A stretch of 64,000 bases of DNA. Origin: Macrostomum lignano (taxonomy: Eukaryota). The stretch spans positions 372,001 through 436,000 of the forward strand of contig NIVC01000591.1 of the NCBI GenBank assembly GCA_002269645.1, given 5' to 3'. Both the position numbers and the translations under genes were made by a program. The notes under the pieces were generated by a model that saw nothing but the letters and a program-made list of their open reading frames with translations, was not told the DNA's origin and ran no database searches. Below are positions 1 through 64,000 of the stretch, piece by piece (the stretch's first letter is position 1; each line of letters starts with the position of its first letter).

Positions 1-377
1 TGCCCCTCTGTGTATGCAAAACCATTCGGTGTATTACCCGCGGCAACAACTGGTTTTGTCCATTTCCAAATACTCGCTCAGCTATACCAAAACTGTACAA
101 GCAGCTATATGGCAAGAGGACCAGGTGCTTTGAATAGGGCGCAGTTGCAGCACTTGGCTAGAAGATCACAAGCTGTTTTACGCCTCTAATAATGCATTCA
201 TTGCTGCTTAATTGCCTTGCAGTCCGCTATGGTTCTCGTGTTAAAATAAATTAATGCTTAAGCAAAGAAACCTTAAACTGCTTTAAGATTCCTAAAATGC
301 GTTTTAAACTTCATAAACTCCTAAAAGCCTAAACTTCAAACTTTCGTTGAAATTTACGTTCTTATGCTTTTAAAGAT

Positions 378-876
378 CCCACAAACTTGATGATTCCCAA
401 GCCTAAAGACCCACAAACTTGATGATTCCCAAGCTTAAAGACCCAAAAACTTGATGATTCCCAAGTTTAAAAATACCACAATCTTGATGATTCCCAAGCT
501 TAAAAATACCACAAACTTGATGATTCCCAAGCTTAAAGACCCACAAACTTGATGATTCCCAAGCTTAAAGACCCACAAACTTGATGATTCCCAAGCTTAA
601 AGACCCAAAAACTTGATGATTCCCAAGCCTAAAGATCCGACAAACTTGATGATTCCCAAGCCTAAAGACCCACAAACTTGATGATTCCCAAGCCTAAAGA
701 TCCCAAAAACTTGATGATTCCCAAGCTTAAAGATCCCAAAAACTTGATGATTCCCAAGCTTAAAGATCCCAAAAACTTGATGATTCCCAAGCTTAAAGAC
801 CCACAAACTTGATGATTACCAAGCTTTAAGACCCAAGAACTTGATTCCCAAGCTTAAAGATCCACAAACTTGATGT
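378..876. repeat. 32-33 bp minisatellite (AAACTTGATGATTCCCAAGCTTAAAGACCCAC)n
   Basis: About 15 near-identical tandem units read directly; explains the periodic ORF 597..806. Confidence 0.95.
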
Positions 877-1174
877 TCCTATTTAAGCTACTTTAAGTAG
901 GAAGTAGGCGCACGTAATGACAAAGTAATTGTGAATTGAAACGAGATTTTGAGTTAACAAGACACTGCACGTGACATTTTGCTTAACGTCGATGAAACTT
1001 CCGATTCAATAGCACATATACTCGTGGTCTACTGGTTTAAATTGGTCTCAGTGGATAAGTGAAACTCTGAGGGCTCGTGACTCCTATTTGTGCGATTATA
1101 GTATAGTTTTTACCTCGAGAAAGTTTTGCAGTTAACGTCGAAGAGAGACCCTGGTATAGGGAATTGCGAACCAT

Positions 1175-1703
1175 TTGCATGACTCGCCGAAAGGTACGCC
1201 GTGGTCGCTCCCACTTGCCGGCAAGCCGGACGAAAGTGGTTCGCTCTCGAAGTCAAAATCGGCAATCCTGAACCTAATATACAACCGCTTTATCGTACGT
1301 AATGAGATTCTGACGGTCTGGAAAAAAATCCCTGATCTTTCACCGGCTGAGAGAAAGCTCCACAGGATGACGGAGCGTCTTATCGCCCGAAATTCTTCCT
1401 CCCGCCTCTTCCTATAAGTCTGAAGAAGATCCTTGGTAAGCAGCATCCGGTAACCGACTTTGGCCTGACCGCTTGCAAACTCCCAACCTGTGGCGACTTG
1501 GCTTTCGATCGCACCATTCAACCGCGACAGCTCCCTCTACAACTGGTCGAGTAGATGGTCGGCGCCATCGACCTGCGGATGGCCTTCGAAAATGCTCTCC
1601 GACATTTACCGAGTCCGACTTATCAAACCAAATTAAGACTTTAACCTCGTACATCCTTGGTCCGCGGGATCTACATGTATGGACCAATCCGATTGAGGTA
1701 TAG
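1175..1703 (+). pseudogene. Possible decayed transposon-associated (DUF4806/BEN-like) coding remnant
   Basis: Two ORFs in different frames (1175..1417, 1473..1703). The segment RKCSPTFTESDLSNQIKTL resembles the C-terminal helix of such domains from memory. Similarity is weak and unverified. Confidence 0.25.
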
Positions 1704-2108
1704 CCACGTTTATCTCGCTAAGTTTATAACAAAAGTGAGCTCTTAGGTTGAGTACAAGGCACATTGCCTTGAGATAAGCATGAAGAACTTCATGACTGAC
1801 GCATCGCAGCCGGTGAAAATCAGCTTGTTTTTTAGGAACACCTGCAGAATTTCACAGCTCTCAATTGTTCTCTTTTGATGGAAGTTTGTCAATTACGAGC
1901 TATATTAAATATGAGCAGAAAGAATCTGCAGCGACAAAAACCCAGCCGGCGGCTAAATCCAGTGATGTAAATCAGAGCCTCCTTATTAGCCACGCCACCT
2001 GCTATTTGCTGCATCAAAGCAGCATAGGGAATCTTGCATAAATCAGACAGCGGGAGAAGTTTTTCGCATCACTTCTGGCTGGCGTTTCAGGTCCTCTATC
2101 CAAGTCAG

Positions 2109-2951
2109 ATGCTCTCACGCGCCATCGCTCTTCTGCTGTTGCCTCTGCTGCTGCTCTGCCATCCGGCCAACTGCTGCAGACAGCTCACCTCCTTCCATGC
2201 GATCCTCACCTCCAACTGCCTGTCTCCAGCTCGCTACCAGATGCTTGACCTGTACATCGCAAGCTGCGCATTTCGCTGTCGGGCAGCTCCGCGTTGCCGG
2301 GCCTTCGCCATGGAGGCCGGACACGCCTCGGACGCTCAGGTCTGCCTGCTGTTCTCCTTCGATGCCTGCAGCTCGCAGCTGCTGCTCGATGCCAGCTCGA
2401 TGGCGAGCAGCGGCTGCGCCAGCCGGCAGCTCCGAGTCTTCGTCAAGCAGTCGGAGGGTCTTCAGCCGGGCCGGCTCTGTCCCGCAGACTATCGTTGGGT
2501 CTCCGGCGTCAGCGGCAGTCGGTTCAAGGGCTCGCTGTACAAGGCTGCTGGGAACAGGGGGCGAGCCTCTTGGACTGCTCAGGCCGACAGCTGTCGGAGC
2601 TTCTTGAGCAGCTTTGAAGGGTCCGCCATGCCGCTGACGAAGCTGGCCGATCTCAGCGGCATCGAGGAGCTGCAAGACCTAAAAGCGTCAGTTGGACTCT
2701 CTGGCGACATCTGGGTAAGCGCATCGATTCTGAGCAACGGCAGCTGGGCGTGGGCAGACTGCGGCTGGCCGCTGCCGCTGCTGAACATCAACAATGGCGG
2801 CCTTTGGCGGTCTGGGGAGCCAAACGATGGAAACAGCTTGGATATTCGAGCCAGAATTTCTGGTTTTAGCCTGAGAGACTATCCAGGCTCAAGGCGGTTC
2901 TTTCGAGCCTGCGAGTGCGTAGATCCGTTTGAGTTCTTCACGACTCGCTAG
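2109..2951 (+). CDS. Secreted PAN/Apple + C-type lectin domain protein (intronless, 280 aa)
   Basis: ATG at 2109 gives a hydrophobic signal peptide (MLSRAIALLLLPLLLLCHPANC). PAN-like Cys pattern CAFRCRAAPRCRAF...CLLF. CTLD features: SW..A..SC, IWVS (WIG-like), GSWAWAD, WRSGEPND (EPN motif) and terminal C-E-C. Confidence 0.8.
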   Translation: MLSRAIALLLLPLLLLCHPANCCRQLTSFHAILTSNCLSPARYQMLDLYIASCAFRCRAAPRCRAFAMEAGHASDAQVCLLFSFDACSSQLLLDASSMASSGCASRQLRVFVKQSEGLQPGRLCPADYRWVSGVSGSRFKGSLYKAAGNRGRASWTAQADSCRSFLSSFEGSAMPLTKLADLSGIEELQDLKASVGLSGDIWVSASILSNGSWAWADCGWPLPLLNINNGGLWRSGEPNDGNSLDIRARISGFSLRDYPGSRRFFRACECVDPFEFFTTR

Positions 2952-3711
2952 CGTGAGAGACAACCGAGCAGCAACGCGGACTTTTAGTCAAGAGCTTATC
3001 ACTTCAATGCATGCAGAGTCATTACGAATAATTATAAAATAAGAAGTTATTTTTACATACCAGGCAAACGGCGTAGTCCTAATGAATAAACAATATGCGT
3101 TTAGATTTTTATATGAATAGACTTGCAGTGAACTAGAAAATGACATCATTATATCCACATCTTTATTTATCTACTTGTACATGTCTTTATTCGATTGGCT
3201 TGTGGAAATTTTTAACGAGGTTTTATCAGCAATAATTCTCTTAGAATCAAACAAAAGTTAATCTCCATGTCGCCTCCTGGATTAAAGGTGAAATCTATAT
3301 ATAATCCGTTTTTTACTTGAAAATCCCAACATTACTTTTTATTTATTATCAAAAAAATTCTGAAATACTTTTAGACCCACTGTCGACTAAAGAGCGAATA
3401 CTTATCGTAAAATCTATAATGAGATTACAGTGGAACTGTAAAGATCCTGGCCTCTTTTGTCTGAAATAGATTACTTTTCTATGACTCTCTTTATTGACAT
3501 TTGTTTTAAACGTCACAGTTGATTTTGTTGATCAATCTTCTGAATTATTCCAGTTGTGTGGTTATACATAGTTTTATTATGTATATAGTTTTATAGTTTG
3601 TTTTATTTCTCTATCATTCTAATCAACTGTGCTAAAATTGTTTCTTTCTATTACTAGTAAACTGAGTAGTGCGATTGCTTATTTCACTATTATAGAAAGG
3701 TCTATATTTTA

Positions 3712-4274
3712 CAGCCCAGACACACAATTCCATCAGCCAGACACACACAATTGCATCAGCCAGACACACACAATTCCATCAGCCAGACACACACAATTGC
3801 ATCAGCCAGACACACACAATTCCATCAGCCAGGCACACACAATTGCATCAGCCAAAGACACACAATTGCATCAGCCAGACACACACAATTGCATCAGCCA
3901 GACACACACAATTGCATCAGCCAGACACACACAATTGCATCAGCCAGACACACACAATTGCATCAGCCAGACACACACAATTGCATCAGCCAGACACACA
4001 CAATTGCATCAGCCAGACACACACAATTGCATCAGCCAGACACACACAATTGCATCAGCCAGACACACACAATTGCATCAGCCAGACACACACAATTGCA
4101 TCAGCCAGACACACACAATTGCATCAGCCAGACACACACAATTGCATCAGCCAGACACACACAATTGCATCAGCCAGACACACACAATTGCATCAGCCAG
4201 ACACACACAATTGCATCAGCCAGACACACACAATTGCATCAGCCAGACACACACAATTGCATCAGCCAGACACA
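3712..4274. repeat. 23-bp minisatellite (CAGCCAGACACACACAATTGCAT)n
   Basis: About 24 highly homogeneous units; all three plus frames show 23-residue periodicity. Confidence 0.97.
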
Positions 4275-4323
4275 GAACACACAATTAAAGGTAGACATAA
4301 AAACTCGAAAGTAAAAAACAAAT

Positions 4324-4555
4324 TCAGCTCACTAGTTGACCTCCTCTTGATTCGTGGTTGCCAGGGTTACGGCCGCCCTCAGCTTCAACTGGCTGAAGTT
4401 CGTAGAGCAGCGGGTTCAGCGTCATTCCCGCCAGCTTGCCGGTAGTCGACTGGACTCGCCTGTCCAGCAGACTCTTGAAGCTCTGGGCATCGCCAACCAG
4501 CTGCTTCGGATGACCGACAGATGTGACGAGCAGCTCGGCCAGTATTGAGCCCCGT
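4324..4555 (-). CDS. Exon encoding the C-terminal half of a SEA domain (partner of exon 16207..~16600)
   Basis: After acceptor ccctcag (AG at 4557-4556) the frame reads RGSILAELLVTSVGHPKQLVGDAQSFKSLLDRRVQSTTGKLAGMTLNPLLYELQPVE. The phase-2 join to ...KVLAFR gives VLAFRRGSILAEL, the SEA F-R-x-G-S-V/I motif. The 3' end is uncertain (stop at 4324 or an internal donor). Confidence 0.55.
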
Positions 4556-4639
4556 CTGAGGGTCCAGGTTGGATGAGGAATGCGCAGAGTTGAAGTTCTA
4601 CGGACTAATTCTACAGGCTGACAGGCTGGCGCCTCAGGT

Positions 4640-4925
4640 TAAATGGCGCCCCCTCAGATGAAACTGGCGTCCCCTCAGATAAAACTAGCGTCCCCTCAGA
4701 TAAAACTGGCGCCCCCTCAGATAAAACTGGCGTCCCCTCAGATAAAACTGGCGTCCCCTCAGATAAAACTGGCGCCCCCTCAGATAAAACTGGCGTCCCC
4801 TCAGATGAAACTGGCGCCCCCCTCAGATGAAACTGGCGTCCCCTTCAAATGAAATGGCGCCCCCTCAGATGAATCTGGCGCCCTCTTGGATGAAAGTGGC
4901 GCCCCTACAAAGGATGGCGCCCCTG
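4640..4925. repeat. 21-bp GGCGCC-core minisatellite (TGGCGCCCCCTCAGATAAAAC)n
   Basis: About 13 tandem units; same family as 10020..10297. Confidence 0.9.
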
Positions 4926-5427
4926 AAGCTGGCAATTATTTGCTAACATTCTATTTTGAAATGCAAAATTTTATATTCAGCGATTTTCTACCAATCGCCT
5001 ACTGATAAGTAGCCAGTTTCAGGCATGACACTACGAGCGTATAAATCTAAATGAAAAAAGCTCCTTGAACTGCAGTGCAAACATTTAAGTCTCCTCAAAG
5101 CACTAAATGCGTTTTTATCAGTGAAAAAGTGGTTAACAAAGCAGAACAAACTTCCTGAGAAAAGTGCAGCCTTTTTTCATGCTGCTGCTGGCGGACAGAA
5201 AAGATCGGACAAAAGGCAAACTTCCGTGCGCGCAGCTCAGAGCAGAATTTGTGTGGCAATTGAAATTATGCTGGCTGCATGCATTAAACCTGTGCTGACT
5301 CAGCTGTGCAGGTACTGCTGGTAATGAGGACAGGGAACAGGCTGAGAGTGTAAAATTAAAACTTGGAGTAGGAGCGGATAAAAGCTTTTCTTGAATATGA
5401 TTGAAAAAATATTGCTACTGAAGAATA

Positions 5428-7331
5428 TAGAGAGCAGAGATTAGAGAGCAGAGAGTGAAGAGCAGAGAGTAGAGAGCAGAGAACAGAGAGTAGAGAGCAG
5501 AGAGTAGAGAGTAGAGAGCAGAGAGTGGAGAGCAGAGAGTGGAGAGCAGAGAGTAGAGAGTGGAGAGTGGAGAGTAGAGAGCAGAGAGTGGAGAGCAGAG
5601 AGTAGAGAGCAGAGAGTAGAGAGTAGAGAGTAGAGAGTGGAGAGCAGAGAGTAGAGAGCAGAGAGTAGAGAGCAGAGAGTAGAGAGTGGAGAGCAGAGAG
5701 TGGAGAGCAGAGAGTAGAGAGCAGAGAGTGGAGAGTAGAGAGCAGAGAGTAGAGAGCAGAGAGTGGAGAGTAGAGAGTAGAGAGCAGAGAGTAGAGAGTA
5801 GAGAGTGGAGAGCAGAGAGTGGAGAGCAGAGAGCAGAGAGCAGAGAACAGAGAGTAGAGAGCAGAGAGTAGAGAGCAGAGAGTGGAGAGTAGAGAGTGGA
5901 GAGCAGAGAGTAGAGAGTGGAGAGTGGAGAGCAGAGAGCAGAGAGTGGAGAGCAGAGAGTGGAGAGCAGAGAGTAGAGAGCAGAGAGTGGAGAGTAGAGA
6001 GCAGAGAGTAGAGAGCAGAGAGTGGAGAGTAGAGAGTAGAGAGCAGAGAGTAGAGAGTAGAGAGTGGAGAGCAGAGAGTGGAGAGCAGAGAGTAGAGAGC
6101 AGAGAACAGAGAGTAGAGAGCAGAGAGTAGAGAGTAGAGAGCAGAGAGTGGAGAGCAGAGAGTGGAGAGCAGAGAGTAGAGAGTGGAGAGTGGAGAGTAG
6201 AGAGCAGAGAGTGGAGAGCAGAGAGTGGAGAGCAGAGAGTGGAGAGTAGAGAGTGGAGAGCAGAGAGTAGAGAGCAGAGAGTAGAGAGCAGAGAGTAGAG
6301 AGCAGAGAGTAGAGAGCAGAGAGTGGAGAGTAGAGAGTAGAGAGTAGAGAGTAGAGAGCAGAGAGTGGAGAGCAGAGAGTGGAGAGCAGAGAGTAGAGAG
6401 CAGAGAGTAGAGAGCAGAGAGTGGAGAGTATAGAGCAGAGAGTAGAGAGCAGAGAGTGGAGAGTAGAGAGTAGAGAGCAGAGAGTAGAGAGCAGAGAGTG
6501 GAGAGCAGAGAGTAGAGAGCAGAGAGTGGAGAGCAGAGAGTAGAGAGCAGAGAGTAGAGAGTAGAGAGTGGAGAGCAGAGAGTAGAGAGCAGAGAGTAGA
6601 GAGCAGAGAGTAGAGAGTGGAGAGCAGAGAGTGAGAGCAGAGAGTGGAGAGCAGAGAATGGAGAGCAGAGAGTGGAGAGCAGAGAGTAGAGAGCAGAGAG
6701 TAGAGAGTAGAGAGTGGAGAGTAGAGAGTAGAGAGTGGAGAGTAGAGAGTAGAGAGCAGAGAGTAGAGAGCAGAGAGTGGAGAGCAGAGAGTGGAGAGTA
6801 GAGAGTGGAGAGCAGAGAGTAGAGAGCAGAGAGTAGAGAGCAGAGAGTAGAGAGCAGAGAGTGGAGAGTAGAGAGTAGAGAGCAGAGAGTAGAGAGCAGA
6901 GAGTGGAGAGCAGAGAGTGGAGAGTAGAGAGTGGAGAGCAGAGAGTAGAGAGCAGAGAGTAGAGAGCAGAGAGTAGAGAGCAGAGAGTGGAGAGTAGAGA
7001 GTGGAGAGTAGAGAGTAGAGAGCAGAGAGTAGAGAGCAGAGAGTAGAGAGCAGAGAGTAGAGAGCAGAGAGTAGAGAGCAGAGAGTAGAGAGCAGAGAGT
7101 GGAGAGTAGAGAGTAGAGAGCAGAGAGTAGAGAGCAGAGAGTAGAGAGCAGAGAGTAGAGAGCAGAGAGTAGAGAGCAGAGAGTAGAGAGCAGAGAGTGG
7201 AGAGTAGAGAGCAGAGAGTAGAGAGCAGAGAGTGGAGAGCAGAGAGTGGAGAGTAGAGAGCAGAGAGTAGAGAGCAGAGAGTAGAGAGCAGAGAGTGGAG
7301 AGTAGAGAGTGGAGAGTAGAGAGTAGAGAGC
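5428..7331. repeat. 7-bp purine-rich satellite (GAGAGCA/GAGAGTA/GAGAGTG)n, ~1.9 kb
   Basis: Continuous 7-mer variants; source of the spurious 666-aa and 658-aa L/S-rich ORFs. Confidence 0.97.
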
Positions 7332-7911
7332 GGAAAATCTGTCGCAGAAACCTCACTTTCGCAGCAAATTGAACTGAAATACTTTATATGCAGAAGATCG
7401 GTCATCCAAGTGGTCAAAAATCAAATCGCCATATAAGTGGTTGAAAATCTGTCTTACCACACACCATGCAGGCCACACACACATTGCGTGTCAGAGAACA
7501 CACGCACCAAAGCCTTAGAATCCTTCCTGTCAAGACCGTGGGCGTGGAACGGCTAAAGCCAGTATAAAAATAAAATCGAAAAGTTTTTTTTTCATTTTCT
7601 CTCGATCTTCGCTTTCAGGGTGGTGGTGGCCAATGCACAGCCTGTGGTAAACTTTTGTCCTAGGAGAAGAAGTCACAATTCCGATAGTCAGACAGATAGA
7701 TGTCCAGAGGACAAAAGCGCAGTGGCCCACAGTTGGAGATGTCAGGTCTTTCTGCTTTTTAACTTTCGATGTACAGGTGCATGCTTCTCAACTGCACTGT
7801 TCAGTGCATTGGGAGTCTAGGGGAAGCTTTTATTCAGCTTTTTTCGCACTAAATAAGTGTGTTTGTTCGAGCTCGTACTCTGTTAGTGCTCCTCCATTCA
7901 TTTCCGCATCT

Positions 7912-9345
7912 TTCTTTCTTCTCTCTCCCTTTCTCCCTCTCTCTCCCTCTCTCTCCCTCTCTCTCCCTCTCTCTCCCTCTCTCTCCTTCTCTTCCTCTTT
8001 CCTCATCTCCCTCTCTCCTCCGTCTATCTCTTCTTCCTCTTTCCCTCTCTCTCTCACTCTTTCTCCCTCTTCTCCCTCTCTCTCCATCTCTCTTCCTCTC
8101 TCCCTATCTCTCTCCCCCCATCTCCCTCTCTTTCCCTTCTATTTCTTCTCCCTCTTTCCCTCTCTCTCTCCCTCTCTCTCCCTCTTCTCCCTCTCTCTCC
8201 CTCTCTCTCCCTCTCTCCCCATCTCCCTCTCTTTCCCTTCTATTTCTTCTGCCTCTTTCCCTCTCTCTCTCCCTCTCTCTCCCTCTTCTCCCCCTCTCTC
8301 CCTCTCTCTCCCTCTCCCCCCATCTCCCTCTCTTTCCCTTCTATTTCTTCTGCCTCTTTCCCTCTCTCTCTCTCTCTCTCTCCCTCTCCTCCTCTCTCTT
8401 CCTCTCTCCCTCTCCCCCTCTCTCTTCCTCTCTCCCTCTCTCCCTATATCCCTCTCTCCCTCTCTCCATCTCTCCCTCTCTCCCTCTCTCTCCCTCTTCT
8501 CCCTCTCTCTCCATCTCTCCTTCTCTCTCCTTTTTTTCCCTCTCACCCTCTCTCTCCCTTCTATCTTTCCTCCCTCTTTCCCTCTCTCCCTCTCTCCCTC
8601 TCTCCCTCTCTCCCTCTCTCCCTCTCTCCCTCTCTCCCTCTCTCCATCTCTCCCTCTCTCCCTCTCTCCCTCTCTCCATCTCTCCTTCTCTCTCCTTTTT
8701 TTCCCTCTCACCCTCTCTCTCCCTTCTATCTTTCCTCCCTCTTTCCCTCTCTCCCTCTCTCCCTCTCTCCCTCTCTCCCTCTCTCCCTCTCTCCCTCTCT
8801 CCCTCTCTCCATCTCTCCCTCTCTCCCTCTCTCCCTCTCTCCATCTCTCCTTCTCTCTCCTTTTTTTCCCTCTCACCCTCTCTCTCCCTTCTATCTTTCC
8901 TCCCTCTTTCCCTCTCTCCCTCTCTCCCTCTCTCCCTCTCCTCCTCTCTCTTCCTCTCTCCCTCTCCCCCTCTCTCTCCATCTCTCCCTCTCTCCCTCTC
9001 TCCCTCTCTCCCTCTCTCCATCTCTCCCTCTCTCCCTCTCTCCATCTCTCCTTCTCTCTCCTTTTTTTCCCTCTCACCCTCTCTTTCCCTTCTATCTTTC
9101 CTCCCTCTTTCCCTCTCTCCCTCTCTCCCTCTCTCCCTCTCTCCCTCTCTCCCTCTCTCCCTCTCTCCATCTCTCCCTCTCTCCCTCTCTCCCTCTCTCC
9201 CTCTCTCCCTCTCTCACTCTCTCCCTCTCTCCATCTCTCCCTCTCTCCCTCTCTCCATCTCTCTCTCTCTCTCCTTTTTTCCCTCTCACCCTCTCTCTCC
9301 CTTCTATCTTTCCTCCCTCTTTCCCTCTACCTCCCCTCTGTCACT
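7912..9345. repeat. CT-rich low-complexity array (CTCTCTCC)n with duplicated higher-order blocks
   Basis: Almost pure pyrimidine on the + strand; recurring blocks such as CCTTCTATCTTTCCTCCCTCTTTCC. Confidence 0.95.
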
Positions 9346-10019
9346 CTCTTCTCAAACTCCTCATCCTCCCTCTCACCCCAACCCATTCCCTACACACGCC
9401 TGCATGCCACCTGTCCATCCGCACTCCATTCCAGCTGTCACTAAAAGTCTGTTCCTAAAATTTAACTTCATTCCCACACGCAAGCCAGCTTGATGATGAG
9501 TTTCAACTGTCAAAGCTGACCCTAGCCCAGCCGCACACTCAGGGACGAAGTCAATTATCGCTAGGATTAACTTCCTTATCCCCGCGGCTCTGACTGGGAG
9601 ATTTTTCCCAAACTCCCTAATCCCAGTAAACGATAACTAAAACTGCAGTACAGCTGAAGCACTGACTTAGCATGACAAAGTAAGCCTAGAGGGGGACAGG
9701 AAATCCTTTTTTCGATTGTTGGTCAATTGGGATTTGTGGTTGCTAACATACCTCTGCATCCACTGACATGTACAGTTTGGGTTCTTTAATCTAATCCGTG
9801 CCTGCCCTGGGGCAGTCTCTATCGAACTTCAGCGCTTCCGATATGTCCTGTCCGACTCTCTTTCTGTTCAAGTCTGCACCTTTTAACCTCTGTGGTCTAT
9901 TTGCCTGTCTCAGTGTATCCCACCTTTCTCCTACTCTTTAATCCATCTTCTTCATCCAGTCTAAAAATTTACTCCCTGCTTGTCTTTGTGTTTTCTATCG
10001 GTTGCTTTGTTCTCGTCTT

Positions 10020-10297
10020 CTCTCCCTCTTTCTCGGATGAATCTGGCGCCCTCTCAGATAAAATGGCGTCCCCTCAGAAGAAATGGCGCCCTCTCAGATG
10101 ACAGTGACGCTCCCTCAGATAAAATGGCGCCTCCTCAGATAAATATTGCCCCCTCAGATGAACTGGCGCCCTCTCAGATGAAATTGACGCTCCCTCAGAT
10201 GAAATGGCGCGCCCTCTAATGAAATGGCGCCCCCTCAAATAAAAGAGACGCTCCCTCGGATTAAATGGCGCCCCCTCAGATGAAATATCGCCCCTCT
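10020..10297. repeat. Degenerate 21-bp GGCGCC-core minisatellite (ATGGCGCCCCCTCAGATGAAA)
   Basis: About 13 degenerate units homologous to 4640..4925. Confidence 0.85.
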
Positions 10298-10849
10298 GAT
10301 GAAAAACCCTGGCCGCGGCCATGCAAAATGCAGGGCTGATAGCTTAGAGAATTTGAACTTCGATTACGCAGAAAGTGGTTTAACTAACTATAACAAATAT
10401 TTTACTAGTGCAGGATTTATATTGCGGAGTTTTTCGACTGTATGCTTGGACCTTCTCTGGTTAATTTATTTGATTCTCATAAAAATTAAAACAACGCAAC
10501 AGATTTCGTTGCGCAGTTTCGAAATTACTGAAAATTTCTAAATGATTGGAAAACCTATTGAAGACTTGAAAATTGACCTGCTCTCTTACTATAAGAAGTG
10601 AACAGGTTTAGTATTGCTGTGGTAGTCCACGTATAGAGACGAGCTGAGAAAACAGATATTTAGTGACAGCTGCAATGGATTACAGATGAAAATCATGGGA
10701 TGCAGGTGTGAATAGGATATAGGGTAGAGGTGAGAGAGAGATTTGATAAGGAGTATGAGAGGAATAAATGAAGGAGTAAGGAAGGCGAGAGTGGGAGAGG
10801 GAGCTGACGAAAGAGAGGTATTTGGAGTGAGAGGTACCGTAGGAAACGG

Positions 10850-11559
10850 AGCGGGAGAGGGAGAGAGAGGGTAGAGTGGGAGGGAGACAGATTGGGGAAA
10901 GAGAGAGATAGGGAGAGAGGGAAAGAGGGAGAGAGGGAGAGAGAGGAAGAGAGGGAGAGAGAGAGAGGGAGAGAGAGGGCTAGAGAGGGAGAGAGAGGAA
11001 GAGAGGGAGAGAGAGAGAGAGGGAGAGAGAGGGCTAGAGAGGGAGAGAGAGGGGGAGAGAGGCAGAGAGGGAAAGAGAGGGAGAAAGGGAGAGAGAGAGA
11101 GAGGGAGAGAGGCAGAGAGGGAAAGAGAGGGAGAGAGGGAGAGAGGCAGAGAGGGAAAGAGAGGGAGAGAGGGAGAGAGAGGGATAAAGAGGGAGAGAGG
11201 GGGAGAGAGGGAGAGAGAGTGGGAGGGAGACAGATAGGGGAAGAGAGAGAGAGGGAGGGGGAGAGAGGGAGAGAGAGAGAGGGAGAGAGGGAGAGAGAGA
11301 GGGAGAAAGGGAGAGAGGGAAAAAAGAGAGAGAGGGAGAGAGAGGGAGAGAGGGAGAGAGGGAGAGAGGGAGAGAGAGGGAGAAAGGGAGAGAGAGACAG
11401 AGGGCGAGAGGGAGAGAGAGGGAGTGGGAGGGAGACAGATAGGGGAAGAGAGAGAGAGGGAGAGGGAGAGAGGGAGAGAGAGACAGAGGGAGAGAGGGAG
11501 AGAGAGGGAGTGGGAGGGAGACAGATAGGGGAAAAGAGAGAGGGAGAGAGGGAGAGAGG

Positions 11560-11592
<33 letters not shown>

Positions 11593-11600
11593 GGAGATGG
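10850..11600. repeat. GA-rich low-complexity array (GGAGAGAG)n
   Basis: Almost pure purine on the + strand; opposite polarity to 7912..9345. Confidence 0.95.
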
Positions 11601-12009
11601 GTAGAGTAGGAGAGAACCAGGGAGTGGAAGCCAGTGCCAGGGAATCATACACTTGCCAAATAGCTAAACTAAATGCCCAAGCCCAGAACCCCCCCCCCCG
11701 CCCCCTAGCAGCCCAGTCAGGAATCCGCAACTTCAACATCGCGTGCAAATACCAACTGGGGACTTTAAAAAAAGCAGAGGTGTAAGCAATTAAGACCCGA
11801 TCTGCTCAAGTTACGAGCCCTAGCTAGTAACCTAGAATGCCCTCTGGTTCACTTCAAATTGGTCTTGTGTATTTTTTTAGAAAGGTCTAATCAGATAGTT
11901 GGAGTTAATAAGGGAATATAGATAAAAGAGGCAGCTAATTTTATTAATATTTCTAGCCCATGTGTTTTACTATGATAATTCTGACATGCATATGACATGC
12001 TTCAGGACT

Positions 12010-12318
12010 CTCAGGAACCTTCAGTGAGTATTCAGGACCCTGTCATGAACCTTCAGTGAGTATTCAGGACCCTGTTATGAACTTTCAGTGTGTATTCAGG
12101 ACCCTGTCATGAACCTTCAGTGTGTATTCAGGACCCTCATGAACCTTCAGTGAGTATTCAGGACCCTGTCATGAACCTTCAGTGAGTATTCAGGACCCTC
12201 ATGAACCTTCAGTGAGTATTCAGGACCCTCATAAACCTTCAGTGAGTATTCAGGACCCTGTCATGAACCTTCAGTGTGTATTCAGGACCCTCATAATCCT
12301 TCAGTGAGTATTCAAGAT
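12010..12318. repeat. 30-32 bp minisatellite (GAACCTTCAGTGAGTATTCAGGACCCTGTCAT)n
   Basis: About 10 tandem units. Confidence 0.92.
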
Positions 12319-13196
12319 CATAATGGTTATTCACTTCAGGTACCTCAAACTGCAGGTTACAAGTACACTGAGTGAAGACTCCTGAACCCCAAATGCAGCT
12401 CATACATTTAGTGCGGCAGTCTTCACCTTACCTAAAAAGAGATCAAATTTCATAACCATGCATGTAATACCCTGTGTATTTCAGTCCAATACCAAAATTC
12501 AAACGGACGAATTCAATCCTTCATCTCTCCGAAGCTGGCTCTCTTTTGTTTAATGGCTGCTGGGTCAATATCGCTCGCATTTCTGAGTATCGCTTGAGTG
12601 CTGTTTTATTAAAGCAATCTTTGTTCATATTTTATAGAGTCAGAGAGACGCATTTTAGTTACCATGGGATTGCAGCATAGACCGCTGGCTAGCTGCCTCA
12701 CCGTAATGTATTTCTATTGCAATACCATTTAGGTTATCTACAGTAATGAAACAGGTAAAAATCGAATAAATTTTTTGTGCGTCTTATGTTCACTGAAGGT
12801 TAAAAAGGGCCCTGAATGTTTTGTGTTTAATGGCCGCTAATTTGGTTGCTAGGGGCGCTACTTTGGTTGCTAAAGACGCTGCTTAGTTGTCAGGGCACTA
12901 ATTTGGTTGTTAGGGCCTCTAGTTTATTCAATAAGGTTAGGGTTAGAACACAGTAACAGCTCTTGGAGACAAGCGCACTCTTAAACAAGTGTAATAAACG
13001 TCGACACATAAAGCTTTTTATTAGTCATAAAAACAATAAAACAAGTTATGGAGATTTTCAAATATCCTTATTTTAGACTGGCTAATTATACTAAGAATGA
13101 AGATTTATGAGACATTTGGTAAATTTTGTTTTACCGAAAAAACTGTTTTTCTCATATCCGATGAGTCCCAGAAAATTTATGCTTCAAGCGTTAGGG

Positions 13197-13266
13197 GTGC
13201 TCTCCACTCTCTCCAACTCTCCTCTCCTCTCCCTTCTCTCCACTCTCTCCTCTCCTCTCCCTCCTC

Positions 13267-13311
<45 letters not shown>

Positions 13312-13371
13312 CCTCTCCCTTCTCTCCGCTCTCTCCCTCTCTCCTCTCCTCTCCCTCCTCTCCCTTCTCTC

Positions 13372-13454
<83 letters not shown>

Positions 13455-13500
13455 CCCTTCTCTCCCTCTCCCTCTCCCTCTGTCTCACTCTCCTCCCTCC
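13197..13500. repeat. (CT)n microsatellite / CT-rich tract
   Basis: Long pure CT runs with CTC interruptions. Confidence 0.95.
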
Positions 13501-14199
13501 TTTTTATCCCTCATCCCAGTCATCCACGCTATTCTCTCATTCTCCCTGAACACCTCTCTCTGCCTCTTAATTTATAATTCAACTCTCTAGGACATGTTAT
13601 TTTCTCTCGCTCCTCCAATATCTCATTACATACCTTCTCTTCAGCATCTGCATCCATGTTGTCTCGATCCATGTTCTCTCGAGTTCAAAAAACAAAGGAG
13701 GGAGAGAGAGCCGCATTCATCACAAGTTCCGGTCCAGTCTCCAGCTGCTTGCACTTGAGCTGCAGACTCTAAGAAAGACAGCTGCAGCAGACGAAGAAGA
13801 CGGAATGATGGAGCAACAAAATCTCACTGCAGTTGCAAATCAGGCTCCAGTTTCTCCTTGTCTTTCCGAGTGCCGCCCCTCGTTAGTTCCCTTCGCTGTC
13901 TCTCCTCCAGCCTTCCTTTTGGACTTTCTAACTTGTTCCACCCAATTGGGAAATCATAATAGCAGGTTGTCCGCGAATCCAGTCCAGGGGTTCCCCTGTC
14001 GCAAATTGCTGCCGAGTGTGCAACAGGGGTGAGCCAAGAAAGGCCCGAGACACCCGAGATACTGTGGTAGCATGTATCTGGGCTGTTATGAAAAAAAGCC
14101 AGATTTACAACGGATGCGTCGGTCTAAGGATCTTGCTTGGTTCTGCAAGCCGATGTTAGCTGCTGAAAAACTGCATAATTTATTGTGCTTCTGCGTGCG

Positions 14200-15178
14200 T
14201 GGGGGCTCCAATGAGGATATGGGGGCGGAAATGAGGATGTGGGGCGGAAATGAGGATGTGGGGCGGAAATGAGGATGTAGGGGCTCCAATGAGGATGTGG
14301 GGGCTGAAATGAGGATGTGGAGGCTCCAATGAGGATGTGGGGGCTGAAATGAGGATGTGGGGGCTCCAATGAGGATGTGGGGGCGGCAATGAGGATGTGG
14401 GGGCGGCAATGAGGATGTGGGGGCGGCAATGAGGATGTGGGGGCTCCAATGAGGATGTGGGGGCGGAAATGAGGATGTGGGGGCTCCAATGAGGATGTGG
14501 GGGCGGAAATGAGGATGTGGGAGTGCCAATGAGGAAATGGGGGCTCCAATGAGGATGTGGGGGCGCCAATGAGGATTTGGGGGCGCCAATGAGGATTTGG
14601 GGGCGCCAATGAGGATGTGGGGGCGCCAATGAGGATGTGGGGGCTCCAATGAGGATGTGGGGGCGCCAATGAGGATTTGGGGGCGCCAATGAGGATTTGA
14701 GGGCTCCAATGAGGATGTGGGAGCGCCAATGAGGATGTGGGGGCGCCAATGAGGATGTGGGGGCTCCAATGAGGATGTGGGGGCGTAAATGAAGAAGTGA
14801 GGCGCCAATTAAGAAGTGGGGCGCCAATTAAGAAGTGAGGCGCCAATTAAGAAGTGAGGCGCCAATTAAGAAGTGAGGCGCTAATTAAGAAGTGAGGCGC
14901 CAATTAAGAAGTGGGGCGCCAATTAAGAAGTGAGGCGCCAATTAAGAAGTGAGGCGCCAATTAAGAAGTGAGGCGCTAATTAAGAAGTGAGGCGCCAATT
15001 AAGAAGTGGGGAGCCAATGAGGAAGTGGGGGCGCCAATGAGGAAGTGGGGGGCGCTAATGAGGAAGTGGGGATGCCAATGAGGAAGTGGGGGTGCCAATG
15101 AGGATGTGAGGGCGCCAATGAGGAAGTGGGGGCGCCAATGAGGAAGTGGGGGCGCCAATGAGGAAGTAGGGCGCCAAT
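14200..15178. repeat. Compound GGCGCC-core minisatellite: 20-bp (GGCGCCAATGAGGATGTGGG)n then 19-bp (GAGGCGCCAATTAAGAAGT)n then a 20-bp variant
   Basis: Three adjacent sub-arrays read directly; explains the P/H-rich ORFs 14086..14846. Confidence 0.95.
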
Positions 15179-15909
15179 GAGTAATCGTGTACTTGGCCTT
15201 TAAATGCGACAACCTGGGCTATAAAAAGTGCAGTCAAGCAGCAACAACTGCTTGGTTGGAATGAATAGATTGCTAATTTGACTTTTCCCGTTGCTGTGCC
15301 GTTTATTTTGGGAGGGTTTTTTAAACAGAAATGTGGGAAAATCCTGGGCAAATGAGGTGCCAGGGGACACTCAGAAGGAGGCTGGATGGGGCGGTGTCCG
15401 CTGGTGAAGCTGGCAAATTCCCCTTTTTCTTCCTACTCCCATTGACACTCTCTGGGGAGCGGCTGTAGAGATGGGAGGACAGCTCATTAAGAGTTCCAAG
15501 ACCAGTGAACCAAGTGGGAGCACAAACACAAATCAATGCAAACAGTTGCATGTAGTTGGAGATGCTGGAGTAGTTTAGAGCTAAAAGCTTAAATCTCTTC
15601 TTCCCTTTAAAGCTCCTCTATCAATATGCATAATATGCAAATCGTTTTACAGAATAGGGGAGAGTCAAGTTCGGTCTGGTTGTTATCAGCGGGCAGACAG
15701 GATTTGCACTGCGGGAGGCTGGGGCGCATAGCGGAGACTTTCACAGATCGCATTTCGGATGGCGTACTGGATTTACTGAAAATTAGATCTCTCTGAGAAA
15801 CTTTCACTTGGGAGACTGACAGCCATTAATGGCTTTGAATGCGGAGGTTTTGCGGCTCGGTCGGGGATCGTTTTGAAGTCGGGTAAGAGGAGACTATTAA
15901 GGGCCTGAT

Positions 15910-16165
15910 GCAGGGATTCTGTGACGTCAAATGGAGAAGATTCTGTGACACTTGATGGGATTCTGTGATGCCTGATGAAGAGGATTCTGTGATGCCTGAT
16001 GGGGAAGATTCTGTGATGCCTGATGGAGAAGATTCTGTCATGCCTGATTGAGAGAATTCTGTGATGCCTGATGGGGAAGATTCTGTGATGCCTGATGGAG
16101 AAGATTCTGTGATGCCTGATGGAGAAGATTCTGTGATGCCTGATGGAAAAGATTCTGTGAAGCCG
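15910..16165. repeat. 24-bp minisatellite (GATTCTGTGATGCCTGATGGAGAA)n
   Basis: About 10 units immediately inside the intron downstream of the SEA exon donor. Confidence 0.92.
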
Positions 16166-16206
16166 AATGATGAAGAATGAAACAGGAAAACTCCCCTCAA
16201 GCTCAC

Positions 16207-16600
16207 CGAAACGCCAAAACCTTGGCCGTCTGATTGCCGGCATACTGATAGAAAATCGCGTCTATCTCTCGTTCCATTCGCTCCGCCAAGGATTCGAACT
16301 CCGGACCGCTCGGGTCGGCTAGAGCCGGTTGCCACTGATCGCGAAATCCGAGAATCAACCGGAAACTGAGGGGCTGGCAGGAAAGATTAACAAAGACTGC
16401 CGGCTGGGTCTCTGTGCCAGAAACCAATCTGCCAGACTCTGCATTCACGCAGAAGCAGATCCGGTTGTTGCTATTGCTGCTGCTGTGGCTTAAGCACTGC
16501 CCGACATTGTACAGCTCAGGGCGTTGCGGATTGCAGCTGGGTCTTTGTACAGCAGTCTTTGACGAGTCTTTGTTCCACCCCAGCCACGCCGGCGCTTTCG
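16207..16600 (-). CDS. Exon encoding a thyroglobulin type-1 repeat plus the N-terminal half of a SEA domain (partial gene)
   Basis: PSC....LYNVGQC...ICFCVNAESGRLVSGTE...C fits the TY consensus (QC..CWCVD..G....GT). FRLILGFRDQWQPALADPSGPEFESLAERMEREIDAIF resembles perlecan/mucin SEA domains. Donor CG|GTGAGC at 16206. The 5' boundary is approximate. Confidence 0.7.
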
Positions 16601-16774
16601 GATGAAACGGCGGCGAGTTCAAAGAGTAGACAGCAAAGAATCTGCATGGCAAATCTGGAAATTTTGTACGGGGAGATTCTGAATAGAATTTCGTTGCTTT
16701 ACAAAGTTATTTACGATACATATCGGTGCAAAGCACTGGCTCTACTGATTTTTTTGTCCGAGGATTAATGGTGA

Positions 16775-17345
16775 GGAAATGATGGCGCTAAATTAGAAAA
16801 TGATGGCGCTAAATTAGGAAATGATGGCGCCAACCTAGGAAATGATGGCGCCAAACTTGGAAATGATAGCGCCAAACTAGGAAATGATAGCGCCAAACTA
16901 GGAAGTTCTGGCGCCAAACTAGAAAATGATGGCGCCAAACTTGGAAATGATGGCGCCAAAATAGGAAATGATAGCGCCAAACTAGGAAGTGCTGGCGCCA
17001 AACTAGGAAATGATGGCACCAAACTGGAAAATGATAGCGCCAAACTAGGAAATGATAGCGCCAAACTAGGAAGTTCTGGCGCCAAACTAGGAAATGATGG
17101 CGCCAAACTTGAAAATGATGGCGCCAAACTTGAAAATGATGGCGCCAAACTAGGAAATGATGGCGCCAAGCTAGGAAATGATGGCGCCAAGCTAGGAAAT
17201 GCTAGCGCCAAACTAGGAAATGCTAGCGCCAAAATAGGAAATGCTAGCGCCAAACTAGGAAATTTTGGCGCCAAACTATGAAAAGTTGGTGCCAAATTAA
17301 GAAATGAAGGCGCTGACTTAAAAAATGATTACGCCAAATTAATAA
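16775..17345. repeat. 21-bp GGCGCC-core minisatellite (ATGGCGCCAAACTAGGAAATG)n
   Basis: About 27 units; explains ORF 16765..17295 (LAPSFPS)n. Confidence 0.95.
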
Positions 17346-17707
17346 ATGAAAATGACAGATGACTCGCCATTGTCACATTCTTTCTTTTTACCGATTAACT
17401 TCGCAATAAAATCGAAAGTCAGATTAATGATTAATTACTGTGATTCTTCGCATTGCATTATCAAAGTGCAGCTTGAACCCGCCATCCTGTCAGTGGTTAG
17501 CACACACAATGCTGACATGCACAAGATGCAGTTTGTTGCAAAATCTTCTTGCTAAAGCAAGCGTGAAGAAGAAACTTTTTCGATCTTTCTGCCACCAAGT
17601 CAGCAAGTGCTTAGATGATGTCTTGGTGGAGCAGGGAGCAGAAAAATAATGCTAACAGAATTTTAAGGCCTTAGAGATTTAATGTATTGTGATTTCAGCT
17701 CGTTTAT

Positions 17708-18242
<535 letters not shown>

Positions 18243-19134
18243 ATTCAGCTGGAGAAACCACGTCAGTTGAGAGCATTAATGGACTACAGATGCCGAATTT
18301 CAGAAAACACACTGCCATTTCTCGCAGCAGCGTGATCCAGGGTCTCATTGCGCGCATTTTTCGACCTTCTAAAATGTACCTACGAGCGTACATGTAGCGA
18401 AGTGTATGACCTGACGGCCCGGGGCACAGTTATACATGTACAATGCAGATACATTATCTCAAGCGTCTGGCAAAACTCAGAAACTTTGCAGTTCTCGATC
18501 CAACTATTTTTAACAGTAGTTTATAATTAGTAATAGTGTCAAAAAAGGTTCTTTATCTTTCTACAGTAAAAGCCTGTATATAGCTTCAAGTCTGCATATC
18601 TATCAATCTGTATCTGAGCTGAGAGCCCGGGCTCACTGGAGCGTGAGTGAATTCAATGCTACCCAAACCGACAACAACACCTTTAGAGCAGTCAAACACG
18701 CAATCACACAGGCCATCATCCTGCAGGGATTTAAAGCCTTATATAAGCTGAAAGGGTTTCGACCATTGTCTAGTCTAGTTCCTAAATCTACAATCATATA
18801 GACGTGCTTTCCTTCTCTAGAGTTGCTGCAGTGTTGCGTGAATAATTATGCATCAACTCTGGTTTTGGACTGGCGTTGCATTCATTGTTGTTGTTGGCAT
18901 GCCTGCCGCTCTGGGGCCATCTATGCGCGGGGCTGTCACGGTTGAAGGGGCGGCCCGACAAAGGCGGCGGTTTTTTGGGGGGATGCTAAAGTGGAAGTCT
19001 GTTTGTGGACAAGACTGGCTTTTGTTGGAGTTTAAGATGGCCTTAGGGAAGATTGAGATCGACGGGTAGATTAAACAGAACGAGAGAGATAAAAGATTAG
19101 ATAGATGAGAAAGAGGCTTAGCGGGGTTGGGAAG

Positions 19135-20172
19135 ATAGACAGGCATAGAGAGACAGGCATATAGAGACAGGCATATAGAGACAGGCATAGGGAGACAGGC
19201 ATAGAGAGACAGGCATAGAGAGACAAACATATAGAGACAGGCATAAGGAGACAGGCATAGAGAGACAGGCATAGAGAGACAAACATAGAGAGACAGGCAT
19301 AGAGAGACAGACATAGAGAGAGACAGGCGTAGAGAGACAGGCATAGAGAGACAGGGATAGAGAGACAGGCATAGAGAGACAGGCATAGAGAGACAGGTAT
19401 AGAGAGACAGGCATATAGAGACAGGCATAGAGAGACAGGCAAACAGAGACAGGTATAGAGAGACAGGCATATAGAGACAGGCATAGAGAGACAGGCAAAC
19501 AGAGACAGGTATAGAGAGACAGGCATAGGGAGACAGACATAGGGAGACAGGCATAGAGAGACAGGCATAGAGAGACAAACATATAGAGACAGGCATAAGG
19601 AGACAGGCATATAGAGACAGGCATATAGAGACAGGCATAGGGAGACAGGCATAGAGAGACAGGCAAATGGAGACAGGCATAGAGAGACAGGCAAACAGAG
19701 ACAGGTATAGAGAGACAGGCATATAGAGACAGGCATAGAGAGACAGGCATATAGAGACAGGCATAGAGAGACAGGCATAGAGAGACAGGCATAGAGAGAC
19801 AGGCAAACAGAAACAGGTATAGAGAGGCAGGCATAGAGAGACAGGCATAGAGAGACAGGCAAACAGAGACAGGTATAGAGAGACAGGCATAGGGAGACAG
19901 ACATAGGGAGACAGGCATAGAGAGACAGGCATAGAGAGAGACAGGCATAGAGAGACAGGCATAGAGAGACAGGCATAGAGAGACAGGCATAGAGAGAGAC
20001 AGGCATAGAGAGACAGGCATAGAGAGAGACAGGCATAGAGAGACAGGCATAGAGAGACAGGCATAGAGAGACAGGCATAGAGAGACAGACATAGAGAGAC
20101 AGGCATAGAGATACAGGCATAGGGAGACAGGCACAGGAAGTACAGGAAGTAGACAGGCATAGAGAGACAGGC
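19135..20172. repeat. 14-bp minisatellite (GAGAGACAGGCATA)n
   Basis: About 74 units; all three minus-frame ORFs show 14-residue periodicity. Confidence 0.96.
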
Positions 20173-20278
20173 AGTAAAGGACAGTTAGGGAACGGCAAGG
20201 CAAGGATATGCAGGCCATAATGACATAAATAAGCCAAATACAAAGCAGTCACAGCTGCCCGATACCAAAGCAACTCAC

Positions 20279-20558
20279 AGTCAGTCCGAGTCGAACTTGT
20301 TACAGTTACAGCAGTAGTCGCGGACCTGCTGGTGCTGTCAAATCCCGGTTGCACCAGATCGGTTGGCAGAGTTGGCAGAGCGATGCGGGTCACTGCGACC
20401 CCGGTGCCAACGGCTGGAGAGGCAGGCGAGCTGGACGGTCCAACAGGAGACGATGAGGGCGGCACCGAGGCTCCCGATGGCTGTCCGTCGCCGCTGGCCC
20501 GTCCGCGGCCGAGGTCCTCGTCGTCAAGAGGCCAGGCGCCTGAGCCGCTGCCGCTGCC
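20279..20558 (-). CDS. Probable upstream exon of the TY-SEA gene (Ser/Pro/Thr-rich linker)
   Basis: GC-rich open frame GSGSGSGAWPLDDEDLG...ATTAVTVTSSTRTD between acceptor cgtaaag (20560-20559) and donor GTGAGT (20278). Linkage to 16207..16600 is inferred from strand and position only. Confidence 0.4.
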
Positions 20559-22003
20559 CTTTACGAAGCAGATTAACAAAAATCAAATTTAAATCTTATT
20601 TATTACAAAAAACATCGTTTCAAAAAAGAAATAAATTTAATTGTTTGAATGCGAAAATTTTATCTAAACGAAAAAATGTGGGCTTGTAAAACCAAGCCAT
20701 GATTTAATAAAAAAACTAATACTTTTATTTAAATAATTTTACATGTTTGTTAGTGATGTTAATAATTCCATAGTTCAATAGTTCCAATTATTTAATTTTT
20801 TTATAAAATTGATTAGAACACAGCTGATTTGTGATGTATTTAAACTAAATAACCTTAAGATCAACTTTTCATATAAATTTTTTACACAAAACAAAAAGAC
20901 GCCATTTACTTTACATTTATTAAAACTTTTAAAAGAATTTATTAAATATTTTTCAGTGAAAAATCATTAAAACTTACCTTTACAGACGAAAGAGTAGTCT
21001 GCGCATTTGCCTGAGACAGTCCGTATCCTGTCAGTTGAATTTGAATTGCTACGAGCAGCAGAGAAATTTGCAATGCTTTCATGGGTACTTCGAAAACGTC
21101 ATTAGACAATAAAGTAATAATTTATTCTGAAGGCAATAGTTAAAACAGTGGCTATTATCTTAATATTCTATCATATTGACATGCTTTGGTTTTCTGGTAA
21201 AAAAACCAATGGTTATATTTTGAATATAGAGGGCGCGATAAATGTAACTCGTTAAAACAAAAATGAAAAGCTTGACTACCAAAAAACTATAGGTTAACTT
21301 TACCTGATGTAATTCAAAGTATAAATTAAGTTTATAATTAAAAATCAGTATATAACAAATGTAAATTTATTACGATCGTACATTAATTTGTCACCTGTTT
21401 GTTTCAACCACCTTGGTTAAATTACGTATTTTTGTTGAATTTCTTATCATTTTGAAATTTATAAATTCAAGAAAAGAAGTATATAGAATTTTGTAAAATC
21501 TAAAAATTCAAACCAAGAAGTTATTGTATGAAAATTGTTAACTAATTTTGAATTCTTCTTGAAATATCAATCGCGACATGTTAAAAGTTAAAACGGAATC
21601 TCATTGAAATTAAGTAACTAATATTACAGCGATTAAATTTCGTTTCATGTTATAAGAGCATACGCTCGTATTTATATATATTTTAATAGTATCGTACTCG
21701 CACGCGCATACTTCTTTTTAAGTAGTGATAAAAATCACAGATTTTTAGAAGAAAAAGTTACTTTATTCACTTTACATTCAAAAAAGCAATAATTAAAAAA
21801 GTGCAACAGCTTTGTTCATTTACTTATAGTATGCAGCAATAATAGTTGCAAAATTATATTATGAAATGCAAAGCAAAAACTCTTAACATTAAAAAAATTA
21901 CGACGTACACGTAACATGCTTCTATTAACTATATAGTATTAAAGTAAGTGCTGCAATGATTGGCATGCTTGTTTACTTTTGGAGCATTACGATAAAATAA
22001 AAA

Positions 22004-24521
22004 TCAATGACGTCTGGCTGATCGCGACTGTCTGGAATTCGAGCGCTTATTCTTCTTCTTTTTAGAATCTGCAGTTCGCCTTTGCTTACTTTTCGTCGAT
22101 TGTTGGCGCCTGCCGGATTTACCGTCGGCGTCTCGTCGCTTGACGCCCTCGTCGCGACGAGCGGATTTTTTGTCGCGGCCTCTGCTGCCGGATCGCCTCC
22201 TCCTCTGGCTGCTGCTGTTGTAGGCCCGACGCTTCTGATCGTCCCATTCAACCATAGCGGCCGTGAAGCTGGAAGCCGCATCATCATTATTGCCGTCGGA
22301 GTTGCAAGCCGGCTGAACGCTCGGTTCGGGGGTGCGCAGGTACGCGAACCTGCTGCTGTCGTTAACGACAGACAACGACGGATCGCAGAGCGTTGGCGAG
22401 TCTTGCCAGTGCTGCCTGCGGGCTACTCGGTTGCGACTTTTCACGTTACTGGCTGACAGATTCGACCGGTTGGAGGACCGACCCAAGCTGGTGGCCTGGT
22501 CGGGTTTTGAGCAGTCACCCACGTCCAGCTCGACTTTGGACTCAACTGTCACGATTTCATTTTTAGTGCTACCAATCGACAGTGCCGTCGTGTCGCCGGC
22601 GTTTGTCTTCTGTTCGTCGACTTTCTTCCCCAGCCGATCGGATGGCGGAATGGCTTCCATGATGGCGGAAAACTGACTGTCGGGCGGCGGAAGCTGCAAC
22701 GCCGTGGCTGCCAGAGTCTGGTCCTGCTCGCTGCCAACCGCTGACATGCTGGATTGGCCTTTTTTCAGTCTCAACGATGAGGCTCGATCTTTATTGTTCG
22801 ATTTATCACCGGTGGCGCTGGTCTTTGGGGAATCCGCAAGCTTAGGCGGCTGACCCTGGATCTGCCTGCACAGCTCTGTCAGCAGTGTCTGACTGGCATC
22901 GCCGCAGGTTAAAGTTAAGAACTCCGACAAGGAATCGTCCAGTCGATCAAGCAGCACCGCAGGCGGCGCCGGCAGCATCAGCTCGGCGGAGTCTGCGCTG
23001 TCACAGTTGGCACCTGCGGCTTCCACCAGACGCGAGCTGCTGCCCAACACCCGCTGGCTGTCTGAGCCGTACACGTGACCGAACAGAGCCTGCAGCAGTA
23101 AGCTCAGGTCATATTCTGTCCGACTGGGGCAACTCAAATTCAGCTGCTCGACAGAGGCTGCTGCAGAGGCGGCTGCCGCGGTGCTGTCGGCGGCCTGGTG
23201 GCTGCTGTCGCGATGCTGCTTCGGGCTCTCTGACTCGCTCAGTGGCTGCTGCTGCTGCTTGCGGTTGTGGACTGAGCGCTTTGCTGTTTGGATGGAGTTA
23301 AAGAGATTGATGGTCTTAGCCATGTGTAGATACGCTTTTTAAAATGGAGGCAAATTATATAACTGCTCGTGTATTGTTGCAAAAACTTACTATAGTTATT
23401 TAACGACTTCTGAATTGGAATATCTGCAAATGGGGATGTACATGTAAATTTTGTTGAGTTAAAGAAGGAATTGTGGAATTTTGGAACTTTTTAAAATACC
23501 AAATCTGCAGTTTCGGAATTTCAACCTACCCCATTTAATATCAAATCTACCCCATTTCCTATTCAATCTACTACCCCATTTCCTATCAAATCTACCCCAT
23601 TTCCTATCTAATCTTCCCCATTCCCTATCAAATCTACCCCATTTCCTATCTAATCTACCCCATTTTCTATCAAATCTACCCCATTTCCTATCAAATCTAC
23701 CCCATTTTCTATCAAATCTACCCCATTTCCTATCAAATCTACCCCAGTTAATATCAAATCTACCCCATTTCCTATCAAATCTACCCCAGTTAATATCAAA
23801 TCTACCCCATTTCCTATCAAATCTATCCCATTTCCTATCTAATCTACCCCATTTCCTATCAAATCTACCCCATTTCCTATCTAATCTAACCCATTTCCTA
23901 TCAAATCTACCCCATTTCCTATCCAATCTACCCCATTTCCTATCAAATCTACCCCATTTCCTATCAAATCTACCCCATTTCCTATCAAATCTACCCCATT
24001 TCCTATCTAATCTACCCCATTTCCTATCCAACCTACCCTATCCAACCTACCCCATTCCCTATCCAACCTACCCAGCAGGTCGCGATCTCACCTTTCTCCT
24101 GCTCAGCCGGTCTCTGTCGTTGGTCGCAGTCCTTAGAGTTCAATTTGAGTTTAGAGCTCCACTGCTGCAGCCACAGGCTCTGCTGCACCAGCAGTTTTTC
24201 ACCAGCAGAAGAGGCCTCGCCTGAAGCGGCTTTCGCGGAGACCAGACCCCGCAGGGTGTCACTGGACACTCGATCCGATGCGCATCGAACTGTTCTCAAT
24301 GACGCATCGCTGATCACATCTAGCTCGGGATCTTTGTTAGTTACTACATAATCCTCTTCTAGTAGACATGAAGAGTCAGTCGGTCCAGGTGCGTCTGAGA
24401 TGACGGTCTTTCTTTTACTTTGATGAGACGGTTGCTTCGGAGTAGTCACCGCAACGGAGGTTGGCAGGAATAGCTTCGGTTGCGACACCCTGGTCACGGT
24501 GGGTCGCCTAGGGTTCATCAT
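22004..24521 (-). CDS. Uncharacterised two-exon protein (~586 aa), Ser/Ala/Asp-rich with a basic C-terminal tail
   Basis: complement(join(22004..23334,24092..24521)). Donor AAAG|GTGAGA (phase 1) matches acceptor ttttaaaaag|CG (phase 1). Both exons are GC-rich long ORFs; no family recognised. Confidence 0.7.
23522..24072. repeat. 21-bp intronic minisatellite (ATCAAATCTACCCCATTTCCT)n
   Basis: About 26 units filling the intron 23335..24091. Confidence 0.95.
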
Positions 24522-25472
24522 TATTGGTATAGTTTCTTGTATAAGACCGTGATAATTTACTGAGATAATACACGCATTAGTAAAGAAGCTATAGCGATTT
24601 TAAAATAAAGAAGTTTAGACAGAAATTAATAAAAAAAATTCATGACCACAGTTGAAACAGCCAATTATATGTTTGTCTATGGTCTGCATCCAAGCATGCA
24701 CTAATAAGGATATGTTATATGAGTACATGTGAGAGTGAGATAGCCAATGAGTGAGTGAATGAGTGAGTGAATGAATGAGTGAATGAGTGAGTGATATTAA
24801 TAGCTAGTAAGTGATTAAGTGAAAACAGTCTCGTTCACACTGCCATCAATGAGCCATCAAATCAAATGCCACAAACCTTGAGGTCAATTAGCTAGCTGTA
24901 TAAGTGAGTGAACAAAGACAGAGCCATGCAAAAACAGGCCTTGAACATACGCGCGCCTCAGCTAACCTTAAAAACGATTACTCTGTTACGTATGTCAGGT
25001 AGTAGAGCAGGGCGATATATATTATACGCATTTCTCTCTTAGGCATTTTGTAACCTAATTATTATTATAGATAAAAAAACATGCAAGTACCAGCTTTGGC
25101 ACCATAAAATAATCACCCCAACAACTTTGAACAAACCCTTAATTGAAAGTTGAGACTTAAGAGCCAATCGGAATCAGTGCAGGCAGGCATGAAGGGGGTG
25201 AGGTTGAGCTGACCAGTGTACTGAAGTGCTGAGATTTAACACATGTACACTTAATAGCAAAGCGCGGTATCTTAGTAGACGAAATAGCTATTTAGCAAGT
25301 TAAACTTGATAAGAGGGACCCCGATCAGCCAATCAAATTTCAGCAATCGATGTACACACATTAAAATTGCCCAATTCAGCATAAAAAGGGAGATGAGCAA
25401 TTCCAGTCACTACTTCACAACGACTGCTTGCTTCACTGTGAAAGAGACACGTTTGCAGCCCAATTCACAAAT
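24522..25472. promoter_or_regulatory. Divergent (head-to-head) promoter region with CCAAT boxes and a TATA-like element
   Basis: Start codons at 24521 (-) and 25473 (+). AGCCAATC with CCAAT at 25164-25168 and 25329-25333; CATAAAAA at 25380-25387, about 90 bp upstream of the DnaJ ATG. Confidence 0.5.
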
Positions 25473-26843
25473 ATGACCGACTACTACGAAATACTTGGTT
25501 TGTCATCTGACGCAAGCTGGGGCGACGTGAGCAAGGCTTATCGCAAAATGGCGCTAAGGTAATTAAGTGTTCAAATAATTTTGATTAAAATTTTTATTGG
25601 TGCTGAGTGATTGGCTAGTGAGTCCGTTCACGAAGGAGTGTTTATGAGCGAGTTCACGATTCCGCGACTGAATCTGTGATTCGTGGGCACTATTAGTGAT
25701 TGGTCGTGGGTTCACAAACGAGTTTGGCGAGTTCAAGGAAGAATGAGTCATTGAGTGACTTCACAGGTAAATGAGAGTGTGTTTAGAGGTGAATCAGCGA
25801 GTTAACAGGTAAATGAGTTTACGGGTGAATAAGTTTACAGGTGAATGTGTTCACGGGTGTATTAATTGTTCAAGAGTTCATGAGTGAGTTCAAGGATGAA
25901 TGAGTAACTTCAACAGGTAAATGAGTGCAGAGCTCATAGGTGAGAGTTCAAGGGTGAATTCTTTCACGGGCGAATGAGCGAGTTTACGTGTGAATGAAAT
26001 GGTTTCACGAGTGAATGAATGAGTTCATGAGTCAACGAGCGAGTTCACAGGTGAACGTTCATGAACGAACCCAAATCGAAGCCGACGCTCGTACATGTAC
26101 TTAAAACCCATCCTACATGTAAACCAATGATCCGATGGCTCAGGTGGCACCCAGACAAGCACCCGGCGGAATCAAAAGCCGAAGCCGAGGACCGGTTCAA
26201 GCTAATTAGCGAAGCCTTCCAGGTGCTGTCAGACCCGGTAGGACGCAGGCAACACGACGAGACCTTGAAAGAGCGAAAGAAACAACAGAAGAAACAGCAA
26301 GAACAGCAGCAGAAGCAGCAACATGTACAAGAATGCTTCAAGCCACCACAGCAAGGATTCAAACTGCCCGACCATTTCGCCAACTCCTCCGGCGCGGCAA
26401 CTCACTACAGCTTCAAGACCACCAAGAGTACAACAAGAACTTTCATGTGCGCACCGAACGACGCCACTACAGCCAACGAGTTCATCAATAAAATGCGCGA
26501 AAATCTTCGCCAGAGCTGCGGCAATTTCAACTTTCGCGACGCCTACGAAGTCTACCGGGAATACTTCGATTTCTTCAACAGCTTCGAAAACATGCCTGGC
26601 TGCCAGAGCCGAGACAGCGAAGACGATCAAGCCCCGACAACCGCCTGGTGGGAGACTGCAGTAAAGCTTCATCAACCCGACAAATTTAGCAGCCAACAAC
26701 ATGAGAACATCAAGCCAACCGAGACCATCCAGAAGACCACTCGAGTACGCCCAGACGGAGTAGTGGAAGAAGTCACTCGCGTCACCCGGATGGTGGTCAC
26801 GACTCGTACCGAGACAGTGTGCGCGGGAGAGTATTGGAATTGA
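25473..26843 (+). CDS. DNAJB6: DnaJ/Hsp40 co-chaperone, DNAJB6/B2/B8-like (261 aa)
   Basis: join(25473..25558,26144..26843). Exon 1 MTDYYEILGLSSDASWGDVSKAYRKMALR, with donor AG|GTAATT to acceptor ctcag|G, gives RWHPDK and AEDRFKLISEAFQVLSD. FNFRDAYEVYREYF matches the DNAJB6-type FxFRxPxDVFREFF motif. Exact orthologue uncertain. Confidence 0.85.
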
Positions 26844-27480
26844 TCAATTTATGATTTGAAGACTAGTTTGACTCTTGCAAATATTTTTAACTCCCTGAAA
26901 CTTTTAGTACACTAATAATAAATTGCACAATATTAACAAATAGATGAGCATGACATCGAAAGCTGATTTAACCGTGTTTTTGAGTTCATTTTTTAAGAAC
27001 AGATAAATTATTTCAATAAGCACGTATATTTTCATGTAAACCAACTACTACTACTTATAAAAGTACTGAATGCAGGGGGTTTAGAAATCGGCACTACTTC
27101 ATCAAGGATACAATCCACTTCGGTAACAAAGCAAGTTTATTTTACGACAATTGTGAGTTCAAGGAAATGGACTTTCATTAAGTTGTTATTAATTAATTGA
27201 AGGTGCGGCTGTTATCTAGTTAAATTGTATTATACGTCGTTTAAACTATTTGGATCCCGATAAATGCAGACAAATTTCTGAATCATGAAAGATGCAGTTG
27301 TTTAAATTGACGTAATAAACCGATTGAAACCAAAAAACACGAACATTGACTGAAACTGGTAGCTCATGTTATGAGCAGGTATAGAAGATGCTGTGCAGCA
27401 TCCACTGCCATCACTTGTTATCGAAGTGGACTGTTAACCCTTCATGAATAAACTAGCTATCGTGTCAGTCATAAAAACTC

Positions 27481-27861
27481 TTATTTAAAGCGTCCAGGTT
27501 TAGCCATCTCCGCTTCATTAAGCAGCTCGTCGGCGTCAAAAGTGTCCTCAAATTCTTCAACCCGTCTCACAGCAATTTTCGGCTGTCTACCGGCCAATTT
27601 TTTAGCTCGAACCGCTGCCGAACAGGTGCTGATATCAACTGGCATGTGCAGGACGCAACGCGGCTCCGTGTACCTGAGGCGAATTGTTGATCCGTCTGGT
27701 TGCAGCAGCAGCACGCCCGGGTATTGGCGCGGAAAGTGGCGCCGACGGATTGGCGCTAAACTGGCGCGATGTGCGTTGCCGCGAATGCAGGTTAGCAGAG
27801 CAGACAGTTGCCGGGACTGCGGTGCCAGCTGAGACCAGAGCCTTTGAAGCTGCGCTGACAT
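27481..27861 (-). CDS. MRPL55: Mitochondrial ribosomal protein L55 (bL31m)
   Basis: NAHRASLAPIRRRHFPRQYPGVLLLQPDGSTIRLRYTEPRCVLHMPVDI matches the L55 signature (RASxxRxxRxxYxRxYPxLLVxxDGSTIxIRYxEPR); N-terminal R/L/S-rich targeting peptide. Confidence 0.92.
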   Translation of the reverse strand: MSAQLQRLWSQLAPQSRQLSALLTCIRGNAHRASLAPIRRRHFPRQYPGVLLLQPDGSTIRLRYTEPRCVLHMPVDISTCSAAVRAKKLAGRQPKIAVRRVEEFEDTFDADELLNEAEMAKPGRFK

Positions 27862-28042
27862 TCTCTGCTCAGCATGAATCGGTTAAATATGAACTATGAT
27901 TTTTAGAGCACAAGAAGACTTGCTCTGTGAGAAATACAATGCTTTAAATGTGTTAGCTAATGATTTTCTTGAAAAATACGGAAAAATCACGGACAAACTA
28001 GACAATAATAAAAGAACAGAAAGAATGACTAGGTGACCCTAT

Positions 28043-29078
28043 CAGAAGTGTACACGAGGGTGATAAGATGATCCTGTCCTAAGAGTACACGAGGGTGATA
28101 AGATGACCCTGTCCTAAGAGTACACGAAGGTGATAAGGTGATCCTGTCCTAAGAGTACACGAGGGTGATAAGATGATCCTGTCAGAGAGTACATGAGGGT
28201 GATAAGATGACCCTGTCCTAAGAGTACACGAAGGTGATAAGGTGATCCTGTCCTAAGAGTACACGAGGGTGATTAGATGACCCTGTCAGAGTACACGAGG
28301 GTGATAAGATGATCCTGTCAGAGTACACGAGGGTGATAAGATGATCCTGTCCTAAGAGTACACGAAGGTGATAAGATGATCCTGTCAGAGAGTACATGAG
28401 GGTGATAAGATGACCCTGTCCTAAGAGTACACGAAGGTGATAAGGTGATCCTGTCCAAGAGTACACGAGGGTGATAAGATGATCCTGTCAGAGAGTACAT
28501 GAGGGTGATAAGATGACCCTATCCTAAGAGTACACGAAGGTGATAAGGTGATCCTGTCCTAAGAGTACACGAGGGTGATTAGATGACCCTGTCAGAGTAC
28601 ACGAGGGTGATAAGATGATCCTGTCAGAGTACACGAGGGTGATAAGATGATCCTGTCAGAGTACACGAGGGTGATAAGATGATCCTGTCAGAGTACACGA
28701 GGGTGATAAGATGATCCTGTCAGAGTACACGAGGGTGATAAGATGATCCTGTCCTAAGAGTACACGAAGGTGATAAGGTGATCCTGTCCAAGAGTACACG
28801 AGGGTGATAAGATGATCCTGTCAGAGAGTACATGAGGGTGATAAGATGACCCTGTCAGAGTACACGAGGGTGATTAGATGACCCTGTCAGAGTACACGAG
28901 GGTGATAAGATGATCCTGTCAGAGTACACGAGGGTGATAAGATGATCCTGTCAGAGTACACGAGGGTGATAAGATGACCCTGTCAGAGTACACGAGGGTG
29001 ATAAGATGACCCTGTCAGAGTACACGAGGGTGATAAGATGACCCTGTCCTAAGAGTACATGAAGGTGATAAGATGACA
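28043..29078. repeat. 32/36-bp minisatellite (GAGTACACGAGGGTGATAAGATGATCCTGTCA)n
   Basis: About 30 units with a few recurring variants. Confidence 0.96.
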
Positions 29079-30381
29079 TTGAGGGTGACGAACCAACCTC
29101 TGCCAAATTAAGATTCAATTTTTACCCATTCCTACTCCTAATATTAGAAACGGAATCAAAAGAACAAAAAACTAAAAGACAGCATAACTTTTAGTAATTT
29201 TAGAAGCAATTTTAATGACTATTTAAACGAACACAAGCTTTAATATATTAAATTTGTTCACAATATAATTTCAATAAACGTTGTAGGTATGCATAAATTA
29301 ACATTAAAACGGTTTTATCAAACTACAGAATTCAACAGTTGACGCTAATATAACAACAGCAGGTGAAAGATATACAAATAAATCTTTTAACGTTTAACCT
29401 CGGTTTCCAAAAGCACAATTCAACACCCGAAGTGGTTAGCCAGCGCTGTGTTAAACACGATATATTCTATATAATTCTACCAACTGCCACCGCCGCGCAC
29501 AGTGTGACCAAATGGTTAGCAAGCGCACACGTCATACATTCTCGCTAGCTGATTAAAGATAGATAAGCCAGTTGCAACCAAAATTCGACTAAAGTTCAAT
29601 TCTTATATTTAAGGTTTCAATTCTATTTTCTTTTTAAACTATTTGATTTTTCAATTGAATAATGCAAACGGAGCAATCACAATATATATATAATTAAACT
29701 GATGATTTATAATGGCATTGTAAGACAACACAGATATAGTCAGTGAAGTACATATTTAATTAAATTAATTAATAAAGCCACATATTAAACACAGGCATTT
29801 AAAACTGACATTTTTTAATTAATCCGTAATAAATAATTATTTGGAATGAAAGAAAATAAAAGTTGGAAATTTAAGAGTGAATCCATTTTTTAAGTACTAT
29901 GAGTACTACTACTACTACTACTACTAGTAAACATATTGATAATATCGGAATAAATAAAGACTTAATTCAAACAATAACACACTGGGAGAGAGACCGAGCA
30001 GAGAGGAAAAGAGTGATTATGCATAGAAATTGTTTGTTCAAACACACACAAAACCAACTGACTAACGTCTACACCTAGAATTTATTGAATTGAAATAAAA
30101 AATCCACAACAACAACAATTACACTAGATTTTATGATATTGATAACAAGTTCTTATAACAACACTTTTGGATAGGTGAATTCTAATACAATCATTAGATA
30201 TTATCTGTATAATATATATAAACCGCCTTGATCTAACACAAATGTTTTTAATAACAAAGCAGTATTTCATATATATTTAATATTACAGTTACACAACACA
30301 ATGTTAACTCAAAATCCTCGAAACCCGACTGACCGATTCCTCATTTTTGATGTCCTGTGTTTTATTAGTTTTTAAATATTT

Positions 30382-33300
30382 TTACACCGACAAAATCAGC
30401 GCAACAATGAAACCGTAGAGACCCAGCACCTCGGCGAAGATCAGGATGAGGATCATGCCAACAAACAGGCGCGGCTGCTGGGCGGTACCGCGAACTCCGG
30501 CATCTCCAACAATGCCAATAGCATAGCCTGAGGCCAGGCCGCTCAGTCCGACAGCCAGACCGGCGCCGAGATGACGCAGCGACTTCTCAACCGTGTAGTC
30601 TGGCGTCATATTCTGCGAGATGAGCACAGCAACTACCAAGCCATAAATAGCAATGATACCAGCCATGACCACCGGTACCACGGATTTCATGATCAGCTCG
30701 GGCCGGAGCACCGCCATGTTGGCAATGCCTGTGCCAGACTTAGCGGTGCCATAGGCGGCGCCCAGGGCTGCGGTGGGTGAAGTTGAGGAGGGAAATGGAT
30801 GCGTGAGATATGATTTATGATTATGCTAGATATGACTTGCAATAAAATAAATATTTCTATCAGTACGTTTGGATGATTAGAAATCTATCATCACTGACTC
30901 TCAAAGTTTGTCAGTCTATTAGTACTGACTCTCAAATCTGTCAGTTTATCAGCACTGACTCCCATAATCTGTCAGTTTATTAGTACTGACTGACTCCCAA
31001 AATCTGTCAGTTTATCAGCACTGACTCCCATGATCTGTCAGTTTATCAGCACTGACTGACTCCCAAAATCTGTCAGTTTATCAGCACTGACTCTCAAAAT
31101 ATGTCAGTTTATCAGCACTGACTCTCAAAATATGTCAGTTTATCAGCACTGACTCTCAAAATATGTCAGTTTATCAGCACTGACTCTCAAAATATGTCAG
31201 TTTATCAGCACTGACTGACTCCCAAAATCTGTCAGTTTATCAGCACTGACTCTCAAAATCTGTCAGTTTATCAGCACTGACTCCCATAATCTGTCAGTTT
31301 ATCAGCACTGACTGACTCCCAAAATCTGTCAGTTTATCAGCACTGATTCTCAAAATATGTCAGTTTATCAGCACTGACTCTCAAAATATGTCAGTTTATC
31401 AGCACTGACTGACTCTCAAAATATGTCAGTTTATCAGCACTGACTCTCAAAATCTGTCAGTTTATCAGCACTGACTCTCATAATCTGTCAGTTTATCACT
31501 ACTGATTCTCAAAATATGTCAGTTTATCAGCACTGACTCTCAAAATATGTCAGTTTATCAGCACTGACTCTCATAATCTGTCAGTTTATCAGCACTGACT
31601 CTCATAATCTGTCAGTTTATCAGCACTGACTCTCAAAATATGTCAGTTTATCAGCACTGACTCTCATAATCTGTCAGTTTATCAGCACTGACTCTCAAAA
31701 TATGTCAGTTTATCAGCACTGACTCTCAAAATATGTCAGTTTATCAGCACTGACTGACTCCCAAAATCTGTCAGTTTATCAGCACTGACTCCCAAAATCT
31801 GTCAGTTTATCAGCACTGACTCCCATAATCTGTCAGTTTATCAGCACTGACTCTCAAAATCTGTCAGTTATCTTTGGCATGGCAAGAATGGCAAGATATC
31901 TTTACTGGCTTTTGACTGACGCTGGACATCCTAGACCAAACTGGGATGACTTTTTTAGGGCTATGGCTATTAGAAGCATTTTTGTTATTGTTTTTGTCAA
32001 CTTGGTTGCCTTTTATGACTGTTTTCTGTCTTTTGTCCTCTCTTTTATCTTTTTTTCTCTTTTCTTTTCCTTTTTTCATATTTTTCTTGACTTGTTTAAA
32101 TAACTAAAGTAACAAAATCTTTAATTCTTACCATGCAAGATCTTCTGTAAAGGTGATAGCCTACTTATCAGTATAGCCTTCTTTGAGAGTTTAAAATGCT
32201 TGGCAGTTTCTTAATTGGCTTTATTTATCTTAACTTAAACCCCTATCATCCCACCTGTTTGAAATCTTTGAGTCCTTTACTCCTTGACCTCAGGGACCTC
32301 AAAGAGCTCCTTTTGTATTGAAAATGAAAATATATATCTTAAATTTAGCCTCATCCCCCCTATTTCAATCCCAATGTGTATGTAATATCAAAATTTTCAG
32401 TCTGTTACTTGAGTCCCTGATTCTAAAGGACTTACTTTCACATTGAAAGTAGAAATATTCCTCTTAAATTTAGCCATTAGCATCCTAAACCAACCTTATC
32501 CTAGTCCTTAACCCTAGGGACTTAAAAGCACCCTTCATTCATTTTAACTTTAGTCTTACCACCTAACCCCAATATGCATATAGCATTAAAATTCTATTGC
32601 TTAAACCCCCAAATCCATGAAAAGACTTTAGGAGCTCATTAAGAGTGAAAAAAACTTTTTTTTAATTAAGATATCTTTACTTTAGCCTTTACTATTCAAC
32701 CACAATATAGACATGGCATTGAAGATCTATGTTGATGCTTGAATCCTAAATTTTAGACTTTGTTTCTCTCACTTTGAAACTTGCAACATTCATTTTTTAT
32801 TACTTTACCCCTATTAGATCAAAGCTTCAATTCTTTTTAAAGTCTTAGCTGAATGGTATAGTACTACTGTATAAGGTAACTAGATATAGGAAATGTGTTC
32901 CCATAACTATATGCTTCTTCTATATACCTTAATCTAAAAGATAAAAGATCTATTAGAGTTATTTATAGAAAATATTTTATGATTAGAGGATTCTTTCTAG
33001 AGATATATAATAAAAAACACTTAAAATGTCAACTGTTATTCAGTAGCTACATAAAGACTATATTATTATTTTAGTTTAGTTTTAATTGATTTGAAGCTTA
33101 TATTGTTGATATTTAAAGAAAATAAAGTCCATTGTCATTTTGTTGCAACCATTTAAAAATAAATCTTATTGTTGCAATTGCAAAAAGAAATTTGGTATCA
33201 GTGTATATCTGCTTGGCAATGCATGTTTTGGTTTGAAGCATTCTAATATATATTTGGCATGATCTAGACTATGGTCTATATTATATATATGCTTTGCCAA

Positions 33301-34282
33301 AAAACCTCTATATATATACATACATGTGCAACCTTAAGAATCACTTGGCCATTTCTATTAGCAATATATATATGTAAGTTGCTTTTGGCTAAAAGCAGTC
33401 ATGTGACTTATTCCGTCCAATAGTGACTTACATGTATGTGTTGTCAATAGAAACAGCCGGGTGAATCCCTAGGTTGCGCCTAAGCTAAGCATATAGGCTC
33501 TATCCATAACATTCTTGGCTTTAGTTTAGCTTTATTTGTAACTATGATAGAATTCTAAATATATTAAAGAATAAAAGCATAGCTTACTTGTAGACCTAGT
33601 CTTGGTATAACTATTTAATGCAACTAGATGTGAGTTTTATATTGTAATTTAATAATTAAATAGTTAGGATGGCCTTTTCATAAATTCTAGCACAAAAGGA
33701 GGTTGAATGTATACTATGCCAATATATATATATATATATTCTATTTCTAGCATAACAATAAGCAAGGAAAAATCTGGCACAATATGATGCAAGACAAAAA
33801 ATTTGCACAATTTAGTGCAAGACAAAAACTTTCAACAAGACAATATTTTCTCAGATAAAATAGATAGAAAATTAGTATGTAGGCCTAATTTATTTTTATA
33901 GGCCTATGAGCACTTTTTCAAGATTCAAGAATAGTTCTGGTGCACAGTATAACTGTATAGTTAATTTTTTTAATAAGATTTGTTCTAGCACAGGTGTGCC
34001 ATTATCCTGACTATGGCTGGGTTTAATTTTAAATAGGAGCCTAAATAAACTAATAGGCCTAGTCTAGTTTCAAATGGTCCTAAAATTTGTTTAATCTGCA
34101 TTTACATTTTTAGGCCATTTGCCATGGCTATGAATATGGGTGCTAGTAAACTTGTCAACTTTTAGAATCATTCATTCATCAAGTTGACAATATATAGGCC
34201 TAGTCTTACCACAAAACACCATTGCTGCAGAAGCTCCCATAACTCCAAAAAAGGGAGTGTAAATTGGATCACTGATTGTCAT
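30382..34282 (-). CDS. ATP6V0C: V-type proton ATPase 16 kDa proteolipid subunit c (152 aa)
   Basis: complement(join(30382..30767,34210..34282)). Exon 1 [24 protein letters not shown] with donor G|GTAAGA (phase 1). Acceptor ccgcag|CC gives [12 protein letters not shown]...[17 protein letters not shown]...[23 protein letters not shown], with the essential Glu present. Confidence 0.97.
30890..31868. repeat. 31/35-bp intronic minisatellite (CTGTCAGTTTATCAGCACTGACTCTCAAAAT)n
   Basis: About 30 units inside the ATP6V0C intron; each carries GTCAGT...ACTGAC inverted arms. Confidence 0.96.
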
Positions 34283-35199
34283 TATGGATTTTTATTGTCT
34301 TCTTTCAACTTAAAAACAAGACGAGCAATATAATCCACGAGTCAACACTTCACGTCTGGTTGGAAGTCGGGACAAGTCGCCAGTCGGGCCTTAAGTCAAA
34401 TTTTAACATTCGGTGGTGAACAGAACTTTGTTTACATATAATTTCTGCTTTTCAAAGAGCGCCAACGTCACGATAACTCTGTCTGATGAGTATAAATCCG
34501 GAAAATTCGGATACTTTAATTGCGACTTTAGTCTTCTTTTTAGCTTCTTTATGTACTGTCCAGTTAATTTAACCTTAGCATATGACTTTGCAAATATATC
34601 AAAATATATAAAGCAAAAATCACTGAAATCACAAAAAATCACAAAATCACAAAATCAAAATCAAAATCACAAAATCAAAAATGGGCCATTGAAGTTACTA
34701 CAACTTAAGTAGCTATATATAACCATCTTTTACTGAATGGAATAATTCTTAGTCTGGGCATCGTGGAATTTTTTACAAAATGCATGATAGAACTATTTTT
34801 TCAAGATTTGAGTGAATTTATCTTGCCAATTCACATACAATTTAGTTTCTGTGCTTCCATAGTCCATTTCAATTATACTAACTGCCAAACCAATTTCAAA
34901 CCCCCAAAATGACACTATATAATGATACAAAATGTAACTACATGTTATAAAGAATTGCGGCCTATATTTTTAGCTTTTGGGTCACAAAATATTCAGAAAA
35001 AATCGCATAGCGATCTTCGTTTAACGAATCTCTTGACAAATGGAGAGGAGATCAACAAGGTGAGCACAGGTAAGAAGATATATACATTTAGCTCGCCTGT
35101 ACGTACATGTATATACGTCTATTACCACTAGTGTTATACAGTGTATACATATACAGTAGTAGTGTGTATATACGCTATATACAGTGGTCCTTGGCTAAA

Positions 35200-36090
35200 A
35201 AGAAGCCATGCATCCAACCCCCTAGACATTGGGCGTCCCAATTAAAGCAGTTTTGCTTTATTCAGAAACGGAACCTCGACAGCCACCAGACCCAGGGCGA
35301 TCTCAGCCTGCGGGACCTAGAAGCATGCAGCGGAAGCTAGGCCTGCTTGCTCATTCGAAACCTCCGTCCAAACACCGTTTTGAATTCAAAACCAGCATTC
35401 AAAGCCACGTCATGATTGAAGAGACAGCTGGCCGTGGCAAACCCCGTAAATTTTAATAAATATGCTGCTAATTCACTACTGACGTGCGGGCCTTGACTGC
35501 ATCTGCGGAGCTACTGATCACGCGCATATAACAGTATCCCAACAATAAATGTGGATCCAGGGACACTCGGTCGGGACACTCCGGCAACGAAATGGTCGAA
35601 CACCTGGCTGGACATGCAGGGTCCTTGATCACTGACATCTCCACCGTTGTCACTGCTCAGATTAATCAGTGGGTGGTATTTAAGCACTGGAAAAGAGGGG
35701 GCTAACGCCCTGCCCCGACTGCCGACAGTCGGTCTTGCACTACTTATCCCTACGAGGGATTCCTCGCCCTCCACGGGGCCCTGCTGGAACTTAACCGCAG
35801 GCCCATCAGATCGAGAGATAACCAAAACTCAGGCCATATAATGACAGTTTTGCTAGGCACCGCTATATGTACCTTCAGAAGAAAACTTCTCTGGATTTCT
35901 CCGACCTTTTCAGCCCGCGAGATCAGGGCTACCTGGCGAACAATCATCCACCTCATGGACTCCTTGGACACCGGCGCCACTGGATCTCTATTATAGCTGC
36001 CCGTGATCGCCAGGGCTAGCGGAATGGGCGGTGATGTCTCCCCGCTGCTTCCGGATGCCCGGGAGCCCCTGAAGCTGATCGTCAATGAGT
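35200..36090 (+). mobile_element. Decayed non-LTR retrotransposon 3' part (RNase H domain remnant)
   Basis: Frameshifted motifs FTTDVRAL (cf. IxTDSxAAL) and WIQGHS / GHSGNEMVEHLA at 35552-35609 (cf. WVPGHxGxxGNExADxLA), followed by LLELNRR...SGH; multiple stops. Confidence 0.5.
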
Positions 36091-37271
36091 AAATACGTAC
36101 GAGCAGAGAGTATTTGAGGGGTAGAAGATCTTGGCGAGATTGTTTAAATCTCAAGATCAAGCTAGCCTGTGAAAAACAACCCGTGCAAACTGTGGCTCAT
36201 TAAACTAGCTGTCTAAAAATCGAATGTTGGACAAAAGAGCACGCTAAACTTAACCTAGCTGCTGTCTGTAACTCGTGTTTTTTCATGTAGCTTAATTATT
36301 TCGATCTCGTGAAGTCAAAACTAATCTGGCCAAATCATAAATCATGGTGTCAAGCAATTGCTGCCCTGCCTAGACACTAAATAATAAATTCTTCATTAAT
36401 GAAGCCATCCTGACGCCTGCGTCAGCACTTGAGTACATTAGTATCAAGTTTTTAGTAGTTTAGTAGTTTTTAGTTGTTTTTAGTAGGGACGCAGCCCGGT
36501 TAAAATACATTTCATGGTTGCGTTTGATAAGTTTTATTGCTATTCCTAGACCTCTATTCAGTCTATCAGTCTTTCAGTCCTTTCTTTATCAATGATGGTA
36601 CCTTCTCCTGGTCATCTCCTGGTGTCGTCTGGGTCTTCTCAATCTCCGTCCATCTTCAAATTATCTCCATCTCGCCCCGTTGCCAGGGGGTCCGCGGCCG
36701 CCATCGGTCGCTTATTTTCCCCGGGTCTGCCCCTCCGCTCCTGTCTCGTTTGGGTCGGGCTGGGTGCTGGCTGAAATGAAGGGTTGGGCTCAGAGCGTGC
36801 CCTCATCTCTTATTCTAGAGTCCGTTGTACTCTTCCCTCCGCTTGCTATATTTATCCTCAAGTTACTTTTCTGGTCTTAATTCCTTTCAGATTTCTAAAC
36901 TTGTACATGGAATATCACTGGACAGAGGCAGAGGGTTGGAGTAAGAAGACCGTGTACGCTCTCATTAAACTCTTATCATCGTACAATAAATGAAATTCTA
37001 AAAATCTTCTACTCTCTTTTATTTTTCTGTACCCCACTGCGGAATAGCTCGCATTAGATGTACGTAGGAGCGTAGACATGACAGATAACACAGTTCATTG
37101 CATTCAGTAAGCCAAGCATTGCCGGTCCATTCTGTCCCCATCGGCAGGCTGGTTAATGTTCAACATTTTCTGCTTCAAATTGCCTTTACGTCGTATAGAT
37201 TTTCAAAGTCAATAATAAACAGAGACCAATCTGCAGCAGATTAAGCAATATCTGCAACGGGTTATCAAATT

Positions 37272-40200
37272 ATGCGAAGGTCTGCCGCTGAGCCGTCGGA
37301 CAAAGCTCTCGTGAGAGCTATAGTAACTAACGATCTAAAAACCATTGACGGCTTCACCTCCAACGCGAAGTCAGTTAACAGATCTGTGAGTATTGATGGC
37401 CACAATTTGACTCTAGTCATGCTAGCTGGCCAGTTTGAAAGGCATGAGATGTTGATGAAACTTATCAAAGCTAAGGCAGATGTTGACATTCAGACTGAAG
37501 ACGGAATCACGGCTTTGTTCATCGCCTCTCAGTATGGTTACAATCAAGTTGTCGAAACTCTTGTCAAAGCGCAAGCCGACGTCAATCTTCAACAAGTCGA
37601 CGGCGGCTCACCTCTCTACGTCGCAGCACAGCAGGGTCATCAGCTTGTCTCTGACTCACTCATCCGAGCAATAGCCGATGTGGATCTTCAAGAACTCGAA
37701 GGCTGCTCACCTCTCTATATGGCATCCCAGCTGGGTCATCTGCATGTCGTTAACTCACTCGTCAAAGCACAAGCCGACGTCAATTTGAAAGGAGCAAACG
37801 ACGAGTCACCTCTTTACATCGCTTCACAAAACGACCATCACCAAGTAGTTGACTCGCTTATCAAAGCACAAGCCGACGTCAATCTTCAGGCAATCCATGG
37901 AATATCACCTCTCTATATTTCCTCACAGGAAGGTCATCAACAAGTCATTGACAGACTTATCAAAGCACAAGCGGACGTAAACCTTCAACAAGCCGATGGC
38001 TGCTCACCTCTTTACATTGCAGCACAGCAAGGTCATCCGCATGTCGTAAACACCCTTATTGCAGCACAAGCCGATGTAAATCTTCAAGACATAGATGGCG
38101 CTTCCCCTCTTAATATTGCATCGCAGAATGATCACGTTAAAGTCGTCGACTCACTTATTAGGGCAAATGCCGACGCCAATCTTCAAGATAATAACGACTG
38201 CTCACCTCTTTACAATGCGTCACAAGAAGGCCACAGCAAAATCGTTGATTTGCTTATTAAAGCGCAAGCAGATGCCAATCTTCAGAGGGACACTGGCGAG
38301 TCACCTCTCTTCATTTCTTCAAGAAGTGGCCATCAAAGAGTGGTGGACTCACTCATCAAAGCACAAGCCGACATTGATCTTCAAGACGACGATGGCTTGT
38401 CCCCTCTCTACATTGCATCAAAGTATGGTCATGTAAAAGTTGTCAAGACACTTATCAAGGCACAAGCTGACGTCAATCTTCAGCAAGACACCGGTGAGTC
38501 ACCTCTATTCGTGGCATCGCAGAATGGTCATCACCGTGTCGTCAAGTTACTCATCGAGGCACAAGCCGATGTCAGCCTTCAGCGAGACACTGGCGAGTCA
38601 GCTATCTACATGGCAGCACAGAACGGTCACAGTCGTGTCCTCCAGTTGCTCATTCCTGCAGTCTGCAGCACAGGAAGTTTAAAAAAGCTGATAAAGGAGG
38701 CACTGTTTAGAGCTCAGGAATTCGATCAATTTAAAGCCGCTTCAATGCTTCAATCGGCTTTGAATGGCGTCTCAATCAGGAAGCACGTAAAGCTGCAATC
38801 AATAAAGTGAGTTTCTAAAATAAGTTAGATGGTTTTTATATTCAATATTTAGCCATATTTTGCATAGCTATGCTACATTGAATCTGGTGTTTGATTGTTT
38901 TACAAGATTAAACTGCAGTAGTTATATTGACGCTCGTACGCTTGAACTACTTGACTCTTTAAGGAAAAATGATAAAAAAATTTAGTGAATCAAGCAATAA
39001 AGCCAAACCCTGTTCAACCCTCAGAGCCGCCGCCCCCACCGCCCCCAGCGACGCAGAGCTGAGCCAGCAGCTGCACCAAGCGCTCAATCAATCGGGATTC
39101 GTGGACTCCAGAGCCGCATTGCAGAGCGCCGTGGCTGATGCGCTGCAGGACATTTTGAGAAGCAGATTGGATGATGACAAGTACCATGTGGTAGGCAGCT
39201 TCTCCGAGGGCTGGGGCAACAGTCTTACAACTCTTGATGGCAGAACAGCCATGGAATCTGATATAGATGTGATGCAGCTGTTAACTGGACAGCCAATTCA
39301 TCTGAGGCATCTGTGCAAATGCGCTAGTTCGACCAATCCAACGATGGAATACAGCAATGGACATATCATAAACCCCGGATATGGTAAGATATGCTTGAAG
39401 CAGTCCCAGATTAGGAACATGGACAATGCTTTCTCGAAAGTTTTGACGTATGTAGCTATTTATTACGAGGTAATACCGGGCAGCTTAATTTTCCACATAC
39501 ACGCATTACCGACATACTAACTAAACTTTCCAAACTTCTTGTACAAATTTCAGCCTCAAAACCATCGAAAGCAGAGGGAGGATCCAAGCTGAGACCTGCC
39601 TTTGACAACGTTGACGCCCGACGACTCTGCCGCTACCCGCCCATTGCGCCGCTACTCAACAACCGAGTCTCCGACTCAAACATCCCCCAGTCCGTGTTGC
39701 AGTCGCTCCAGCATCTCCTCACCTCTGCCTCATCGCCCTGTCACGTGGTGCACGCAGCTGCTCCCGGAAAGGAGGGCCAGCAGCTCCGAGTGAGCACCAG
39801 CTTCCTGGAGAGGCGGCTGCTGCGGAGTCTCAACACTCTGCAGGGCCAGCTGTTCGTCACGCTCAAGTGGCTGCTGAAGAAGGCCGTCCGACACGACGGC
39901 TTCAAGTCGTATCACGCAAAGACCATCACGTTCCGAATGCTGGAGGAGACACCGGCCGAGCAGTGGAGCGACGCTCGGAATCTTGTGAGTCTCGCGAGAC
40001 GCTCGCTGCAGATGCTTGAGAGCGACTGCAGATCAGGCGGACCTGACGCCAAGATCATGGACCACTTCTTCCTTCGCGATGCCGCTGTGTACCTGAGAGG
40101 CGTGGACACCAGCACATCGGCTGAGAAGGTGAGCGAAGCCTTGAGTCAGGCGGCCGATGCAGTGAGAGATGCGATTGATAGGCTGCCTGAGCTGCTGCTG

Positions 40201-41013
40201 GAGTTCGAGGACAGCCTGCGACCCGTCACCGACTCGGGCCGATTCCACTTCCACCCGTTCCTCATCCTGCCGCACATGGAAGCTGATCGACCTGTGTCAC
40301 AAGCGAAGGAATGCGAGTACCACGAGATCTATGACGTCGTGAGAGAGTCGGTGCTCCGTGTGTCAGACCGAGACCGAAGCCCAGAGTCCCGACAGCGTCT
40401 CTTGGAGCTGATCGGCAAGCTGCCAGACTGCGCCCGCTCGGCGCGAGAGTCTCTGAGGGCGCTGAGCTGCCTGAAGTTCGGCGACAGAGAGGCTGCAGCG
40501 AAAGTCGTGAGCGACTGCAGGCAGTTTAGGGCGAGCAGAGGCATCGACTGGTCCGCTGAGAGATCGGCGAGTGAGGCGACTGCGGACTTCGTGATGCAGC
40601 ACCTGAGGAGCCGAGACTCCGCGTGGAAATTCTGCTTTTGGTTTGACGAGCAACCAGATCTTCAGATAGAAATTGATTTTATCAGAACATTCTTTCCAGT
40701 CGAAATGGAGAATTACAGAACGTACTTCTTTGTGAATTTTGACGCTCTTCTTCAGGCCCTATGCTTTGAGCTGCTAGGGACAGGAGACTCAAACAGTGAA
40801 AATTGGATACGTGATGTTGCGCTGTGTAAAGATGCTGTTGATGAGCAAGAGCTGCTGGTTGCGTCCTATGGCTGCGAAGATGTGGAACTGTTGCGTCTCC
40901 TTCGAAATAAGAGCGTCAGGGTGTTTGGAGACGTGCCACAAAGGCTGGATCTGAAGATGCAGTATTTGTCAGGTGAGTTCGAACCGAAGGCCAAGAAGGC
41001 GAGACTGGAGTAG
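37272..41013 (+). CDS. Ankyrin-repeat / Mab-21 (cGAS-like receptor, cGLR) nucleotidyltransferase fusion, copy 1 (1117 aa)
   Basis: join(37272..38806,39025..39383,39554..41013) = 3354 nt, in frame. Donors AA|GTGAGT (phase 2) and G|GTAAGA (phase 1) match acceptors ccctcag|A and tttcag|CC. About 13 ANK repeats, then GSFSEG...[30 protein letters not shown]...[20 protein letters not shown]. Confidence 0.85.
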
Positions 41014-41789
41014 CTTAGTCAAACCAATGAGGTGCACATAAAGAAAGGGAAATTTGTCTGATCTGTCAGGCTCTGCATGTACGAGCTACATTGGGGCTTT
41101 GCTACTTTCATTTAGTTGATCTTTTGTTTTGTACCTAGTGTACAACTTATATTTTTTTATAACTGAACTGAAGACGCTTGTAATTTCCCTAATCTACCTT
41201 AATGATAGATACAATTCTTTGCAAATAAATCTGAGATCAACCTGAGTTTATTGTATATTTCAACTTATTCAAAAATTTATGAAATCAAGTAATTTTAGTT
41301 TTGTTATTAAAATTACTCTTAGTTTAATGCCGCTAAAAGTATAAAACCCTAGAAAATCAATAAATCGACTATAGTACAACTCTGCCTGAGCATGCTAATC
41401 TAAAACACTTTGAAAAGCTGCAAGCTTTTTGTGAGACTACCAAGCACACTGGCCTCTAAAGGCCCTGTTATGAGTGTGAGGCTCTTATCTTAGAATTCGC
41501 CATACCGAATATTATTACTCTGTGAGTATTAGCTGTGTCACGCGATAGCAGGCTGCTGGCTTGGCCCTCAAACCTCAGCTTCGCTATTGTCCTTTAGGGA
41601 TTGAGGTGGGCTAGTCTGCAGCTGGTCTGTTTGAGTAGCTTTGGTCGAGACGCCCAGAGGTTGTTTTTTTCCGCTCCGATGTGAGCAATTTTCCAGTGCT
41701 TACAAGCTACGCTCACAGATTTGTAAGACTCGCAGATATACCGAGATATTCTCTTATGAGTCTATTTGATGTTCTTATGATGGGTAATT

Positions 41790-42052
41790 AGCGATTCTTC
41801 ATCACTCTTCCAGCTTCCAGCTGGGTGATTAGCGATTCTTCATCACTCTCCCAGCTGGGTGATTAGCGATTCTTCATCACTCTCCCAGCTGGGTGATTAG
41901 CGATTTTTCATCACTCTCCCAGCTGGGTGATTAGCGATTCTTCATCACTCTTCCAGCTTCCATCTGGGTGATTAGCGATTCTTCATCACTCTTCCAGCTT
42001 CCAGATGGGTGATTAGTGATTCTTCATCACTCTTCCAGCTGGGAGATTAGCG
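41790..42052. repeat. 34/41-bp minisatellite (GGGTGATTAGCGATTCTTCATCACTCTCCCAGCT)n
   Basis: About 7 units. Confidence 0.92.
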
Positions 42053-42429
42053 ACAAAACGGTGGCAGGATTCGCAGTTATAAAATGTGACCCGGGCTTAA
42101 TTGATTGAGGAACCATTTTGAGTTGAAGAGATTTGGTGACCTCTATATGAGTTTTTACTTTTAATTTTTGTTCCATTCTCCAGGTACAATATTGTGCTAC
42201 AGTTTAACGAGAAAACAGCAAATTGAAGTTACATAATTTGAGTCTTTAACTTGGACTCAATGCCAAAACATTATTAATGTTTTTAATACTGGATGAGGTT
42301 TTACCCAACGCTGAAAATGACAAAAATGAATGCAATTACGCTTGTACGAATGCATTTTCGCCCCAGTTTCTCAGCTTTATAATTTATGGCCTGCGAGTGC
42401 CTGGACGAGTACTCACTGGGTGGCGGTTT

Positions 42430-42900
42430 AGAACACAGCTGCTCAAAGCGGCCGAGACACTCGGCTCTTAAGGCACTAAAATATCAGGCGAAGCTGCAGC
42501 ATGCAGAGTCTGAGACCGTCGCCATGACAACCGACCGAACGCTAAGCCGCAGATGAAGCTTGAGACGTAGAGGGAGTGGGGAGAGTTTGTGGGTGGCGAC
42601 GCAGAGCTCTGCCAGTTGTTTCAATAGCGCCTGAGAGGCTGGAAAGAATTGCGCAGTTGCGCTGAGATGAAGGACGATCGAAGAACTGTTGCACTGCTTT
42701 CTATTATTTCTTCTTCCAATTGTAAAGCAATAAAAAACTCTGGGTTTTTGCGTTTGGAGAGACAGCAGTGCAGCCCTGGGCAGAAAATCTGAATTGGTTA
42801 GAAAGCTGAGTATGGGGCGACTTCGATCTCAAGCAAGTCAGCCTTTGTTATTCTGGATGGGGCCGTGCCAGATAAAAGTTTGAGACTATGTAAACATTGA
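42430..42900. promoter_or_regulatory. Conserved non-coding block A with RFX X-box-like motif GTCGCCATGACAAC (42518-42531)
   Basis: Alignable by eye with 52527..53000; lies about 0.8-1.3 kb upstream of the copy 2 ATG. Confidence 0.5.
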
Positions 42901-43734
42901 CAAAGTTGAGACGTGCGTTAAAATGGGTGTTATGTAGACAAGTGTCATCCAGACAGGTGTTAGGCAGACAGGTGTTATGCTGACAGATGTTATGCAGAAA
43001 AGTGTTATGTATACTTGTACATGTATTATGCAGATAAATGTTATATGATGCATGTAATGCAGACAGGTGTTTTTCAGACATGTGCCATGCAGATATATGT
43101 TAGATATAGATACATGCCCCTGTCTGTTATGCAATTGATTAGAATTGAACCCAAATTGAACGATTCATCACTTTATTCATCACGATTCATCTTATCAATG
43201 ACGATTTCCCTTTGATGATGAGACATAAGTACTGTTTCTATTAATCTTTAACGGTTTTAATAATGCACTAAAGAGAAAAATGAATTTGAGTTAAAGAGAT
43301 GTTGTAGACAACACTTGTCTATATTTGAATCAATGTTTTCACAGGCCCAAGGGACAGTAGCATGCTGGCTTCCATGAATGCCGCACCCAAGGACTACTGT
43401 TGTTTTCTTAAAAAAACTTGACAAACATTTGAAATCGTTTATATTTTTGTCAGTGGTCACTCACTGTTGTCAAATTTTCTACAGTAGAAATATAAATTTA
43501 ACCGAGAGAAACTGGAAGACTAACAGCCAGCCAGCCACTGCATCAGCACTCACTCATTGGTTCATAGTCTGCTTAATTATATTTTCTGCCCACACATTCT
43601 GTTTAAACTTTTCAACTGCGGCCTTCTTAAGGTCTGAAAGCCCAAAAGCAACCATAAGCCAAAACACATGCAAGGCACGTTCAGTCAAGCTGAACAGTAT
43701 TCGGTAACTAAGCAAGACACACAGGCCCATTGCC

Positions 43735-46700
43735 ATGCGATTCCTGGAATGGCTGCTGAATTTCGTGGGCGCCTTCTGCATGCCCGTGTTCGAGTCCGGA
43801 TCTGACGCAGAGCTCTCGGACGAAACTCTCATTAAAGCGATTGCTTTAAACGACCTACATACAATTGGCAGATTTGTTGTAAGAACTAAGAATGTCGACA
43901 GGGTTGTAAAATTTAATGGAAAGAAGTTGACACTCGCTATGGTGGCAAGTCTTTTTGACAGACACGAAATATTAATACCACTTACATGTATTTCAGCAAA
44001 AGCGAATCTTAACAAACAAACTGAAGATGGAATCACAGCACTGATAATTGCATCAGAGCAAGGTCATGAAATAATGATTGACTCACTCATCAAAGCACGA
44101 GCCGACGTCAATCTTCAACAAAACCAAGGCGGATCCCCTCTTCACATTGCATCACAGAATGGTCATCACAAAGTGATTGAGTCACTCATCAAAGCAGAAG
44201 CCGACGTCAATCTTCAAGACATTGAAGGCAGCTCACCTCTCTACATTGCATCACAAAAAGGCCATCACAAAGTAATTGAGTCACTCATCAAGGCACAAGC
44301 CGACGTCAATCTTCAACAAAACCAGGGTTGCTCACCTCTCTACATTGCAACACAGAATGGCCATCACAAAGTGATTGAGTCACTCATCAAAGCACAAGCC
44401 GACATCAATCTTCAACAAAACCAAGGCGGATCACCTATTCACATTGCATCACAGAAGGGTCATCAAAAAGTGATTGAGTTACTCATCAAAGCTCAAGCCG
44501 ACGTCAATCTTCAACGAAGCACTGGTGCGTCACCACTCTACCTTGCATTACAAAAAGGTCATCAGAAAGTAATTGAGTCATTCATGAAGGCGCACGCAGA
44601 CGTCAATCTTCAACTCAACACTGGCGAGTCACCTCTCTACATTGCATCACATAATGGTCATCACAAAGTAATTGAGTTACTCATCAAAGCACAAGCCGAC
44701 GTCAATCTTCCGGAATTCAAAGGCTGCTCACCTCTCTACATAGCATCACAGAATGGTTATCACAAAGTAATTGAGTCACTCATCAAAGCACAAGCCGACG
44801 TCAATCTTCAACAAAACCAAGGCGCATCACCTCTCTACATCGCATCACAGAATGGTCATCAAAAAGTCATTGAGTCACTCATCAAAGCACAAGCCGACGT
44901 CAATCTTCAACAAAACCAAGGCTACTCACCTCTCTACATCGCATTACAGAATGGTCATCAAAAAGTCATTGAGTTACTCATCAAAGCACAAGCCGACGTC
45001 AATCTTCAACAAAACAAAGGCGCATCACCTCTCTACATCGCATCACATTTCGGTCATCACAAAGTAATTGATTCACTCATCAAAGCACAAGCCGACGTCA
45101 ATCTTCAACGAAGCACTGGCGAATCACCTATCTTCATTGCATCACAGGAAAATCATCACAAAGTGATTGAGGCACTCATCACTGCACAAGCCGACATCAA
45201 TCTTCAACAAAACCAAGGCGGATCACCTATTCACATTGCATCACAGAATGGTCATCAAAAAGTGATTGAGTTACTCATTAAAGCACAAGCCGACGTCAAT
45301 CTTCAACAAAACCAAGGCGGATCCCCTCTTCACATTGCATCAGTTTTTGGTCATCACAAAGTAATTGAGTCACTCATCAAAGCAGAAGCCGACGTCAATC
45401 TTCAAGACATTGAAGGCAGCTCACCTCTCTACATTGCATCACAAAAAGGCCATCACAAAGTAATTGAGTCACTCATCAAAGCACAACCCGACGTCGATCT
45501 TCAAGCAAACTCCGGCTGCACACCTCTCTACATTGCATCACAGGATGGTCATCACAAAGTAATTGAGCTACTCATCGATGCACAAGCCAACATCAATCTT
45601 CAACAAAACCAAGGCTGCTCACCTCTCTACATTGCATCACAGAATGGTCATCACAAAGTAATTGAGCTACTCATCGATGCACAAGCCAACATCAATATTC
45701 AACGAGACACTGGCGAGTCTCCTTTTTACATTGCATCAAATTATGGTCATCAAAAAGTGATTGAGTTACTCATCAAAGCACAAGCCGACGTTAATCTTCA
45801 ACAAAACCAAGGCTGCTCACCTCTCCACACTGCATCTGCAATGGGTCATCACAAAGTAATTGAGTCACTCATCAAAGCACAAGCCGACGTCAATCTTCAA
45901 GACTTTGAAGGATGGTCGCCTCTCTACATTGCATCACACAATGGTCATCACAAAGTAGTTGAGTCACTTATCAAAGCACAAGCTGACGTCAATTTTCAAA
46001 CAAACACTGGCGAGTCACCTCTCTACATTGCATCCCAGAAAGGTCATCACAAAGTCATTTACGCACTTATTAAAGCGCACGCGGATATTAATCTTAAATC
46101 TACGGATGGCAGCTCACCTTTTGAAGTTGCATCACAGAATGGCCATATTGAGGCCTTAAAGGTGCTTATTCAACATGCCTGCGCTGCGGTCACTCATTCT
46201 GATTATTTACAGGCCGCTTTTAATCGAGCTCAAGAACTGGAAGACAATGAGACTCCACGGATGCTGACTCAAGCCATGAGTAGGCATTATCGACAGCTTT
46301 TGGCTTCGTTGCCTTTGAAGAGGTAAGATACGGTATTGTAACGTAACCGCGATTAGACAGTACTTCAGCGGGTCCAGTTCGGCTCTAGTGATGATGTTTA
46401 GTTCAGTCGACGAAGCTTTTGACCGTATAGTCTTTGGGTTACCTGGCGATTACATTGAAAATAGAATAGCTGAAAGAAAAACGTCTGTTAGCTTGACTTG
46501 TGGCAATATCACTCGAGAAATAAAATAAAAAGCTGCTGCATCTTATTTTTATATTAAATTTAATTTTTTGAGCCCAGAACAACTGACACCAAGCTTCAAA
46601 GCTGACTTGATGTGAAGAAAATATCCAAAATGCAGGCGGATTGTATGAGAGTTCTCAAAGAAGAAAAATTGTCTGTAAACTCGCTTCTTATAATTTCCTG

Positions 46701-49700
46701 TTAATCACATGACAGATTTCGTTTCACTTATCCCGCAGAGCCGCCTCCAGCGACGCAGAGCTGAGCCAGCAGCTGCACCAAGCGCTCAATCAGTCGGGAT
46801 TCGTGGACTCCAGAGCCGCCTTGCAGAGTGCTGTGGCTGATGCGCTGCAGGACATTATGTGGAGAAGACTCGAGCATAACTTATTCGTTGTGGGCAGCTA
46901 CTCTGAGGGCTGGGGCAACAGCTTGGCTACTCTGGATGGCAGAACTGACCCTGACTCCGACATTGACGTGATGCGGCTGATATCAGGAAGCAGCATCCAC
47001 CTGAGAGATCTGTGCGAGTGCGCTGCTACGGAGACTGAAACAGTGGAGTACAACAATGGACACGTGTTGTATCCCGGATACGGTGAGAGCGATGTCCTTA
47101 ATGTCCTGACATTACCATGGTAAATATATTGGTTAGAGTGTGGCGATTTTAAACTCGCTTAACAAGATTATAAATCTGTAATTTTGACTTCCAATCCCCG
47201 GAAGTACTTTAGCATGTGTTCTAAAACCTGGTCATACTCAAACCTAGAACAAAAACTTGTTATTGATAGTTAGGATAGAGGTGAACAAAACTTGGAATAT
47301 ATTCATGTTTGTCAGTGATGTACTTGTAACTGTATTTTATTGAATGCTCACATGCACCCCAATCACACCGTCGCCCCCAATCATGTTCGCTGCTATCGAC
47401 TGCTCAGCCCGCCTCGCCCCTCGCTTGACTGATGCATACTCTATATATGCTTTATGATTCCCTTGACAAATACATGTTTTCTCGGGGTCGCACGTTCACA
47501 ATCACAATATACTAAATCTCTAAGATCCGACCGGTATTTCAGTCTTCACAATATACTAAATCCGGCCCCCTATACTAAATCTCTAAGGTTTGTATGTTTG
47601 ATTGTCCATAATCATAATCAGAATATACTAATCCAAATATACTAAATCTCTAATTTTATACTATTGTTGTGCCCGGGTACATTTGCACCGATGAGCAATC
47701 TCTGACTCTCAGTCAAGTGTGCCCGGCACTGCACTCCTAACCCTCCCGGCCGTGTGCCTGCGTCAACTGCGTTGGTTTGTGACTGGTCTTGCTTGACTAG
47801 TCAATAACCAGTTTTAAACTCCTCTCCTCTGCCCTGCCTTGTGTCGCTTTGCGTACGTTCTCCCTCTCCCTCTGTCCGCTCTGTGTGGGGGTTCTTGGCT
47901 CTGAGTGCGTGGGGTGGTGGTCCGGTGGGGTGTGCTTTAGCCTCTGCGCCGTCGCCCGTTTTATTGGCGTCTCGCTCAGTTGACTCTGCGTTTTTTGGTT
48001 GCCTGTGCGAGCTTAAATTTTTCCGCGCATCCCCTTTCGAGCCAATGCTGCTCTTGATTCTCCTTTTGGGTTTAACCCCCATTCTGTCTGCGTCAACCCC
48101 CCCCCCCGGCCCCCTCAATTTTGTCTGCGTCAAACTCTCCAGATACACCTAGCCCTCGGTTTACCCCCGATTCGCCGATTCCCGATTCGCCGATTCCCGA
48201 TTCGCCGAATTCCCGATTCGCCGATTCCCGATTCGCCGAATTCCCGATTCGCCGATTCCCGATTCGCCGAATTCCCGATTCGCCGATTCCCGATTCGCCG
48301 AATTCCCGATTCGCCGAATTCCTGATTTGCCGAATTCCTGACTCGCCGAACCTTCCAGTTTCTAATTGTACGACGCCACTGGTGGAAGTGGATGCATGCC
48401 AGGTGGGCCGGGTTGTGATTGGCCAGCTCTGGAGGCTCTCCTGCCTAGCCCTGTCCGCACGCTCGTATACGAGTATAAGGGCCAGATTTCCAGTTGAGGC
48501 AGTCACACTTTATAAATACAACTTAACACGTGACATAATAAGTTTTTTGCCACAAGAGTTTATTACATATTTTCTATCCTTTTATCTGAACTTTCCACAG
48601 CTGTTGTCACCTACAGTAATAATAATAATACAAATAATACAATTTTAATACAATCCAACATACAATATTACAATAATATAACTACAATAATAATTGTCTC
48701 CAAGTCTGATCCCCGGAAGCACTTGTTCAGCTGATGGTGCGCCTGTGTATGTGCGTGTGTGAGTGGACGGTCAATGTGGTAATCGGCGAGTCAGGAATTC
48801 GGCAAATCAGGAATTCGGCAAATCAGGAATTCGGCAAATCAGGAATTTCGGCGAAGCAGGAATCGGCGAATCGGGAATCTGCAAATCGGGGGTAAACCGG
48901 TATTTATTGCCTAGGGTGGCAGCGTTGGAAGCGCTCGTGAGTTTTATCTCAAGTTGCGCCAGCCAAATTCAGCCAGCCAGTTTCAGTCATTAAGCGTTGA
49001 GTAAGTTGCTTCTTTTCATTCTGAAGGCTGGATACTTGTATTGTATCAGGGCTATTAGGGACGGACCGATCAGAGTTACGACGCGATCCTCCGCACTTAT
49101 CTCGATGTCGGTCCGGCCAGAGGACCGCAGCTATCTCCGGCTCGTCCTTTGACGCTCGGAATTACGGAATTCGATTAGGCTGGTCACAACACTATCGACA
49201 AAAAATAATACAACAGACTATTACGCTCGTACGACCACGCAACTATATTTTCAAAATCAGGAAATATTCGGTTAGAGCAATCTAACTGAATATTTTTAAG
49301 TAAGGAAGTGGATTAATAAGTAGCTTTTAAGTAGGACAAGCTGTTGGGGGGGGAGGGCGTAGCCCAGCGGTAGCGCAGCTGCTCTGGTGTGCCAGCGACC
49401 CAGGCTCGATTCCAAGTGCAGTCACATTAATTTGGGGCTGAATTGGAATCTCGGCTTGGCTCTGCTCGTGCAATTAACGGCCTTGAGAGCCAACCCCCAA
49501 GGCGCAGTGAAGTGTACATGCCTAACGATAATATAAAGTTAGGGCCGCTGTACACTCCTGTGTGAGTGTGTGCCTGCGTACGTATCCGCGCGCTTGTATG
49601 CCTGCTCAGGGGAGTCGGCGGAATGGGCAGTAATGCCTCGCTTAAAGTGCGCCAGGGTGCACACAACCCCCTGCCTCTAATAAAATAAGGACAAGCTGTT

Positions 49701-51863
49701 GACACCCGCAGATTTTAAAACCCACTGAAGTCCTATCCATAATAAAAATCACCGTGTGCGTAGACTCTACACAGTGCGTCTGTTTGCCGCATTCCTGGAT
49801 GACCAGAAAAAACAGCCGCTTTAACTCGTAGTTTTTAATTTTACTTAGAGGCGTTCCATACCTGAAGTGGTACGTGGGTATCTGATGGTATAGCGAGGCT
49901 CTGGCAAAGGCATCTTTAGCGCAAAAATTGAAAAAGGCCGTGACTGTAGTGTTTGCGAGCGTTCATTATAGTCGTGAGGATGAATATACCATACAATATT
50001 CGAAATATCGACACTTGCATGCATTAAACACATCTGCGTTACCGCTTCAGTGTTTTGGGGTTTGAGGAATCTTCTCTCCGTCCCTCTCTCCCCTCTTCTT
50101 CTTTCTCTTCGCTCCTCTCTCTTCTCCACTATCTCTCCTCTCCTCTCGCTTCTCTTTCCCCTTTTCTCTTTTTCTCTTTCCTCACTCCCCTCTTCTCATT
50201 ATCATCCTCTATATTTTCTCTCATGACATCTTGAAATCGCGTCTCCTCTCTTATCTAATAATCGTCTATTCATTTTCCTTTCCACTTTTATCTGGCCCGC
50301 AGCCATGGGCTGGATTCTTTGTCTGGCCCTCTTAGCAAGTGTCATGTGAACATTATTTTACATTTTATTGCGTCAACGCGCTAATAGCTCGTAAACCCAA
50401 TCAAACGAATTTCAGCCTCAAAACCATCAATAGCAGAAAGAGGATCCAAGCTGAGACCGGCCTTTGACAACGTAGTCGCCCGACGCCTCTGCTGCTACCC
50501 GCCCATTGCGCCGCTACTCAACAACCGAGTCTCCGACTCAAACATCCCCCAGTCCGTGCTGCAGTCGCTCCAGCATCTCCTCACCTCTGCCTCATCGCCC
50601 TGTCACGCAGTGCACGCAGCTGCTCCCGGAAAGGAGGGCCAGCAGCTCCGAGTGAGCACCAGCTTCCTGGAGAGGCGGCTGCTGCGGAGTCTCACCACTC
50701 TGCAGGGCCAGCTGTTCGTCACGCTCAAGTGGCTGCTGAAGAAGGCCGTCCGACACGACGGCTTCAAGTCGTATCACGCAAAGACCATCGCGTTCCGAAT
50801 GCTGGAGGAGACGCCGGCCGAGCAGTGGAACGACGCTCGGAATCTCGTGAGTCTCACGAGACGCTCGCTGCAGATGCTTGAGAGCGACTGCAGATCAGGC
50901 GGACCTGACGCCAAGATCATGGACCACTTCTTCCTTCGCGATGCCGCTGTGTATCTGAAAGGCGTGGACACCAGCACATCGGCTGAGAAGGTGAGCGAAG
51001 CCTTGAGTCAGGCGGCCGACGCAGTGAGAGATGCGATCGATAGGCTGCCTGAGCTGCTGCTGGAGTTCGAGGACAGCCTGCGACCCGTCACCGACTCGGG
51101 CCGATTCCACTTCCACCCGTTCGTCATTCAGCCGCACATTTTAAGTGATAAACCTGTGAAACAAGCGAAGGAATGCGAGTACCACGAGATATACGACGTC
51201 GTGAGAGAGTCAGTGATCCGTGTGTCGGACCGAGACCGAAGCCCAGAGTCCCGACAGCGTCTCTCGGAGCTGATCGACAAGCTGCCAGACTGCGCCCGCA
51301 TGGCGCGAGAGTCTCTGAGGGCGCTGAGCTGCCTGAAGTTCGGCGACAGAGAGGCTGCAGCGAAAGTCGTGAACGACTGCAGGCAGTTCAGGGTGAGCAG
51401 AGGAATCGACTGGTCCGCTGAGAGATCGGCGAGTGAGGCGACTGTGGACTTCGTGATGCAGCACCTGAAGAGCCGAGACTCCGCGTGGAAGTTCTGGTTT
51501 AAATTGGATGAGCGGCCTGAGCTGCCAGTTAAAAGCATAGCTTCAACTTTTTTTCCAAGAAATGCAGGATACTACATCTCTTCGTACTTTTTCAACTTTG
51601 AGGCCCTGCTGTTTGCACTCCAATTTGATCTGATTGGAGCAAGAGAATCTTCAGATCAAGACTGGATCCGAAATGTGGCGCATGATGAGGATGCGGATGA
51701 TCAGGAGCTGCTTGTGGCTTCTTTTTATTGTTTTTATTGTAAAGATTCTGAACTGCTGCGTGCTTTCCGTAAATCACTCAGCAAAAGGTTTGGCAAAGTT
51801 CCTACTTGGCTGGAGCCAAGTTTCTGGAATTTATTTGCGTCTGTAAGTTCACTTTGGAACTGA
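43735..51863 (+). CDS. Ankyrin-repeat / Mab-21 (cGLR) nucleotidyltransferase fusion, copy 2 (1459 aa)
   Basis: join(43735..46322,46739..47082,50416..51863) = 4380 nt, in frame. Donors AG|GTAAGA (phase 2) and G|GTGAGA (phase 1) match acceptors cccgcag|A and tttcag|CC, at the same intron positions as copy 1. About 23 ANK repeats; GSYSEG...SDIDVM, FDNV, KSYHAKT. Confidence 0.85.
48157..48899. mobile_element. Foldback/MITE-like element with internally repetitive terminal inverted repeats
   Basis: Left arm 48157..48349 CGGTTTACCCCCGATT(CGCCGA[A]TTCCCGATT)n...CCTGACTCGCCGA. Right arm 48783..48899 is its reverse complement (TCGGCGAGTCAGG...AATCGGGGGTAAACCG). No clear TSD. Confidence 0.75.
49347..49687 (+). 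mobile_element. tRNA-derived SINE with 14-bp target-site duplication
   Basis: A-box TAGCCCAGCGG (49360-49370), B-box-like GGCTCGATTCC (49403-49413) and A-rich tail CTCTAATAAAATA. Direct repeat AGGACAAGCTGTTG at 49333-49346 and 49688-49701. Confidence 0.8.
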
Positions 51864-52526
51864 ATGCCTTAGGCCAGTCTGCTTGTGTCAATCTGTTTGA
51901 AAAACCCTATCAAAGACTTTTTCATAGACAGGAGAATCGCACCTGTCGCTGAATTACATTTAAATTGGATGCTTAACTTTTTGAAATCAACTGCACGTGT
52001 CAATGATGGTACTTATCGCTGAGTGTATATAAAAATTTAAACATCCAATTTCAGAAATACAAAACTCACTGTTGCCTTACTTTTGCAGAAGTAGAATAAC
52101 ATGAATGTACTGTAACGTCATAATCTTTAAAAATATAAATTGTCCATTTTTGTTTACTATCCACCATGCATGAATATCTGGCTAAATTATGATATTGCTG
52201 GTCAACTTAAAATAAATCCAACAATAAATAGATTTTTTGCTATTTTTAGAACATTATAGAAGTTTTACTAGCTAGATTTGTGCTGTTAGATCACTGCTTG
52301 CAGCTGAAAATCACTGCGATTCACAATAAAATGAATATTAATAACGATTATTAAATATTTAAGCCTTTACACTACTTGTTTAAACTGACAAATGTGAAGT
52401 AAATTTCAATTTATTCATCACTTTTCAATGTTAAATGCTGGCTTTAAGTTTTGAAGACAGCTTCAACTATGAGCTGCAACTCATCCACAGCTTCATCACC
52501 TGTCTGCAGCGAAGCAACGAAGTTTG

Positions 52527-53000
52527 AACAGCTCAAATGGGCCGAGAGACAATGGCTCTTAAGACACTTTAATATTCAAGGCAAAGCAGCAAAAGTAGCG
52601 TGCAGAGTGTAAGACAAGTTGCCATGGCAACTGATCTAACGCTAGCCGCAGATGGAGCTTGAGACGCTGAGGGAGGGAGGGGAAGGGAGTGAGCAGGTGG
52701 CGACGGCAGAGCTCTGCTGCAAGTTTGCTTAAACAGCGCCTGAGGCTGAAAATGTTTTTTGAGACGAAGCTTGTCCTCTCTCTGCTTTTCTATGTAGTGC
52801 ATAGCGAAGATAAATTCTATGTTCTGCGTTTAGAGATACTTCTGTTGCAGTCCTGGGAAGACGTGGCTTTGATAAGAAAGCTGAGTAGCTCGTATAGGGC
52901 CACTTCGAACTCAAGCTGTTTTTGTTATTCTTAGTGGGGCCATGCCAGATGAAGGTTAGAGACTGAGAGCATTTACGAGTACGAAGTGAGATGTGCGTTA
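52527..53000. promoter_or_regulatory. Conserved non-coding block B with palindromic RFX X-box GTTGCCATGGCAAC (52618-52631)
   Basis: Paralogue of 42430..42900; the motif equals the canonical RFX consensus. Confidence 0.55.
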
Positions 53001-53269
53001 AAATGGGTTTTATGCACATGGGTGTTAATATAGTTTCTTAAGCAGCAGCCAGTTTATGCAGATAACTACAGCTATATAGATTCTACGAGGCCAACTCCTC
53101 CGTTGGCGGAGTAAGGGGATAGAACTCCCATCGCCAGAATTTCATTCCCTGAATCCATCAGCTGAATCCAATGACACGAATCCCATCGTCCAAATCCTCT
53201 ATTAACCTCCTAAAAACCATGTTGTTTTACCTGTTTGCAAAAATTGACTGCCTGCCATCGTCCAGACTG

Positions 53270-53810
53270 AGACTCTCGTCTGTCTCCTCTCTCCTCTTTG
53301 CTCTCTCATCTCTAATCTCTCCTATCTCCTCTCTGCTCTCATCTCCTCGCTTATCTATCATTTCTCATCTCATCTCTCATCTCTACTCCCTTATCTCTCC
53401 TCTCTGCGTTCTCATATCTACTCTCTTCTTTCTCCTCACTACTTTCTCCTCTCTACTTTTTCCTCTCTCCTCTTTTATCTCTTCTCTCTCCTCTCCTTTA
53501 TCTCCTCTCTGCTCTCTCATCTCTCTACTTTCTCCCCTCTCCTCTCTCCCTTTATCCTCTCGCTTCTCTCTCCTCTCTCTCCCCTCATCTCTACTCATAT
53601 ATCTCTTCTCTCTCGTCTTTCGGCTCTACTTCCTCCTGTCTCCTCTTTCTCCTCTCTTACCCCCCTCTCCTCTCTCCTCTCAATTACCTTATCTCTTCTC
53701 TCGCCTTTATTCTCTTTTTTTCTTTTCTCTAATCTGTCCCTTTTAATTCTCTCTTTTCATGTTCTCTTTCATCTAATCTTTTATCTTCTCTCTCCTTTTC
53801 TCTTTTCTCT
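53270..53810. repeat. CT-rich low-complexity tract
   Basis: Degenerate (TCTC/CTCCTC) sequence; a similar shorter tract lies at ~50065..50280. Confidence 0.85.
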
Positions 53811-54246
53811 ATTCCCGGAGGGGACACAGCGGGAAGGCGCGGGCGCCCATTCCGCTACTGGACTGGACTTGAAAACTCAAACCTCACCGAATAACCCAGC
53901 CCTCGGCAACAGTGAAGATTGCTTGTATTACTTGTGTGCCCCGCAATTGCCATTGTGTATTCTACTCGTATCTTAAGGAAATTTTGCAGCTTAAGACATC
54001 AGACACCTGCGTTTTAATTTGGACTTATATGTAGACTATCTGTGCCTTAAGGGGTTGTGGTTGAAAGAAATAAACGAAATAAAAATAAAGAATTAGAAAC
54101 AAAGTTAAAACTGAAAGCAAATTTATGGATTGTATTATAGTAGACATAATCAATCAAACTTAATTAAATTTATTATCAAGCAACCAGTTCAGTACAAATG
54201 CCAATATTTAAAAATAAAAAATCACCGGACAAGTCACTCGGGACTC

Positions 54247-57200
54247 TCAGTCTCCAAGGCATTCGTTATCCATCGGGTCGTGAGCTCTGATCGACAGCTC
54301 CAAGTCATCGATGAGGCACAGAATTCGCTTGCATGCCGCGTCATCACAGCTGGTTGCCGCATCCCCAGACTCTTCATCAGCCGAGTCCCCAGCTCCATCA
54401 TCGAGCAGTCGGCATCGCTCATCCAGTCGGTGCAGCGCCAGTCTCAAACTGACGCCAAGACCTTCATCAGCGATCCCAGCTTCGCCCAGACGGTCGAGAG
54501 CGGCTGACACGGCGGCTCGAATGTCCGGCAGGCCGTCAAGTGGCAGACGGTCGGATTCGCTGCCGCCACCAGCCGCTGCAGACACCAGCTGAGCAAGGCT
54601 CCTGACCACTTCCGGTGGCGCACAATTTCCAGGATCGGCGAGAAGATCGCCAGCAAATTTGGCTGCAGCGTGAGCAGCTTCCGGTGCCAGTGAACCGCTG
54701 GCTGCATCGGCTTTGGCGCTGCGACAGAGAGTGCAGATGCCAGCTTGAAGTCGGGCGTTGTTCAATGATTTGCTGCTGGTTTTCGTTTCCGGTTTGACCT
54801 TTGTAATATTGGTACTTCCGGTGACGACTGAGTTCCAAATGCTTAAGTCTGTTGATTGGTTAACTTGTTCATTTCCGGTTGAGACACCTTGTCCACTTCC
54901 GGTTGAGTCACCTTGTCCACTTCCGGTTGAGTCACCTTGTCCACTTCCGGTTGATTCACCTTGTCGACTTCCGGTTGAGTCACCTTGTCCATTTTCGGTT
55001 GAGTCACCTTGTCCATTTCCGGTTGAGTCACCTTGTCCGTTTCCTGTGGAGGCACCTTGTCCACTTCCGGTTGAGACACCTTGTCCACTTCCGGTTGAGT
55101 CACCTTGTCCACTTCCGGTTGAGTCACCTTGTCCACTTCCGGTTGATTCACCTTGTCGACTTCCGGTTGAGTCACCTTGTCTATTTTCGGTTGAGTCACC
55201 TTGTCCATTTCCGGTTGAGTCACCTTGTCCGTTTCCTGTGGAGGCACCTTGTCCACTTCCGGTTGAGACACCTTGTCCACTTCCGGTTGAGTCTCCTTGT
55301 CCACTTCCGGTTGAGTCACCTTGTCCACTTCCGGTTGATTCACCTTGTCGACTTCCGGTTGAGTCACCTTGTCCATTTTCGGTTGAGTCACCTTGTCCAC
55401 TTCCGGTTGAGTCAGCTTGTCCACTTACGTTTTCCTTCCGGTTCCACTCTCCGGTTACACTCCTGATCTCACTTCCGGTTCCAACAAGGCAGTCGCGAAG
55501 GCACAGAAACAGGGCAGCGTCCGGCCCCACGCCAGTCGCCGTGTCCGAGGCGGCCGCAATCAGACCGGCCAAAGTGTCCGGACTCGGACAGCTGGCCGAG
55601 AAGTAGGCCAAAGCAGCGTCGCGAGCTGTCGGTCTGGAGGCTGCGGACAGGCAGAAGTCGTCTGCCTTTTGAGGAGTTAGAAAAGTTTATTTTTATTTGT
55701 CATTAACAGCCAATTCTAATCGGTTATTAACAGCCAATTCTAATTGGTCATTAACAGCCAATTCTAATCGGTTATTAACAGCCAATTCTAATTAGTCATT
55801 AACAGCCAATTCTAATTGGTCATTAACAGCCAATTCTAATCGGTTATTAACAGGCAATTCTAATCGGTTATTAACAGCCAATAATTATAATTGGTCATTA
55901 ACAGCCAATTCTAATCAGTCATTGACAGCCAATTCTAATTGGTCATTAACAGCCAATTCTAATTGGTCATTAACAGCCAATTCTAATCAGTCATTAACAG
56001 CCAATTCTAATCAGTCATTAACAGCCAATTCTAATTGGTCATTAACAGCCAATTCTAATCAGTCATTAACAGATAATTCTAATCGATCATTAACAGCCAA
56101 TTCCAATTGGTCATGCATTAGGTCATAAACTAAGGTCATAACTCCCAGCAGTGAACTCCGGCCCCCTCACCAGCTTCTTAGCAGTCCCTGGCAGCCGCAG
56201 GAAGAGGCCTCTCCTGGCCAAGTCAGCCAGCGTCAGGGTTTTACTACGGTAATCCCAGCTCCCATCGGAGGACAGAAACTCAACCAGATCTTCCCGCAAT
56301 TTCCCAGCCGGAACTGCAACTTCAAGAATCAACTCCAAAGCCCTTTCGAAGCCTCGAGTTCGGGAAAATTTCGGAGCAGAAGAGAAATACAGCAGCCGTT
56401 TGAGCAGTTGGATTCGAGCTGGTGAAGTGAGACCAGAGGACCAGGATGTCACGGTGTCCGGTTTTAATGCGGCCAGCACCAACACGGATTCAGTGGGCCA
56501 AGACTCAGTAGCCTCCGCTGGTGCTGGCAGTGAGATCAAATTTGAGTCTAATATAATTCTAATTTGGTTAATAGTTGAGCAGGTGGCAAAGAGCATATTG
56601 CAGACTGTTTCCATTAGGATGTCTTCTGGTAGATTGGCTGTGCAGGCTGGAGTTTGCTGGGATCTGAAAGTGCGATTGGATTGGGAATAAATGTTCACAG
56701 CGAATTGCTTATAAGGTTTCTAAATAGAATAAAAAATTGTAAGTACACAAGAGAGTTCTGAGAAAGTACATGGTAGACTTTTAGTTTTCTAGAAACTAAG
56801 CGACACGACAAATTTCTTATTCGTTACAAAGTACACGACGGACTTTTTATTCTCTAGATAGCACACGACGAACTTATCGATCTCCAGAAAGTACACGACG
56901 AACTTTTAATTCTGTAGAAAATACACGACATACTTTTCATTATTTAGAAAGTACAAAACGAACTTTTCATTCTCTAGAAAGTACACGGCGAACTTCTTTT
57001 TGCTAGAAAGTTTCTGCATTTATGGACTTCCTAATCTTTACCGACATTATTTTCTAAAATTACACAACGCAGTAGCAAATTATAGAATAGAATAATCAGG
57101 ACATTCTTTCGAATGCCTAGAATTTTTCACTCACCGAGTCCACACGTGCGCCAGCGCCAGGCACAGCGCAGCCCTGGCGTGCAGGTTGCCAGTGACATCT

Positions 57201-57880
57201 GGCCGGGTTAGGGCGTCGGCCAGAGCCGCAGCCAGGCCGGCCCAGTCGGAGGCATCGAACCGGTCAGCTGCCGATGCGGACAGCCGCCAGCACAGCACAT
57301 CGGCGCCGATCCTGGCTTGCCGAGGCCGGCCAGACCGAAGCGAATTAAGCAGGGCGCCAACTAGCAGGGATTTGGCTTCATTGGCCACCTGCGGCATGGC
57401 TGCTGGCTGTGGGATCAATGAGGGTGAGGGTGATCCCAGTGCTGCCTGAATGATCCCAGTGCTGCCTGAATGATCCCAGTGCTACCTGAATGATCCCAGA
57501 GCTGCCTAAGTGATCCCAGTGTTACCTGCACTCCAAAGCCAGGACAGAATCCCTACAAAGCTACACTAATCAGCACTGCAGCCTCACCTCAGAGGTGAGG
57601 ACAGCCTCAGCCACAGGCAGGTACAGCGGCAGCAGCTCAGCATGCTGCTCAGCACCGGATCCGCAATCCGATTTTCCAACAGCAGCCTGACAATATCTCC
57701 TCAGAATAGCCAGCAGATGCTCTGCCTCATCAACTGATGAAGGACTCAGCTTCACAGAGGACAGCTCGGCAGCCAGCTGCTGCACAAGGCTGTCGTCAAG
57801 GTGCTCGGAGAAGGCGAAGGTCAGACTGTCGAGCAGGCGGCAGAGCCTGCGGCCGACACTCGCGGCATCGGAGGCGGCTG
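54247..57880 (-). CDS. Helical-repeat protein, THADA/Trm732-like N-terminal region (5'-incomplete), with an internal octapeptide repeat
   Basis: complement(join(54247..55665,56171..56663,57135..57388,57588..57880)); all phases agree (0,2,0). WDYRSKTLTLADL, SPDTLAGLI and DAALFLCLR resemble, from memory, THADA WHIKGKYTCLGCL, SPESLQYMV and GALMACLR. The gene model is firmer than the family call. Confidence 0.6.
54868..55432 (-). repeat. Coding 24-bp repeat (STGSGQGD)n, ~23 units with an 8-unit (192-bp) higher-order period
   Basis: The unit series STENGQGD-STGSRQGE-...-STGNGQGD recurs every 64 aa inside ORF 54247..55611. Confidence 0.9.
55700..56112. repeat. 24-bp intronic minisatellite (TTAACAGCCAATTCTAATTGGTCA)n
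   Basis: About 17 units in intron 55666..56170. Confidence 0.93.
57436..57528. repeat. 20-bp intronic repeat (TGATCCCAGTGCTGCCTGAA)n
   Basis: 4-5 units; same family as 62098..62201. Confidence 0.9.
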
Positions 57881-58007
57881 CTGGGGAAAACAGCAACAAT
57901 TTATGGGAGTTTTATACTACTCAAGCTTCCCTTGTGAGTAGTGCGGTACTTTTTATCGTTTTCTATCGACATTTATGTTACATGAAAGTTGGGAAATATT
58001 GGGATTT

Positions 58008-58340
58008 TTGGGATCTGTGCTCAGGGGATCAGGGATCTGTGCTCAGGGGATCAGGGATCTGTGCTCAGGGGATCAGGGATCTGTGCTCAGGGGATCAGGG
58101 ATCTGTGCTCAGGGGATCAGGGATCTGTGCTTAGGGGATTAGGGATCTGTGCTCAGGGGATTAGGCCGATCTGTGCTCAGGGGATCAGGGATCTGTGCTC
58201 AGGGGATCAGGGATCTGTGCTTAGGGGATTAGGGATCTGTGCTCAGGGGATTAGGGATCTGTGCTCAGGGGATTAGGGATCTGTGCTCAGGGGATTAGGG
58301 ATCTGTGCTCAGGGGATTAGGGATTTGTACTCAAGGGATC
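58008..58340. repeat. 22-bp minisatellite (GATCTGTGCTCAGGGGATCAGG)n
   Basis: About 15 units. Confidence 0.94.
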
Positions 58341-59007
58341 AGATATCGAAATCAGCTTTTAGGTAGTGAAGTTTTTAGTAGCAATCTTTATGAATTGCAC
58401 ATAATTTTGAATTTATAATGCTAAAAATAAGAAACAAGTAGCAAATACAGAAAGCATTATTCAATTATTAAACAAACAAAACAAAGAGCCAAATATACAG
58501 TTTATTTGAGAATCTCGGATTAGAAAATTCCGACACACAGCTGAAAATTTATAAATTGCAGCATAAAAGAAAGCGCAACGCTGCCTACTTACAAAAGTAC
58601 AGCTAAGTATTATGATAATATTTGGCAAATACAGTTTTGATAAACAAAGGCGCATGATAAATAGTGCTAAAATCAAGCACACAGGACAGACAGTCTGACA
58701 AATAATTCCACAGTACCCCTAGAACTAACAAAGTACAAAAAAGAGCTAAGGATTTGCAGTGAATATATGGAAATTAGATATTGTGATATGTGCCTGTCTT
58801 TGGGGCGCCATGGACTTGAAAATATGAAGAAAATAACTTGATAAACAGCCGCAAGCTTAGCTTTGGCGCCAGGGGTTGCTGAAGAAAAACAGGAACAAAA
58901 AATAATGTATCGATATCTATAGTTTAGTAAATTTGAAAAGAATATTACAGTGCTCAGTGAGTATTGACTTTATGTATACTTGATTCACACATGCATTCAT
59001 TTTGTAT

Positions 59008-59685
59008 GTGAATATGCACACAGATCCAATTCACATTCACTCAGTCGGTGTGTGTGAATACACACAGACCCAATTCACACATTCACTCAGTCTGTGTGTA
59101 AATGCACACAGATCCAATTCACATTCACTCAGTCGGTGTGTGTGAATACACACAGACCCAATTCACACATTCACTCAGTCTGTGTGTAAATGTACACAGA
59201 TCCAATTCACACATTCACTCAGTCGGTGTGTGTGAATACACACAGACCCAATTCACACATTCACTCAGTCTGTGTGTAAATGTACACAGATCCAATTCAC
59301 ACATTCATTCAGTCGGTGTGTGTGAATGCATACAGATCTAATTCACAAATTCACTCAGTCGGTGTGTGTGAATGAACACAGATCCAATTCACATATTCAT
59401 TCAGTCGGTGTGTGTGTGAATGCACAAAGTTCCAATTCACACATTCACTCAGTCTTTGTGTGTGAATGAACACAGATCCAATTCACATATTCATTCAGTC
59501 GGTGTGTGTGTGAATGCACAAAGTTCCAATTCACACATTCACTCAGTCTTTGTGTGTGAATGCACACAGATCCAATTCACACATTCATTCAGTCGGTGTG
59601 TGTGTGAATGCACAAAGTTCCAATTCACACATTCACTCAGTCTGTGTGTAAATGTACACAGACCCAATTCACACATTTATTCATT
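59008..59685. repeat. 44/46-bp dimeric minisatellite (ACACAGATCCAATTCACACATTCACTCAGTCGGTGTGTGTGAAT)n
   Basis: About 15 units alternating two variants (90-bp period, seen as 30-aa periodicity in ORF 59102..59341). Confidence 0.93.
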
Positions 59686-60094
59686 CATGAAAAATGGCAC
59701 AAAAATAAATCATATAGCAAAATATGGATAGCTTAATTTGTCAAGATAATAGCTGTGTAAAATTGATAAAAGTGGAATTGCATATCAGTTTGAAGAAAAA
59801 ATTGCAATGAATAAACTGGGGCAGCGGGAATGCACAGGAAATTCTGATAAATAATGTACAACAACACATATAATATGTTAAACTGACAAAAGTTATGTAA
59901 TATCTGACCGGAAATGTACGTTTTAACAATTTTAAAAAAAATCGGGGAAAATGTAAAGTGGCACTATCTCAGCTGGTTTTTACTAGGGCACCTTTTCACA
60001 CCGTCTGTGCGAGTGGAGCGGCAATTATGTTGGCCTTTGAAAGTGAGAACCGCGCAGCAAGCTCTTAATACAAATACACAGGCTAAACAGCTGT

Positions 60095-63000
60095 TTATCT
60101 GCTCACGTAGCCTTCGGGAGCTTCAATGCTGCCAGCTGACGAAGGGTCCTCCTGATGCAGAAGCGACTGCGCTGTGTCATAGGGCAGCCCAGCCGAAACA
60201 AGCTGGAATGTTAGAGGAAAGGTGTGTACATTGGGGTGGTGGGGGAGGTGTGTACATTGGGGTGGTAGGGGAGGTGTGTACATTGGGGTGGTAGGGGAGG
60301 TGTGTACATTGGGGTGGTGGGGGAGGTGTGTACATTGGGGTGGTAGGGGAGGTGTGTACATTGGGGTGGTAGGGGAGGTGTGTACATTGGGGTGGTAGGG
60401 GAGGTGTGTACATTGGGGTGGTAGGGGAGGTGTGCACATTGGGGTGGTAGGGGAGGTGTGCACATTGGGGTGGTAGGGGAGGTGTGTACATTGGGGTGGT
60501 AAGGGAGGTGTGCACATTGGGGTGGTAAGGGAGGTGTGCACATTGGGGTGGTGGGGGAGGTGTGTGTACATTGGGGTGGTAAGGGAGGTGTGTACATTGG
60601 GGTGGTAGGGGAGGTGTGTACATTGGGGTGGTAAGGGAGGTGTGTACATTGGGGTGGTGGGGGAGGTGTGTACATTGGGGTGGTGGGGAGGTGTGTACAT
60701 TGGGGTGGTGGGGGAGGTGTGTACATTGGGGTGGTAGGGGAGGTGTGTACATTGGGGTGGTGGGGAGGTGTGTACATTGGGGTGGTAGGGGAGGTGTGCA
60801 CATTGGGATGGTAGGGGAGGTGTGTACATTGGGGGCGGCAAGGCAAGTATGTACATTGACAACCAGTCAGTATGCTAAAACCGGCTACATAAACTTCATA
60901 GCCATGAATTTAAAAGCGACTCACCGTCGCGTCGGGTTCAGAAATGTACTTTTGTGGGTCAGACAATGGCACTGCTTCAGCTCGACGCCGCATTGTCCAG
61001 CGTCTAACAGCCATAGCAACGCCAATTGCAGAGACAATTAAAATTGAACCTACAACAAGCAGAACCAGATACCAGGATGAAAAACCGGATGAACCTTCAG
61101 CCGTTGCAAAAGCAGAAACAGGCAAAACTGGACACGCAACACTTCCGCGAATTTGCCAGGTCTCTTTGGAAAATCCTCGATTACCGGTCACGTGACCAGA
61201 CCGGTTGCAGTCTGCGATTAAGTTTGTTGAGTTCACCAGGCAGCTGACAAATGTCTGACTGTCCGAACCACCAGAGCAAGCAGCTGTCAAAGGTGGCAGG
61301 TGAATTGATCGATTTGGCAAACTTGAATTCTCGCCGTAAGATGTAGAGGCAAAGATTGCCAAAGTTGACTCAAACTTGAGGCTAAGCATGGAGGAGTTGA
61401 GGACAATGCTGAGATATGAGGCTGTTGAGAATTTCTTGGAAACAGCCAGCGTTTCACTCTGATTGGTGCCGAGGTTTGCGACTCTGTAGAGCAGGACTCG
61501 GCCGTTCCTGCAGCTCCTGCGGCGATTTTAAAGGGCGATTTTTACAAACAATTCTGAAGAGGCGATTCTGAAGAGGCGATTCTGAAGAGGCGATTTTGAA
61601 GAGGCGATTCTTCGAGGTGAAAAAGCAAAAAGATGGGAATATCGGAAATAATTAGTAGGACCAATCGATCACCTATCCTGTAATTTACAGCAGATGATAA
61701 AGTTGCAAAAAAACGAAAGCGCTCTCTCACCTGTCTGAAGCTGGGAACACCAGCTGGTTGGGAGGCAGCAGAAATGCCTCATCAAGCTCCGGGTTGCAGG
61801 GCAGCCACTCCCCTGATCTGCCACTGCCGCTCGAGTTGTCGCTCCAGTGGCCGCTGAAGTGCCGCGGTCTGCACCGGACGGTCACTGAGTACTCCGTGTC
61901 GGGACTGACTGCAACGGACACGGCTGTGGAGTTGGTTGCGAGGCTGCGGCCGTCAGACAGAAGCACCTGGTAGCTGTACTCCTGGTTGCCAGGCAACGGT
62001 GAGCTTGGTGCCGTCCAGCTGATGTTGAGCTGCTGGGGCTCAAAGTGGAGGGCCAGCTTCCTGACAGGGCTGGGCTTCTCTGGAATGCCATTTGGAATGA
62101 TCCCGGTTATGACTAAGTGATCCCAGTGTTGCCTGAATGATCCCAGTGCTGCCTGAATGATCCCAGTGCTATCTGAGTGATCACAGTGCTACCTGAATGA
62201 TCTCTAAAGCAAGGAAAACTTACCCTTGTCACGAAGGTCAAACACAGAAGACTCATTAACACACCAGCCCAGCTGATTGCACAAGCTCAGAGTCAGCCGG
62301 ACAATGTCAGGTCCATACTCAGATGACTGGTGAATCATGCCAAATTCGCAGAAACCAGAGCTGTCGCAGGTGCAGCTGCAATCGGCCTCTTTGCGGGACA
62401 AACTGCAAAAATTTATGGAAGTTGCTATTGTTACTGATTCAGATTGTGCCCTCACTTTATTGTAATAAAGGCAAAAGTAACAGGAAATATGCATTGAGTA
62501 ATCAGAAGTAAAGCCAACATTCAGGAGGAGAGGTATGACAGATTAGCTGAGAGATAATTATTCATAAAAGTAACCACTTTATCCTTAAAGTGCATTGGAA
62601 CCTTTAACTGCAGTATCAATATTTACAGTGGCGTAGACACTGAGGATCTGGGAGGCTGGCCGAGCAACTGAGGATCTGGGAGGCTGGCCCAGCAACTGAG
62701 GATCTGGGAGGCTTGCCCAGCAACTGAGGATCTGGGAGGCTGGTGGCCCAGCAACTGAGGATCTGGGAGGCTGGTGGCCCAGCAACTGAGGATCTGGGAG
62801 GCTGGTGGCCCAGCAACTGATGATCTGGGAGGCTGGCCCAGCAACTGAGGATCTGGGAGGCTGGTGGCCCAGCAACTGAGGATTTGGGAGGCTGGTGGCC
62901 CAGCAACTGAGGATCTGGGAGGCTGGTGGCCCAGCAACTGAGGATCTGGGAGGCTGCATAGCAACTGAGGATCTTGGAGTTTGGCAGTGACCCAGCAACT

Positions 63001-63669
63001 GAGGGTTTGGGAAAAAAGGCAATTTTTAATCTTTATCGAATTTAATAAAAATGATTTAGAGTTTGAAACGATAAGGCATACGGTTTTAAGTAACATGAAA
63101 ACATAAAAAATTACATACATTTACGTACAGAACACCATAAATAACACACATGACAAAAAAGCGTGCATCGTTACATATAACACCTATAAATGAATTTTAT
63201 AAACAAATCGAAATGCCATAACGATAACGATAATAAATAAGCCAAACTACCTATGCTTAACCAACTAGTAAACGTGATGACATACCTCAGATGCACTGAA
63301 AGCACATGATTTGCTTCTGCTCACACTTCAGCATCAGAACCCGACTACAAACAGGCGTTTAGAATAGCAAAAAAATAAATGCCATAATTTATAATCAATT
63401 AAGAGCCTCGTGCAACAGAAAAGCTACAAAAGGCGATTTTAAAAGTGGCAAACTAAGATAAAACAAATACATACTACTATAAATAGGGGAAATCAGTAGT
63501 ATATAGAGAGGACACAGACTGAAAAAATGATATAAAGAACAATCTATAAAGAGTAAATCAGAAACATCGATACAACAGCTACCTGACATCATCATTAGTA
63601 AAGAAGAGATCTGGCGATGCAGCTGGTTGACATGCCGAGCAGATCTCATCCAATCGAATGATCTGCGTT
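60095..63669 (-). CDS. Type I cytokine-receptor-like (gp130/domeless-type) FN3 membrane protein, 5'-incomplete
   Basis: complement(join(60095..60202,60925..61516,61731..62079,62224..62402,63583..63669)); phases 2,1,2,0 all agree. LCNQLGW...FDLRDKEKPSPVRKL...LNISWTAP...PDTEYSVTVRCRP..SGHWSDNS, a second FN3 (RNGRVLLYRV), TM YLVLLVVGSILIVSAIGVAMAV followed by RR, and a Tyr-containing tail. The last exon could splice further (TAC|GTGAGC). Confidence 0.75.
60222..60835. repeat. 26-bp G-rich intronic minisatellite (GGGGAGGTGTGTACATTGGGGTGGTA)n
   Basis: About 24 units in intron 60203..60924. Confidence 0.96.
61520..61615. repeat. 14-bp intronic repeat (GAAGAGGCGATTCT)n
   Basis: About 5 units next to the acceptor at 61517. 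Confidence 0.8.
62098..62201. repeat. 20-bp intronic repeat (TGATCCCAGTGCTGCCTGAA)n
   Basis: About 5 units filling most of the 144-bp intron 62080..62223. Confidence 0.9.
62640..63008. repeat. 28/31-bp minisatellite (GGCCCAGCAACTGAGGATCTGGGAGGCTGGT)n
   Basis: About 12 units. Confidence 0.94.
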
Positions 63670-63724
63670 CTGCAGGTTAATTCAGTTTCTCTGGTCTAAG
63701 TTTAGGAGTTGCTGAGTGCGTGTC

Positions 63725-63895
63725 ACCCTTGGTGCTGGCGCCCCTTGGTGCTGGCGCCCCTTGGTGCTGGCGCCCCTTGGTGCTGGGCGCCCCTTGGTGC
63801 TGGCGCCCCTTGGTGCTGGCGCCCCTTGGTGCTGGCGCCCCTTGGTGCTGGCGCCCCTTGGTGCTGGCACCCCTTGGTGCTGGCGCCCCTTGGTG
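63725..63895. repeat. 17-bp GGCGCC-core minisatellite (CCCTTGGTGCTGGCGCC)n
   Basis: About 10 units. Confidence 0.94.
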
Positions 63896-64000
63896 ACTCT
63901 ATTTTACAGCAAGACAAAATTTACCAAATAACTGAATAATCGCTAAATCTATGGGGTGGATTTCTAACAAAATGGTGTCTATTATAGGATTGCACAGTCT

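What the first reader, a model, noticed from the sequence alone, without database searches (positions are those of the whole stretch)
37272..51863. Tandem pair of ankyrin-array / cGAS-like (Mab-21) nucleotidyltransferase fusion genes: candidate modular innate-immune sensor-enzyme system
Seen in sequence: each ankyrin ORF ends at a phase-2 donor (38806|GTGAGT; 46322|GTAAGA) that matches a phase-2 acceptor (39025; 46739). A second phase-1 intron (39384..39553; 47083..50415) joins the rest, giving uninterrupted 1117-aa and 1459-aa proteins with identical intron positions. The C-terminal half has the Pol-beta NTase motif GS..EG...SDIDVM, a third acidic residue (FDNV), and Mab-21 motifs [15 protein letters not shown]...SYHAKT, EETP..W, DHFF. 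Established: cGAS/cGLR/OAS enzymes with this triad make nucleotide second messengers in innate immunity, and invertebrate cGLRs often expand in tandem. RNase L uses ankyrins to sense the OAS product 2-5A. Inference: the ankyrin array is a built-in ligand-recognition or autoinhibitory module that gates second-messenger synthesis. I know of no functional characterisation of such a fusion, but cannot search to confirm novelty.
Basis: partly seen in the sequence, partly recalled or inferred. Interest (0 to 1): 0.93.

Follow-up and report, generated by a model that had tools for sequence, protein, structure and literature searches.

The report
Ankyrin-fused cGAS-like enzyme genes, flatworm
Two neighbouring genes of the flatworm Macrostomum lignano each fuse a long ankyrin-repeat array to a cGAS-like nucleotidyltransferase with an intact catalytic motif; the gene models are correct but already annotated, and they belong to a large flatworm-specific family that a 2023 cGLR survey already sampled without finding its function.

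Summary
Both three-exon models (GT..AG introns, phases 2 and 1) translate to 1117 and 1459 aa. The second is letter-for-letter GenBank BOX15_Mlig034192g1, on this same contig. The first differs by 13 substitutions from BOX15_Mlig030155g1.

The genome is Macrostomum lignano. The C-terminal half folds as cGAS/Mab-21: the AlphaFold2 model has pLDDT 88 and all top Foldseek hits are cGAS, MAB21L1 or Sp-cGLR1. In a profile alignment, cGAS's GS loop and acidic triad fall on G569/S570, D591, D593 and D649, and these residues are conserved across paralogues.

After the NTase comes a roughly 245-aa domain with a confident model but no fold match in the PDB. The ankyrin arrays have 12 and 22 repeats and vary most at the canonical ankyrin binding-surface positions.

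The family has at least 88 loci in this genome (662 candidates), mostly ANK-fused, and some paralogues carry a caspase. No STING was detected.

Novelty is limited. Li et al. 2023 already reported ANK-cGLR fusions and cloned five M. lignano members, none of which is flagged active. An immune role and second-messenger synthesis remain inferred.

The parts
37272..38806 (+). g1 exon 1. It holds the start codon, an N-terminal cap, 12 regular 33-aa ankyrin repeats (residues 68-463, nt 37473-38660) and a helical linker. It ends at a phase-2 GTGAGT donor.
   Evidence: Pfam Ank_2 E 7.7e-119. TRF 99-nt period, 10.8 copies. Repeat register.
38807..39024 (+). g1 intron 1 (218 nt, GT..AG, phase 2). It contains an in-frame ATG ([19 protein letters not shown]) that could give an NTase-only product if the intron were retained. 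g2 has no equivalent ATG.
   Evidence: The UniProt model P0040 starts inside this intron.
39025..39383 (+). g1 exon 2. It encodes the spine helix and the first NTase beta-strands, with G569/S570 (39194-39199) and D591-I-D593-V (39260-39271).
   Evidence: G, S, D and D are invariant in the family alignment and align with the cGAS GS loop and E225/D227.
39384..39553 (+). g1 intron 2 (170 nt, GTAAGA..TTTCAG, phase 1).
   Evidence: g1/g2 homology resumes 11 nt before the acceptor.
39554..40272 (+). g1 exon 3, first part. It encodes the rest of the cGAS-like core: the third acidic residue D649 (39604-39606, in FDN 39601-39609), [19 protein letters not shown] and DHFF (the Mab-21 C-lobe).
   Evidence: AF2 pLDDT 87.9. 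Foldseek top hits are all cGAS/MAB21L1/Sp-cGLR1. hhalign to cGAS prob 96%, E 4.6e-9. Pfam Mab-21_C 15.1 bits, below the 24.1 cut-off for g1 but met by paralogues.
40273..41013 (+). g1 exon 3, second part. It encodes a roughly 245-aa family-specific C-terminal alpha/beta domain with no recognisable relatives, followed by the stop codon (41011-41013).
   Evidence: AF2 pLDDT 83.9, pTM 0.83. No PDB fold match (best E 0.54). No Pfam hit. Conserved in paralogues. dN/dS 0.28-0.43.
43735..46322 (+). g2 exon 1. It holds the start codon, a hydrophobic Cys-rich N-terminal peptide, 22 regular ankyrin repeats (residues 89-814, nt 43999-46176) and the linker. It ends at a phase-2 GTAAGA donor.
   Evidence: TRF 99-nt period, 20.3 copies, 82% matches. 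Identical to GenBank P0045.
46739..47082 (+). g2 exon 2. It encodes the NTase N-lobe with G915/S916 (46893-46898) and D937-I-D939-V (46959-46970).
   Evidence: 78% nt identity to g1 exon 2.
47083..50415 (+). g2 intron 2 (3333 nt, phase 1). It is enlarged by a 16/31-nt tandem repeat (48166-48350) and a roughly 340-bp dispersed repeat (about 49348-49690).
   Evidence: The dispersed repeat has 2064 candidate copies in the genome at 90-94% identity.
50416..51863 (+). g2 exon 3. It encodes the rest of the NTase core (D995 at 50466-50468), the Mab-21 C-lobe, the orphan C-terminal domain (from about 51150) and the stop codon.
   Evidence: 89.5% nt identity to g1 exon 3. C-halves are 80% identical in protein.

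Best explanation
These are two adjacent members of a Macrostomum-specific, massively expanded branch of the cGAS-like receptor (cGLR / Mab-21) nucleotidyltransferase superfamily.

Each protein has four parts:
1. A variable-length ankyrin array (12 or 22 repeats).
2. A short helical linker.
3. A cGAS-fold NTase that keeps the GS loop and the [DE]h[DE]h...h[DE]h metal-binding triad.
4. A roughly 245-aa family-specific C-terminal domain of unknown fold class.

Shown here: the gene structure, the fold, conservation of the catalytic motif, purifying selection, and diversification concentrated on the ankyrin binding surface.

Inferred mechanism: the concave ankyrin surface binds a non-nucleic-acid ligand, either a foreign or a modified-self protein or a small molecule. 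Binding gates the NTase. The NTase then makes a nucleotide-derived signal that is read by a receptor other than STING. Different paralogues, with different ankyrin surfaces, would recognise different ligands, so the family would act as a diversified sensor repertoire.
For: - Gene models: exact or near-exact match to GenBank proteins. Homology between the two genes is restricted to exons.
- Fold: AF2 pLDDT 87.9, pTM 0.88. The top 50 Foldseek hits are all cGAS, MAB21L1 or Sp-cGLR1, prob 1.00, E down to 2.6e-7. A family profile hits cGAS in the PDB at E 3.8e-5. hhalign to mollusc cGLRs gives prob 98.9%, E 2.7e-16, and to cGAS plus cnidarian cGLRs prob 96%, E 4.6e-9.
- Catalytic motif: G57/S58/D79/D81 are invariant and D137 is present in 10 of 11 paralogues. 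They align to the cGAS GS loop, E225, D227 and D319. The 55-aa spacing fits the X50-90 rule of Li et al.. 103 of 119 family sequences that have the GS loop keep a DxD.
- Selection: dN/dS is 0.28-0.43 across the NTase and the C-terminal domain.
- Ankyrin surface: the most variable repeat positions (8, 9, 10, 12, 20/21 in the QADVNLQxxxGxSPLY register) are the canonical ankyrin target-binding positions (their identity as binding positions is from established DARPin/ankyrin knowledge).
- Expansion and clustering typical of immune receptor families: at least 150 Mab-21_C loci; 88 scored loci of 662 candidates, 80 of them without stops; a third clustered copy.
- Paralogues fused to caspase domains link the family to cell-death and defence modules.
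- The proteins are acidic to neutral (pI 5.8-6.6), which argues against direct nucleic-acid sensing and for ankyrin-mediated sensing.
Against: - No enzymatic product is known. Five relatives cloned by Li et al. carry no 'active' note in Table S3, although those assays used only dsDNA and poly(I:C).
- No STING was found with the Pfam HMM or with human STING 139-341. Flatworms are reported to lack STING. A downstream receptor is therefore unidentified.
- The NTase N-lobe does not reach any Pfam threshold.
- I could not superpose the three Asp in 3D because no coordinates are accessible. The mapping rests on profile alignment and secondary-structure order.
- I examined no expression or infection-response data.
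Confidence: 0.6

Rival explanations
1. NLR-like scaffold. The Mab-21 domain binds a nucleotide as a conformational switch or oligomerisation platform, as MiD51 and MAB21L1 bind ADP or CTP, rather than making a diffusible messenger. Ankyrin-sensed ligand would trigger assembly. The output would go through the orphan C-terminal domain, or in some paralogues through a caspase fused in cis.
For: - The tripartite repeat / nucleotide-binding / effector layout of the paralogues NTase-ANK-caspase and ANK-NTase-ANK-caspase.
- No STING.
- No activity flagged for five relatives.
- One caspase-fused paralogue (P0122) has lost the DxD (NDIN).
- A conserved C-terminal domain of unknown role.
Against: - Near-universal retention of GS + DxD + D over paralogues that are only 30-40% identical is hard to explain without catalysis.
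- P0100 and P0189 keep a DCDM motif.
- Known scaffold Mab-21 proteins have degenerate triads (established knowledge).
Confidence: 0.2
2. A non-immune nucleotidyltransferase family. It might, for example, modify RNA ends or proteins, or have a germline, neuronal or adhesive-gland role. It would have expanded through the repeat-rich, partly polyploid M. lignano genome, with the ankyrin array simply serving as a localisation or partner-binding module.
For: - Weak similarity of the N-terminal helix/GS region to the MTPAP-like palm domain (E 0.025).
- Single-copy genes appear three times in this assembly, so part of the copy number is ploidy.
- No immune data exist for this family.
Against: - The structural neighbours are cGAS/cGLR, not poly(A)/TUT polymerases.
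- 662 candidate loci far exceed a threefold ploidy effect.
- Diversification at the binding surface and caspase fusions fit defence better.
Confidence: 0.15
3. Annotation artefact. The ankyrin ORF and the NTase ORFs are separate genes or transcripts (M. lignano uses trans-splicing), and the fusion exists only in gene models.
For: The UniProt model P0040 starts inside g1 intron 1 and runs on into g2, which shows that messy transcript models exist at this locus.
Against: - The exon phases match in both genes, in a third neighbour and in more than 20 paralogue models.
- g2 exon 2 has no in-frame ATG before the spine helix, so it cannot be translated on its own.
- P0040 itself contains the g2 ANK-to-NTase junction (LPLKR|AASSD).
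- GenBank models match exactly.
Confidence: 0.03

Closest known systems
Animal cGAS-like receptors (cGLRs), including the ANK-repeat-fused cGLRs catalogued by Li et al. 2023 (e.g. in Stylophora pistillata)
   Same: - The bilobal cGAS/Mab-21 fold.
- The GS loop plus the [DE]h[DE]h X50-90 h[DE]h motif.
- Lineage-specific tandem expansion.
- An N-terminal ankyrin fusion, which is an architecture already listed for cGLRs.
- Five M. lignano proteins of this same family were in that paper's screen.
   Different: - No product or ligand is known.
- The core is acidic to neutral rather than basic.
- There is an extra roughly 245-aa C-terminal domain with no fold match.
- The genome has no detectable STING.
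- The N-lobe is too divergent for Pfam PF03281.
- ANK fusion is the rule here rather than a rare exception.
OAS / RNase L pathway
   Same: It pairs a Pol-beta-type NTase of the same superfamily with an ankyrin array. In RNase L the ankyrin repeats bind the NTase product 2-5A (established knowledge).
   Different: - Here the ankyrin array and the NTase are in one polypeptide.
- No kinase-like or KEN RNase domain is present.
- The KEN domain occurs at only 3 loci in the genome, consistent with IRE1 copies.
MAB21L1/2, MB21D2, MiD49/51 (Mab-21 proteins without demonstrated synthase activity)
   Same: The same fold. MAB21L1 (5eom) is among the Foldseek hits. The genome has a canonical mab-21 at 3 loci.
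   Different: The window proteins keep the complete acidic triad and GS loop, whereas Li et al. describe the Mab21L1/2/3 genes as lacking a predicted functional active site. They share no detectable N-lobe sequence similarity with PF03281.
NLR/STAND-type immune receptors with repeat sensors, and bacterial CBASS CD-NTase operons
   Same: - Diversified repeat sensor plus nucleotide-handling core plus (in paralogues) a protease or death effector.
- CD-NTases share the catalytic fold.
   Different: - There is no NACHT/NB-ARC domain.
- The effector is fused only in a minority of paralogues.
- These are eukaryotic spliced genes.

Membership tests
cGLR / cGAS-Mab-21 nucleotidyltransferase superfamily | Bilobal cGAS-type fold (Pol-beta NTase core plus helical C-lobe) | tested here: met
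   AF2 model pLDDT 87.9. Foldseek top 50 hits are all cGAS, MAB21L1 or Sp-cGLR1, prob 1.00, TM (target-normalised) 0.48-0.58.
cGLR / cGAS-Mab-21 nucleotidyltransferase superfamily | Active-site motif: GS loop and [DE]h[DE]h X50-90 h[DE]h | tested here: met
   g1 has G569/S570, D591-I-D593-V, 55 aa, then F-D649-N. g2 has G915/S916, D937, D939, D995. The residues are aligned to the cGAS GS loop, E225, D227 and D319 and conserved in the family. The motif definition is from Li et al.. The last 'h' is Asn in g1 and g2 (Val/Leu/Ile in most paralogues).
cGLR / cGAS-Mab-21 nucleotidyltransferase superfamily | Sequence match to the Pfam Mab-21 models (PF03281 N-lobe, PF20266 C-lobe) | tested here: inconclusive
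   PF03281 gives no hit. PF20266 gives 15.1 bits for g1, below the 24.1 cut-off. All 11 aligned paralogues match PF20266 at E<=1 (best 6.9e-8), and at least 150 genomic loci are over the cut-off.
cGLR / cGAS-Mab-21 nucleotidyltransferase superfamily | Ligand-dependent synthesis of a nucleotide second messenger | not testable with these tools
   Five relatives (PAA86972.1, PAA45980.1, PAA57558.1, PAA93208.1, PAA68676.1) were screened by Li et al. Their Note column, which marks active enzymes, is empty for these rows.
cGLR / cGAS-Mab-21 nucleotidyltransferase superfamily | A STING receptor in the same genome | tested here: not met
   PF15009 gives 0 candidates at E<=1. Human STING 139-341, validated against the PDB, gives only a chance hit at E 2.1. 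The same method finds an exon-split KEN domain at E 1e-19. Absence is probable but not proven. It fits the literature on other flatworms.
Ankyrin-repeat proteins | Tandem 33-aa ANK repeats | tested here: met
   Pfam Ank_2 E 7.7e-119 and Ank E 1.1e-71. 12 and 22 repeats in register. 99-nt DNA period.
MAB21L-type inactive scaffolds | Degenerate catalytic triad | tested here: not met
   The triad and GS loop are intact and conserved.
RNase L-like 2-5A sensors | ANK array followed by a pseudokinase and a KEN ribonuclease | tested here: not met
   No kinase or Ribonuc_2-5A domain is in g1. PF06479 is found at only 3 genomic loci.

The most novel reading that the evidence does not exclude
Macrostomum runs a STING-independent cGLR system. 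Hundreds of ankyrin-gated cGAS-like enzymes would form a diversified receptor repertoire, analogous to NLRs, that recognises protein or small-molecule ligands. Its output would be read by a new receptor: possibly the orphan C-terminal domain, the ankyrin arrays of paralogues (RNase L-style), or caspases fused in cis. That would be a previously undescribed wiring of nucleotide-based immunity in animals.
Probability: 0.2. Interest if true: 0.8.

Novelty: new member of a known kind. Interest (0 to 1): 0.5.

Why it matters
Most animal cGLRs are orphans whose activating ligands are unknown. A fused ankyrin sensor offers a physical handle for finding a ligand, for example by pull-down with the array.

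[quoted passage not shown] 2014). A flatworm with hundreds of catalytically intact cGLR-like genes and no detectable STING would break that pattern and would point to another receptor.

M. lignano is a laboratory model with RNAi and transgenesis, so the question can be tested. The architecture and the family are already in the literature and databases, however. The value lies in follow-up work rather than in discovery.

Tried and rejected
- Pfam on the spliced C-halves gave no family at E<=0.01. A single-sequence PDB search gave only a marginal cGAS hit at E 0.03. Profiles and structure prediction were needed.
- hhalign in global mode against four coral cGLR fragments failed (prob 0.1), probably because the sequences were truncated. 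The mollusc and cGAS sets worked.
- The Foldseek search of the C-terminal domain found no hit at E<=0.001.
- The look-up of encoding contigs had no record for P0043 or P0045. The own-genome search was used instead.
- Rfam and tRNA scans of the window found nothing.
- Pfam scans of other long ORFs in the window showed they are minisatellite artefacts, apart from one DnaJ domain.
- I considered a transposon-borne origin for the expansion. I saw no transposase or reverse-transcriptase domain in or next to the genes. The only mobile-looking sequence is a short dispersed repeat inside g2 intron 2.
- The idea of separate ANK and NTase genes was rejected (see rival explanations).


Full report
**1. 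What is in the sequence**

The region holds long + strand ORFs at 37245-38810, 38963-39520 and 39415-41013, and at 43708-46326, 46713-47123 and 50388-51863.
- g1: 37272-38806, 39025-39383, 39554-41013.
- g2: 43735-46322, 46739-47082, 50416-51863.

This gives uninterrupted proteins of 1117 and 1459 aa. Both introns in both genes have GT donors and CAG acceptors. The intron phases are 2 and 1, and the intron positions are identical in the two genes.

**2. Are the gene models real?**

Three independent lines say yes.
- Nucleotide similarity between the two genes is confined to the predicted exons. Exon 3 is 89.5% identical, beginning 11 nt before the acceptor. Exon 2 is 78% identical. The introns and 5' flanks do not align.
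- The g2 translation is letter-for-letter identical to GenBank 'hypothetical protein BOX15_Mlig034192g1 [Macrostomum lignano]' (P0045, 1459 aa). That protein is annotated on a 749,959-bp contig, which is the length of the window's contig C591.
- g1 differs from BOX15_Mlig030155g1 (P0043, 1117 aa) by 13 substitutions and no indel. P0043 is on another contig. The second copy of the locus (98% identical at protein level over exon 3) lies on contig C1685.

More than 20 further annotated paralogues have the same ANK-linker-NTase order and the same residues at the junctions. A third gene with the same three-exon layout sits on the minus strand about 14 kb beyond the window's right-hand end.

g2 exon 2 has no in-frame ATG ahead of the first NTase helix, so it cannot be an independent coding unit. 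One UniProt model (P0040) is a chimera. It starts inside g1 intron 1, runs through g1 exons 2-3 and continues into g2. This shows that transcript models at the locus are untidy, but the model itself contains the g2 ANK-to-NTase junction. I had no RNA reads, so transcript support is indirect.

**3. The organism and the family**

All close protein hits are from the free-living flatworm Macrostomum lignano. The genome is 764 Mb in 5269 contigs.

The family is narrow. In a library of 1.84 billion representative proteins, only 142 clusters match the NTase half at E<=1e-3 and 70 match at E<=1e-30. All eight full-length relatives that I sampled are from M. lignano. The distant tail, which matches only the C-lobe at E about 1e-4, includes a bivalve protein.

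Within the genome the family is very large.
- Pfam Mab-21_C finds at least 150 loci above its cut-off, from 385 candidates.
- The g1 exon-3 protein finds 88 scored loci from 662 candidates. All 88 have E<=1e-131, and 80 have no stop codon.
- Loci are often clustered on the same contigs.

Single-copy genes appear three times in this assembly: canonical mab-21 and the KEN domain. Part of the family count therefore reflects ploidy, but not most of it.

**4. The NTase half**

Pfam does not recognise it. There is no PF03281 hit, and PF20266 scores 15.1 bits against a 24.1-bit cut-off. All 11 aligned paralogues do match PF20266 at E<=1, with the best at 6.9e-8.

An AlphaFold2 model of the spliced 605-aa C-half, built with a 24-sequence alignment, is confident (pLDDT 87.9, pTM 0.88). 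All 50 top Foldseek hits in the PDB are cGAS, MAB21L1 or the coral Sp-cGLR1 (prob 1.00, E from 2.6e-7).

Profile comparisons agree.
- Family profile against the PDB: cGAS at E 3.8e-5.
- hhalign against three mollusc cGLRs taken from Li et al. Table S3: prob 98.9%, E 2.7e-16.
- hhalign against mouse and human cGAS plus two cnidarian cGLRs: prob 96%, E 4.6e-9 over 280 columns.

In the last alignment the correspondences are:
- G569/S570 with the cGAS GS loop.
- D591 with E225 (human numbering).
- D593 with D227.
- D649 with D319.

The order of secondary-structure elements fits the Pol-beta fold: strand, GS, loop, a strand starting at D591, then a later strand carrying D649.

In the family alignment G, S, D and D are invariant, and the third Asp is present in 10 of 11 sequences. 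Of 119 family sequences with the GS loop, 103 keep a recognisable DxD by a crude pattern. The 55-residue spacing fits the X50-90 rule that Li et al. use to define active cGLRs.

**5. The other parts**

The ankyrin arrays have 12 (g1) and 22 (g2) regular 33-aa repeats. The g2 array is more homogeneous at the DNA level (82% against 67% matches), which suggests recent repeat gain.

Per-position entropy peaks at positions 8, 9, 10, 12 and 20/21 of the register [23 protein letters not shown]. From established knowledge of ankyrin and DARPin structures, these are the beta-turn and first-helix positions that form the target-binding groove.

After the cGAS-like core comes a roughly 245-aa alpha/beta domain. 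It is conserved across paralogues and confidently modelled on its own (pLDDT 83.9, pTM 0.83). It has no Pfam match and no PDB fold match (best E 0.54). Its role is unexplained.

dN/dS between g1 and g2 is 0.28-0.43 over the NTase and this domain, so both are under purifying selection. dS is mosaic: 0.076 in the core of exon 3 against 0.62 and 1.9 in the flanking parts. This suggests gene conversion between the neighbours.

The proteins are acidic to neutral (pI 5.8-6.6). Li et al. associate nucleic-acid-sensing cGLRs with high pI.

**6. Family context**

Annotated paralogues show other fusions:
- NTase-ANK-caspase (PAA59752.1, PAA80948.1).
- ANK-NTase-ANK-caspase (PAA93319.1).
- Models with WSC and RING domains, or with a zeta-toxin-like P-loop domain.

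Some of these may be merged gene models. The caspase fusion recurs in three models. This links the family to cell-death and defence modules.

**7. STING**

- The Pfam STING ligand-binding-domain HMM finds nothing in the six-frame translation at E<=1.
- As a method control, the exon-split KEN domain (PF06479) is found at three loci with E 1e-19.

Published surveys found no STING in other flatworms (Li et al. Table S5; Schmidtea, PMC13563047; Schistosoma, PMC4117786). Absence in M. lignano is therefore likely but not proven.

**8. What is already known**

Li et al. 2023 (10.1101/2023.02.22.529553, PMC9980059) make several relevant statements.
- Some cGLRs carry ankyrin-repeat modules. ANK fusions appear in their Figures 1C and S2A, in Table S2 and in S. 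pistillata.

Their Table S3 lists five M. lignano proteins (rows 89-93) with the same GSFxEGWG / SDxDV / LRVSTSFLE / YHAKT / HFF motifs as the window genes. It is empty for these five rows, and the main text never mentions Macrostomum.

The architecture and the family are thus catalogued but not characterised.

**9. Verdict**

The assignment to the cGAS/cGLR superfamily is well supported. The fusion is real and typical of a very large Macrostomum-specific family.

The functional reading is the best available explanation, at about 0.6 confidence, but it is inferred. In that reading, ankyrin-gated nucleotide signalling operates in defence and is read by something other than STING.

The main rival is an NLR-like scaffold role for the Mab-21 domain.

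Novelty is modest because both genes are in GenBank and the family and its ANK fusions were already reported. The points not described, as far as I could find, are the apparent lack of STING, the orphan C-terminal domain and the caspase-fused paralogues.

Noticed in passing
window 370-31869 and 54864-63895 (e.g. 5428-7331, 7921-9349, 19133-20173, 28046-29076, 30886-31869): The window is saturated with minisatellite arrays (45 TRF rows, units of 8-141 nt, up to 170 copies). They cause extreme GC skew and long ORFs open in three frames. These ORFs have no credible Pfam matches.
   Followed up: partly
window 26055-26843 (+): An ORF with a DnaJ domain (PF00226, E 8.4e-10). It is the only other coding signal I found in the window.
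   Followed up: no
window 47083-50415 (g2 intron 2), especially about 49348-49690 and 48166-48350: The 3.3-kb intron (170 nt in g1) contains a roughly 340-bp dispersed repeat with 2064 candidate copies genome-wide at 90-94% identity. It also contains a 16/31-nt tandem repeat. The dispersed repeat is SINE/MITE-like, with no tRNA or Rfam match.
   Followed up: partly
window 38963-51863; protein P0040: A UniProt model (1346 aa) is a chimera. It starts inside g1 intron 1 and covers g1 exons 2-3. It then continues into the g2 5' region (KKARLE|PIAMRFLEW) and through g2 with the ANK array collapsed. It also uses an alternative exon-3 acceptor (PGY|ERGSK). It could reflect read-through or operon-type transcription, or a transcript-assembly artefact.
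   Followed up: partly
paralogues elsewhere in the genome: P0100 (PAA59752.1), P0189 (PAA80948.1), P0122 (PAA93319.1): Members of the same NTase family are fused to a C-terminal caspase (Peptidase_C14) domain, with ankyrin repeats in between. P0100 and P0189 keep a DCDM motif, while P0122 has NDIN. Other models add WSC + RING or a zeta-toxin-like P-loop domain.
   Followed up: partly
G000:C591:450433-454000+ (minus strand; L008 6433-9999), outside the window: A third ANK-NTase gene with the same three-exon structure, convergent with g1 and g2. The second copy of the locus (contig C1685) carries four copies.
   Followed up: partly
window 39025-41010 compared with 46739-51860: Synonymous divergence between g1 and g2 is mosaic. 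dS is 0.076 in the NTase core part of exon 3, 0.62 in exon 2, 0.36 in the C-terminal domain and 1.9 in the tail. This suggests gene conversion between the neighbours.
   Followed up: no
window 43735-43791 (g2 N-terminus): g2 starts with a hydrophobic, Cys-containing peptide ([19 protein letters not shown]). The paralogue P0002 has a similar one (MGFLQRLFSAVAACCLRVF). g1 lacks it. It may be a membrane-anchoring or lipidation signal.
   Followed up: no
window 40273-41010 and about 51150-51860: The conserved roughly 245-aa C-terminal domain has a confident predicted structure but no Pfam or PDB relative. Its function is unexplained.
   Followed up: yes
whole genome G000: Single-copy-type domains (canonical Mab-21 PF03281, KEN PF06479) each appear at exactly three loci with near-identical scores. 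This is consistent with a triplicated or partly polyploid assembly.
   Followed up: no
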